Shown: one piece after another, positions 1-35,062 of the stretch | How positions within the stretch are numbered: the stretch's first letter is position 1 | How the letters are laid out: each line of letters starts with the position of its first letter | Assembly (NCBI RefSeq): GCF_001186125.1 | Contig: NW_014039935.1 | Span: 12,986 to 48,047, forward strand | Direction: 5' to 3' | DNA from: Sphaeroforma arctica JP610 | Taxonomy: Eukaryota | Length of the DNA stretch: 35,062 nt | Made by a program: the position numbers and the translations under genes | The notes under the pieces: model-generated | Database searches by the model: none | Told to the model about the DNA's origin: nothing | What the model saw: the letters and a program-made list of their open reading frames with translations, nothing else

Positions 1-2116
1 TCTATCTATAAATTAGGCATGTGGTCATGAACACTTAGTACTTCTAGTGAAAATTATTCAATAAAGAACAGCTAGAGGTACGCCCTGTGTGATCGAGGAT
101 ATTTAGGCTCTTAACAAGAGGCAGTCCCGATCATTCTTACACAAGCTACCACTGCTAAATCCTAACTGACTAAATTGTATTTTAGTTTAATATAGTTTGA
201 AACCTAGTAATTTCCATCGAAGTTTACAATAGTCGAATTAACAAAGCGCGCCAAAAAAAAAAGCAGATATTAAAATCGCTCGCTTTTGAGCATCATATTT
301 TATCTTGTACACAAATATTAGATTATACATACACAGATTATGTGCTACTGCGGCTTTATTTTTTTCATGGTTTTACACAACTAGACGAGACCTGAGGAGA
401 ACCTGAGATGACCAAATAGGATGACGAAAAGTCAAGCCTTCGAGGCTAACTCAACGCAGCGGAGAAGTCAGCTGAACTTAAGTCACAGTTAGCAGTTCTA
501 AAGAGAACCTGACATTTGAATACGTTTCTCGTATGTATAGATCAATCACTTACGTGAACATGCGACTAGAGACATCCGTTAGCGTCAACTGAGTGCATTC
601 GTCATAGCAAACCAGGACTGCAAGATTCACATCGTCCGTCTGTGTGCCGGAAATCAGATGCTTATACTAAAATAGCGGAAGCCGTAAAAACTGAAGCTTG
701 AGCAAGGAAAGCAGCTGAAAGCAAGCCGACGGTCGAGCCATCCACACTCATATCAAGTTCTAAAGATCCTACACAGGACTAAAGGAACTGTTGATCATTA
801 GAAGAAACTAATACTATATCACGAAGCTTCCCAGTCTTTAAAAAGACCATTTCAGTTAAGGCCAAGTTCTACTCTGAAAGTTTACACCAGTGCGGGACAC
901 TTTTAAGTCTTATCCCCAACACCCACCAAAGAAAGCCACGAAGTCTTTGCAGAAAGTAAGGTGAATGACTGAACCAATCAACCTGGTGCTAAATTGGTTG
1001 GTTTAGTAATTCAGTTTATTGTATTACTTTAAAGCTGAAACATGTCGCGAGTACTTCGACAGATTCCTGTCTGTATGATTTGGACAACGTACTGTAGATG
1101 GACATTTAGGACCGGACCACGTAGGGCCTTATTATCGAGTATATTTAATTTTCTTTACAATGTCACGTAGCATTATGCTATATAAACTAGTGACGCGCAA
1201 CGTCCTATTCTCTTTCCTATTTCAATTCGTTTCCCAATGCAGCGTAGCATCAAGCTATGATGAAATATTTTTGTCATGCTAGCGCATATATAATGCTTTG
1301 TATATACAGAACAGCGGTGTATCAGATAGTGTAGAAGTTATTTGTATCTTGTGTCTCTATCTGAAAAGACACGTTCAAAATAGACGTATTTTGTTGAATA
1401 ATATGTAATGATAATTTTATATTTCATTCTTTCCTATTGTTCTCTATACTGGAATATTTCTGTTTGTAAATAACATGCATACTACGAAAAATGCAGTATA
1501 TCTATGTGTGTTTTTGTAACACGCGCATACCTCTTATTAGCACTCTCAGCCATCTATGCTGCTGATTAATATTTTCCATCCACCAATACTTACCTTTTTG
1601 TATGTAAACAAACATAACACGCGCACGCGTAAGGTCGCCACCTTGGCCATTCATACCACTGACCAAGGCCATTCTAACCTTGTATCGTCGACTCTGTATT
1701 GCGCGTAGTATTTGATTTGCAATAAGCTGGTAGCCCGTCGGGATCTTCAAAAATAGCAACCAACGCTCCATAAATAGTCGATTGTTGCCAGATCGCCCAG
1801 CAGCAGTGCAAAATGGTGTATCCAAATCGTGAGCCGCTTTCAGTCACAGTGATTCGTTCAACTGTATATTCACGTCCTTGGAGCCAAAGATCGATCTCCT
1901 CGTAGCCACAGTGAATACTCCAACGGCAGCAGCTCCACAGCCTAATAGCCAAAAGCAAAAGTAGATCCCTCTTCAAGTCACCGCAGTTCCTCCAACTGAA
2001 GCTCCACCACCTAGACTAAACGATTGTGTGTATTAAAATGGTCAGTGTTAGAGTACAATGTAGTAGACTTTAAATAAAGCGCAAATGTATATATTTATTT
2101 CTGACCTCATCTTTGA

Positions 2117-2540
2117 TTTTATACCTAAGGTGTTTGTGCTAGTGTTCAGCCGCTTCGGCTGGCCGGGGTAAAAACACATATGGTCAGTATGAGAAACCTT
2201 ATGCAGAACACTTCAACACTTCGATGGTATTCTATTTCGACATCTCTGTAACAAAATCTCACGCTGATCACAAGATGCCTTTCCGCATAGATCATGACTC
2301 ACATAGAACCGCGACTTTTTTTAGAATGTTGCGGTTGGCAGACTTAATCCTCTCTCGGGAGTCGGTTAAGAAATATGATCTGCTCTCGGGAGTCGGTTAA
2401 GTATTAGCTTAGCTCTCGGGAGTAATTTGAGCAACTTGATAATAGCTTTTGGGAGTGACCTAACTCTGATGACTTCTAAAAATCAAAGAGTGTCTCTTGC
2501 TGTAAAATTTGGCCTGAGACCTGTAGTCTCTCAGTCAGCT
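2117..2540. repeat. ~420-bp dispersed direct repeat, copy 1
   Basis: Colinear with 4997-5413 from TTTTATACCTAAGGTGTTTGTGCTAGTGTTCAGCCGCTT to GGCCTGAGACCTGTAGTCTCTCA. Contains four internal CTCTCGGGAGT-like motifs. Confidence 0.92.
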
Positions 2541-4224
2541 ACCATTCTATTTGCCTGGCTGCAAATAACCTATAACCCAAGCACTGTTTCTTTAATTTAG
2601 AATTAACCCTTTGCTGTTGTCTCATAAATATGTCTCAGGACTTTAAAAGAAAAGAAAAGGCAATTTGTGTTGCCTCCTGTTTTAGACTCTTCTACTGTAG
2701 CCTAGAAACGGTAGTCCTGTCCCAAGAATATCACAACGCCTGTCACATCCAATATATATAAAGTAATTTCGACAATATGTCCTTTCGTTGATGTCACCCG
2801 CATATGAATGAGCTCCGTGTGCATGTAATCCTTAGGGTGATACTAACCCTAAAACACTTGTGTTCATAATAGAAATATGTGTTCCATAATACCGTCTCCA
2901 AGATACTTACTAGTTTACAATTGTGTCCAACAACTGCCATCTGTTGTTGCCGTACAGAATTCTGCAAATATACCGACCGATTCACGTCAAATCATAGTCC
3001 ATTAACACAGGCACACCCAGTTACACATATATCGCCCCAGAGCGATAATTTGGCATCGCTCCAGGAGAGTGCATTTAACAACGACATTCTCTTACATATA
3101 TGTCCCATTAATCTGTATGCCATACTTTAATAGTTATTTTTACCTGCGCGAGAGATGAATAGCAGATACGCCTGTACCTTAACTAACCACCGGCCGTCAT
3201 ATTGTTGTAGATGTCGTAGCCGCCAGCACCTCGTAGAATATCATACTTACAGTACCATTATACAACCTAACGACTCTTTTCTGATGACGGTCAAGCCCGA
3301 ACTGCCGTACACCAGCCCAAAAAAACCCCCCAGTTGAAACCGACAGGGGCACAAGTAATACTGCCGTAAAACCGTCTACTTCGCCACTAATCCCAAACCG
3401 CAGCCAGCAGGGGTACTATCGTGCTAGATGTCATTTGAAATTTTGTGGAATTTTCCAAAATTTAAGCTAGTGACTTCTAGTTTTATGTCATGCTGTGCGT
3501 TGATTATTCCTGATTTGCGATACCAGTGGTTACCGACGTAACTTGTGAAATTTTTCGTAAAAACTTGTCACCAACCCTGGTACCAGATATGGTCCCTTGA
3601 TAATCTCTATCTGTTCCCTGGCGATCACAATTTCGACGGGGTATAGCTCGTTCTGCTAAATAAAAATCTTCTATACGACCAACATATGTCGTCCTCGAGT
3701 TCAAATTGATTATGTTTCCGTTTTACACAATATTAGCATTTAGTGTTGCCCTTCGCCACCCATATCATGTTCATGAGCTCCTATACCATGATCAGTGGCT
3801 CGGCTCCGGCCGGCCAAATAAAATGAAGACGTACCATTCGTATAATTGTTAAGTTCGGAACCTATAATTTCGGTTGGCGCTCGAAAAAAAGTCTTGAGCT
3901 TCTATCAATTGCATAGTTCACGTTCATCTAGACTATGCGATCGCATTGAGTCAAGTCAGCCCATTCTATTGAAAATTTCATGATTCTCAAATTAGTAGCC
4001 GAATTAGCAGAATAGCCTCCTTAACTTCTTGCACATGTGCTAGCATCTTTAAGTGGTCTTTCCGCTCGATAACCCCTTCAATGTGTTGTTTGGCCTTCTC
4101 CAGCGTAGAAATAGATTGTTGAGTTTTAGATACTAAACCGTCTAGCGTAGCATGTATCTCTGCCTTAGTTTCTTCATCCGGTGTCGAATCAGAGGAAATT
4201 ATGTTGCCAGCTCATTCGTAAGCA

Positions 4225-4686
4225 ATGGCGATTGCCGATAAATTCCAAGCAGTCGTTTCAACAATTGATATTTGTCCACGTAGTATAGGTTTTGAACTTG
4301 TAAGAGCCTATTTTTAGCACCGCGAATACTCGTGTCCTCGTTGCTTCCTGGTACTAGTATATGCGTTAATACCTGTTAGCACTGGTGGGTAAGTACCCAG
4401 TGTGTCTCTTACTCTTACACTATAAGATTCACCGTTATATACACTGTAAAGATGTCGTTAAGATGGCGATTGCTGATGAATTCCAACAATCGAACACAGA
4501 CGTTCTTGTCTACGTAGTATACGTTTTGAACGTGTAAAAGTCTATTTTATTTTCACCGCGGATACTCGTGTCTTCGTTGCTTCCTGGTACTAACATGTGT
4601 GTTAACACATATTAGCACTGGTGGATAAGTACCCATTAGGTCTCGTGCTCTTTCCTCATAAGATTTATCGTTCTAGACGCTGTATA
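4225..4686. repeat. Diverged tandem duplication, ~238-bp unit x2
   Basis: ATGGCGATTGC at 4225 and 4463; shared ATACTCGTGTCyTCGTTGCTTCCTGGTACTA and TTAGCACTGGTGGrTAAGTACCCA. Confidence 0.9.
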
Positions 4687-4996
4687 AACGAACATTAAAT
4701 TCAGCATCTGAATTGCTAGTATGCGTTGCCATCACTCTAGTGTTCATGGGTTGTCGCATTTCCGTATACGTTAGGGGGGCCAGATCGATAAATCTCCACA
4801 GTTCCCATGTTAGTTATGTAAATATTTGTGCTGGTCCTGGTTGCCATTTCTCCATACAAAGGTAGCAAAAGAATAAGAGTGGTAACCGAGACCATTGTAG
4901 CATAACTTTTTTAATTTTTCTTGTCTTCTGCAAGAATTTTTGTATTCGAAGTAACCAACAGGTCTCGACAATCAGTGTAGGTCGGTGTTTTAGTGG

Positions 4997-5413
4997 TTTT
5001 ATACCTAAGGTGTTTGTGCTAGTGTTCAGCCGCTTGAGGTGGCCAGGGTAAATGCTCATATCGTCAGTACGAGAAACCTTCTGCAGAACACTTTAACACT
5101 TCGATGGTATTTCGACATCTCTGCAACTAAATCTCACGCTGATCACATGATACCTTTCCGCATATATTAAAACTCGCTTAGGAATGCAGCTATTTTTAGA
5201 ATGTAGTGGTTGACAGACTTAATCAACTCTCGGGAGTTGGTTGAGAAACTTAATCTGCTTTCGGTAGTCGGCTAAGTAGTAACTCAACTCTCGGGAGTAA
5301 TTTAAATATCTTAATTAGCTCTCGGGAGTGAGCTAACTCCGATGACTTCTATAAATCAAAGAGGTTTTCTTACTGTAAAATCTGGCCTGAGACCTGTAGT
5401 CTCTCACTCGGCT
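4997..5413. repeat. ~420-bp dispersed direct repeat, copy 2
   Basis: Diverged copy of 2117-2540, offset ~2880 bp. Confidence 0.92.
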
Positions 5414-5499
5414 CAATCAAATCAGAACCGATGACGATGATTCTAAACCAATGAATTTTAGTTTTCCACCTTTTAGTATGGAGTTCTGCTCTTTCTCAG

Positions 5500-5990
5500 T
5501 GCCAGAGAGGGAGCTGCGTGTAGCAAGTTTGATGTACGGAAGCCACATATCATCTATGTAGATATACTGTGTCGCCTCGGGCGTATAGAGTATATTCTCA
5601 CATTGTCTCTCAGAATCGGTGACGCATCTATGTACACCCTGGGTTGAAAACACGGCCCAGTGACCACCCATGACTAAGGTCACGGCGCATGGATAGCGAT
5701 ATTTCTCTTCCGTAAGGCCCATCTCCTGTGCTCGTATACGTGATAGACATATTAACTTATGCATCCATGTAGGAGTCCAACGTTGATAAAAACTGTAGGA
5801 CCGAGACTCTTCCATAAATTTCTTAAACTGGCGGTATAATCAGTTTACTGAAATCAGTAAACCCTTAGGAGGACGCTGTTGTATGAGATTGGATGGTCGA
5901 GCATCCGTGGTTAGTCGTTGTTTCTGTTTTCGGTTTGGCACTGCGAATACTTCATTCACACAGCCAACCTCTCCCTCTGGAAGATATCAA
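5500..5990 (-). pseudogene. Reverse transcriptase pseudogene, DIRS/Ngaro-like (tyrosine-recombinase retrotransposon) type
   Basis: One frame reads VFAVPNRKQKQRLTTDARPSNLIQQRPP, an in-frame TGA, then SFYQRWTPTW, YPCAVTLVMGGHWAVFSTQGVH and YIYIDDMWL. These are RT motifs in the expected order, including YxDD. The first catalytic Asp motif appears lost. Confidence 0.78.
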
Positions 5991-7069
5991 AACATTCATA
6001 TTAAGTTTTTCTTGCTTAGGTATTAAACGAATATGCTCCTCACGAGATCTTTCCCAACTTTGGTATCTGGTAAAACATTTATAGCTCCATCCAACATAAT
6101 AATATGTTTTTATTCTCCAGCAGCATTCTCGCGCCTGGTGAAAGACCATCCAAGGGACTACCTGAACCGGCCACAAACTTTTTCCCCAGTGATAACGAAT
6201 CCGCACACAGCGCCACCGGTGCCGACTACTTACCAATACATCCGATTGCTTCTTAATCCCGAGCGACCCTTTCTTTCAAGTCGGGCCCATTCCCGGGCGC
6301 TCTGAAACACACGTTCAGTGACTCGCTTGTACGCCGCGCTTTCCTCACTTCAACCCCATATTCCTCTTCTTCCAGATAGTTCATCCAATGAGCAGATCAT
6401 ACGATTCTATAAGAATATCTGTGACGACAGCAGGATTTCCTGGCACGTCCGCGTGGCCGCTTCCGTCGTGTTGTATACTGTCGTGCCGGGAGATAATTTT
6501 TATTATTATCATGTTCTGTGTTCTGTATATATGGCATGCTTGCAGGGTTCTGACATATCCCTGATGCCCTGGTTGCTTAAACCCAGCATCCGACCTCAGA
6601 GGGTGGGTTCAACTCCACCTTGGCACCTTTGCCCTTTATTTCCTTTTCCTGGGCCTTGATGTCCTTGACAGGGCTGTTGTCTTTAATCTCCTTCAGGCCT
6701 TTCGTCTGTTTCAACCACTCCTTTCGCATGTGATACTATCAGTCCTTGGTTAGATTGTTCTTCGGCCAAAGCAGCGTAGTCACAGTTGCCCATTTTCATT
6801 GCTCTATGGCAGGCAACTATCCAACCTCAACTGCAGAAAACGGAACTGTCAGTTTGTAGCCCAGTTCGTGTACCTGCAGTTCTATCACTCGAGCCAAACA
6901 TGACATATATTTTTCCAGCCCTCGATTCTCAATTTCCATATTCAAGACCATCTCCGTTGGGCTCATCCATAGCCCTTGGTAGTACTAGCTCTCATCGCCA
7001 TCTTTCCCAATAGCTCAGAAACAAAAAAAAGGGGAGGGGGGGGGGGGGGGGGGGTTCTCTGTCTTCGTT

Positions 7070-7441
7070 NNNNNNNNNNNNNNNNNNNNNNNNNNNNNNN
7101 NNNNNNNNNNNNNNNNNNNNNNNNNNNNNNNNNNNNNNNNNNNNNNNNNNNNNNNNNNNNNNNNNNNNNNNNNNNNNNNNNNNNNNNNNNNNNNNNNNNN
7201 NNNNNNNNNNNNNNNNNNNNNNNNNNNNNNNNNNNNNNNNNNNNNNNNNNNNNNNNNNNNNNNNNNNNNNNNNNNNNNNNNNNNNNNNNNNNNNNNNNNN
7301 NNNNNNNNNNNNNNNNNNNNNNNNNNNNNNNNNNNNNNNNNNNNNNNNNNNNNNNNNNNNNNNNNNNNNNNNNNNNNNNNNNNNNNNNNNNNNNNNNNNN
7401 NNNNNNNNNNNNNNNNNNNNNNNNNNNNNNNNNNNNNNNNN
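7070..7441. other. Assembly gap (others at 19645-19664, 23252-23558, 29908-29927, 31885-32008)
   Basis: Runs of N, each next to a homopolymer, microsatellite or tandem array. Confidence 0.99.
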
Positions 7442-8470
7442 GGGGGGTTGTTCCTGCTGTTTACCTGCTGGGTTGTTAGTGCCGGCAGTTTCACTCTAAT
7501 TCCACGCTTCTCCTATTTGCTGATAGATTTGTATACTTCGGTGTCCGAATCGTCGCTCCTCCAGGTTGTCGCAGACGTTGAGGCCTATCCCCTCCCGCCG
7601 CCGAATTTGCCACGGCTGGCCATTCCTGTCTTGCGGGAGGAAGCATATGGTCCCAACTCAGGATGTTTTAAGGAGTCCATCCGCATCAATTCTTCCATTT
7701 GACCCACGCATCAGCTTTTCCACCGAGTTCAGTCGAGTATACACTGTTACTTCCGCTCGACACTGGTCGTTTCCCGCCTGTTGCGATTCTGAGACGGGGG
7801 TGACTGGTGCTGTCTTGTTTCTCAAATTCCCACACAATCAATTCTTCGGTGCAACCACGGAAAGAGATTTCCGGGGCCGCATTGAATGCAGCCCGGGGTT
7901 GACCCTGAAAGATATGCCCAAAGAGTTAGGTATTTTGGGAACACAATTCAAGAAAACACACATCGTCTCACCTGACACTTGACGGTATCCATTCTGATAA
8001 AAATTGATGTACCACCATAAAATTCCCGCCACTTGTTGTGCGATGGACTCGTCAGTAGTTTCCTAATAAGAAAGCACCTTAATTGCATGTTAATTGCATG
8101 TTTATAGGAGGTAATAGCCAAAAGTCATGCAGTAGCCCAGAGCTCATCTGCAACAAGATTAATTTATTCAACCTGTCTACTGTAGACGTACTTTAGTAAG
8201 CGGTTCCTTTCTCACTTTAGGTGCAGAAAGAGAATATGCCGAATCCGAGCCCCAATGTACCGCTTTTTATACACCAATTGCGATCAAGGCTTGAATTTGG
8301 CCCACTTTTCAAAAATTGTATCAGGTTACTTCGCTGATTGTTAGCAATTATTTTGCAGAAATCTGCAAATGGAATTCTGAAGGAGATCTACTACAGACAT
8401 TAATGGCGGAACGTGTACAGCCTTTCTTATTAAAACACTTGAGTGTCTAGTTTGCGAAGTAGTTGTGCTT

Positions 8471-8639
8471 GAAAAAGAACTTGTCTGTATGTACACATTG
8501 TGATAAATCTGTACTTAGTGATTCCACTAAGTGTTCACTATGGTTATAAACTACCAGAAAAAGAACTTGTATTATGTACACATTTTTATAAATTTGTACC
8601 TAGTGATTCCCCTAAGTGTTCACTATGTTTATAAACTAC
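8471..8639. repeat. Tandem duplication, ~86-bp unit x2
   Basis: GAAAAAGAACTTGT at 8471 and 8557, both ending TTATAAACTAC. Confidence 0.9.
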
Positions 8640-11549
8640 TAATTCTTTGGCATATTTTTATCGAACAACTCTGCAATTAGTATTGTAGAATTTGCTTTTA
8701 AGGCGATTACTTTGAGACGAAAATTTACATACCCGGAAACAATGAATATGCATCTCCAAATTTTATAGTTGAAGAGTGTTCTGATTGGGACTTCTGTGTT
8801 GGCATTGAGCTACTTTGATGCTTTCTCCGGTAACGGCGCGATCTTTCTCGCCCCTTGCCATCATCCTCATCTACGTGTACTTTCGAATCATTTCTTTTCT
8901 GATGTGAACTTTCAAGTTCATATAAGATGTTGGATTGAACACGTGACTATACTTCAGCAGTTAGCGGCTCTACTGCACTTCGCCAAACCTTAATTGAGTA
9001 TACAGAATCTATCAGTCTTTGAAGTATTCGCTTCTTGCATGTCAGCCAATGTATCCACTGATTGACGTGAAGCTCGTGGATACTTTGGTGCCAACACCAT
9101 TCCTTTACCTTTGCTAGGTGAAGAGTGTCAATATTCAGAGACTATGATTTCAGTTTCCTCTGTAGGAGCTCTTTCACCATTTCTCTTTGAGTCTACATCC
9201 ATGGGCTGTTTATTAGCAACTTTTGAACTGGCTGCAACAGTTGTGTTTTTTTAAAAGTTTAAATGCTTCATCTTTAAATCTACTAGCCTAGTCGTAGATC
9301 TGTCTCATATTCAGTGGAAATATCTATTGGATGATCTGAAGCTATAGAAGCTTCATCCGTTGTCATTTTAGACATTGATTCTTTATTATGCGACGTATTT
9401 TTTTTTAAAGCTTTCCCTCTGTCCCTGCGATGCTTGCAAGATTTATTCTTGAGCTTCATTAAGGAATACTTTGGCTACTATTTCTTTTCGCTTAGTTTGT
9501 GGGTAAACCCTATCGGCTTTTGACTCTCGGCATTTTCTTCTTCTTAGGCTTGTCGTTCTCAGAGGGCATGTTGAAGAATGAAGCTACCAATGTTTTATAC
9601 TCAAGTGATATTCAAATATTTGTCTATGTTATCATAGTTAATGTATTGTTTGGTATGTCGATACATGATAGTATCACTTAAGCAACAAAAAGGTATAAAT
9701 GAAAACGCAAGTATAAACTCAAAAAATGTTTTTTTTTCTCTTCTTCTTCACATAAGTGTATTTTCGACATGTCGTCAATATCCCTGCTACCTTTTAAAAG
9801 TAAATTAAATATGTAAACCGACGAAAGAAGGAATAGTAATCGAGATGTAAGACAATTTATTAAAATAGAGTATTAGTACACGATAAAAAAAGTGAGCTTG
9901 CTGCTTACGACTTAAGTTGTATCAAAATGAGACCTTACCTGGTGATGTTCTGCTTTCTTTTATAAATCCAGTTAGATTCTCTTTTTTTAGTCAAAGTTGA
10001 CGGTTGGCACTTTAGGCGCCAAATTAATCTCTATAGAGTAATTCTTTCCTATTCATAGAAAGTCCAAATTATTTTGACTTCTAGTAAAAGGGTTTAATTG
10101 ACTGCTTTTAAAGAAGAAAACGAAAAGTTACTTCCGGTCCCCGTGTTGATGTGGTAGACACTAGGAAAAACATAGTTTATAATTATCAGCTTATAAAAAC
10201 CAAACCCATCAGATTCATCTTTTGAAAGTGAACCATTTTAGTCATTTTATACAGTATCTTATAGAAGGAAAATATATATTTTACAGATGACAAGGCTCAT
10301 ATATAACTTAAAAACTATAATGAGTTATGCATTATTAATATAGAGCTAAAAGCGTTAGCTTAATTGGGGAAGGTTCATAGTGTACTGCTAAATATAACTC
10401 CATCTTCTAACCAACAGTTTGTAACTTCATTCCTATTCACTTGTTCACAACGCTATGCAACATAGCTGCGTGTGCGACACTAATATTTCGAGAAGTCCAC
10501 TATACTAAGGTCTAAGCTCACAAATAATTGTTCAATTTGAACATAGCCCAGTCTGAGACTTTAGTTTAAATTTTCTCAAATACAAGTATCTTTAGCTTCT
10601 TTGTCAAATGTAGAACCATCTCCTCCTGCGTGTCAATGTTATATTGTAAACCTGTTATCTTTATACCTATCGAAAATCACCCATACCTACTACTAAGTCG
10701 GTACAAATCATTTGTATCTTCTGGCTGCTTTTAATACTTATAATTCGTGTTCTACTGCATGTACATTTCATATATTTCGTCTCTGAATGTTTCTGGATGA
10801 CAATTTATACATCGATTATCCCATCAAGACTTTAAATGTAACTTCATCACGCTCGCAAGCTATTGCGAACGTAATTTTCTTGCTACTAGATTCCAATGCT
10901 GAGGCAGACCCTAACGAAGTCGTATACGACAATTGTAAAATAAGTGGCAGTGTCGATGGCATCGGCAAGTTTCTCTACATCTTCAACATTCTTCAGCCGT
11001 GTACACGTTCTTGTTAGCAGGTAATACCTTCGACTGCTTGAGTTATACTGTTTTGGTCCGAGTTACTAGGGGTATTATTATTTATTTCAAAGAAGATAAG
11101 TTACAATGTATGTACATATGGTACGGCTCTCCTAGCCGTTGTAGTGGTTCGGGGACGATCGATGGGAAAAAGTGGTCAGTAAATGCTATTTTGTCGACGA
11201 TGGAGGATGTGCGGGTGCAATAAATCTCGAACATACCGTCGTTGCTACATTTTCTGTTGCTACGACTGCACTTGATGTGGTATTTGTAGTTGAAATTGAT
11301 ACGACTGCATTAGCAACCGAAATCAACACAGGTTGCGGAGTCAGTTCTAGAACGCTCACTGGAGTTGGAGAAGGTAGCGACATCTATTGGTCTACTGGGT
11401 ACCAGCACGCGCTTGCTGGTGGGCACCAGCATGTTGTACTTCCGCACAGTCATATTGATATATGCACTACTTCACCGTCAGCCTTCGTGTCTGTATATGA
11501 AAGCATAGTGATGAATAATATTGTTCCACTTGACATATGAAGAATCGAC

Positions 11550-12093
11550 ATCTGACCTGCATGTTTGTGCGTTCTATCTTTTGTTTCTGTATTCGTTGTA
11601 GATATGTGTATGTCGATGGGTTGATTTTATGACATTATTGCGGTCACAACATTGCCATTAAACAAAAGTGGCGATATTTTGCTGTGTTGAAAGAATACAT
11701 TTTCATTCACTTTAGCGACAAATCACTATAGTTTAGCAACTTAACTGTTTTAGGTTGTCCCATTTATTTCAGTGTAAGTATGAAAATATAAATTAATATC
11801 ATCTGACCTGAATGTTTGTATGTCCCATTTTCTGTTTGTGTGTGTCGATATTGTAGATATATATGCGTCGATATTGTAGATATGTGTGCGTCGATATTGT
11901 AGATATGCGTGCGTCGATATTGAAGCTATGTGTGCGTCGATGGTTTGATGTTATGAAAATTGTGATCACCACATTGCTCCCAAACAGACAGTGGCGGCAT
12001 TCCTGAGATTCGTTAGCTGTTGTGTTGAGAGAATATGCATTTTATTGCTACATTTCCCCTCATTGTAGCGATAAATCACTAAAGCTTTGCGAC
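11550..12093. repeat. Diverged tandem duplication whose second copy has an expanded 23-bp minisatellite (~11843-11940)
   Basis: ATCTGACCTG at ~11550 and 11801. Unit GCGTCGATATTGTAGATATGTGT occurs about four times in copy 2. Confidence 0.8.
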
Positions 12094-12348
12094 ATATGTC
12101 AGTCTTTACACATTTGAAAACTAAAATATAGTAGACTCGTTAAGACTGACCCTAACCCTAGCTCTGCGCACAAGGCAGACTTGATTTTGGGATTTCCTAT
12201 GGGTTAATATTTATCTAGAACTAGACAGAATAAACAGCTCTGGTAGGCTGCAAAGTGTGGAGAAAACTATATACACGGTACAGGGATGGTGAGCAGATAA
12301 ATGTGCCTAGATCGGGTGATGAAAAAAATAAGTCTTCAACATAGGACA

Positions 12349-12359
12349 TAAAATTAAAA
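12349..12359 (-). terminator. RNA polymerase III oligo-T terminator of the tRNA gene
   Basis: TTTTAATTTT begins 3 nt after the discriminator base on the minus strand. Confidence 0.55.
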
Positions 12360-12362
12360 GAT

Positions 12363-12434
12363 TGCCTCCGCATGGGATTGAACCATGGACCTTCACATTA
12401 CGAGTGTGACGCGATACCACTTTGCCACAGAGGA
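12363..12434 (-). tRNA. tRNA-Thr-CGT: tRNA-Thr, anticodon CGT (atypical U1:C72 and A12:C23 mismatches; possibly a pseudogene)
   Basis: Reverse complement is TCCTCTGTGGCAAAGTGGTATCGCGTCACACTCGTAATGTGAAGGTCCATGGTTCAATCCCATGCGGAGGCA. Perfect anticodon stem TCACA/TGTGA with loop CT-CGT-AA; perfect T arm CATGG-TTCAATC-CCATG; A and B boxes present; no intron. Confidence 0.92.
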
Positions 12435-14002
12435 TATGGTATCGTGTAATTTCTTTTAATATAAAAAACATTTTGAAAAAAAAACTTTTCTATTGCACTT
12501 GCTCTATATTTAAATATTTATTTACATTTAGATATCATATTGTTTGTTTTTATAGCAGATACTCCCGGAAGGATTGTAACAGAGGTAAAACTCTGAGACT
12601 AATTATGGGATTTTTCCGATCTGAGGGTTCTTCACCACAACTCTAGATATGAAGGACTGATAGACATATACGCACAGGCGTATAGCCGCCAAAGTGTATA
12701 TATACGCGTAGCTATAATCATTCCTACACCAGAATTAGCCACAACCGTTAGCCTGATTCAATTTGTATTCACCAGTGCCTCTAAGAAAACCCACCCACTC
12801 ACACCATTACTTTAGATATACTAAATTCCCATCTCACTTAATTCCAATACGATATAACATCGACGGGCATCAGCGTCGCCGAACAGCCCTAGTGTTATGT
12901 CCGGCTGCGCCGTTCTGTCTGGCTCCGCTGATAGTGTCTCCGACACTCTCAGGTCTAACAGTTCAGCAAAGCCAACGGTCTAAGTTTTATTTCTAAATAA
13001 ATTCATATTTACTATTATGTTGTATGTTTTGAGATATAATTTATATTTGCCAAAAACTACTGTACTAACGGGGATAGGGCAACATCATACAGGACAAAAT
13101 TACTTCAATCAACTAATCATCGTTTCCTTTTTAAACTACTTCTTGCAGACTGTACTTTCAAGGTAATGAAGCACTACACTGACGGACTGGGAGTCTCGCG
13201 AGTCTGCTTATATGCTAGGGGACAAGGGATTAGCATCACGAAGCACCTGCAACATGCCAGCTTCATGTGTATATCCAACGGGGAGACATATGCATCTAGA
13301 AGGTATATTTATATATGGTATCAAAAATGTACGCCAATAGGGTAAGGAGATGCGTAAAACGCGCGTGTTGTTTCCCGGGACATTGCGTATGCAGAGCCTG
13401 GTCTTCGGGGCCAGCTGCACCTGGCTATTGATAGATCTGGTATTTAAAATACAAGACCTAATTAATCTACCAAATGCGGAAAACTTTATCAGATAAAGCA
13501 TACAGCAGGAAAACCTCAGTTTCAATAAATCAAACCCCGACCTGATATATATATATAATATAGTATAATATATATATAATGTCGGAAACATAATTAATTG
13601 ACACAGCACATCAGTAACGCAGTCTTTGCACCAAGCCATCAAGATTTTCCCACCACATTACGGCGTCTTTCTGTCTATTTCTTTCCAGAAGCAATGTAAT
13701 AAAATTTCAAATTTTGGGGATAGTGTTTATTTTCATGTGCACCATTTGATATTTGCATACTTTGAACTGTAGTTCATTTCTATAACTTGTATAAGGGGGA
13801 TATGCTACTAATATAAAGTTGAAGCATATCATATTGATTTCCTAATGGTGCATAGTATGGTGGAGCAATCTAACTAAATGTAATGGAATCTTCGGAATAA
13901 AGTTGGGGAGTTCCTGTCAAACCACTCACATATATATACGAGATACAACGGACGGTGCCTAAGGCCAACTCCCACCATATGTCTCAAACCTGCTTTCCAA
14001 TA

Positions 14003-15992
14003 TCAAACGTTGAATGCAGCCAGAAACTCCGCGGTGGAGTCGGTCTTGGGTCGCTCTGGTATGTGCAGTTGTCGGTGCGCCGCACTCTCTCCGAACGTCA
14101 GAGGGAAGCCCCAACCCCTCTCGACCAACAGCCTGTGCAAAGACAAACACTCCTCCAGTGCCATACCACCCTCTTCTGTAGAAGTACCAATACTATTAGC
14201 CGCCGCGGCTTTGCCCGATCCAGCAGCGGCTGATGACCCACCAGCCGCCTGTAAACTCGCGGTGGGGACAATAACGTTCTCGTTCGAGGTGTTGGTTACC
14301 ATGGCAATGAGATCCGCAACACTCGCCACCTTGGCCGGCACTTCGCCCATACTCAGCACCCGCACCTGTGCATTCGCGTCCCGGGCACCCCCCACAAACA
14401 CACTCAGTGCACGCCTGCACGAGGGTCGCTCAACCACCTTCAACTGGGTGGGCAAGTTCAGTGTCAGCGGAGGCTGAGACTGAGGAGGCTCTGCCTGTGT
14501 GTCAGGTTGAGGCTCGACTTGAGTGCCATTGGCTGCGTCAAGGGGCGCATGCGGCTGTGTGTCGGTTGGTGCGGTGAGTGGTTCGTGTGATGTTGCCAGA
14601 GTGTGGTCTGGGTCGTGTTCGAGTGGGGCGGTGAGTGGTTGGTGGAGTGATTCTACCGGCGCGTCCTGTGGCTGTGATTGAGTGTCTTCTACCGGCTTGT
14701 CCATTGTCTGTGCAGGTGGTTGCGAATGCTCCTGTGCCTGACCCACGAGTGGGCCCTCGCCCGCATCGGTCTGGTCTGTGCTACTGGTGTGGTTGTATTC
14801 ATGCGCACTGACATCCATGTGCGCTTCTTCCACATGGGGTTGGTCCACAGTACCACCGTTCGCGTTCTCCGAGTCCGCCTTGTTCACGTATATCTCGGGG
14901 CTCGTGGTGATGCCCGTGGGGTCTGTATCATTCGGGTGTGGCAGCGTGTGCGGGTACTGACCGACAGTCCCGCCCTCGCCCGACTCCATACCTCCCTCCA
15001 CAGTTACAGTAGGTGTGCCTTGCACATCTAAACCGTGAGGGTGTATCGCACTCTCCCCGCTACTGCCGTCTCCGTTCTGCAGCACCGCGAACGGCGCCAC
15101 CCCCACATCCAGGTGCCTCGTATCGAACGCCATCCCGGTTTCACCCGTCATCATTCCGTTGTCTCCCGCATGCATTTCACCTTCACCGGCCGTCATCCCG
15201 TTTTCCCCAATATCCATCCCGTTTTCCACGATATTCAGCGCATTGCCCCCCATGTTCACGTCGCTCTCGCCTGGGTGTATCCCGTTTTCAACGGGTGCAA
15301 CGGTTTCTGGGGCGGCTTCGGAGGCCGCAGGCATGGTATGCTCGTGCTGGGGGTCCTGCACATCTTCGTCCACCTTCTTACCCTCACTCGCACCCAACGC
15401 ATCGTCCGCAGACACGTGGTACTCCGCCTCGGCGCCCGGAGCTATGACCAGGTCTGTGCTATTTATAGACACTTCCGTATTAGGCACAGGACCCTCGGGC
15501 AGGGACAAGGACATGGGTTCCTCTATCGCCACAGTCACCTTCAAGGGCTCCGGCTTGGCAGGTACAGACGGTAGCCTATCAAGCACCACAAAGTCCAGTT
15601 GCTCACCCAACTTGCCCAGAAGCGATGCGAGCGCACTCTCCGCCTGTGACTGCGCCTCGGCCGCCGCAATACGTCCGTGGGCTGCCGCGTCTGAATCCGT
15701 ACCCATCCCGATATCCATACTCTGCTGCTGGTTTATCGCATCATCACCTGAGTCTGGCACGTATGCTGACGAGGGTGCGCCTACGGCATCGGCCGGCCCT
15801 ACACGGTCGTTCTCTTGTCCTGGACCTGGACCTTCTTTTGGGGCCTCCAGGTGCTCGAGGATATTGTATGGGATGAGTATGAGGCCTTGCTTACGCGTAT
15901 CTAAGCTCACAGATGCGAGCTCCTCAATGGTCGACGGAGTCTTCACTTCAAACCACGCCGGGAACGTTTGTTCTGCATACTCGGCCCATTCA
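14003..15992 (-). CDS. Gene 1 terminal exon 15 (rest of SNF2-like lobe with long acidic/Pro/Gln inserts)
   Basis: Contains the 647-aa ORF. Acceptor CACACAG|T (phase 2), TGA stop at 14005-14003. Confidence 0.9.
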
Positions 15993-18900
15993 CTGTGTGT
16001 GGAATAGTAGAGAGGATGGGGATTCAGGGGTTAGGGGTTATGCTTGCGTGGATGTGCGTATGAAATACAAGCAGAAGGTAACTGTACAGTTGAATGCACG
16101 ATAAGATCATCGGAAATGTACCACAGAATCCTCGCCAAAATGAGTACAAATATATGATATGCAAGTATGCACTAAACTATAATGACATGTGTATAAATGG
16201 AAGGTTCTATCTGAGGATACACATACATGCCACATCATCGACAAGCCTATACTCAACGACATTCCTTCAGATACACATATAACCTACCCAACCGTAGCAT
16301 CCGGACAGAACACCACCGACACAGACGCACGCGTCTGATGCATGGCCAACAGGGCTGTAAGCGGACTACACGCATCGCCATGCTGCACTTTGCTAGCGCC
16401 GCTCTCCACAGCCTTGTCGTCCGTGTTCTTATCCGCATTCACATCATTCGCATCTTGGGCGCGTATGTCCGCGCCTATCTCCCCGCTCACGTCTACGGGG
16501 TTGTCCTGGCTACCACCCGTCCCGCTTTCGGTCCCGGAATCCGTCTCAGAGCGCCACAGACAGAGTCCACCGGCATCCACCACCCGCTTCGATAGCTCAT
16601 CGGCGTACAGGCACTGCACAAGAGTGGGTAGCGTGTACACCTTCTCGTCCGTATCCTCCTCGTCCACACACATGTTAATAGACGGAAGGGTGTTGCCGTT
16701 CAGGGCGTCGCCTGTATCGGGGTCGTTGGGGTTGGCCTGTGCCTGTGCGTCTGGTTTGCCCTTGTCCGTGTCTTGTGGGCGTCTGGTGTGGTAGTTGTAC
16801 CGAGACGGTACATTGCTGCGCGAGTTGAGCGCCGCGCTATACTGCGCGTTGAACTCAAAGGTCAGCTGGTTGTTGTGTTGCTTCAGAGTACCGAACTGTT
16901 TGATGATGAGGTGCGCCAATCCGTTGGCGTCCTCGATCTCATCACCGGCGGTCTCATTGGTCGCCGGGTTCGCATCATCGGTGTTCCCTACAATCTGATT
17001 GGCGCTCACACTCACGTCCTCCATATCCATATTCAGGCTTAGATTACTGCTGTGTGCGGTATCCGCAGTTGCGTTTGGCACAAACGCACTCTGATCCGAC
17101 TCACCCACCGCAGCGTCATTGATATCGGTGTTCAAACTGATCTCGGAGGGTTCTGTAAGTCCGGCCAAGGTAGCTGGAGGCTTGGATGCGGGTTTCTTGA
17201 TCTTGGAGCCCGCCACCACCTAATCGGGGAGAAATGACAGGGGTTAACATGGCTAATATATATATATATAATACTCAAGTATAGAATAGAAGACATTCTA
17301 TATGTAATACACCAGATGAAGTATCGTATCATGGTTGTTCTATAACACAGCATGGCCAGCCTAGTGCATATCTATAGTATAGACACCTCAGAGCCATGGA
17401 GCACATATAATTCATAAGCAGACTGCTAAGAATCACGCACACACTCACGAAATATAAGACAAACCCCACACACCCCTTACAATAAACCACAAATACACAA
17501 TACTTAAACCAAATAAGTCATTACACACACGGACAAAAAGCACCGCCTATACCCGACACAGTACACACAGCGATAAACCACTAACACACACATACAACAT
17601 AAGCATACCATCAAACATCAGAAAGACACCTGCACATGCACAAATCATAAACCATTTAAACACACCAGTACATACACAAACCATACAACATTCAAACACA
17701 CCCGCACATACACAAAACCATCAAACATCACAACACACCTGTGCCCACAGGCGCTGCAGGCCACAGCGCACGAAGAAGTCCGCGTACCGCTTGTCAAACC
17801 AGGGCGTCGCAGTAGCGTTGTGATACATCTCCAGCGCCTTGATCACCTGTACGTCCCCATGGCACGTGCACGTGAGAGGGTGTGCATGGTTAGTCGCAGC
17901 AGAGAGTGCCGGCGAGTGAGCGTGTTTGGGTGCCAGTGGCTACGACTGAGTAGACCACTTGGGTTCACGTAGAATCGTGTATATACGATTGTAAGCACAG
18001 TATCAGTAGTTGAGACGGATGGTGTGTGTGTTTGGGTGCCAGTGCATTGCGTGAATTGAGACGGATGACGGGTATTTCCGATCTTCAGGTGTATGTGTAT
18101 GTGTGTATGAGCGCGTGGTTAGAAGTGTGGATGAAATTAACAAAGGGCGTATGATTCTCATGTGTATGCGACAGCCCACTTGCACGTGGTGGGTTGTAAC
18201 GAATTGGGCGATAGAGTATGACCCCTATCGAACAAGCCGAGCCAGGGCAGACCATAGTCCTGCAATGTCTGAGAGAGTGTGGGTAAAGGGTGTCTGGACT
18301 GAGGAAACACCTATCATAGGTACGGCAGAGTCTGAGTAAAGACGTCAGTATAGTAAGTGCGTGTAGGGTATATGAAACGTAGAGGGAAGCGAAGACCAAT
18401 GCTGCACTGACTCACAGACTTGGATTACAAAGCCGCAGTAGGACATAGAGGCAAACATACAAGCAATCACCCCAAGATGACCGGAAAGATTAACGTATAC
18501 TGGGCTGAAGCACCCCCACACAGAACGTAAATGATATAAATCTAGATTAAATTCTGCAAATCCAGACGTTTGTGAATGTATATACACTGGGGATTGCACA
18601 AACTACAACTTACCGCGTCGAAGATGTCCTTCTCCGCAGGCACCCCAAAGATCTCAAACGTGCCCACGCGTCCAACCAGAACGCGTTTATTTTTATCCAC
18701 ATCTCCGAGCTCCGTCACATCGCCAGCCGGTTCATTCGCACCCGCCCTGGCATTGGTCTCCACATCGCTTGCCTTGGGTGCTGCGCCTGCCTTCGCGGCC
18801 TTCTCCCTCTCAACTCGCTTCTCCTTTTCGGCACGCAGCACTTGCTCGATCACGGTGGGCGGGGGGTCCCAACCGACAAACACACGCAGCTCTTCATACG

Positions 18901-21900
18901 AGTATGTGCGAATGGTTTTGAGTAGGACCTGTAGGTAGATGAGATATGGATATTGGTAGGTAGGTAGCTGGTTAGAAGACTACATATCCTGTAAGCGCAT
19001 GAGCATGTATGTATATGCATGCGCGCACATCTATGCATAGGTGCAAATATGTCCACCGAAGTAGAATCAGAGTTCACGCCGATGCTGTGAAGATATTATT
19101 GATAGTTCACGACGTCCAACCACAGTCGACAGCGCTCCGTTTGTGACAGTCCTTTCCCACATCACCCCCAGACACAAACAGTAAACAAGTCACAGTCACA
19201 TACCACTACACGTGCGTAGCTACTGATATATGGCCCCTCCCACCAAGCTCGCCTCATTGAACGTACGAGAAACACTAAACAAGTCACAGTCACATATCAC
19301 TATGCGTGCGTAGCTACTGCTGTATGGTCCCTCACACCAAGCTCACCTCATTGAACGTACGAGAAACACTAAACAAGTCACAGTCACATATCACTACGCG
19401 TGCGTAGCTACTGATGTATGGCCCCTCCCACCAAGCTCACCTCGTTGAAACGTACGATAAACATTAAACAAGTCACAGTCACATATCACTACGCGTGCGT
19501 AGCTACTGATGTATGGCCCCTCCCACCAAGCTCACCTCGTTGAACGTACGATAAACATTAAACAAGTCACAGTCACATATCACTACGCGTGCGTAGCTAC
19601 TGATGTATGGCCCCTCCCACCAAGCTCACCTCGTTGAACGTACGNNNNNNNNNNNNNNNNNNNNACGTAGCTACTGATATATGGCCCCCCCCACCAAGCT
19701 CACCTCATTGAACGTACGGGAGCGTGGATGTGCAGCCGAGTACATATTAAACACGGTGTGCAGCTCCGTCAGTGAATAGTCATTCAGTAGCAACCCACTC
19801 GCACTCGCCGTGTCACGTGACCCCAACAGCGCCGCCACACAGCGACGTACACCGTCCATTCCATCGGCAACACGCGGGCGGACGGCCGCCCCCCGCAGCT
19901 GCCCATATGAGGCAGGCTGCGGATGCCCATATAAGGGAATCTGCGCGGGCAGCATGCCCGTGCCGACACTCGGCGCATCGGTTGGTCCGAGCTCGTCCAT
20001 GGTAGGTAGCATGGTGCTCCCGTCTCCGGGCAGCAGCTCCACCTGCGGCTTTGCCTTGAGCCCCAGGGCCTTACACTTGGTACAACCGCTGCGTTGCTTG
20101 CGCTCGGCAATGAACACGTGCGAGATGTCTGTGGTGCAGCCGAATAACACCTTGCGTTTGGCGGGGAGTGCCTTGAACTGATCGGCGTTGGCTATACGCA
20201 CCACGCCTGTGTGTACAGAGGAGGGTGTTATAGGAAGAGTGAGTGGGGTTTTATCAGGTGAGTGAGTGTGATGCAATAACAGAGAATGGGTCACGGGAAG
20301 AGTGAGTGTGGTTTAGTATCAGGTGAGTGAGTGTGGTTTAGTATCAGGTGAGTGAGTGTGGCGCAGTATCAGACAGTGTGTATCGGGAGCCATGTACTAT
20401 ACCAACACAAATGGCTATCCACCGCAACAGAGTGTGCCGGGAGTGCCCTAGAGTGCGTCTAACCGCAAGCCAAGCCAAGCCCTCCCTAAGCATACTCTAC
20501 ACCGCCAAAGCCACAGAAACCAAACACCCAGCCGTGTCACCGTGCACACACTCACCATTGGTACTCTCCATGATAAGCCTCTCCAGATTACGCACCACCT
20601 CGTCTCGGTGTAGGTTGGGTGGGGCGAACATGTCCTCGTCCGCGTTTCGGCCGGGCAGCAGGTACATGGGCTGCACAGTGCAGTTAGCGCAGCCATTGAC
20701 CCCACAGAAACGGCAGCCGCACGCCACGGTGCAGTACCCGGGTTGGATGACCTGGCGAGAGTGTGTGTAGGTAAGAGAGTGGGAGTGAGAGAGTGTGTGG
20801 GGAAGTGTGGACAGGACGTCCCGGCCCGTGAAGTTCGGAACATACACGGCAGATTGAACTGATTTGCACCATTCTTCTACGTATATACATGTGCATAATA
20901 TATATGGCCTTACAAACCCAAACCCAAGCACAGACGCACACATACCAGGCGTATTTGTGAGGTAGTATACATGTACATAATATATGGTCTTACAAACCCA
21001 AACCCAAGCACATACGCACCCACGCCCGCTCACACACATACCAGGCGTATTAGTGAGGTAGTATACATGTACATAATATATGGTCTTACAAACCCAAACC
21101 CACCCACACCCGCTCGCACACATACCAGATGTATCTGTGAGGTACTGCCACTGGTTATCATCAGCGGCTCGGCAGTGCCCAGGCCTTGGCTGGAGTTCTT
21201 GGAGCGTTGCTTGAGATCGGCGATTTCTCGGTTCATCGTACACTGGGTGCAGCCTTTCTTCTGCTTGCGCTCGGCTATGAAGAAGTGCTTGAGATCGGCC
21301 GTACACCCGTACACCACCTTGCGTTTCTCGGAGAGCTTCTCGAATTGCTCCACGGTGCGTATGCGCTTGCACTTCTCGCCGGCTGGAGAGGATAGGGGCG
21401 GTCGAGTGCGCCGAGATGGGGGTGAGTGTGGCAGGTAAGACACTTGGAGAGTCTCTTGAGGAGTACGGGGATTAAACTTTAGAAGGACGTGTGCGTAGAT
21501 AGGAGGGTTGACATATGGTTGGGTGTCTTGAACAGTTATGTGTATAGATGTTTCTCGGAAGTCACGAGACGTATACATGAATACGTACACACGGGTGTAA
21601 TGTCTTTTGCAAATAGACCGAGCTCTCCCACTTGGGCCATATTTAGGTATGTCTCATTATATGTGTCACTATACAAACCTTCACTGTGAGTGGCAGTGGT
21701 AGTGGTGATGATGTACGTGCGGTGGTATTCACATAGCTATTTATGGATCTCTTTCACACCACACACACCCATCTCTAGACTGTCCAGGTAGGCCACAGCG
21801 GCAGCCTTAGTGGTGACGTGCGCAGGGATAGTGGGCACATGGGACAGATTGCGCCCCGCCAGTTCAAACATGGGCTGCACAACGCACCTGGTATTGACAA

Positions 21901-24900
21901 AAGAAAGCCGAATCTATAAATAGAATGTCACAGGGCTTGATACTTGCGGCGGATATAAAGTACATTTTGAAGGGCCAAATATAGAGATACAATCGACTCC
22001 GCAAGGTTTAAATAAGGAAAACAAATGCCATGCCGGTTTGTCCCTACATATGCACACACCTTTATGCGTACAGACATATTATATGTACACCTATCATACA
22101 CACACACACATACCTCTTAAATCGTACAGACATATATATGAATACACCCTTTTCATATCAACACATGTACACACATACCTCTTTTAAATCGGACAGATAT
22201 ATATATATATATGAACACGCTCTTTTACATACCAACACATGCACACACAAACATCTTTCTCTTAAATCGTACAAACATATATACACACACACTCTTATAC
22301 ATACCAACAAATGCACACACACACACACACATCTCTGCGTGCAGACATGTATATGCACACCTATCACATTCGTCCTCACAGTGTCGGCAGGGTTTCTTGA
22401 CGCTGATGTAGTTGAGGTCGCGCGTGGGTTTGTGCTCCGAGGCCATTTGGTTGTTGTCCATATCGTTGTTGGGTGTGTCATTCAGATGTCTGCATTGGCG
22501 GCACCCCAGTTTCTGTTTACGTTCGGCGATGAACATGTGGTCCACATTGCGGATGCACCTGATGCATAATATTTTTGGGTGGTGGATCAGGACAAAATTC
22601 CGAGCTTGTCTTTTGTTTTGACTGTAATTCCTATGCCGACGAACAATGTGCACTGGATTAAGCGTGGCTAAACACACATACACACACTTATATATATATA
22701 GATAGATATAGATATGTACATATACTTTACTCACATGTATGCATCGAACAACATCGACATGTACAGTCAGATATATAGCAAGTCACACACACACACACAC
22801 TTACACACATACGCAGGTGTATACATAAGACAATACCCATGCACGCAGGTGTATATATACAAATCACCCACAGCCACCCACACGCACAGATGCGTGCAAT
22901 ACACGCACTCACCCATAGACCAGCTTGCGCTTGGCATAGAGCTGCTCGTAGTGACTCACGGAGCGTATGCGCACCACCCCGGGATGCTTCAGGCCCTCAA
23001 TATGGGACACAAAGTCCTTTCTGGTGCTGAGGGTGGGGGGTAGGAACTCGTCTGGGTCAACCAACCGGCCGGGGAGGTCATACATGGGCTGGATAGCACA
23101 GGATGCACACCCTTCATTGTTACACTTGCGACAGCCTTTCATCACTGCGGAGGTGAGTGGGTGTGGGTGAGGCATGGGCTGAGTGAGATAAACAGAGCCG
23201 AGAGGGTAGAGTATGCACACCCTTCATTGCTACACTTGCGACAGCCTTTCANNNNNNNNNNNNNNNNNNNNNNNNNNNNNNNNNNNNNNNNNNNNNNNNN
23301 NNNNNNNNNNNNNNNNNNNNNNNNNNNNNNNNNNNNNNNNNNNNNNNNNNNNNNNNNNNNNNNNNNNNNNNNNNNNNNNNNNNNNNNNNNNNNNNNNNNN
23401 NNNNNNNNNNNNNNNNNNNNNNNNNNNNNNNNNNNNNNNNNNNNNNNNNNNNNNNNNNNNNNNNNNNNNNNNNNNNNNNNNNNNNNNNNNNNNNNNNNNN
23501 NNNNNNNNNNNNNNNNNNNNNNNNNNNNNNNNNNNNNNNNNNNNNNNNNNNNNNNNNNTCATCACTGCGGAGGTGAGTGGGTGTGGGTGAGGCATGGGCT
23601 GAGTGAGATAAACAGGGCCGAGAGAGTAATAAAGCATGCACACTCCTCATTGGTATACCTACGACAGTCTTTCCTCACTGCGTAAGTACACACCCCTACA
23701 AGACGCCCTACCTGTGACAAAATCGGCAAGACCATGGCCCTTGGCACCCGTCGCAGTAGGGCCCAGGGCGTTGGTGCTGGACCCGGAATTCACTATTCCC
23801 ATGGTAGACCCGGGTAGTGGTGCGGTGAGTCGATCGCCTGTTTGGTACGCGGACGGGTTTGTACTGGGAGAGGGTACTCCGGGTAAGGATGCCGAGTACG
23901 TATTGGTATAGTTGAGCTGAGTCCTGTAGGGATCTGGTACGAGGACGAGGAAAGGAATAGGAGTGTAAGGGATGATTTATATATATTATTCGTTGGGAGG
24001 GGGGGGGGGGGAAACAAACAAACAAACGCATTTATAAGGGTATACATGTAACGTAACAGTTTATTGCTTGTCATAGCAGGGGCGAGTTGATCGCTGGGAA
24101 AGGACACGGACAGGGGATTACGTAAAGTACGTATTCATATACGGACTTATTCAATCATACAGAGTTTGCTGACATCTGGGAAATACCTTGAACGTAAAAA
24201 CATGCGAACGCATCTGTGGTTTGTCATCTCCCATATCTGTTGCTAACTCGGATTGATTCGTCTGCAAGGACACCGTGGTGTGCAAACCTTTACGATGCTG
24301 TATGACTTGCAGCATGTGAGCTCATACACACACACACATATATATATACCCATACATACCCATACACACACACATATATACATCCCTTGACGCTAGCATC
24401 TGTAGCATTCCCATACCTGCTGCCTGGTCGTACTGATTGGCATACAAGGACACCATGGTGTTCGGGCTGGGTGTGGCATTGGCGTTGGGTGGCATGGTCA
24501 GGCTCACTTGCGACGGCACGGCAGTCAAGGGGAACTCTTTGGGGTCACCGGTCCTTTCTAGCAGACATTGAGGACAGCCCTTTTTCTGCTTCTTCTCGGC
24601 CACGAAGAAGTGGGGGATGGTGTTGAGACACATGTACAGTAACTTCTTCTTATCTACGAAGGTGGAAGAGAGAAGCGGGTGGTTAGGGTGTGGTATGTTT
24701 ATGCCACACGTGAATTGATACAGCTCTACAATTGCGTTGATGAAGATCGACTCCATCTGGCCCTCTCCCCTATTCTCTCGACGCATACAACTCACACATA
24801 GAGACCACGTACACATATGTGTATAGTTTATGTATACAAAGCAGACAAATATAAAAAAATCAATATAATATAATATAATATAATATATATACATGTACAT

Positions 24901-26208
24901 TTCCTCTTGCAGATATTTCACCACCACACATCACAGCAACGCTACACATACCTGGCAATGTTTCGAACTGGTGCGGGTGGGTGACGTGCATAATGTGGTC
25001 GTCGTGTAGATCGCGCAGATGCGTTAGCAGTTCCCTGGGTAGAACAGAGTGCGTGGGTAGGTAGTATTCTATTAATAGATCTTCGAGCGGTTCTACAGTA
25101 GGTAACAAAGGTACGATCACATACACTCAGAGACGAGAAGGTACCACGCCTCAAAACTGAACAGTAAACCGCACGTCCTTACAGGATTCTCAAGCGTCTA
25201 TAGCTCATCCAAACGGCAACATAAAAGAACCGCCCCCCCCCAAAGGGAAAACCCAAGAACCCAAAGTATGTGGAATGGCAAAGGCCGGGGGTGTACCAAC
25301 CTCAAGCCCATGGTCGGTGAAGGGCAGAACTGTGAGATGTCGATCTGTCGTCCGGGCAGCACAAACATGGGCTTCACACAGCACACCACACAGCCCACTA
25401 TGCCCGTGCAGTACTTGCAGTCCTTCTTGACGGCTATGAAGCTCATGGGCGCGTCCCAGTCCTGTGAAAGGGGACAGGTAACGGGGACAAAAGGACCGGG
25501 TGTTTTGTGACAGGACAATATGGGGTACGGTATAACAACCGCTTGTTTGACCGATATAGAGATCATGGGTGGACCTTATAGGGAAGGGAATACTAAGGGC
25601 AAAATGAGGACATTTTGGTACCCCCGCCCAAAAAAAATCCTTGTGGTGTTTATAACCTTTTTTTTAACGGTCAAAAAGCACACGAGTGCTTTCTAACACC
25701 CAATCGTAATATTCCAAATAGGAGTTACCCATATGGTACGTTTGAAATGAGTGCCAGTGCATGCATGTGACTCAAAACGTAGCACACCACACAGCCCACT
25801 CCCCCGGTGCAGCACTTGTAGTCGTTTCAGGATGATACAGAGCGCCAAAAAGTATCCCACAGCCCCCAATTTTGATAAATTTGGCCGAGTTTTCGGAAAC
25901 GAGAAAAGAAATTGCTACAGGCACGCATACCAGCAACCACTTATACACAACACCTATAAACAATTTCATTTACATTCCACAGGTAACTACATATAAACAA
26001 TATCAATAGCAAATGAAACCGCTACCTATGCACCTAAACGCAGCCATATATACTCAATACATAAATGTAAACACGTGTACATAATATATAATACTCCAGT
26101 CGAGCCACTCAGAGACAGGGGTCATACGGGTGTGGCAGCTTTGTACGTCTTCTTGCGCTTGGAGACCATTTCGGTGACGCCGTAGCCGTCTGCCGGGCGT
26201 TTCTCCAT
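14003..26208 (-). CDS. 15-exon gene, 1877-aa protein: 4 tandem Cys/His (putative zinc-binding) modules + unknown middle domain + degenerate SNF2-like ATPase N-lobe
   Basis: Hand-spliced exons: 26208-26128, 25461-25301, 25034-24952, 24653-24417, 23933-23712, 23144-22913, 22558-22361, 21887-21769, 21382-21126, 20751-20556, 20206-19704, 18928-18614, 17846-17739, 17219-16288, 15992-14003. All introns are GT-AG with matching phases. Total 5634 nt = 1878 codons from ATG to TGA. Splicing restores the internal protein repeats across junctions. The product call is by eye from motifs. Confidence 0.85.
16288..17219 (-). CDS. Gene 1 exon 14 (acidic low complexity + start of SNF2-like lobe)
   Basis: Matches the 311-aa ORF. 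Acceptor CGATTAG|GTG, donor GG|GTAGGT (phase 2). Confidence 0.88.
17739..17846 (-). CDS. Gene 1 exon 13 (VIKALEMYHNATATPWFDKRYADFFVRCGLQRLWAQ), absent from the ORF track
   Basis: GC-rich island within a CA-rich intron. Acceptor GTACAG|GTG, donor CAG|GTGTGT; 108 nt, phase 0/0. Confidence 0.8.
18614..18928 (-). CDS. Gene 1 exon 12 (VLLKTIRTYSYEEL...KDIFDA)
   Basis: Acceptor CCTACAG|GTC, donor GCG|GTAAGT; 315 nt, phase 0/0. Confidence 0.85.
19182..19718. repeat. 94-bp tandem array (at least 5.5 units, contains a gap) overlapping the exon 11 donor
   Basis: TAAACAAGTCACAGTCACA at 19182, 19276, 19370, 19465 and 19559. Confidence 0.95.
19704..20206 (-). CDS. Gene 1 exon 11 (module 4 C-half + start of middle domain)
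   Basis: Acceptor CACACAG|GC, donor GAG|GTGAGC. Confidence 0.85.
20252..20371. repeat. Short intronic repeat (GTATCAGGTGAGTGAGTGTG, ~25-bp period)
   Basis: Three to four imperfect copies in intron 10. Confidence 0.75.
20556..20751 (-). CDS. Gene 1 exon 10 (module 4 N-half CRFC..CANC, QPMYLLPGR)
   Basis: Acceptor CTCGCCAG|GTC, donor ATG|GTGAGT. Confidence 0.85.
20880..21144. repeat. 84-96-bp tandem array (x3) overlapping the exon 9 donor
   Basis: Repeated ATAATATATGGyCTTACAAACCCAAACCCA...CACATACCAG. Confidence 0.9.
21126..21382 (-). CDS. Gene 1 exon 9 (module 3 C-half KRKVVYGC..HFFIAERKQKKGCTQC)
   Basis: Acceptor CTCTCCAG|CC, donor CTG|GTATGT. Confidence 0.85.
21769..21887 (-). CDS. Gene 1 exon 8 (module 3: CVVQPMFELAGR...), absent from the ORF track
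   Basis: Acceptor ATACCAG|G, donor ATGG|GTGTGT. Phases 2/1 fit both neighbours. Confidence 0.85.
22361..22558 (-). CDS. Gene 1 exon 7 (module 2 end, module 3 start)
   Basis: Acceptor GCATCAG|G, donor AG|GTGTGC. Encodes HMFIAERKQKLGCRQC and KKPCRHCEDECDR. Confidence 0.85.
22913..23144 (-). CDS. Gene 1 exon 6 (module 2: CRKC..CASC, QPMYDLPGR)
   Basis: Acceptor CTCCGCAG|TG, donor GG|GTGAGT. Confidence 0.85.
23103..23683. repeat. 110-bp tandem array overlapping the exon 6 acceptor (largely within an assembly gap)
   Basis: ATGCACACCCTTCATTG at 23103 and 23213; CATCACTGCGGAGGTGAGTGG at 23140 and 23560; diverged copy at 23636-23683. Confidence 0.88.
23712..23933 (-). CDS. Gene 1 exon 5 (S/T/G/P-rich linker)
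   Basis: Acceptor GTACCAG|AT, donor ACAG|GTAGGG. Open in the required frame; phases 1/1. Confidence 0.75.
24417..24653 (-). CDS. Gene 1 exon 4 (module 1 C-half KKKLLYMC..H..KQKKGCPQC + linker)
   Basis: Acceptor CTTCGTAG|AT, donor GCAG|GTATGG. Confidence 0.85.
24952..25034 (-). CDS. Gene 1 exon 3 (module 1 middle)
   Basis: Acceptor CTACCCAG|G (phase 2), donor CCAG|GTATGT (phase 1). Confidence 0.8.
25301..25461 (-). CDS. Gene 1 exon 2 (module 1 N-half: CKYC..CVVC, KPMFVLPGR)
   Basis: Acceptor CTTTCACAG|GAC, donor AG|GTTGGT. Confidence 0.85.
26128..26208 (-). CDS. Gene 1 exon 1 (MEKRPADGYGVTEMVSKRKKTYKAATP; basic NLS-like KRKK)
   Basis: ATG at 26208, donor CCC|GTATGA, phase 0 matches exon 2. 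The start codon is not independently confirmed. Confidence 0.65.
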
Positions 26209-29200
26209 GATCGCAGTATTAGATGTTACCTACCCGTGTTTGTCGGGGTGCCCTAGAGAATAAAGAATAGTGATTCGTAGTTGGAGAGTTATAATTGTAT
26301 CGGAAGCTGAAAACCCCTTTTATGATGATATCCATCAATATAGCATAGTTTATCAGTATTCATTGAATAATTCTTAAAGATAATATATATATATATATAT
26401 ATATATATCAAACCCCATACTACCGTAAGAGATACACTAATATAGCAAGTGGCAGTAATACGGCTAAATAGACATGGCGAGTAAGATATATACGCCACGT
26501 CCAGGGGAAGCAATAGCACATGTTCGACAGGACATATGCGAGCAATATATATACAGGTGTACATACATCTTAGCATATAACCAGATTTACCTACACTGAG
26601 ATATTCGGAGGTGTGCAGATTGTACATTTGTATCGTAACGGACAATTCTTTTCATGTAAATGTGTGTCACACTCACTATATATACATACATGCATTGTGT
26701 ATACACCAAGTCGATGCGAATAATATGAATTCCCACCGATTGCTTGTATTAGCGACTACCAATGCGCATCTGACACAACTTTCTGGGGGGTTCAGGGTTA
26801 CAAAAGAGAGCGACTTTGTTCAACCGCTGCATTGACGACGTGACAAAGACAATGAGTGGTCATAAACCACACAGTCCTTATCCTTATACGTACCATTCAG
26901 CACCCCATTCGCATGTGAATGTACACAGATTGTGTGTGCTTCAGTTGTCTAATGTAGTTACTAACTCTAAATCCGACATATACAACAGGAGAGTGGTCTT
27001 ACTATATTTGGATGTGACCCTATTCGCATACTTATTCAATTAAATGCGTGTATATACAGTTGCAGTTCTCGCAATAAGAGCGTACAGTGTTGGCCCGAAC
27101 GTAACAGTACACCATCCCACAGAACCTCGCAATGCGCCATGTCTTATAAATAGGTGTACACACGCAAACCCCACCCCAAAACCCCACATCCCAACTAAAT
27201 GAGGCGCTAGTGTCAAACTTAAGCCCTTTTCTCGCGTAATGGGTGAATGTACCGGCCATAGACAGGTGCTATAGTAGGACCATATTCTATGTAACAAGGT
27301 GGATACTCCATCTTAAATGAATTATATAAACAGAGACACAGCTGTAGTTATATATACCGCTGTACACGTTACCAGAGCTTACTATGGAAGAGCCATACCT
27401 CACATAACAAGACAAATGATTCACTGGAACGTAACTGATACTAAAGTAGAATAGTCGCCTGAGTGTTAAAAAGTTTTCCCACAATACGAAAGAGACTGAG
27501 CATGTTACGAGACGACGACGCATGTAGTGTGCAGTGAGTTGTCCACGCCCTGTCTTATTCACACAACACACACATATGCCAAGAGGAGTGTAGCACGGAT
27601 GTAGTGTTCAGCGGATGCATCACGTGCTCCTTCATTTTAAATCACATGTACGCCTCACTATTGCACGTTTCGCACGAGAATGAGAATGCCACGGGATGTC
27701 CAACACGCATGTAGCGTGCATCCGATATAACACGCAGTCCTTCATTTATGTATACATACGCACGGCTGTCAAGAGGTAAGCCATAGACTTAATATGTCTT
27801 TCATACACACACACACACACATACGCGTAGCCGTACCTTTATCGGTACAAGACCTCTGGATGGAGTGTGGTGTACAGTCCCAGAAAAGCCTAATCCCCCT
27901 GACACGGTCAAGCAAGTATATAGTATACACTTGGAGGCGAGTAACCTCACTGTTGTGTTTAAATATGCCCCACTTCACAGGGTTTACTGGATACTAGTAA
28001 GCTATACTCAATGACCATGTATCCTGGGGGGGGGGGGGGGGTTGTATGTGCACCTTGTTATGCCGCTATAGTCCTATAGACCCGATCGGTTGTGTTTGCA
28101 GTCCTCTAGAGAGACCTATACCCGTTTTATGTAAAATGTAAGTGCAACAGATACCCAGAACCTTTTTGTGCGAGTGCGTCTTTCTGTTATAAAGTTATGC
28201 CTCTATTTCCTACACAGCTGGATATGGGGCGTTTGGAGCTGGGAGCAATAAAGAATTTGTGTTTTATTCTCATGCTGTTGTTTTTATACCCCTTTTCCTA
28301 TATAAACTTGTTGGGGTTTCAGACATATTCGAAATTTTCCGTCGGAAACTCTAAATTTTATTCAATTTGCATCAGTTTTTATTATCAGACTTCCCTCCAG
28401 AAAATATTTTCGCCACTTTTTATTTCCAACGGTCGCTGCCTCTGATATGAGGTTTGGGGTTTGAAACAAACATTTTAGGACATATTTGTCACTTTGCCAT
28501 AGGTCCCCAAAACCCAAGTGACAGTGCCAAAATTTAAAAAAATTGCAAAACCCCTGAATGTCGGTGTATTGAACTATTGGATTATTTATATTCACTTTTC
28601 CGATCCATTGTGTGATTTCGACGTGCCTTCAGAGTCTAGTCAGAGGTTTTAATGCAGAAGCCGAACTGAGAGTATTCTAAAGGCCGTCATCACAAAAGCA
28701 ATGACACTGCACAATATTAAACGTCGTAATTTCTCGGGCGAATATGATTGATCGAGAGAAGGAGATGTGTCATACGGGTGAGACGACTTATGTGTATTGG
28801 GATCGACAAATGAGATCGCCACAGATTGTGAGATAAACATGAAATATTTAGCTAATATATGTATTCATTTATACAATTTACTAAGTGTATACATATATGT
28901 TGCACTTGTATGCATGTATAATATAAATACATATTTAAAACTTGCTTGTGGTACATATGAGTATGACTACGACTATAAGTCTATAACTACAGACTCTATA
29001 CATATGCATGAGCAGCTAGTAGTATACATCAGGTAGCAAACAGATGAAGTGTCCCTCCGATCACTATCCATCCAGTACTAAATAGACCACTCGACTAGAC
29101 ATAGTCAGGGGGAGGTCAACTCTCTGTATCTACATAAAAATCTGAAAATATAAACATAAATGAGACACGCACTTCTTGAATAAGGTATGCCATCTTTGTG

Positions 29201-29689
29201 GTAGTGATTTCCCTCACGCATGCACTATCACTTTGCAGCCTTTTGAAATGAAGCTCTTCGATTCGTGTATCGAGTTTACTACCATTTATTAAATGGCCGC
29301 AGCATATGTACTGGTGCATTGCATCGTGCATCTATTTTAGGACTGTTTGATCACCGGCAGACTCCGTTTTGAGCTCATACATATAGATAAGTCATGTGAA
29401 GTTTAGTGGCCAGTTCACCGTTTAACATTAAAATGGGTATATACATATCTGAACGTATTAGTATAGTTACGTGTATCTGTACGCACTCGTTATCACATAG
29501 CCATTACGTTGAAGGATTCAAGTCAGCCACATATATTTAAATCCATAAGTTGTGCTACGTTTTTGAATATGCATACTGTATTACACGTTAATCTGTATTC
29601 AAAATCGGAATGAATACATAGAAATATATCTATACATGATTTTTGATATAGAAATATTTGCATAGAAATACGCATATACTTATGCACGT

Positions 29690-29815
29690 CTACACACACA
29701 TGCACACACGCAAACACACACACGCACACACACACTCTCTCTATATATCACGCACACACACACACACGCTCTCTCTATATTACACACACACACACAATCA
29801 CACACGCACATGTAC

Positions 29816-29846
<31 letters not shown>

Positions 29847-29847
29847 T

Positions 29848-29898
<51 letters not shown>

Positions 29899-29992
29899 CG
29901 TATTTATNNNNNNNNNNNNNNNNNNNNTATATATTTATATATACTTACATACATATACATATACATACATGCATTCAAACATACAAACATAA

Positions 29993-30065
<73 letters not shown>
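29690..30065. repeat. Compound (CA)n/(TA)n microsatellite with a gap
   Basis: Directly visible. Confidence 0.95.
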
Positions 30066-30316
30066 CTGCACATGTGAGTATGTATCTGTTTGTACGTATA
30101 CATGTGTCGACGTTTACCGTAATTTATACATATCTGTATATCTATACAAGCTAACCTATATGCATGTATGTAAGTACATCTATATATGTACATTTATATA
30201 GACTTTCCTATTTGGACAATCGAAAGTTACACACACAACCATCATTTTGTATAACCACTGTCATGGTACTGATCTTCACCCTTTCCAAATTGTTACAGTA
30301 GCCAGAGTTCTTCAAA

Positions 30317-32008
30317 ATGTCGAACTCGCAACCGGATTTAACGAAGACGAGTGCCCTCTCACCTGTCGGTGCTCTGGGCAAACCAGGCAAGCGTGGACAC
30401 AGGTTGGCAGCTGTAGTTGGTTTATATGTGTATTAAGATATACATTTGTTTATACATAAACCCTTACTGTTTGTGTCATCGATTAATATGTCTTTGTATG
30501 CATGCATGTCTAAGTATATGTGCATTAAGATATACATTTGTTCATATATAAACACTTACTGTGTGTGCCATCTATTGTTGTGTCTATGTATGTATACATG
30601 CGTGACCAAATATATGTGTATTAAAATATACATTTGTTTAAACATATACAATCACTCTTTGTACCGTCTACGGTCATGTGTGTGTATGCATGTCTATCCA
30701 GGTAGACGTGTAGGTCTATGCATTTGTGTGCATATGCAATGAATCTCTGTTTTTTTTTTTGCTTGAAACAGAGTATACGTAATATTATAATTGATGTTGT
30801 GATACAGTTCATAATTCTGTATGGCATTGCCCGTGTATTCTCATCGGAGTTTCAGGGTCACATTTGTAGAAACAACAGAAACGAATCGAATTTTATGTAA
30901 ATAGAAACAGTAGGAAATCGATCTATGTGCATATAAACAGTAGGAAATTGATCCATATGTACATATAAACAGTAAGAAACTTATTTATATGTACATAGAA
31001 GCAGAAGTAAACTGATTTATATCTATAGGCAATTTAAGTTGTTTGGCCCTGCCTATAATTCCTATTCAAGCGCACTTATCCATGCATCCAAGGTAGTGAT
31101 ATCAGTGCAATATGCATAGCAGGATTCAATTGTGGTTGTATATACACCTGGTATAGTGTTATAAACATACGCTTGTCCATGCAGTATACATAGAAGCAGT
31201 CATGCGCATTTATATACACAGCCGAAATCACACGGTGGTTTTAGGGGTTTAGGGTTTTCTAGCTTAGAGAACCCTATTGAGGTAGGGTTTTCTAAGTAAT
31301 TGGCAACTGACGGAACAGTCACGAGGGTTTGCCCGAAGTTCGGCACAATTGATTGGTGTGAAAGACTGTCATCATGTCCGCTAACTCAGTTATAGGCGTA
31401 GACTACAGTGACAAATACAGCATATACATAGTTACACACTTATCAATTCAGTCACGAACAGGCATTACAGAGATATGCACAGTAGGTATGTACATATACA
31501 TATATATACATATACATAAACATAAAAATATATATACATAGCACATATATATATACATATGCATATACGTATACATATTCATGCTCCATGTCAACTTAGA
31601 ATACAATCACGTGTCTATCGCATGCTTAGCTGCGCCTATTCTACTGTTCGTGTTATACGCGAGAGGGTTCGACCGGAGATCGGCTGCATCCATTCGTTCA
31701 GAAGACCATCACCGCACCTGTCAATCCACTTCGTAGGCACAAATAGCAGCGGCAAGCGCAAAACAGGTGGGCGTTATGTCAGGCCATACCAAAACCCTAA
31801 ACACTAAACCCTAAAACCCGGAAAGAGCGCATTGCCTTGCATAAATACACACACACACACATACACACACACACACACACACACNNNNNNNNNNNNNNNN
31901 NNNNNNNNNNNNNNNNNNNNNNNNNNNNNNNNNNNNNNNNNNNNNNNNNNNNNNNNNNNNNNNNNNNNNNNNNNNNNNNNNNNNNNNNNNNNNNNNNNNN
32001 NNNNNNNN

Positions 32009-32107
<99 letters not shown>

Positions 32108-35007
32108 CGGCACCTCTTGCCATGTGTTCAGTTGATTTACACGTGTTACCGTGTGCTTATGCACATCTGTTCAATACTTTGGCTTTGCAGGCGAGAGGGT
32201 TCGACTGGGGATCGCTTGCACTCGTTCTTCCAAAAGACTGTCACGACACCCGTCAACTCACTCATAGGCACAAACAGCAGCGACAGGCGGAACAGTATGA
32301 AAGCCTCGACAAGCGATGAGCGGACACGCAGTGATTGGGGTCCAGGAGTGTATGTATACGTAGTCTGTTAATATATCTATATAATTGAAATAGAGTGTAT
32401 GTATGTGTAAATAGTATGTGTATATATCTATATACCAAAATGGAATGTATGTGTATACAGCACGTGGATGTATCTCTATACTCATAATGGAGTGTATATG
32501 TATATGTGCATGTATGTTGATATATCAAAACCCTGTATACAAAATATAGGGTGTATGTGTGTATGGATCTTTATCAAATCTGTATATTTAAAAATGGAGT
32601 GGAATGGCTGCACCTGACGTGCATTGAGATTCATGTACGTGTAAATGTACATACGAAATGGCTAGTGGACGTGCATTAAGATTCATGTATGTGTAAATGT
32701 ACATACGAAACGGTTAGTGGAACGGATTCTGTAACAACACACTTCACCACATAATATTGGTAATTATATATGTGTATCTGTATCGAAGAAATAGTTATAA
32801 ACAGCACAACATTGGTAATCATGTACGTGTATCTGTGTAGAAGAAATAGCTATAAACAGCAACCTTTTCTGTACACTCACACTTAGCCACCTAAAATTGA
32901 AGAGATGCACTTTCGTATATTCAGAGACTTTCTGGTTTGAGTTAATTGGCGTCTCTGCCTATGTGAACCTTCCCTGTATCCCTTTTGCAAATATTCACAC
33001 TTAAGATCAAAATGGGTCCTGTCGTACCAAAATAACCGGACAAGTAACCCCGTTCGCTGGAAAATGAGGACTTGGAGTACGACCTAACCCAATTTTTTGC
33101 CTTATTTTTGTCACAGAACGGCGTATGGGGCCGACTACACCGACTACCGCAGGAAGCTCATGAACATTAAGAATGTATGCTGCACCCATCCATGTGTCCA
33201 ATGTTCTATTTTAGGTGCAATACATTACGGTTCGGGTTCAGAATGTTAGTGAACCCTAAAATCGGGCCACTATTTCATATTGTCCACTCGGTTAAGGGCC
33301 ACTTTCAGGCCGATACTGTTTAAGATCGCGCCGCATTCGATCCTTTGTCTAGTTGTATTCCGATTCAAGGCCTGATCATATCTATAGCACGATTGTCTAA
33401 TACTTTCAGCTCGTTTATATTCCACTTTCAAACTATTGCTTTCAACTCGTTTATATTCCACTTTCAAACTATTGCTTTCAACTCGTTTATATTCCACTTT
33501 CAGGCCAAAGGAGAACTAGAATAATACTAAACTATTGCTTTCAGTTCGTTGATATTCCACTTTCAGGCCAAAGGAGAGCTAGAATAGTACTAGACTATAG
33601 CATTCAGCTCGATTATGTTCCACTTTCAGGCCAAAGGAGAGCTAGAATAGAACTAGACTATTGCTTTCAGTTCGTTGATATTCCACTTTCAGGCCAAAGG
33701 AGAGCTAGAATAGTACTAGACTATAACATTCAGCTCGTTTATATTCCACTTTCAGGCCAAAGGAGAGCTAGAATAGTACTAGACTATAGCTTTCAGCTCG
33801 TTTATGTTCCACTTTCAGGCCAAAGGAGAGCTAGAATAGTACTAGACTATTGCTTTCAACTCGTTTATATTCCACTTTCAGGCCAAAGGAGAGCTAAAAA
33901 AGTACTAGACTATTGCTTTCACCTCGTTTATATTCCACTTTCAGGCCAAAGGAGAGCTACAGCAAGACATGGTGGTAGATCTGGAGCAGCTGATGCTGCA
34001 ACAAGAAGAAGTCGATGACAAGCATGTGCGTGACGTTGCAATGAGTCATGTTTTTACAAAGCTTTACTTGGTTTGAGTATATTCGTTCTCCTTTTAAAAC
34101 GCAAATGTTCTGTTGTATTGGGGCTGTTTTGCACAGCACCAGGTGCTGCATTGTATGAATATATTAGGGCTGTATTGCATGAACATAGCAGGGTTATATA
34201 TCAAAGTTGTATATTGTATGAATGTATTATGGTTATGTATCAGGGTTATATATTGTATGAGAATATTGGGGTTTTATATCAGGGTTGTATATTGTATGAG
34301 AATATTGGGGTTGTATATCAGGGTTGTATATTGTAAGAGAATATTGGGGTTATATATCAGGGTTGTATAATGTATGAATGTATTAGGGTTATGTATTAGG
34401 GTTATATATCATTAGGGTTATATATCAGGGTTATATATTGTATGAGAATATTAGGTTTGTATATCAAGTTGTATATTGTATGAATGTATTAGGGTTATGT
34501 ATCAGGGTTGTATATTGTATGAATATAGCAAGGTGGTATGGCACGAGGTCTGTTTCTACAGCATGTAATTCACTATATCACACGCAGCAGTATCCGCATT
34601 GACAGTTAACACGGAGAGAAAAGATATGTCACCCATCTATACCTAGCTAGGACCATTATAGATAAGCTAACCAAACTACTATATGCAGGCGACATTCACT
34701 CATTTGAAGATAAAGCATTGGGTTTTAGGGTTTAGCAGAAAGGGTTTTAGGGTTTTAGGGTTTTAGTTGTGTATGCGGAATGAGACAAGGTCAGTTGTCT
34801 AGTCCACGCAATCAATGGGGTGTGGCAGACCATTGAGACCTCAGAAGCAAACAATTACACACGCGGGTATGCAGACTTAAACAAGCACATCATGTACGTT
34901 CACGAGGATAAGGGGATCATGAAGGAGAAGAAGGTACCACACAATATGGTTTGTGATGATTTAGCCTGGTTGTCATATAGGAAGATAAGAAGATCGAGTT
35001 GCGCTGT
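30317..35007 (+). CDS. Partial multi-exon gene 2, unknown product, possible PH-like domain, truncated by the window end
   Basis: Candidate exons: 30317-30402 (MSNSQPDL...GKRGHR), 32191-32347 (REGSTGDRL...WGPG), 33945-34025 (AKGELQQDMVVDLEQ...DDKH), ~34803-34933 (HAINGVWQ...KEKK), 34981-35007 (EDKKIELRC). The first three join in phase. The junction into the 34.8-kb exon is unresolved, so an exon may be missing. Confidence 0.6.
30870..31020. repeat. Degenerate ~30-32-bp minisatellite (AAACAGTAGGAAAT...)
   Basis: AAACAGTArGAAA at ~30905, 30935 and 30968. Confidence 0.7.
31659..31762 (+). pseudogene. Degenerate duplicate of gene 2 exon 32191-32292
   Basis: Reads REGSTGDRLHPFVQKTITAPVNPL, then a +1 frameshift, then VGTNSSGKRK. 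The acceptor CAG is replaced by TAC. The upstream intron sequence is also homologous. Confidence 0.85.
31847..32107. repeat. (CA)n(TA)n microsatellite with a gap
   Basis: Directly visible. Confidence 0.95.
33397..33959. repeat. 63-bp tandem array (8 acceptor-bearing units, preceded by 36-bp subunits) overlapping a gene 2 acceptor
   Basis: TTCCACTTTCAG ends at 33503, 33566, 33629, 33692, 33755, 33818, 33881 and 33944. Confidence 0.95.
34150..34528. repeat. 39-bp intronic minisatellite (~9 units)
   Basis: GAATATTGGG at 34261, 34300 and 34339; consensus close to GGGTTrTATATCAGGGTTGTATATTGTATGAGAATATT. Confidence 0.9.
34718..34766 (+). repeat. Short telomere-like (TTTTAGGG/TTTAGGG) tract
   Basis: GGTTTTAGGGTTTAG...AGGGTTTTAGGGTTTTAGGGTTTTAG. 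Confidence 0.7.
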
Positions 35008-35019
35008 GTATGGATGTAT

Positions 35020-35021
<2 letters not shown>

Positions 35022-35059
<38 letters not shown>
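35022..35059. repeat. (CA)n microsatellite
   Basis: Directly visible. Confidence 0.95.
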
Positions 35060-35061
<2 letters not shown>

Positions 35062-35062
35062 C

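What the first reader, a model, noticed from the sequence alone, without database searches (positions are those of the whole stretch)
14100..16620. Catalytically dead, lobe-1-only SNF2/SWI2-like ATPase hidden by large acidic insertions
Seen, in order: LVQCLY..AGGLCLW; an acidic insert; LTALLAMHQ..SVVFCPDATVG|EWAEYAEQTFP (across the exon 14/15 junction); KQGLILIPYNIL; LDFVVLDRLP; a ~370-aa insert; RRALSVFVGG; VADLIAMV; ECLSLHRLL; stop. Knowledge: this order parallels the SNF2 N-lobe, namely GGILADEMGLGKT (Walker A), LVVCPxSxxxxWxxE (Ia), VxITTYxxL, FDxVILDEAH (Walker B), RxxLTGTP (III), ELxSLL and LHxxLxPFxLRR. Here GKT is absent, DEAH reads DRLP, and the protein ends with no second RecA lobe. 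Inference: a pseudo-ATPase scaffold, loosely analogous to the partial SNF2 domain of plant MOM1 or the helicase-lobe-like domains of yeast Hda2/Hda3.
Basis: partly seen in the sequence, partly recalled or inferred. Interest (0 to 1): 0.82.

Follow-up and report, generated by a model that had tools for sequence, protein, structure and literature searches.

The report
Dead half of a remodeller motor
A spliced gene shared by two single-celled relatives of animals encodes four cysteine-rich repeats and then a domain predicted to fold like the first half of a chromatin-remodelling motor; it lacks the ATP-binding loop and the whole second half, so it likely works as a non-enzymatic DNA or chromatin adaptor.

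Summary
Largely confirmed, with corrections. The stretch is the end of a 15-exon, 1877-aa gene (Sphaeroforma arctica SARC_07680). Spliced contigs in 4 of 4 runs laid keep the exon 14/15 joint and run through the stop. One orthologue was found (Creolimax CFRG6542); it lacks the acidic inserts and also ends after this domain. Its AlphaFold model matches SF2 lobe 1 (Z up to 12.5, rmsd about 3-4 A; 10 of the top 12 wide-search rows are Snf2-family). A Snf2 lobe-1 profile scores both proteins above 1000 of 1000 shuffles; lobe-2 and DEAD-box profiles do not. Walker A is replaced by an insertion in both. Corrections: motif III is VRVLSMGEVP, not RRALSVFVGG; Walker B keeps DE in Creolimax; the inserts are not conserved. 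MOM1 and Hda2/3 keep lobe 2, so this is their mirror image. Upstream lie four conserved, basic Cys/His repeats with no Pfam match. Snf2 membership is probable, not proven (no database-level hit); function is inferred.

The parts
14003..26208 (-). whole gene, 15 exons (26208-26128, 25461-25301, 25034-24952, 24653-24417, 23933-23712, 23144-22913, 22558-22361, 21887-21769, 21382-21126, 20751-20556, 20206-19704, 18928-18614, 17846-17739, 17219-16288, 15992-14003), 1877 aa
24559..25437 (-). Cys/His repeat 1 (aa 36-140; exons 2-4)
   Evidence: 62% identical to the Creolimax copy; coordinates
22489..23724 (-). Cys/His repeat 2 (aa 258-362)
   Evidence: 68% identical to the Creolimax copy
21234..22410 (-). 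Cys/His repeat 3 (aa 389-494)
   Evidence: 62%
20067..20742 (-). Cys/His repeat 4 (aa 534-642). All 8 copies of the two species keep CxxC, CxxC, C-x5-H and CxxC; second half weakly like DUF4379 treble-clef fingers
17217..19850 (-). conserved, predicted helical middle region (aa 715-905), fold not identified
   Evidence: 35% identity; helices at pLDDT below 50; only generic helical matches, Z up to 5.9
16782..16925 (-). conserved predicted helical hairpin before the lobe (aa 1003-1050)
16542..16637 (-). start of lobe 1: first helix (TLPTLVQCLY...) and Walker A strand (GGLCLW)
   Evidence: structural matches start here; profile alignment puts GVCLWKD on iLADEMG
16374..16541 (-). acidic insert 1 (aa 1131-1186), lying in the P-loop position; 9-residue insertion in Creolimax; GKT lost in both
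15857..16373 (-). helix after the P-loop, motif Ia (SVVFCP...EW, across intron 14), invariant WFEVKTP, and the GLILIPYNIL strand
   Evidence: 51% identity; pLDDT about 50-79
15662..15841 (-). insert 2 (aa 1266-1325)
15569..15598 (-). motif II / Walker B strand: LDFVVLDRLP (Creolimax IDLVIMDEIM)
14438..15565 (-). acidic insert 3, 376 aa, absent in Creolimax; carries in-frame indels in a close relative (run X20)
14375..14422 (-). helix after motif II (SCRRALSVFVGGARDA); not motif III
14291..14365 (-). motif III strand VRVLSMGEVP and the following helix VASVADLIAMVTN
14096..14155 (-). last conserved helix (LSLHRLLVERGWGFP), where Snf2 chains have their first family-specific helices; low confidence
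   Evidence: 12 of 50 rows extend here, all Snf2-type chains; pLDDT below 50
13716..14002 (-). transcribed sequence past the stop (3' UTR as far as contigs reach)
   Evidence: contigs do not fix the true end

Best explanation
The gene encodes four conserved Cys/His repeats and a C-terminal domain predicted to be a Snf2-type lobe 1 without a P-loop and without lobe 2, and it likely works as a non-catalytic chromatin adaptor: the basic repeats would bind zinc and DNA, and the dead lobe would serve as a docking surface for partner proteins. Shown: gene structure, the stop after the lobe, loss of GKT in both species, loss of the Walker B Glu in S. arctica only, absence of lobe-2 motifs, conservation of the core segments and not of the inserts. 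Predicted: SF2 lobe-1 fold (about 0.9), Snf2 ancestry (about 0.75). Follows from established SF2 chemistry: no ATP hydrolysis or translocation, since the Walker A lysine and the lobe-2 arginine fingers are both required. Inferred: nuclear location (N-terminal KRKK in both species), zinc and DNA binding by the repeats, protein rather than DNA binding by the lobe (it is more acidic than 91-93 of 94 canonical lobes).
For: Fold: model of the insert-free orthologue (2 sequences, no templates); residues 293-507 match SF2 lobe 1 in all 50 rows of the wide search (best Z 11.8, rmsd 3.2, 165 aligned; SWR1 11.7/3.4/153; INO80 11.5/3.7/156) and SRCAP 12.5/3.8/157, ISWI 12.0/3.2/143. The Chd1 range 372-592 contains K407 and not R804/R807, so it is lobe 1. 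Sequence: Snf2 lobe-1 HMM (81 sequences) 12.6 bits for the insert-stripped and 7.8 for the uncut S. arctica protein, 9.4 and 5.9 for Creolimax, 0 of 1000 shuffles reach either cut form; lobe-2 HMM -2.1/-1.8; DEAD-box HMM -1.4/-1.3. hhalign to Snf2 lobe 1: probability 67.8, E 4.9e-5, 154 collinear columns, 0 of 60 column and 0 of 60 block shuffles, against 1.0 for DEAD-box and 2.7 for phage SF2. ESM Atlas features: Snf2 N-terminal clusters first, 0.90. Constraint: 38-57% identity in core segments; 8 of 8 coding length changes in run X20 are in frame and outside the core. Repeats: 8 candidate ligands invariant in 8 of 8 copies, K+R exceeds D+E in 8 of 8. Precedent: Hda2/Hda3 use a dead SF2 lobe in a chromatin complex (PMC7793584).
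Against: No Pfam family passes for either protein; no PDB sequence hit under E 0.5. Foldseek best E 4.1e-3 is archaeal XPB and the top wide-search row is the restriction enzyme LlaBIII; Z values of Snf2 and other SF2 chains are tied within 1. The HMM scores are single-sequence values, far below canonical Snf2 lobes with Walker motifs masked (median 167.6 bits, in-sample), and 2 of 56 masked phage SF2 lobes reach 12.6 bits. A RapA-like profile gave no profile-profile signal (32 of 200 block shuffles and the reversed query scored higher). The Atlas hit shares only 140 of 256 features. The Walker A region and the last helices have pLDDT below 50. The S. arctica model itself is poor (mean pLDDT 31.5; best Z 5.9). 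The only library hit in the lobe is a DnaB-like PHROG (E 6.8e-4). Only two full sequences exist; no functional data. The MOM1 lobe proved dispensable (PMC2507757).
Confidence: 0.55

Rival explanations
1. The lobe is a slowly decaying remnant, as in Arabidopsis MOM1; the function sits in the Cys/His repeats alone.
For: Repeats are better conserved (62-68%) than the lobe segments (38-57%). S. arctica tolerates inserts of 56, 60 and 376 aa inside the lobe and has lost the Walker B Glu. MOM1's partial SNF2 domain can be deleted without loss of silencing (PMC2507757). Among 36 changed codons listed for run X20 the C-terminal part has 6 silent and 7 replacement changes against 8 and 15 in the insert: too few to show strong constraint.
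Against: Core segments keep 38-57% identity, with an invariant WFEVKTP and LYAxExSKRV, while neighbouring loops keep none; both species stop at nearly the same point after the last helix; indels avoid the core.
Confidence: 0.17
2. The domain is a dead lobe 1 of another SF2 family (XPB/RadD/ResIII-like or DEAH), not of Snf2.
For: XPB heads the Foldseek list, LlaBIII the wide list, and 25 of 50 wide rows are not Snf2 chains (family labels from titles and my knowledge). The Creolimax lobe also scores 3.2 bits on a phage SF2 profile, above 1000 of 1000 shuffles. ResIII clusters appear in the Atlas list at 0.88.
Against: Profile-profile probability 67.8 for Snf2 against 1-3 for the two other sets; only Snf2-type chains extend the structural match over the last helices (12 of 12 such rows); 10 of the top 12 rows are Snf2-family. 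XPB, RecQ, DEAH and Ski2 profiles were not built.
Confidence: 0.15
3. A half motor that pairs in trans with a lobe-2-only protein, or with lobe 2 of an active remodeller, to block or aim it.
For: A heterodimer with a lobe-1 partner was once proposed for MOM1 (PMC2507757). The Creolimax lobe keeps DE at motif II and a TGEKP-type motif III, which face lobe 2 in intact enzymes (my knowledge).
Against: Without Walker A the pair could not bind ATP in the normal way; S. arctica has also lost the Glu and carries a 376-aa insert right after motif II. No partner could be sought: no genome is held.
Confidence: 0.1
4. The likeness is chance: a generic alpha/beta domain, or an active enzyme of another kind.
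For: No database-level sequence hit; model mean pLDDT 42.
Against: Z 11-12.5 over about 155 residues with SF2 chains filling all 50 rows, above the tool's 7-8 background; motifs fall in Snf2 order over 154 columns; lobe 1 and not lobe 2 is matched.
Confidence: 0.03

Closest known systems
Snf2-family ATPase lobe 1 (SWR1/SRCAP, INO80, ISWI/SNF2h, BRM, ALC1, CSB, Rad54, SSO1653; Pfam PF00176)
   Same: Predicted fold and order of elements from the first helix to the helices after motif III; motif Ia pattern, DE at motif II in Creolimax, motif III-like strand.
   Different: P-loop replaced by an insertion, no GKT; no His in motif II; Glu lost in S. arctica; no lobe 2; more acidic; 8-16% identity in the top structural alignments; no subfamily can be assigned (Z tied).
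Yeast Hda2/Hda3
   Same: Single SF2/Snf2-derived lobe without ATP-binding motif, kept as a non-catalytic module (PMC7793584, passages).
   Different: They resemble the second helicase domain, which binds DNA, followed by a coiled coil; here it is lobe 1, C-terminal, acidic, behind Cys/His repeats.
Arabidopsis MOM1
   Same: Large protein with half of a SNF2 domain left after degeneration (PMC2507757, passages).
   Different: MOM1 keeps lobe 2 (motifs IV-VI), derives from CHD3 and works without the remnant; no PHD, chromo or other Pfam domain was detected here.
DUF4379/CapR treble-clef zinc fingers (PF14311, PF21817)
   Same: Second half of each repeat has K.K...C..H.F.A......GCxxC like the WxCxxGHxWxA...CPxC unit; tandem copies.
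   Different: C-x5-H instead of C-x3-H, unit about 105 aa with an extra CxxC-x3/7-CxxC and a LPGR motif; evidence weak (Atlas 0.82; hhalign probability 30; no Pfam hit).

Membership tests
SF2 helicase-like lobe 1 (RecA1) | RecA-like alpha/beta lobe with SF2 topology | tested here: met
   Creolimax model, Z 11.8-12.5, rmsd 3.2-3.8, 157-165 aligned for the best rows; 50 of 50 rows SF2 chains. S. arctica model inconclusive.
Snf2 ATPase (active enzyme) | Walker A / motif I (GxGKT) | tested here: not met
   No GK[ST] in S. arctica; the one GKS in Creolimax (aa 869) lies in an unconserved linker outside the lobe; the aligned position holds an insertion and E-N for K-T.
Snf2 ATPase (active enzyme) | Walker B / motif II DExH | tested here: not met
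   DRLP in S. arctica, DEIM in Creolimax.
Snf2 ATPase (active enzyme) | Motif Ia and motif III in order | tested here: met
   SIVFCVNSMVSEW on LIVcPasL..nW and VRVVSTGEKP on LTGTP in one collinear alignment; degenerate.
Snf2 ATPase (active enzyme) | Lobe 2 with motifs IV-VI and arginine fingers | tested here: not met
   Lobe-2 HMM at shuffle level for both proteins; no QxxGRxxR; both proteins end; spliced contigs run through the stop.
Snf2 ancestry | Family-specific helices after motif III | tested here: inconclusive
   12 of 50 rows extend into this part, all Snf2-type, and the post-motif-III helix aligns, but pLDDT is below 50 from model residue 500 on.
Snf2 ancestry | PF00176 match at the curated cut-off | tested here: not met
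   No hit at E <= 10 for exons or whole proteins; the insert-stripped form was scored only on my own profiles.
Snf2 ancestry | Phylogenetic placement among Snf2 subfamilies | not tested
   No eukaryotic Snf2 sequence set was held; signal too weak for a tree.
Snf2 ATPase (active enzyme) | DNA-stimulated ATP hydrolysis | not testable with these tools
   Needs an assay.
DUF4379 treble-clef zinc finger | C-x2-GH-x-W...CPxC unit / PF14311 match | tested here: inconclusive
   No Pfam hit; Atlas 0.82, a level a third of shuffles reach; hhalign probability 29.7, E 5.6e-4, 0 of 200 shuffles in two controls, but the template was chosen after the lead.
ISWI/CHD SANT-SLIDE (middle region, seen by eye) | SANT and SLIDE folds | tested here: inconclusive
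   No Pfam hit; region modelled at pLDDT below 50 and barely tested by the fold searches.

The most novel reading that the evidence does not exclude
A dedicated half-motor decoy: a new class of tandem zinc fingers brings a Snf2 lobe 1 stripped of its P-loop to chosen DNA sites, where it captures lobe 2 of an active remodeller (or a lobe-2-only partner) and so blocks or aims remodelling; the lobe-1 mirror image of MOM1 and Hda2/Hda3.
Probability: 0.12. Interest if true: 0.82.

Novelty: new variant of a known kind. Interest (0 to 1): 0.52.

Why it matters
The two dead half-Snf2 modules I could read about (MOM1, Hda2/Hda3) keep lobe 2, and SNF2_N and Helicase-C domains co-occur in most remodellers (10.1101/2021.11.30.470311, passages). 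A conserved lobe-1-only form shows that the other half can also be kept after catalysis is lost, and it comes with an unclassified Cys/His repeat. It is invisible to Pfam, so domain-based surveys of chromatin proteins in close relatives of animals would miss it. The insert-free Creolimax protein makes it directly testable. Its reach is limited: two genera, no function shown.

Tried and rejected
Pfam, NCBIfam, PHROGs and PDB sequence searches: nothing significant beyond one DnaB-like PHROG at E 6.8e-4 and a HoxE model far under its cut-off. Word-index searches found only the protein itself and missed the orthologue that the full HMMER search found, so their blanks are weak; the search for shorter proteins with the repeats found 0 of 1067 candidates. 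The repeats were not in the query, so their range is barely tested. No whole genome is held: paralogues and a lobe-2-only partner could not be sought. No run is on record as RNA (no RNA holder listed); the four contigs laid are spliced, but they give no level or true ends. RapA-like profile: weak HMM signal (6 and 8 of 1000 shuffles), none by hhalign. The MPTG rows are stale copies of the DEAD rows (script error, repeated, fixed) and were dropped. AlphaFold of the S. arctica part with inserts: too poor to decide; rows matched lobe 1 and lobe 2 alike. SANT/SLIDE reading of aa 715-905: no support, not excluded. RRALSVFVGG as motif III: rejected. The Creolimax GESAVGKS as a displaced Walker A: rejected, not conserved. 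The repeats could not be folded alone because each spans two or three exons. Viral origin of both modules (Atlas neighbours are mostly short viral fragments): not supported, not testable; the gene has 14 introns. Earlier findings: none. Literature: no paper names the gene (four identifiers, main texts only); searches for a lobe-1-only or dead Snf2 gave nothing relevant (listings and abstract starts only). Supplements of the bioRxiv chromatin survey were not seen and might list the gene.
Full report
Gene. The finding lies in the last two exons of a minus-strand gene. Fifteen exons from 26208 to 14003, all 14 introns GT-AG, give one open frame of 1877 aa. The protein collection holds a 1877-aa protein, 100% identical over the parts compared, named by its source as hypothetical protein SARC_07680 of Sphaeroforma arctica; it is a singleton cluster without Pfam domains. 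Four runs of four studies, of 24 listed, were laid on 13600-17245. All four skip intron 14, continue from exon 14 into exon 13 sequence, and read unspliced through the stop, ending 155-287 nt beyond it. No joint leaves exon 15. Contigs cannot exclude a rare isoform, but the main spliced form has no exon that could add lobe 2. Run X20 (coded organism C, about 97% alike) has 7 coding indels and one duplication, all in frame and all in inserts or linkers; its two frame-breaking indels lie past the stop. With about 28% of this region being core, 8 of 8 outside it is suggestive only. Of its 89 substitutions 40 were shown; the 36 changed codons give 8 silent/15 replacement in the long insert and 6/7 in the C-terminal part, too few for a claim.

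Orthologue. HMMER over 1.84 billion representatives with aa 699-1877 found 2 proteins: the query and P0002 (E 9e-47), named Creolimax fragrantissima CFRG6542T1. It is 1287 aa, 46% identical overall, with the same architecture, without the three acidic inserts, and it ends just after the last conserved helix. Identity by region: repeats 62-68%, middle region 35%, lobe segments 38-57%.

Fold. AlphaFold on Creolimax aa 733-1287 with the S. arctica protein as the only other row gave mean pLDDT 42, but an alternating strand-helix core at about 50-79 for model residues 342-499. Foldseek found nothing at E <= 0.001; its best rows were XPB (4.1e-3), Isw1, ALC1, Rad54 and RadD. The wide VIA search over 48,161 chains matched model residues 293-507 to SF2 chains in all 50 rows shown: LlaBIII Z 11.8 (rmsd 3.2, 165 aligned), SWR1 11.7 (3.4, 153), INO80 11.5 (3.7, 156), BRM, ALC1 and CSB 11.3. 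By title and my knowledge 10 of the top 12 and 25 of 50 are Snf2-family. The second look at Foldseek's list gave SRCAP 12.5 (3.8, 157) and ISWI 12.0 (3.2, 143). The tool's background for models without a clear match is Z 7-8. The matched ranges are the first lobe: for Chd1, 372-592 includes K407 and excludes R804/R807 (10.1101/290874, passages). Twelve rows extend past model residue 514, all Snf2-type chains, but that part has pLDDT below 50. The S. arctica part with its inserts folded poorly (mean 31.5): best Foldseek E 0.46, best Z 5.9. Its secondary structure repeats that of the orthologue, and several rows span the 376-aa insert (Mot1 1331-1452, Z 5.2), but others match lobe 2, so this model decides nothing.

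Profiles. Pfam, NCBIfam, PHROGs and PDB sequences give no SF2 hit. I built profiles from contig loci carrying canonical motifs. Snf2 lobe 1 (81 non-redundant of 94 segments, from 238 loci): insert-stripped S. arctica 12.6 bits (E 2e-6 for one sequence), Creolimax lobe 9.4, uncut proteins 7.8 and 5.9; 0 of 1000 shuffles reach either cut form; reversed sequences about -2.8. Lobe 2 of the same proteins (33 of 39): -2.1 and -1.8, reached by 220 and 360 of 1000 shuffles. DEAD-box (70 of 76): -1.4 and -1.3. Phage SF2 with an MPTG-type Walker A (47 of 56): -2.3 and 3.2, the latter above all 1000 shuffles. RapA-like (37 of 42): 1.7 and 2.8, reached by 6 and 8 of 1000. Profile against profile, the two-sequence lobe matches Snf2 lobe 1 at probability 67.8 over 154 columns (0 of 60 column and 0 of 60 block shuffles), DEAD-box at 1.0, phage SF2 at 2.7, RapA-like at 1.1 with controls scoring higher. 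With Walker motifs masked, 1 of 76 DEAD-box and 2 of 56 phage SF2 lobes reach 9.4 bits on the Snf2 profile, while canonical Snf2 lobes keep a median of 167.6 (in-sample). The cut points of the stripped form were chosen by me after seeing the alignment. The Atlas ranks Snf2 N-terminal clusters first at 0.90 with a low shared count, 140 of 256. Reading: SF2 lobe 1 is well supported, Snf2 ancestry probable.

Motif map. GVCLWKD sits on iLADEMG; then comes an insertion (9 aa in Creolimax, about 56 acidic aa in S. arctica) and E-N where K-T should be, so the first insert occupies the P-loop. Motif Ia is SIVFCV..V.EW / SVVFCP..VGEW. Motif II is DEIM in Creolimax and DRLP in S. arctica. Neither protein has a motif VI. 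By established SF2 chemistry (my knowledge; for Chd1) the domain cannot hydrolyse ATP or translocate. Its net charge is -4.5 and -5.6 per 100 aa, matched by only 3 and 1 of 94 canonical lobes (loop residues included), which argues against DNA binding by the lobe although motifs Ia, II and III touch DNA in Chd1.

Rest of the protein. Four repeats of about 105 aa keep, in 8 of 8 copies, CxxC, CxxC, P..L.GR, L..K.K, C-x5-H, F.AE.KQ..GCxxC, and all are net basic. Each is closer to its counterpart in the other species (60-67%) than to any other copy (32-48%), so the four predate the split. The Atlas points to DUF4379/CapR treble-clef fingers at 0.82, a lead only; a profile of 162 such units (4 of 4 source proteins checked are PF14311) aligns to the second half at probability 29.7. 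The middle region (aa 715-905) is conserved and predicted helical, without an identified fold. Both proteins have KRKK near the N-terminus.

How it likely works. A nuclear adaptor: repeats bind zinc and DNA, the dead lobe offers a protein surface, and the S. arctica inserts are disordered loops at tolerated positions. Rivals: decaying remnant, other SF2 origin, half-motor decoy, chance.

Known relatives. [quoted passage not shown] This protein works like those dead half-motors but keeps the other half. It is not a member of the active Snf2 ATPases: Walker A, DExH and lobe 2 were tested and not met. No paper names the gene and searches for a lobe-1-only form found none (listings only); PMC11244446 (passages) adds only that Sphaeroforma lacks 5mC. 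Verdict: real, conserved, a new variant of a known kind; interest 0.52.

Noticed in passing
window 20067-25437 (-): Four conserved, basic Cys/His repeats of about 105 aa with 8 invariant candidate metal ligands, no Pfam family; possibly an undescribed zinc-finger type related to DUF4379.
   Followed up: partly
window 19176-19644: Intron 11 holds five copies of a 94-bp unit that repeats the exon 11 donor context; a short N-run lies at its upper edge. Possible alternative donors or an assembly artefact.
   Followed up: no
window 23144-23620: The start of exon 6 with its acceptor appears again on both sides of a 300-base N gap: tandem copies or a scaffolding artefact. The model uses the last copy.
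   Followed up: no
window 25700-25830 versus 25360-25430: Intron 1 contains a degenerate look-alike of part of exon 2 (seen by eye).
   Followed up: no
window 2114-2540 and 4994-5413: Two copies of a 420-bp element, 82-90% alike, 2.88 kb apart, each with an internal 31-bp tandem repeat; could be the ends of a decayed mobile element. The 9 frames of 100 aa or more that were scanned from 1-13700 gave no Pfam hit under E 0.05.
   Followed up: partly
window 33403-34527: Tandem arrays of 36, 63 and 39 bp, the last rich in TTAGGG-like words, and short AGGGTTTT runs at 31240, 31790 and 34720-34766: telomere-like words inside a contig.
   Followed up: no
run X16: Listed as DNA by guess, yet its contig is spliced, so it is likely cDNA.
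   Followed up: no
P0002 aa 460-542 and 1147-1211: Weak library hits: HoxE model (E 0.01, 15.5 bits against a cut-off of 224) over Cys pairs, and a DnaB-like PHROG (E 6.8e-4) over the Walker B strand.
   Followed up: no

What the first reader, a model, noticed from the sequence alone, without database searches (positions are those of the whole stretch)
14003..26208. Whole architecture: NLS + 4 zinc modules + unknown domain + pseudo-SNF2, a candidate new chromatin or nucleic-acid regulator
Seen: an uninterrupted 1877-codon spliced frame with canonical splice sites, so the gene looks maintained even though the ATPase motifs are lost. I know no characterised protein with this domain combination. 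Inference: a targeting subunit that binds DNA or chromatin through the zinc array and recruits partners through the dead lobe. A separately encoded lobe-2-only protein could be one such partner.
Basis: inference. Interest (0 to 1): 0.8.

Follow-up and report, generated by a model that had tools for sequence, protein, structure and literature searches.

The report
Zinc-array protein with dead SNF2 half-motor
This is a real, spliced gene of Sphaeroforma, a single-celled relative of animals, shared so far only with Creolimax; it joins four copies of a likely new zinc-binding module to what is likely a broken half of a chromatin-remodelling motor, and probably works as an energy-independent DNA-targeting scaffold.

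The parts
14003..26208 (-). Whole gene SARC_07680, 15 exons: 26128-26208, 25301-25461, 24952-25034, 24417-24653, 23712-23933, 22913-23144, 22361-22558, 21769-21887, 21126-21382, 20556-20751, 19704-20206, 18614-18928, 17739-17846, 16288-17219, 14003-15992; 1877 aa
   Evidence: introns 11-14 by run contigs
26128..26163 (-). Basic N-terminal motif aa 16-27 containing KRKK (candidate monopartite NLS)
   Evidence: 11 of 12 identical in Creolimax; pattern scan; function inferred
24565..25419 (-). Cys/His module 1, aa 42-138 (exons 2-4)
22492..23133 (-). Cys/His module 2, aa 266-361 (exons 6-7)
21240..22389 (-). Cys/His module 3, aa 396-492 (exons 7-9)
20073..20715 (-). Cys/His module 4, aa 543-640 (exons 10-11)
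17739..19859 (-). Conserved, predicted all-helical region of unknown family, aa 712-904 (exons 11-13)
   Evidence: 37-44% identity to Creolimax in two blocks; helices in low-confidence model; no family hit
14093..16637 (-). Degenerate SF2/SNF2 RecA-like lobe 1, aa 1099-1848, split by acidic insertions
16527..16571 (-). Motif I remnant, aa 1121-1135: strand kept, Walker A GKT absent, followed by a 60-aa acidic insertion
15941..16325 (-). Motif Ia strand and helix with conserved Trp, aa 1203-1232 (spans intron 14)
15860..15886 (-). Motif Ib remnant, aa 1251-1259
15575..15598 (-). Motif II remnant, aa 1347-1354: DR in S. arctica, DE kept in Creolimax
14423..15571 (-). 383-aa acidic low-complexity insertion after motif II (17 aa in Creolimax), aa 1356-1738
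14339..14362 (-). Motif III remnant, aa 1759-1766
13739..14002 (-). 3' untranslated region (approximate end from contig length)

Best explanation
The gene encodes one 1877-residue protein in which four repeated, likely two-zinc modules and a predicted helical domain precede what is likely an SNF2 motor's first lobe that has lost its ATP-binding motif, and it probably acts in the nucleus as an ATP-independent scaffold that targets DNA. Shown: one spliced transcript, the conserved order of parts, invariant Cys/His, loss of GKT, absence of lobe 2. Inferred, step by step: (1) the KRKK motif imports it into the nucleus; (2) each module binds two zinc ions, one by CxxC-x(2-7)-CxxC and one by C-x5-H...CxxC; (3) the basic modules, with invariant K-x-K, KQ and GR residues, read double-stranded DNA as a four-unit array with a fixed role for each unit; (4) the dead lobe is kept as a folded docking platform, together with the helical domain, for other chromatin or transcription proteins; (5) the acidic insertions are tolerated linkers, not core parts.
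Confidence: 0.45

Rival explanations
1. Same anatomy, but the array binds RNA or proteins, and the dead lobe comes from another SF2 family (DEAD-box, XPB, ResIII-like); the protein would be an RNP or signalling scaffold, not a chromatin factor.
For: The top three ESM clusters are ResIII/DEAD-labelled. 6 of 16 Foldseek hits at E<=1e-3 are non-SNF2 SF2 proteins. Motif II fits the ResIII set better. The module has no fold assignment.
Against: Summed block score at the five sites is 44.3 for SNF2 against 21.4 for the ResIII set. Top 20 VIA rows are SNF2, and only SNF2 rows cover the helices after motif III. The KRKK motif is conserved.
Confidence: 0.22
2. The dead lobe is the active part: it acts as a decoy or allosteric regulator of a working remodeller, docking on an SNF2 lobe 2 (in trans or in a lobe-2-only protein) or on nucleosomal DNA, as the Brr2 pseudo-cassette modulates its active cassette.
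For: Lobe core blocks are 40-57% identical between the two genera, so the fold is under selection. Precedent for a pseudo-helicase that modulates an active one: Brr2 (10.1101/758698, abstract).
Against: Acidic insertions of 60 and 383 aa lie at the P-loop and just after motif II in S. arctica, the face that would meet lobe 2 and DNA (geometry recalled). Walker A and B are lost on this lobe, so no ATPase could be rebuilt. No lobe 2 in the window.
Confidence: 0.17
3. A domesticated gene of a giant virus or other mobile element (zinc-ribbon repeats plus SF2 helicase) that later gained introns and now serves in genome defence or regulation.
For: 5 of the 8 ESM rows shown are mostly viral clusters of 206-308 aa with lobe-1 families (the tool warns this is no sign of transfer). 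The second half of the module weakly resembles DUF4379: hhalign score 20.8 against shuffle maximum 16.75 of 100, probability 18%. The family is narrow. Giant-virus endogenisation is reported in an animal relative (10.1101/2024.01.08.574619, search listing only).
Against: 14 canonical introns and one-to-one colinearity across two genera. No confirmed relative in viral contigs (0 of 345 pattern matches), metagenomes (0 of 264 and 0 of 64) or phages; the pattern scans used only N-terminal words. The module profile picked none of the DUF4379 repeats in 4 genomes that hold them.
Confidence: 0.12
4. Two adjacent genes fused by annotation, or a decaying pseudogene.
For: Two assembly gaps and tandem repeats lie inside introns 5 and 11. 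Large low-complexity insertions.
Against: Contigs join exon 11 to exons 12-15 in 4 of 4 runs, and a 6134-nt contig fits the full model. The Creolimax orthologue is colinear. Indels keep the frame.
Confidence: 0.02

Closest known systems
SNF2-family remodellers (ISWI, SRCAP/SWR1, INO80, ALC1, CSB, Rad54, Rad5)
   Same: Lobe-1 fold and order of motifs I, Ia, Ib, II, III plus the following helices; accessory domains N-terminal of the motor.
   Different: No Walker A GKT in either species, no Walker B Glu in S. arctica, no lobe 2 or Helicase_C. SNF2_N and Helicase-C are described as co-occurring in most remodellers (10.1101/2021.11.30.470311, passages). 9-14% identity in the VIA alignments.
Brr2 C-terminal cassette (SF2 pseudo-enzyme)
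   Same: A catalytically dead SF2 unit kept for regulation (10.1101/758698, abstract).
   Different: Brr2 keeps a full cassette next to an active one in the same chain; here there is one lobe, no active unit, and a zinc array.
DUF4379 / PF14311 zinc-ribbon repeats
   Same: Tandem repeats ending in aromatic-x-C...H-x-aromatic...CxxC; weak profile match over 30 columns.
   Different: DUF4379 is a 56-position model; this module is about 97 aa with an extra N-terminal CxxC-CxxC pair and PM/LY/FxLxGR motif. No Pfam hit; profile search of DUF4379-bearing genomes negative.
Yeast Eaf1 (recalled, no call)
   Same: A remodeller-related protein serving as a scaffold without ATPase activity.
   Different: Eaf1 lacks the ATPase domain altogether and uses HSA/SANT domains; no sequence link was tested.

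Membership tests
SF2 helicase-like, RecA lobe 1 | RecA-like alpha/beta fold with motifs I, Ia, Ib, II, III in order | tested here: met
SNF2 family ATPases | Walker A GKT (motif I) | tested here: not met
   G, K invariant in 23 of 23 bacterial SNF2 lobes; absent at the aligned site in both proteins
SNF2 family ATPases | Walker B DExH (motif II) | tested here: not met
   S. arctica DRL, Creolimax DEI; His absent in both
SNF2 family ATPases | Lobe 2 (Helicase_C, motifs IV-VI) in the same chain | tested here: not met
   Only 29 and 5 residues follow the last lobe-1 helix; own lobe-2 HMM best iE 0.61 in the proteins and 6 in the window; transcript ends near 13739
SNF2 family ATPases | SNF2-type motif Ia helix and helices after motif III, as opposed to other SF2 families | tested here: inconclusive
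   Leans SNF2: block sum 44.3 against 21.4; 29 of 44 SNF2 rows and 0 of 6 others cover the last helices. But Brr2 is within 1 Z, and hhalign/HMMER give no signal
SNF2 family ATPases | Pfam PF00176 / PF00271 hit | tested here: not met
   No hit at E<=10 for P0001 or P0002
SNF2 family ATPases | DNA-stimulated ATPase and translocation | not testable with these tools
   Needs purified protein; predicted absent
DUF4379 (PF14311) zinc ribbon | Profile match to the repeat | tested here: inconclusive
   hhalign probability 18%, E 0.0014, above all 100 shuffles; no Pfam hit; negative in 4 genomes
Known zinc-finger folds (treble clef, zinc ribbon, CXXC, PHD, RING) | Structural match | tested here: inconclusive
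   Only the second half of a module (60 aa) was folded, pLDDT 53.7; Foldseek best E 3.6; the wide VIA search did not run
Binuclear zinc module | Eight conserved ligands per unit | tested here: met
   7 Cys + 1 His invariant in 8 of 8 copies; metal binding itself untested
Classical monopartite NLS | K-K/R-x-K/R motif that directs import | tested here: inconclusive
   Motif present and conserved; consensus recalled; two further matches in P0001; import untested

The most novel reading that the evidence does not exclude
A new class of sequence-specific DNA reader: an undescribed ~97-residue two-zinc module in a fixed four-unit array, fused to a single-lobe SNF2 pseudo-enzyme that recruits or tunes chromatin machinery. 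It would be a transcription or chromatin regulator invented within one ichthyosporean lineage by repurposing half a remodeller motor.
Probability: 0.3. Interest if true: 0.8.

Novelty: new variant of a known kind. Interest (0 to 1): 0.57.

Why it matters
Remodellers nearly always carry both motor lobes. A protein that kept one dead lobe under selection in two genera shows that lobe 1 has a use apart from ATP hydrolysis. The repeated Cys/His module has no family, so it is a candidate new nucleic-acid-binding fold. Both host species are laboratory models for the origin of animal development (PMC6855841, PMC4739763; search listings), so the idea can be tested. Interest is limited by the narrow range (two genera so far) and the lack of any functional data.

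Tried and rejected
No family hit: Pfam on 15 exons, P0001, P0002; NCBIfam; PHROGs gave one weak DnaB-like match around motif II of P0002, E 7e-4, 65 aa, read as generic P-loop-fold similarity. PDB sequence searches with single proteins and profiles: nothing below E 0.5. ESM Atlas on module 2: no usable hit. No shorter relatives of aa 30-905 among 7991 candidates. hhalign of the 2-sequence lobe against 23 SNF2 and 24 ResIII-type sequences was at shuffle level; 6 or 7 loci per set were left out as near-duplicates or weak matches. The BFVD fold search was dominated by long, high-rmsd matches of a poor model and was not used, apart from noting helicases among them. Fold of the module's second half: pLDDT 53.7, no match. 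The wide structural search never ran. The complex predictor was not available, so packing of the helical domain on the lobe is untested. No genome is held, so paralogues and lobe-2-only proteins were not searched beyond the window; no fifth module copy in the window. Run search listed no holder on record as RNA; the four runs are judged RNA because their contigs skip the introns. The 80 RapA loci were too alike and served only to obtain genome handles. Literature: a search for six identifier terms of the two proteins found 0 papers; two searches for an inactive or single-lobe SNF2 found 0. Supplements of PMC4739763 (3 files) and PMC6855841 (12 files, 3 cut when stored, other gene ids) did not hold the ids; expression timing and gene age may be in parts not seen. 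PMC6755096 passages gave nothing on lobe-1 contacts. Earlier scan findings: none.

Full report
1. The observation. Using only coordinates, I enumerated GT-AG chains within 9 bases of approximate exon limits. The best-scoring of 216 open chains has 15 exons on the minus strand, 26208 to 14003, and gives 1877 aa plus stop. A database search with exon 14 returned one protein, SARC_07680 of Sphaeroforma arctica JP610, 'hypothetical protein'. It is identical to my model and alone in its 90% cluster. Coding GC is 0.58 against 0.45 in introns. The two N gaps fall in introns 5 and 11.

2. One transcript. I laid four runs from three studies on 13900-19150. Their RNA status is a guess by the tool, but their contigs skip introns. 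Introns 12 and 13 are skipped exactly in 4 of 4 runs, intron 14 in 3 of 4 and with a one-letter offset in the fourth. In 4 of 4 runs the contig continues past exon 12 into the end of exon 11; the 30-mer from X3 and X8 occurs once in the window, at 19706. This is the junction that links the zinc half to the lobe half. The 6134-nt contig of X3 has 2523 nt upstream of that point, where the model needs 2287.

3. Selection. Two related organisms (X10, X11) differ at about 1-4% of coding sites. The 9 coding indel events shown are all multiples of 3, counting adjacent rows of 4 and 11 as one; the two UTR indels are 1 and 2 nt; 5 rows were not shown. Only 40 of 160 substitution rows were shown, all at the 3' end. 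The 38 coding ones give 16 synonymous and 22 non-synonymous changes, pN/pS 0.45-0.57, P 0.014-0.066 against neutrality. This is modest, and most of that region is the acidic insert.

4. The only relative. A whole-length search found Creolimax fragrantissima CFRG6542T1, 1287 aa, E 7e-235. phmmer of aa 29-913 against 1.84 billion representatives found only these two proteins. I could not check which other ichthyosporean proteomes the library holds. The alignment is colinear from the first residues to the last helix. Identity is 62-67% in the modules, 37-44% in the middle domain, 40-57% in the lobe core blocks and 20-36% in most linkers. The extra 590 residues in S. arctica are mostly acidic insertions in loops.

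5. The module. Each unit is about 97 aa: CxxC-x(2-7)-CxxC, a PM/LY/FxLxGR motif, a predicted helix, strand and helix, then K-x-K, C-x5-H-x-F, KQ and GCxxC. Seven Cys and one His are invariant in 8 of 8 copies, enough for two zinc ions (inference). 22 of 113 columns are invariant, K+R exceeds D+E in all 8, and each copy groups with its orthologue at support 0.96-1.0, so the four-unit array predates the two genera. Pfam, NCBIfam, PHROGs, PDB and the ESM Atlas give no family. The second half weakly resembles DUF4379 (score 20.8, shuffle maximum 16.75 of 100, probability 18%), but the module profile picked none of those repeats in 4 genomes that carry them. A model of the second half had pLDDT 53.7 and no fold match. 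The module is unclassified, not proven new in fold.

7. It is dead as a motor. Walker A G and K and Walker B D and E are invariant in 23 of 23 reference lobes. Both proteins lack GKT. Creolimax keeps DE, S. arctica has DR. Neither has lobe 2: 29 and 5 residues follow the last helix, and a lobe-2 profile finds nothing in the proteins or the window. SF2 motors need both lobes closed to hydrolyse ATP (PMC3781322, passages). In S. arctica, acidic insertions of 60, 70 and 383 aa follow motifs I, Ib and II, and the core has net charge -0.036 per residue (Creolimax 0.0; references 0.000 to +0.061). This argues that the ATP site and probably the DNA face are no longer used, while the fold is kept.

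8. Mechanism. The most likely reading (0.45) is a nuclear, ATP-independent targeting scaffold. The basic zinc array would read DNA; the helical domain and dead lobe would dock partners. The anatomy is shown; every functional step is inferred. Rivals: an RNA- or protein-binding scaffold from another SF2 family (0.22), a decoy or allosteric regulator of a working remodeller (0.17; precedent Brr2, 10.1101/758698, abstract), a domesticated viral or mobile gene (0.12), and an annotation fusion or pseudogene (0.02).

9. Comparison and novelty. It fails membership of the SNF2 ATPases on three defining features and does not work like a remodeller, though it likely descends from one. A survey of eukaryotic chromatin describes SNF2_N and Helicase-C as co-occurring in most remodellers (10.1101/2021.11.30.470311, passages). 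Searches for the protein identifiers and for inactive or single-lobe SNF2 proteins found no paper in the held library, which lacks most subscription journals; supplements searched did not hold the ids, and three files were cut. I file it as a new variant of a known kind, an SF2 pseudo-enzyme with an unclassified zinc array, interest 0.57.

Noticed in passing
window 19176-19703 (intron 11): Five 94-bp tandem copies; four near-copies of the end of exon 11 lie in this intron, next to a 20-N gap. These are potential cryptic donors; the contigs use the first one.
   Followed up: partly
window 23145-23711 (intron 5): Duplicated pieces of the exon 6 start and its upstream intron flank at 82-98% identity, on both sides of a 307-N gap. 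The true copy number is unresolved.
   Followed up: partly
window 20880-21130 (intron 9): Near-repeats that begin with the exon 9 donor region, seen by eye; a third intron where a splice-boundary segment looks tandemly duplicated.
   Followed up: no
window 25750-25830 (intron 1): A short stretch resembling the start of exon 2 (the first Cys pairs of module 1) in another frame, seen by eye; possibly a decayed duplicate.
   Followed up: no
window 26128-26208: Conservation around KRKK extends beyond what an import signal needs (11 of 12 identical, and the first five residues too), although Creolimax has a 29-aa insertion just before it; may be a binding motif.
   Followed up: no
window 29100-33200: Several minus-strand frames of 71-74 aa between long microsatellite tracts look like exons of another gene; no Pfam hit at E<=0.05 for the four tested.
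   Followed up: partly
window 3990-4211: 74-aa minus-strand frame with a weak TRIM coiled-coil match, E 0.0023, below the family cut-off; the first 13 kb is otherwise AT-rich with no Pfam family found in the frames tested.
   Followed up: partly
window 33403-34527: Long minisatellite arrays with 36-, 63- and 39-bp units.
   Followed up: no

What the first reader, a model, noticed from the sequence alone, without database searches (positions are those of the whole stretch)
20073..25440. Four tandem copies of an unrecognised ~105-aa double-zinc-site module, visible only after splicing
Seen: the spliced protein has four colinear repeats. The consensus is [FY]xxVxxxCxxC-x3-5-CxxCx[VI][QK]PM[FY]xL[PA]GR, ~35 aa, R[IV]-x4-QFExL-x2-K[RK]K[LV][VL][YF]GC-x5-H-x-F[IV]AE[RK]KQ[KR]xGCxxC. 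Spans are R1 25440-24564, R2 23721-22492, R3 22410-21240 and R4 20736-20073. All seven Cys and the His are kept in every copy while the linkers diverge. Knowledge: the C-terminal K-K-hydrophobic-C..H..GCxxC half resembles the treble-clef/zinc-ribbon family PF14311 (DUF4379). I do not recognise the full module with its N-terminal C4 site and QPMxxLPGR motif. Inference: a basic, two-zinc nucleic-acid- or chromatin-binding repeat, possibly an undescribed domain family.
Basis: partly seen in the sequence, partly recalled or inferred. Interest (0 to 1): 0.88.

Follow-up and report, generated by a model that had tools for sequence, protein, structure and literature searches.

The report
New zinc repeats on half-SNF2 pseudoenzyme
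A gene of a single-celled relative of animals encodes four copies of a likely two-zinc module that matched no known domain in our searches, joined to what is predicted to be a broken half of a chromatin-remodelling motor, so the protein likely binds chromatin without moving it.

Summary
A 15-exon minus-strand gene (26208-14003, all 14 introns GT-AG) gives a 1877-aa protein identical to Sphaeroforma arctica SARC_07680. It holds four 103-105-aa repeats (35-49% identical), each with 7 Cys + 1 His. A repeat profile against 1.84 billion representatives found one other protein, Creolimax CFRG6542T1, with the same four repeats in the same order (62-67% per position). Pfam, PDB, BFVD and the ESM Atlas gave no match for the module. 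The last ~30 residues resemble DUF4379 weakly (best 13-15 bits, hhalign 16-49%): kinship is possible, membership is not shown. It has no Walker A GKT and a broken Walker B, and no lobe 2 was found. Best reading: a nuclear, catalytically dead half-remodeller, a counterpart of plant MOM1 (which kept the other half), aimed at chromatin by a new basic zinc-repeat array. Zinc, DNA binding, location and expression are untested.

The parts
14003..26208 (-). Whole gene, 15 exons, 1877 aa (SARC_07680). Exons: 26208-26128, 25461-25301, 25034-24952, 24653-24417, 23933-23712, 23144-22913, 22558-22361, 21887-21769, 21382-21126, 20751-20556, 20206-19704, 18928-18614, 17846-17739, 17219-16288, 15992-14003
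   Evidence: All 14 introns GT-AG; translation identical to P0001
26140..26160 (-). KRKKTYK, likely nuclear localisation signal (aa 17-23)
   Evidence: Identical in the Creolimax ortholog next to a large indel; NLS role inferred from the recalled K-K/R-x-K/R rule
24565..25440 (-). Repeat R1 (aa 35-138), split by introns 2 and 3
   Evidence: 65 of 104 residues identical to Creolimax
22492..23721 (-). Repeat R2 (aa 259-361), split by introns 5 and 6
   Evidence: 69 of 103 identical; AlphaFold best model pLDDT 75
21240..22410 (-). Repeat R3 (aa 389-492), split by introns 7 and 8
   Evidence: 65 of 104 identical
20073..20736 (-). Repeat R4 (aa 536-640), split by intron 10
   Evidence: 64 of 105 identical
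17739..19862 (-). Conserved, predicted helical region of unknown family (aa 711-904)
   Evidence: 64 of 194 identical to Creolimax; helical but pLDDT under 50 in the model; no family match
14102..16634 (-). Degenerate SNF2-type ATPase lobe 1 (aa ~1100-1845) with a 380-aa acidic insertion between motifs II and III. Motif I strand 16571-16545, Ia 16319-15986, Ib 15883-15857, II 15598-15572, III 14365-14336, post-lobe helix 14140-14102
   Evidence: fold evidence is from the compact Creolimax ortholog, aligned to this protein

Best explanation
The gene encodes four conserved 7-Cys/1-His repeats, predicted to fold around two zinc ions each, and a C-terminal domain predicted to be a SNF2-type ATPase lobe 1 that lacks the ATP-binding motif, so the protein is likely a nuclear, non-catalytic chromatin factor whose repeats would bind DNA and place it on chromatin. 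Shown: the spliced protein, the four repeats, their one-to-one conservation in Creolimax, their basic charge, and the absence of Walker A, an intact DExH and lobe-2 motifs. Predicted: a compact alpha/beta fold in which the QPMY strand and the KLVYGC and FIAE strands belong to one module, and a RecA-like lobe-1 fold for the C-terminus. Inferred: zinc binding; nuclear import through KRKK; each position-specific repeat reading its own stretch of DNA through the conserved basic K-[RK]-K and AE-[RK]-KQ-[KR] face; the dead lobe acting as a docking surface for partners or nucleosomes rather than as a motor.
For: Repeats keep 62-67% identity to their positional counterparts in Creolimax while the linkers keep 15-27%, and the tree pairs repeats by position with support 98-100: each copy is under its own constraint. 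22 columns are invariant in 8 of 8 repeats, 8 of them Cys/His and several Lys. Net charge of aa 1-645 is +22, of the rest -102. Lobe 1: ESM Atlas first hit SNF2-rel_dom at 0.95 with 176 of 256 features, and 10 of the 10 best named hits share the family or clan; Foldseek top four are XPB, ISW1, ALC1 and Rad54 (E 4e-3 to 7e-3, prob 1.00); VIA against 48,161 chains gives Z 11.1-11.8 (rmsd 3.1-6.1, 132-177 aligned) with 10 of the top 12 rows SNF2-family; hhalign to 38 SNF2 lobe-1 sequences gives 78%, E 1.7e-5, 81 columns, motifs Ia to II. No GK[ST] in P0001, no DExH and no QxxGRxxR in either protein; lobe-2 profile gives 0.3% and no hit in six frames of the window. The repeat's C-terminal part resembles DUF4379, a family linked to a probable DNA-binding domain in PMC12350094 (passage).
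Against: No experiment or read data. Only two proteins are known, so profiles and folds are shallow. Only 1 of 5 R2 models is confident (75; the others 48-51) and its last CxxC is under pLDDT 50; zinc geometry could not be inspected. The C-terminal model has mean pLDDT 42; no Foldseek hit reaches E 0.001; non-SNF2 superfamily-2 enzymes tie within 1 Z (LlaBIII is rank 1), so SNF2 as the source is likely, not certain. Pfam finds no SNF2 domain and the lobe-1 HMM scores about 0 bits on the single proteins. The DUF4379 likeness is weak. A GxxxxGKS string exists in Creolimax at aa 863-871, about 180 residues before the lobe; it is not conserved here. Nothing separates DNA from histone or RNA as the ligand.
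Confidence: 0.5

Rival explanations
1. The repeats are histone-tail or protein readers, like the PHD fingers of CHD-type remodellers, and the protein is a decayed reader-plus-SNF2 fusion.
For: Eight ligands in one predicted module, as in binuclear reader fingers (recalled); reader domains in front of a SNF2 lobe is a common layout (10.1101/2021.11.30.470311, passages); conserved hydrophobic QPM[FY]xLPGR motif.
Against: Ligand order is C5-H-C2, not C4-H-C3; no PHD, RING or LIM hit in Pfam; modules are basic (+4 to +7), which suits nucleic acid better than basic histone tails.
Confidence: 0.2
2. The protein is one half of a split motor: lobe 2 is made by another gene and the two act together.
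For: The chain ends just after lobe 1 and the following helix in both species. No genome was held, so other loci were not searched.
Against: Walker A and Walker B sit in lobe 1 and are decayed in both species, so a partner lobe 2 would not restore hydrolysis; no lobe 2 in the 14 kb downstream.
Confidence: 0.1
3. The gene is a domesticated mobile or viral gene: DUF4379-type repeats plus a virus-type SNF2, now a host DNA-binding or defence factor. This concerns origin and can hold together with the best explanation.
For: DUF4379 occurs in tandem in giant-virus nucleases and phage homing endonucleases (PMC5513546, PMC12350094; passages) and was transferred to fungi (10.1101/2021.12.02.471044; passage). 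20 of 117 DUF4379-type domains score 5 bits or more against the repeat profile, versus at most 2 (Cys/His fixed) and 9 (C, H, G, W, K fixed) in 20 control rounds each. Many ESM Atlas hits are viral SNF2 clusters (the tool warns that this is no sign of transfer).
Against: 14 introns and single-copy, colinear orthologs; no relative in viral, metagenome or prokaryote scans; best structural matches include eukaryotic remodellers; the N-terminal two thirds of the module have no DUF4379 counterpart.
Confidence: 0.2
4. The repeats bind RNA, or the protein works outside chromatin, and lobe 1 derives from another superfamily-2 helicase.
For: DEAH/DEAD, XPB, NS3 and restriction-enzyme lobes score close to SNF2 lobes; basic zinc modules often bind RNA (recalled).
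Against: SNF2 dominates the ESM Atlas list and the top VIA rows (10 of 12, 11 of 12); motif Ia reads xFCxxxxVxEW like SNF2 IxCPxSLxxNW.
Confidence: 0.1
5. The repeats are an artefact of gene modelling or assembly.
For: An N gap (23252-23558) and tandem copies of splice sites lie in the introns; no RNA reads were laid on the junctions.
Against: Identity with the NCBI model; the Creolimax protein is colinear across all seven junctions inside repeats with 0-3 gap columns in 16; exon GC3 0.71-0.75 versus intron GC 0.45.
Confidence: 0.02

Closest known systems
Arabidopsis MOM1 (CHD3-like silencing factor with an incomplete SNF2 domain)
   Same: A chromatin protein that keeps only half of a SNF2 domain (PMC6084981, passage seen).
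   Different: MOM1 keeps the second half, this protein the first; no sequence link was found or expected; here four new zinc repeats stand in front; a silencing role is not shown.
SNF2-family ATPases (SRCAP/SWR1, INO80, ISWI, BRM, ALC1, CSB, Rad54, Mot1)
   Same: Predicted RecA-like lobe 1 with motifs I, Ia, Ib, II, III in order and the following helix.
   Different: No Walker A GKT, Walker B reads DRL (Sphaeroforma) or DEI (Creolimax), no lobe 2, a 380-aa acidic insertion; subfamily cannot be told (Z ties).
PF14311 / DUF4379 probable treble-clef zinc finger (and the related DUF723/CapR domains)
   Same: Order K-hydrophobic-C ... H-x-aromatic ... I-x-x-R ... G-C-x-x-C over about 30 residues; tandem copies.
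   Different: No Pfam hit; C-x5-H and H-x11-C spacing in 8 of 8 repeats versus H-x13-17-C in 112 of 117; no WW; 60 extra N-terminal residues with a second C4 set and QPMxxLPGR.
Binuclear eight-ligand fingers (PHD C4HC3, RING C3HC4, LIM C2HC5, zf-C5HC2 of KDM5; patterns recalled)
   Same: Seven Cys and one His per module; same ligand order as zf-C5HC2.
   Different: About 62 residues between Cys4 and Cys5; no Pfam or structural match.

Membership tests
PF14311 DUF4379 | Score above the Pfam cut-off (24.5 bits) | tested here: not met
   No hit at E up to 10 for P0001 or P0002; three fetched true members score 77-86 bits
PF14311 DUF4379 | Four ligands in the order C, H, C-x2-C with K-hydrophobic lead-in and I-x-x-R | tested here: met
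   Alignment to L065 domain, 13 bits; invariant in 8 of 8 repeats except for the I and R substitutions
PF14311 DUF4379 | H to CxxC spacing of 13-17 residues and WWxC / HxW tryptophans | tested here: not met
   x11 in 8 of 8 repeats versus x13-17 in 112 of 117; repeats have [YF]GC and HxF. The comparison set was fetched with a WW..H.W pattern, so its Trp content is built in
PF14311 DUF4379 | Significant profile-profile similarity | tested here: inconclusive
   hhalign 16% whole module, 49% C-half (28 columns), but 43% to DUF723-type on 7 columns alone; 20 of 117 at 5 bits or more versus control maxima 2 and 9; best single score inside the strict control
PF14311 DUF4379 | Treble-clef fold | tested here: inconclusive
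   Last CxxC under pLDDT 50; no clear match (best Z 3.5)
DUF723 / CapR-type domain | Profile similarity beyond the GCxxC motif | tested here: not met
   hhalign 12%, 7 columns; counts within controls for 235 domains. Only 1 of 3 sampled set members was confirmed as DUF723
PHD / RING / LIM / zf-C5HC2 fingers | Ligand order and Pfam match | tested here: not met
   Order C5-H-C2 with a long central gap; no Pfam hit; patterns recalled
SNF2-family ATPase | RecA-like lobe 1 fold with motifs I to III in order | tested here: met
   on the Creolimax ortholog; low-confidence model, so family rather than superfamily is likely only
SNF2-family ATPase | Walker A (GxGKT) | tested here: not met
   No GK[ST] in P0001; the one in P0002 lies about 180 aa before the lobe and is not conserved
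SNF2-family ATPase | Walker B (DExH) | tested here: not met
   LDFVVLDRL and IDLVIMDEI
SNF2-family ATPase | Lobe 2 with motif VI (QxxGRxxR) | tested here: not met
   hhalign 0.3%; no hit in either protein or six frames of the window; rest of the genome not held
SNF2-family ATPase | DNA-stimulated ATP hydrolysis | not testable with these tools
   Needs protein
MOM1-like incomplete-SNF2 silencing factor | Only one half of the SNF2 domain retained | tested here: met
   Lobe 1 only; MOM1 keeps the other half, so analogy, not membership
MOM1-like incomplete-SNF2 silencing factor | CMM motifs and a role in transcriptional silencing | not tested
   No MOM1 sequence was fetched; function needs experiments

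The most novel reading that the evidence does not exclude
The module is a new two-zinc fold that reads DNA sequence in an array of four position-specific units, and the protein founds a class of lobe-1-only SNF2 pseudoenzymes: an independent, mirror-image repeat of the plant MOM1 story in close relatives of animals, where a remodeller lost its motor and became a targeting or silencing scaffold.
Probability: 0.3. Interest if true: 0.78.

Novelty: new variant of a known kind. Interest (0 to 1): 0.56.

Why it matters
It adds an unannotated zinc-binding domain with no fold match and a SNF2-derived pseudoenzyme that Pfam-based surveys of chromatin machinery cannot see (no Pfam hit in either ortholog). 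Ichthyosporeans are used to reconstruct gene regulation before animals; a hidden chromatin factor there means such inventories undercount lineage-specific regulators. If it silences or targets chromatin, it would show that loss of the SNF2 motor with retention of one lobe happened at least twice, with opposite halves. The reach is limited: two species so far and no function tested.

Tried and rejected
Pfam on 11 single-exon frames: only weak hits to one exon (best E 0.004, far below cut-off). PDB sequence searches with P0001, P0002, A2 and A3: best E 0.5. ESM Atlas on R2: no usable hit. Foldseek of the R2 model against PDB and BFVD: none at E 0.001; VIA best Z 3.5, PDZ-like, treated as background; absence does not prove a new fold. 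Word searches of 5.8 billion proteins: 1 of 12, 2 of 4419 and 0 of 43 candidates; one search missed the Creolimax ortholog, so this search is insensitive. Phage tblastn: 2 chance hits. Related loci: 0 of 264 metagenome and 0 of 345 viral stretches. Motif scans: 14 metagenome, 7 viral and 5 prokaryote loci, all 26 short matches without the rest of the module. A recalled HARP-domain likeness just before lobe 1 could not be tested: none of 27 (of 88) SNF2 N-terminal regions scanned carried HARP and a two-sequence profile found nothing. A candidate extra exon at 18268 was dropped: it breaks the frame as tried and is absent from the NCBI model and the Creolimax alignment. One search used too strict a pattern (5 of 8 repeats) and was redone. 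The HMM score rows were faulty (stale file) and were redone; only its hhalign and spacing rows are used. Gene identifiers were in no paper and in no held supplement of PMC4739763 (3 files) or PMC6855841 (12 files). Earlier scan notes: nothing. No complex prediction was run because no binding pair is claimed.

Full report
1. Observation. Reading the minus strand and fixing exon edges by script gives a 15-exon gene from 26208 to 14003. All 14 introns are GT-AG and 266-775 bases long; exon GC3 is 0.68 overall and 0.71-0.75 in the repeats against intron GC 0.45. A search with one exon returned P0001, Sphaeroforma arctica SARC_07680, 1877 aa; my spliced model is identical to it. They are 35-50% identical, with local scores 183-257 against shuffle maxima of 43-62. 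A profile of the four finds exactly four copies in the protein. Introns fall at different places in each repeat, so this is not a recent duplication of an exon block (inference).

2. Relatives. A profile of the repeats (A2) run by HMMER over 1,835,955,588 representatives returned two proteins at E up to 0.001: P0001 and P0002. P0002 is Creolimax fragrantissima CFRG6542T1, 1287 aa; both species are Ichthyophonida. It has the same four repeats in the same order. Positional pairs are 62-67% identical, non-positional pairs 34-49%, and a tree pairs them by position with support 98-100. Linkers keep only 4 of 27 to 27 of 120 residues. So the array predates the split of the two genera and each copy is held in its own form. 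22 columns are invariant in 8 of 8 repeats: seven Cys, one His, and P, GR, P, L, K, K, F, AE, KQ, G. The pattern is C-x2-C-x3-7-C-x2-C-x~62-C-x5-H-x11-C-x2-C. The Creolimax protein runs across all seven junctions that lie inside repeats with 0-3 gap columns in 16: independent support for the splicing, though both are gene models. No RNA reads were examined. Other searches found nothing more; proteins over 50% identical to these two would hide behind them, and ichthyosporean sampling is thin, so the true range may be wider.

3. The module against known domains. No Pfam family for either protein, no PDB sequence match, no ESM Atlas hit. AlphaFold on R2 with a 9-row alignment gave one confident model of five (pLDDT 75, pTM 0.66; residues 21-90 at 76-85): strand 21-26 (IQPMYD), helix 45-54, short helix 66-70, strands 77-82 (KLVYGC) and 90-93 (FIAE). 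Foldseek (PDB, BFVD) and VIA found no convincing fold (best Z 3.5), which does not prove the fold new. hhalign gave 16% over 30 columns for the whole module and 49% for the C-half, but 43% to the second set on GCxxC alone. The best pair aligns well by eye, with K-hydrophobic-C, H, I-x-x-R and GCxxC in register and a three-residue deletion (13 bits). 20 of 117 domains reach 5 bits, against at most 2 with Cys/His fixed and at most 9 with C, H, G, W, K fixed (20 rounds each), yet the best single score lies inside the stricter control. Spacing differs (H-x11-C in 8 of 8 versus x13-17 in 112 of 117). Verdict: a possible remote cousin in the last third, not a member.

4. The ortholog alignment shows conserved blocks at the C-terminus. 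For P0002 1020-1287 the ESM Atlas gives SNF2-rel_dom at 0.95 (176 of 256 features; 10 of 10 best named hits share family or clan; the tool's calibration was not made on parts). A model of P0002 733-1287 is poor overall (pLDDT 42) but mostly 50-79 over model residues 341-500. Foldseek ranks XPB, ISW1, ALC1 and Rad54 first (E 4e-3 to 7e-3, none at 0.001). VIA over 48,161 chains gives Z 11.1-11.8 for the top 12, of which 10 are SNF2-family lobes and rank 1 is a type ISP restriction enzyme; the second look gives Z up to 12.5 (rmsd 3.8, 157 aligned) for SRCAP, 11 of the top 12 SNF2-family. hhalign against 38 SNF2 lobe-1 sequences from viral contigs gives 78%, E 1.7e-5, motifs Ia to II; against lobe 2, 0.3%. 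Plain HMM search scores about 0 bits, so the domain is invisible to routine annotation. Motifs run in order: GGLCLW (I strand, aa 1121), LTALLAM (1191), SVVFCP (Ia, 1205), LILIPYN (Ib, 1252), LDFVVLDRL (II, 1347), VRVLSMGE (III, 1758), LHRLL (1833) (motif names recalled). The P-loop GKT is replaced by a variable insertion in both species, Walker B is DRL or DEI, there is no QxxGRxxR, and this species carries a 380-aa insertion of net charge -56 between II and III. Both proteins end soon after the lobe; no lobe 2 appears in six frames of the window, where a tRNA-Thr gene follows 1.6 kb downstream. Between the repeats and the lobe lies a conserved helical region of unknown family. The N-terminus has SKRKKTYK in both species.

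5. How it most likely works. Shown: array, conservation, charge split (+22 for aa 1-645, -102 for the rest), loss of catalytic motifs. Predicted: module fold and lobe-1 fold. Inferred: two zinc ions per module, nuclear import, DNA binding by the basic array with each unit reading its own site, and a scaffold role for the dead lobe. I put 0.5 on this reading, 0.2 on histone or protein reading, 0.1 on a split motor, 0.1 on RNA or non-chromatin work, 0.02 on artefact. A mobile or viral origin (0.2) is a separate question.

6. Comparison with what is known. It works like a reader-plus-pseudo-remodeller. The nearest analogue is Arabidopsis MOM1, which has an incomplete SNF2 domain, only the second part, and silences transcription (PMC6084981; one passage seen). 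A eukaryote-wide survey notes that Helicase-C and SNF2_N co-occur in most remodellers (10.1101/2021.11.30.470311; passages), so a lobe-1-only protein is unusual. DUF4379-related domains occur in tandem before nucleases and are thought to bind DNA (PMC12350094, PMC5513546; passages; 10.1101/2021.12.02.471044, passage). It is not a member of PF14311 by cut-off or spacing, and not an active SNF2 ATPase by Walker A, Walker B or lobe 2.

7. Novelty and limits. Five identifiers of the two genes occur in no searchable paper; topic searches (listings and abstract starts only) showed no description of this module or of a lobe-1-only SNF2 protein in Ichthyosporea. Subscription papers and bioRxiv supplements were out of reach and may list these genes under other identifiers. 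Verdict: real, undescribed as far as searched, a new variant of a known kind; interest 0.56, held down by two known members and no functional data.

Noticed in passing
window 19176-19644, 20888-21060, 22053-22096, 23210-23251, 23559-23624, 24229-24281: Several introns of this gene hold tandem or decayed copies of the neighbouring exon edge with its splice site: a 94-bp unit five times after exon 11, two copies after exon 9, copies of the exon 6 acceptor and first codons on both sides of the N gap. They could act as alternative splice sites; some may be assembly effects.
   Followed up: partly
window 25781-25826 (minus): Intron 1 holds an 85% identical 46-bp copy of the exon 2 stretch coding the first CxxC pair of R1.
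   Followed up: no
window 23252-23558: 307-base N gap inside intron 5, within repeat R2; further exon-edge copies or a hidden exon cannot be excluded, though Creolimax is colinear here.
   Followed up: partly
window 18180-18268 (minus): Exon-like open stretch after a CAG in intron 12; absent from the NCBI model and from the Creolimax alignment.
   Followed up: partly
window 12363-12434 (minus): tRNA-Thr(CGT) gene 1.6 kb downstream of the stop codon.
   Followed up: no
window 17739-19862 and about 16790-16880 (minus): A conserved helical region (aa 711-904) and a short conserved block just before the lobe (aa ~1020-1050) have no family match; the latter recalls a HARP domain from memory, untested.
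   Followed up: partly
window ~2120-2540 and ~5000-5410; 33420-33960: Two similar ~420-bp stretches and a tandem array of ~65-bp units, seen by eye; likely repeat elements.
   Followed up: no

What the first reader, a model, noticed from the sequence alone, without database searches (positions are those of the whole stretch)
19182..33959. Recurrent pattern: intronic tandem arrays that copy the adjacent exon-intron junction
Seen: four unrelated arrays in two genes each have a unit containing a real splice site plus 15-45 nt of exon. They are the exon 11 donor (94 bp), exon 9 donor (84-96 bp), exon 6 acceptor (110 bp) and a gene 2 acceptor (63 bp). A fifth case duplicates an acceptor with ~100 nt of exon. 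Inference: either a duplication process biased to junctions that lengthens introns, or survival bias, since duplications wholly inside exons are purged. Either way the spliceosome must choose one true site among up to eight near-identical ones, which points to exon definition or NMD clean-up. It could also seed alternative splicing or new introns.
Basis: partly seen in the sequence, partly recalled or inferred. Interest (0 to 1): 0.7.

Follow-up and report, generated by a model that had tools for sequence, protein, structure and literature searches.

The report
Dense splice-site repeats lengthening protist introns
In two genes of the single-celled animal relative Sphaeroforma arctica, short DNA duplications have copied real splice sites into more than half of the introns while the assembled RNA uses only the copy next to the exon, a repeat type already known from lancelets and humans that here likely arises from ordinary duplication in short introns and may help explain why this species' introns have grown.

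Summary
All four arrays sit on RNA-confirmed splice sites, and in each the spliced contigs use the exon-side copy. DNA runs from several studies hold the repeats in multiple copies, so they are not assembly artefacts. Gene 1 is identical to S. arctica SARC_07680. A systematic scan found 20 duplication families in 17 introns. Ten touch a junction (7 carry 15 nt or more of exon), and duplicated excess is about 40% of intron length. This is a known kind: amphioxus 'mirages', the human F7 intron-7 VNTR, CBS 844ins68. This scan has already logged similar single-locus cases in animals. A junction-biased process is not needed: 60-110-bp units in introns of about 300 bp cross a junction 30-46% of the time by geometry. 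Observed 10 versus 7.1 expected (P=0.11) with collapsed introns, 5.9 (P=0.03) age-ordered. With 10 nt or more of exon, 7 versus 5.3-6.3 (not significant). A residual bias up to about 1.7-fold is not excluded. What is new is the density, the non-animal host and a candidate mechanism for published intron lengthening in this species.

The parts
14003..26208 (-). Gene 1 coding span, 15 exons, 1,877 aa, identical to P0001 (named SARC_07680, Sphaeroforma arctica); no Pfam family
19176..19721 (-). 94-bp array copying the exon 11 donor (15-18 nt exon); real donor 19703 used; decoys read into a stop at codon 10
20881..21144 (-). 84/96-bp three-copy array of the exon 9 donor (19 nt exon); real donor 21125 used; first decoy is in frame with no stop
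23100..23682 (-). 110-bp array of the exon 6 acceptor (42-45 nt exon), filling almost all of intron 5; 307-N gap inside; real acceptor 23145 used
33468..33959 (+). 63-bp, 8-copy array of a gene 2 acceptor (15 nt exon); last copy (33944) used in X16 and X20; all 7 decoys meet a stop within 9 codons
33397..33502 (+). 36-bp intronic sub-array derived from the intron part of the 63-bp unit; older CCACTTTCAG|GCC copy at 33308
31579..31761 (+).
24176..24281 (-).
22054..22366 (-). Diverged 72-bp array starting at the exon 7 donor (about 6 nt exon)
17551..17742 (-). Diverged 36-bp array starting at the exon 13 donor (about 3-4 nt exon; may only abut it)
32345..32606 (+). Diverged 47-50-bp array starting at the donor of gene 2 exon 32191-32349 (about 5 nt exon)
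25781..25826 (-). 46-nt piece of exon 2 (85%) in intron 1, offset 401; junction itself not alignable, crossing only inferred
20215..20372 (-). Purely intronic 63- and 25-bp arrays, ending 8 nt short of the exon 11 acceptor (control class)
30423..31025 (+). Purely intronic 92-96-bp array (starts 20 nt after the donor) and 32-bp array (control class)
32616..32861 (+). Purely intronic 52-bp and 55-bp duplications (control class)
30317..34025 (+). Gene 2 exons seen: ..30402 (ATG at 30317; donor inferred from loose ends), 32191-32349, 33117-33174, 33945-34025; continues beyond the window

Best explanation
These are real tandem duplications of exon-intron boundaries ('mirages') that likely come from ordinary local duplication of 25-530 bp, are likely kept because the mRNA is unchanged, and likely expand by slippage or unequal crossing-over. 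Shown: the arrays lie on true splice sites; the exon-side copy is the one in the spliced contigs; as many duplications are purely intronic (10 of 20). Inferred: in introns of about 300 bp before duplication, a 60-110-bp unit that survives has a 30-46% chance of crossing a junction, so no targeting is required. Copies that carry much exon and divert splicing would be purged, which would explain the short exon share. The spliceosome likely chooses by position (the site adjoining the full exon: exon definition or F7-type 5'-first selection), with NMD as a likely back-up for most decoys. Old decoys decay (GT to AT, GT to GC, AG to AC). The net effect is intron lengthening.
For: Spliced contigs use the exon-side copy at all four young arrays: X17 for the three gene 1 sites, X16 and X20 for the gene 2 site. 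The 20 families split 10 junction-touching and 10 intronic. Null with collapsed introns: 10 observed vs 7.06 expected (P=0.11), and 7 vs 6.25 with 10 nt or more of exon (P=0.44). Age-ordered null for 10 nt or more: 7 vs 5.25 (P=0.23). Exon share of the unit is skewed low (mean 0.27 vs 0.5, P=0.005; four young arrays 0.25, P=0.045), as a filter predicts; the human FGG duplication with 169 nt of exon disrupts splicing (PMC9052919). The first exon 9 decoy has the same 9-mer, is in frame and stop-free, yet is not in the contig. Identical internal units (2=4 over the 51-nt core in the 63-bp array; 19629=19535 in the 94-bp array) fit block expansion. Same behaviour in amphioxus mirages and the F7 VNTR.
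Against: Counting any exon overlap, the age-ordered null gives 10 vs 5.9 (P=0.03), and 22-family versions give P=0.057 (collapsed) and 0.02 (age-ordered). Post hoc, 8 of 20 array edges lie within 20 nt of a junction vs 3.2-3.9 expected (P=0.008-0.026), though not significant at 10 or 50 nt under those two nulls. The sample is two genes, families, excess lengths and ages were hand-assigned, and contigs cannot measure minor decoy use. Collapsing intron 5 leaves only 34 nt before the outermost decoy, so a later deletion must be assumed. The low exon share may partly reflect eroded ends of old copies.
Confidence: 0.68

Rival explanations
1. Duplication breakpoints are mechanistically biased to exon edges (for example by chromatin, base-composition transitions, or transcription- and splicing-linked breaks), on top of the survival filter.
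For: 10 vs 5.9 under the age-ordered null (P=0.03); 8 of 20 edges within 20 nt of a junction (P=0.008-0.026); low exon share; TRF arrays of period 20 or more are denser in the two gene bodies (15 in 18.2 kb) than in the rest of the window (4 in 15.9 kb) (no RNA was laid on that rest).
Against: Not significant with collapsed introns or with 10 nt or more of exon. The edge window was chosen after seeing the data. My scan probed junctions specifically, and a junction copy keeps one side conserved, so it stays detectable longer. No molecular signature such as consistent microhomology was tested.
Confidence: 0.22
2. The decoys are functional: they supply regulated alternative sites or unproductive splicing that tunes expression through NMD, or they are intermediates of new introns or exons.
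For: Most decoys would give premature stops; NMD genes are inferred conserved in the ichthyophonid ancestor (PMC5560861 section 14); S. arctica has the highest exon skipping among unicellular holozoans (PMC6142364 passages); the mirage intron-gain model exists.
Against: No joint to a decoy among the rows shown for 4 spliced runs (2 joint rows were not shown). Old decoys lose their GT or AG, which argues against selection to keep them. Units and genes are unrelated.
Confidence: 0.07
3. The arrays are assembly artefacts.
For: Two arrays contain N gaps; one X7 contig joins 23138 to 23559, as if the 110-bp array were a single copy.
Against: Copies differ by patterned substitutions; DNA runs of separate studies show multi-copy depth and contig breaks at the arrays; X12 holds a further variant unit.
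Confidence: 0.03

Closest known systems
Amphioxus 'mirages' (Adh3, globins BflGb6 and BflGb9, troponin C, PGBD5); PMC3087553 (passages read), PMC3902484 (passages read)
   Same: Minisatellite-like tandem copies spanning an exon-intron boundary, at both donors and acceptors; units of 10-160 bp there; many but not all copies keep AG/GT; normal splicing undisturbed; identical internal units.
   Different: Here the host is a unicellular holozoan; ten junction-touching families occur in 17 introns of two neighbouring genes; an age series from 95% to 65% identity is visible; length instability between haplotypes is not shown here.
Human F7 intron 7 37-bp VNTR; PMC1557585 (abstract and Discussion read)
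   Same: First unit spans the donor; 5-9 identical donors; only the most upstream is used, even where pseudo-sites would give no premature stop.
   Different: One locus, tested by mutagenesis; here there is no mutational test, acceptors are involved too, and evidence is contig-level.
CBS 844ins68 (passages of PMC13282417, a secondary description) and the FGG 403-bp exon 8-intron 8 duplication (PMC9052919 abstract and Results part 1)
   Same: Single junction duplications: CBS leaves the mRNA normal; FGG, with 169 nt of exon, breaks splicing. Together they illustrate the survival filter.
   Different: Single duplications segregating in humans, not multi-copy arrays.
Intron gain by tandem duplication of an AGGT-containing coding segment (Rogers model; PMC3265369 passages)
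   Same: Local tandem duplication involving splice signals.
   Different: That model makes a new intron from exon sequence; here the copies fall into an existing intron and exon number is unchanged.

Membership tests
Mirages (PMC3087553) | Tandem, minisatellite-like duplication spanning a true exon-intron boundary | tested here: met
   Four young arrays on RNA-confirmed sites.
Mirages (PMC3087553) | Both 5' and 3' boundaries can be duplicated | tested here: met
   Donors of exons 9 and 11; acceptors of exon 6 and of a gene 2 exon.
Mirages (PMC3087553) | Many but not all copies keep AG/GT | tested here: met
   GC copy at 19252, AC copy at 31658, AT copy in intron 4; the other listed decoys are intact.
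Mirages (PMC3087553) | Regular splicing is not disturbed | tested here: met
   Major contigs use the exon-side copy (X17; X16, X20). Minor use cannot be measured from contigs, and X18 does not bridge the gene 2 junction.
Mirages (PMC3087553) | Concerted turnover inside the array, boundary units set apart | tested here: inconclusive
   Identical internal units exist and the real copy is closest to an edge or adjacent copy (1-2 differences), but there are only 5-8 units and one gap.
Mirages (PMC3087553) | Copy-number instability between haplotypes or cells | tested here: inconclusive
   An X7 contig skips the 110-bp array where X1 and X12 break; graph simplification explains this equally well.
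F7-type position-based donor choice | Pseudo-sites become active when the upstream site is mutated | not testable with these tools
   Needs a minigene or an edited strain.
Intron gain by tandem genomic duplication (Rogers model) | A new intron whose donor and acceptor come from two copies of an exonic AGGT segment | tested here: not met
   All copies lie inside one existing intron, and each RNA joint spans the whole array. Orthologous intron positions in Creolimax could not be checked (protein only).

The most novel reading that the evidence does not exclude
In Sphaeroforma arctica, local tandem duplication is the main engine of the recent genome-wide intron lengthening, and its breakpoints are mechanistically drawn to within about 20 nt of splice junctions. 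Thousands of introns would then carry decoy splice sites, forcing position-based (exon-definition) splicing in a protist and contributing to its animal-like exon skipping.
Probability: 0.18. Interest if true: 0.68.

Novelty: new member of a known kind. Interest (0 to 1): 0.34.

Why it matters
Grau-Bove et al. 2018 (PMC6142364, passages read) report that most S. arctica introns are longer than their counterparts in Creolimax and Capsaspora and that the species has unusually high exon skipping; the passages I read give no mechanism for the lengthening. In these 17 introns about 40% of the sequence is duplicated excess (median length 483 now, 298 collapsed), a concrete and testable candidate. The arrays are also natural cis-competition experiments on splice-site choice in a close relative of animals. 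The junction pattern itself is a described phenomenon and mostly follows from geometry, which limits the surprise.

Tried and rejected
No whole genome is held, so no genome-wide test was run. No RNA holder was on record; X16, X17, X18 and X20 were recognised as RNA by their GT-AG joints. X18 does not cover 33176-33965 and X5 shows no cover at 33478-33768: these holes were not used as evidence. Pfam found no family for the whole proteins (0 of 2) and only three sub-threshold matches on 1 of 13 exon pieces. A metagenome scan for relatives found 592 pattern matches and no confirmed locus, so no orthologous intron DNA was available for gene 1. The null on present-day intron lengths (10 vs 4.8, P=0.006) was rejected as inflated. 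A longer exon share in the 110-bp unit (a further match around a 9-mer) was not significant (p=0.08 and 0.15); no hidden exon part was found in the other three units (p=0.21-0.90). Junction homology for the exon 2 piece in intron 1 was not shown (p=0.37 and 0.48). Rows left out of the main count: the 5'-UTR intron family and the 39-bp array of the incomplete last intron (added, similar result), and repeats with period under 20, microsatellites and weak TRF rows. Literature searches listed no paper on such repeats in ichthyosporeans; only the open library was searched and no supplements were read (those of PMC6142364, PMC5560861 and PMC3087553 may bear on this).

Full report
Setting. The window holds two facing-away genes with short, AT- and CA-rich introns. 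No whole genome was available. A search with exon 11 returned two proteins: P0001, named by NCBI as SARC_07680 of Sphaeroforma arctica, and a Creolimax orthologue, P0002. The exon model defined by RNA gives 1,877 aa with 0 differences from P0001. Neither protein has a Pfam family.

Splice sites are real. Run X17 gave one spliced 6,134-nt contig whose 14 GT-AG joints define all coding introns of gene 1. For gene 2, runs X16, X18 and X20 join 32349 to 33117, and X16 and X20 join 33174 to 33945; loose ends in all three place the upstream donor at 30402. So 17 introns are RNA-supported, 16 by joints and 1 by loose ends. For three of them the duplicated exon piece (15-19 nt) is shorter than the 31-letter words mentioned in the tool output, so the contig path is specific to the real site (inference). 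For the exon 6 acceptor (42 nt shared) the argument is weaker: the RNA contig runs unbroken where DNA contigs of X1 and X12 break. Contigs drop rare forms, so minor decoy use is not excluded, and two joint rows were not shown.

Not artefacts. Summed contig depth over the 94-bp array is raised in X1, X7 and X12 (210, 164 and 3,655 at 19511, against 61, 36 and 483 on long single contigs nearby). X12 holds a variant 110-bp unit that is missing from the assembly gap. X5 shows about doubled depth on pieces of the 63- and 36-bp arrays. Depth is not a copy number, X12 may be the source of the assembly, and no long reads were seen. One X7 contig skips the 110-bp array, which may be graph simplification or a real loss.

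Full inventory. Junction probes with shuffled controls, self-BLAST of each intron with its exons and sensitive TRF gave 20 families with period 20 or more in the 17 introns. Ten touch a junction: the four young arrays (80-95% identity); three old copies with 45-103 nt of exon (exon 4 donor, GT to AT; gene 2 acceptor, AG to AC; an exon 2 piece whose junction is not alignable); and three diverged arrays that start at a donor with only 3-6 nt of exon. Ten are purely intronic. Duplicated excess is 4,126 of 9,897 intron bases (42%), 34% from junction-touching families. These are hand-assigned figures that include nominal N gaps.

Is it more than chance? I placed each unit at random on the two genes and discarded placements that change the mRNA. 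With introns collapsed to pre-duplication length, units of 63, 84, 94 and 110 bp cross a junction with probability 0.30, 0.38, 0.41 and 0.46. Observed versus expected: collapsed, 10 vs 7.06 (P=0.11) and, for 10 nt or more of exon, 7 vs 6.25 (P=0.44). Age-ordered: 10 vs 5.91 (P=0.03) and 7 vs 5.25 (P=0.23). Present-day lengths: 10 vs 4.79 (P=0.006), inflated because the arrays lengthen the introns. Adding two left-out families gave P=0.057 and 0.02 for any overlap, 0.30 and 0.17 for 10 nt or more. Against my reading, 8 of 20 array edges lie within 20 nt of a junction versus 3.2-3.9 expected (P=0.008-0.026), a post hoc window that is not significant at 10 or 50 nt under the collapsed and age-ordered nulls. 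Detection favours junction copies, since I probed junctions and the exon side stays conserved. Geometry plus survival therefore explains most of the pattern; a residual bias of up to about 1.7-fold remains open.

How the right site is chosen. Decoys match the real sites closely: the same donor 9-mer in four exon 11 decoys and both exon 9 decoys, and 1-6 differences over 51 nt among the eight gene 2 acceptors. Site strength therefore cannot decide; position likely does. Most decoys would give premature stops (codon 10 at exon 11, codon 7-9 in gene 2), so NMD could hide them, and NMD genes are inferred conserved in the ichthyophonid ancestor (PMC5560861 section 14). The first exon 9 decoy adds 28 codons in frame with no stop, yet the contig uses the real site, which favours selection at splicing; this is one site in one run. 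The exon share of the units is low (mean 0.27 of the possible range, P=0.005; young four P=0.045), as expected if copies with much exon are purged. The human FGG duplication with 169 nt of exon is such a harmful case.

Comparison with what is known. The human F7 intron 7 VNTR has 5-9 identical donors of which only the first is used. Amphioxus 'mirages' are the named class: tandem copies of exon-intron boundaries that leave splicing normal and were proposed as a route to intron gain; I reached that name through earlier scan notes and checked it in the papers. CBS 844ins68 is a tolerated single case (secondary description). De Grassi and Ciccarelli list human tandem repeats at exon-intron boundaries (Results part 1 read). 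The Rogers route to new introns does not fit, since the copies lie in existing introns. Eight paper searches listed nothing on such repeats in ichthyosporeans; the library is incomplete and no supplements were read.

Verdict. A real, RNA-confirmed and unusually dense set of mirages in a unicellular holozoan. The pattern is a known kind and largely a geometric expectation. Its value is as a candidate mechanism for the recent intron lengthening reported for S. arctica, on the evidence of two genes only. Interest 0.34.

Noticed in passing
window 34793-34990 (+), last intron of gene 2: An open stretch of about 64 codons ends at 34984. In run X20 (organism C, a close relative) a low-depth contig runs from 34411 to 34984 and joins, in frame, the next exon of gene 2. 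The window reads ATAAGA after 34984, one base from a donor, so an alternative exon or donor may be live in the relative and dead here (inferred).
   Followed up: partly
window 34159-34527: The purely intronic 39-bp array is also present, diverged, in organism C (X20), so at least one array predates the split.
   Followed up: partly
window 19704-25461 (gene 1 exons 2-11): The protein has about four cysteine-rich modules (CxxC pairs with QPM..LPGR and H.FIAERKQK motifs) conserved in Creolimax, with no Pfam match. Intron positions differ between modules by eye, which suggests intron gain or loss after module duplication.
   Followed up: partly
window 26253-27836: Gene 1 has a 5'-UTR intron of about 1,584 nt and an upstream exon ending at 27837 (loose end in X17); it holds one weak intronic duplication (offset 110, 71%).
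   Followed up: partly
window 23678-23711: The outermost decoy acceptor of intron 5 lies only 34 nt from the donor and lacks the unit's intron part, so a deletion or a more complex history is implied.
   Followed up: partly
window 2114-2540 and 4994-5413: A dispersed duplication of about 430 bp (82-90%, offset about 2,875) containing a 31-bp repeat; 4311-4448 and 4547-4684 are a further direct pair.
   Followed up: no
window 12361-12430: A tRNA-like stretch seen by eye on the minus strand; not scanned.
   Followed up: no
window 31361-31413: A weak third copy (72%, E=0.012) of part of gene 2 exon 32191-32349, offset 872.
   Followed up: no
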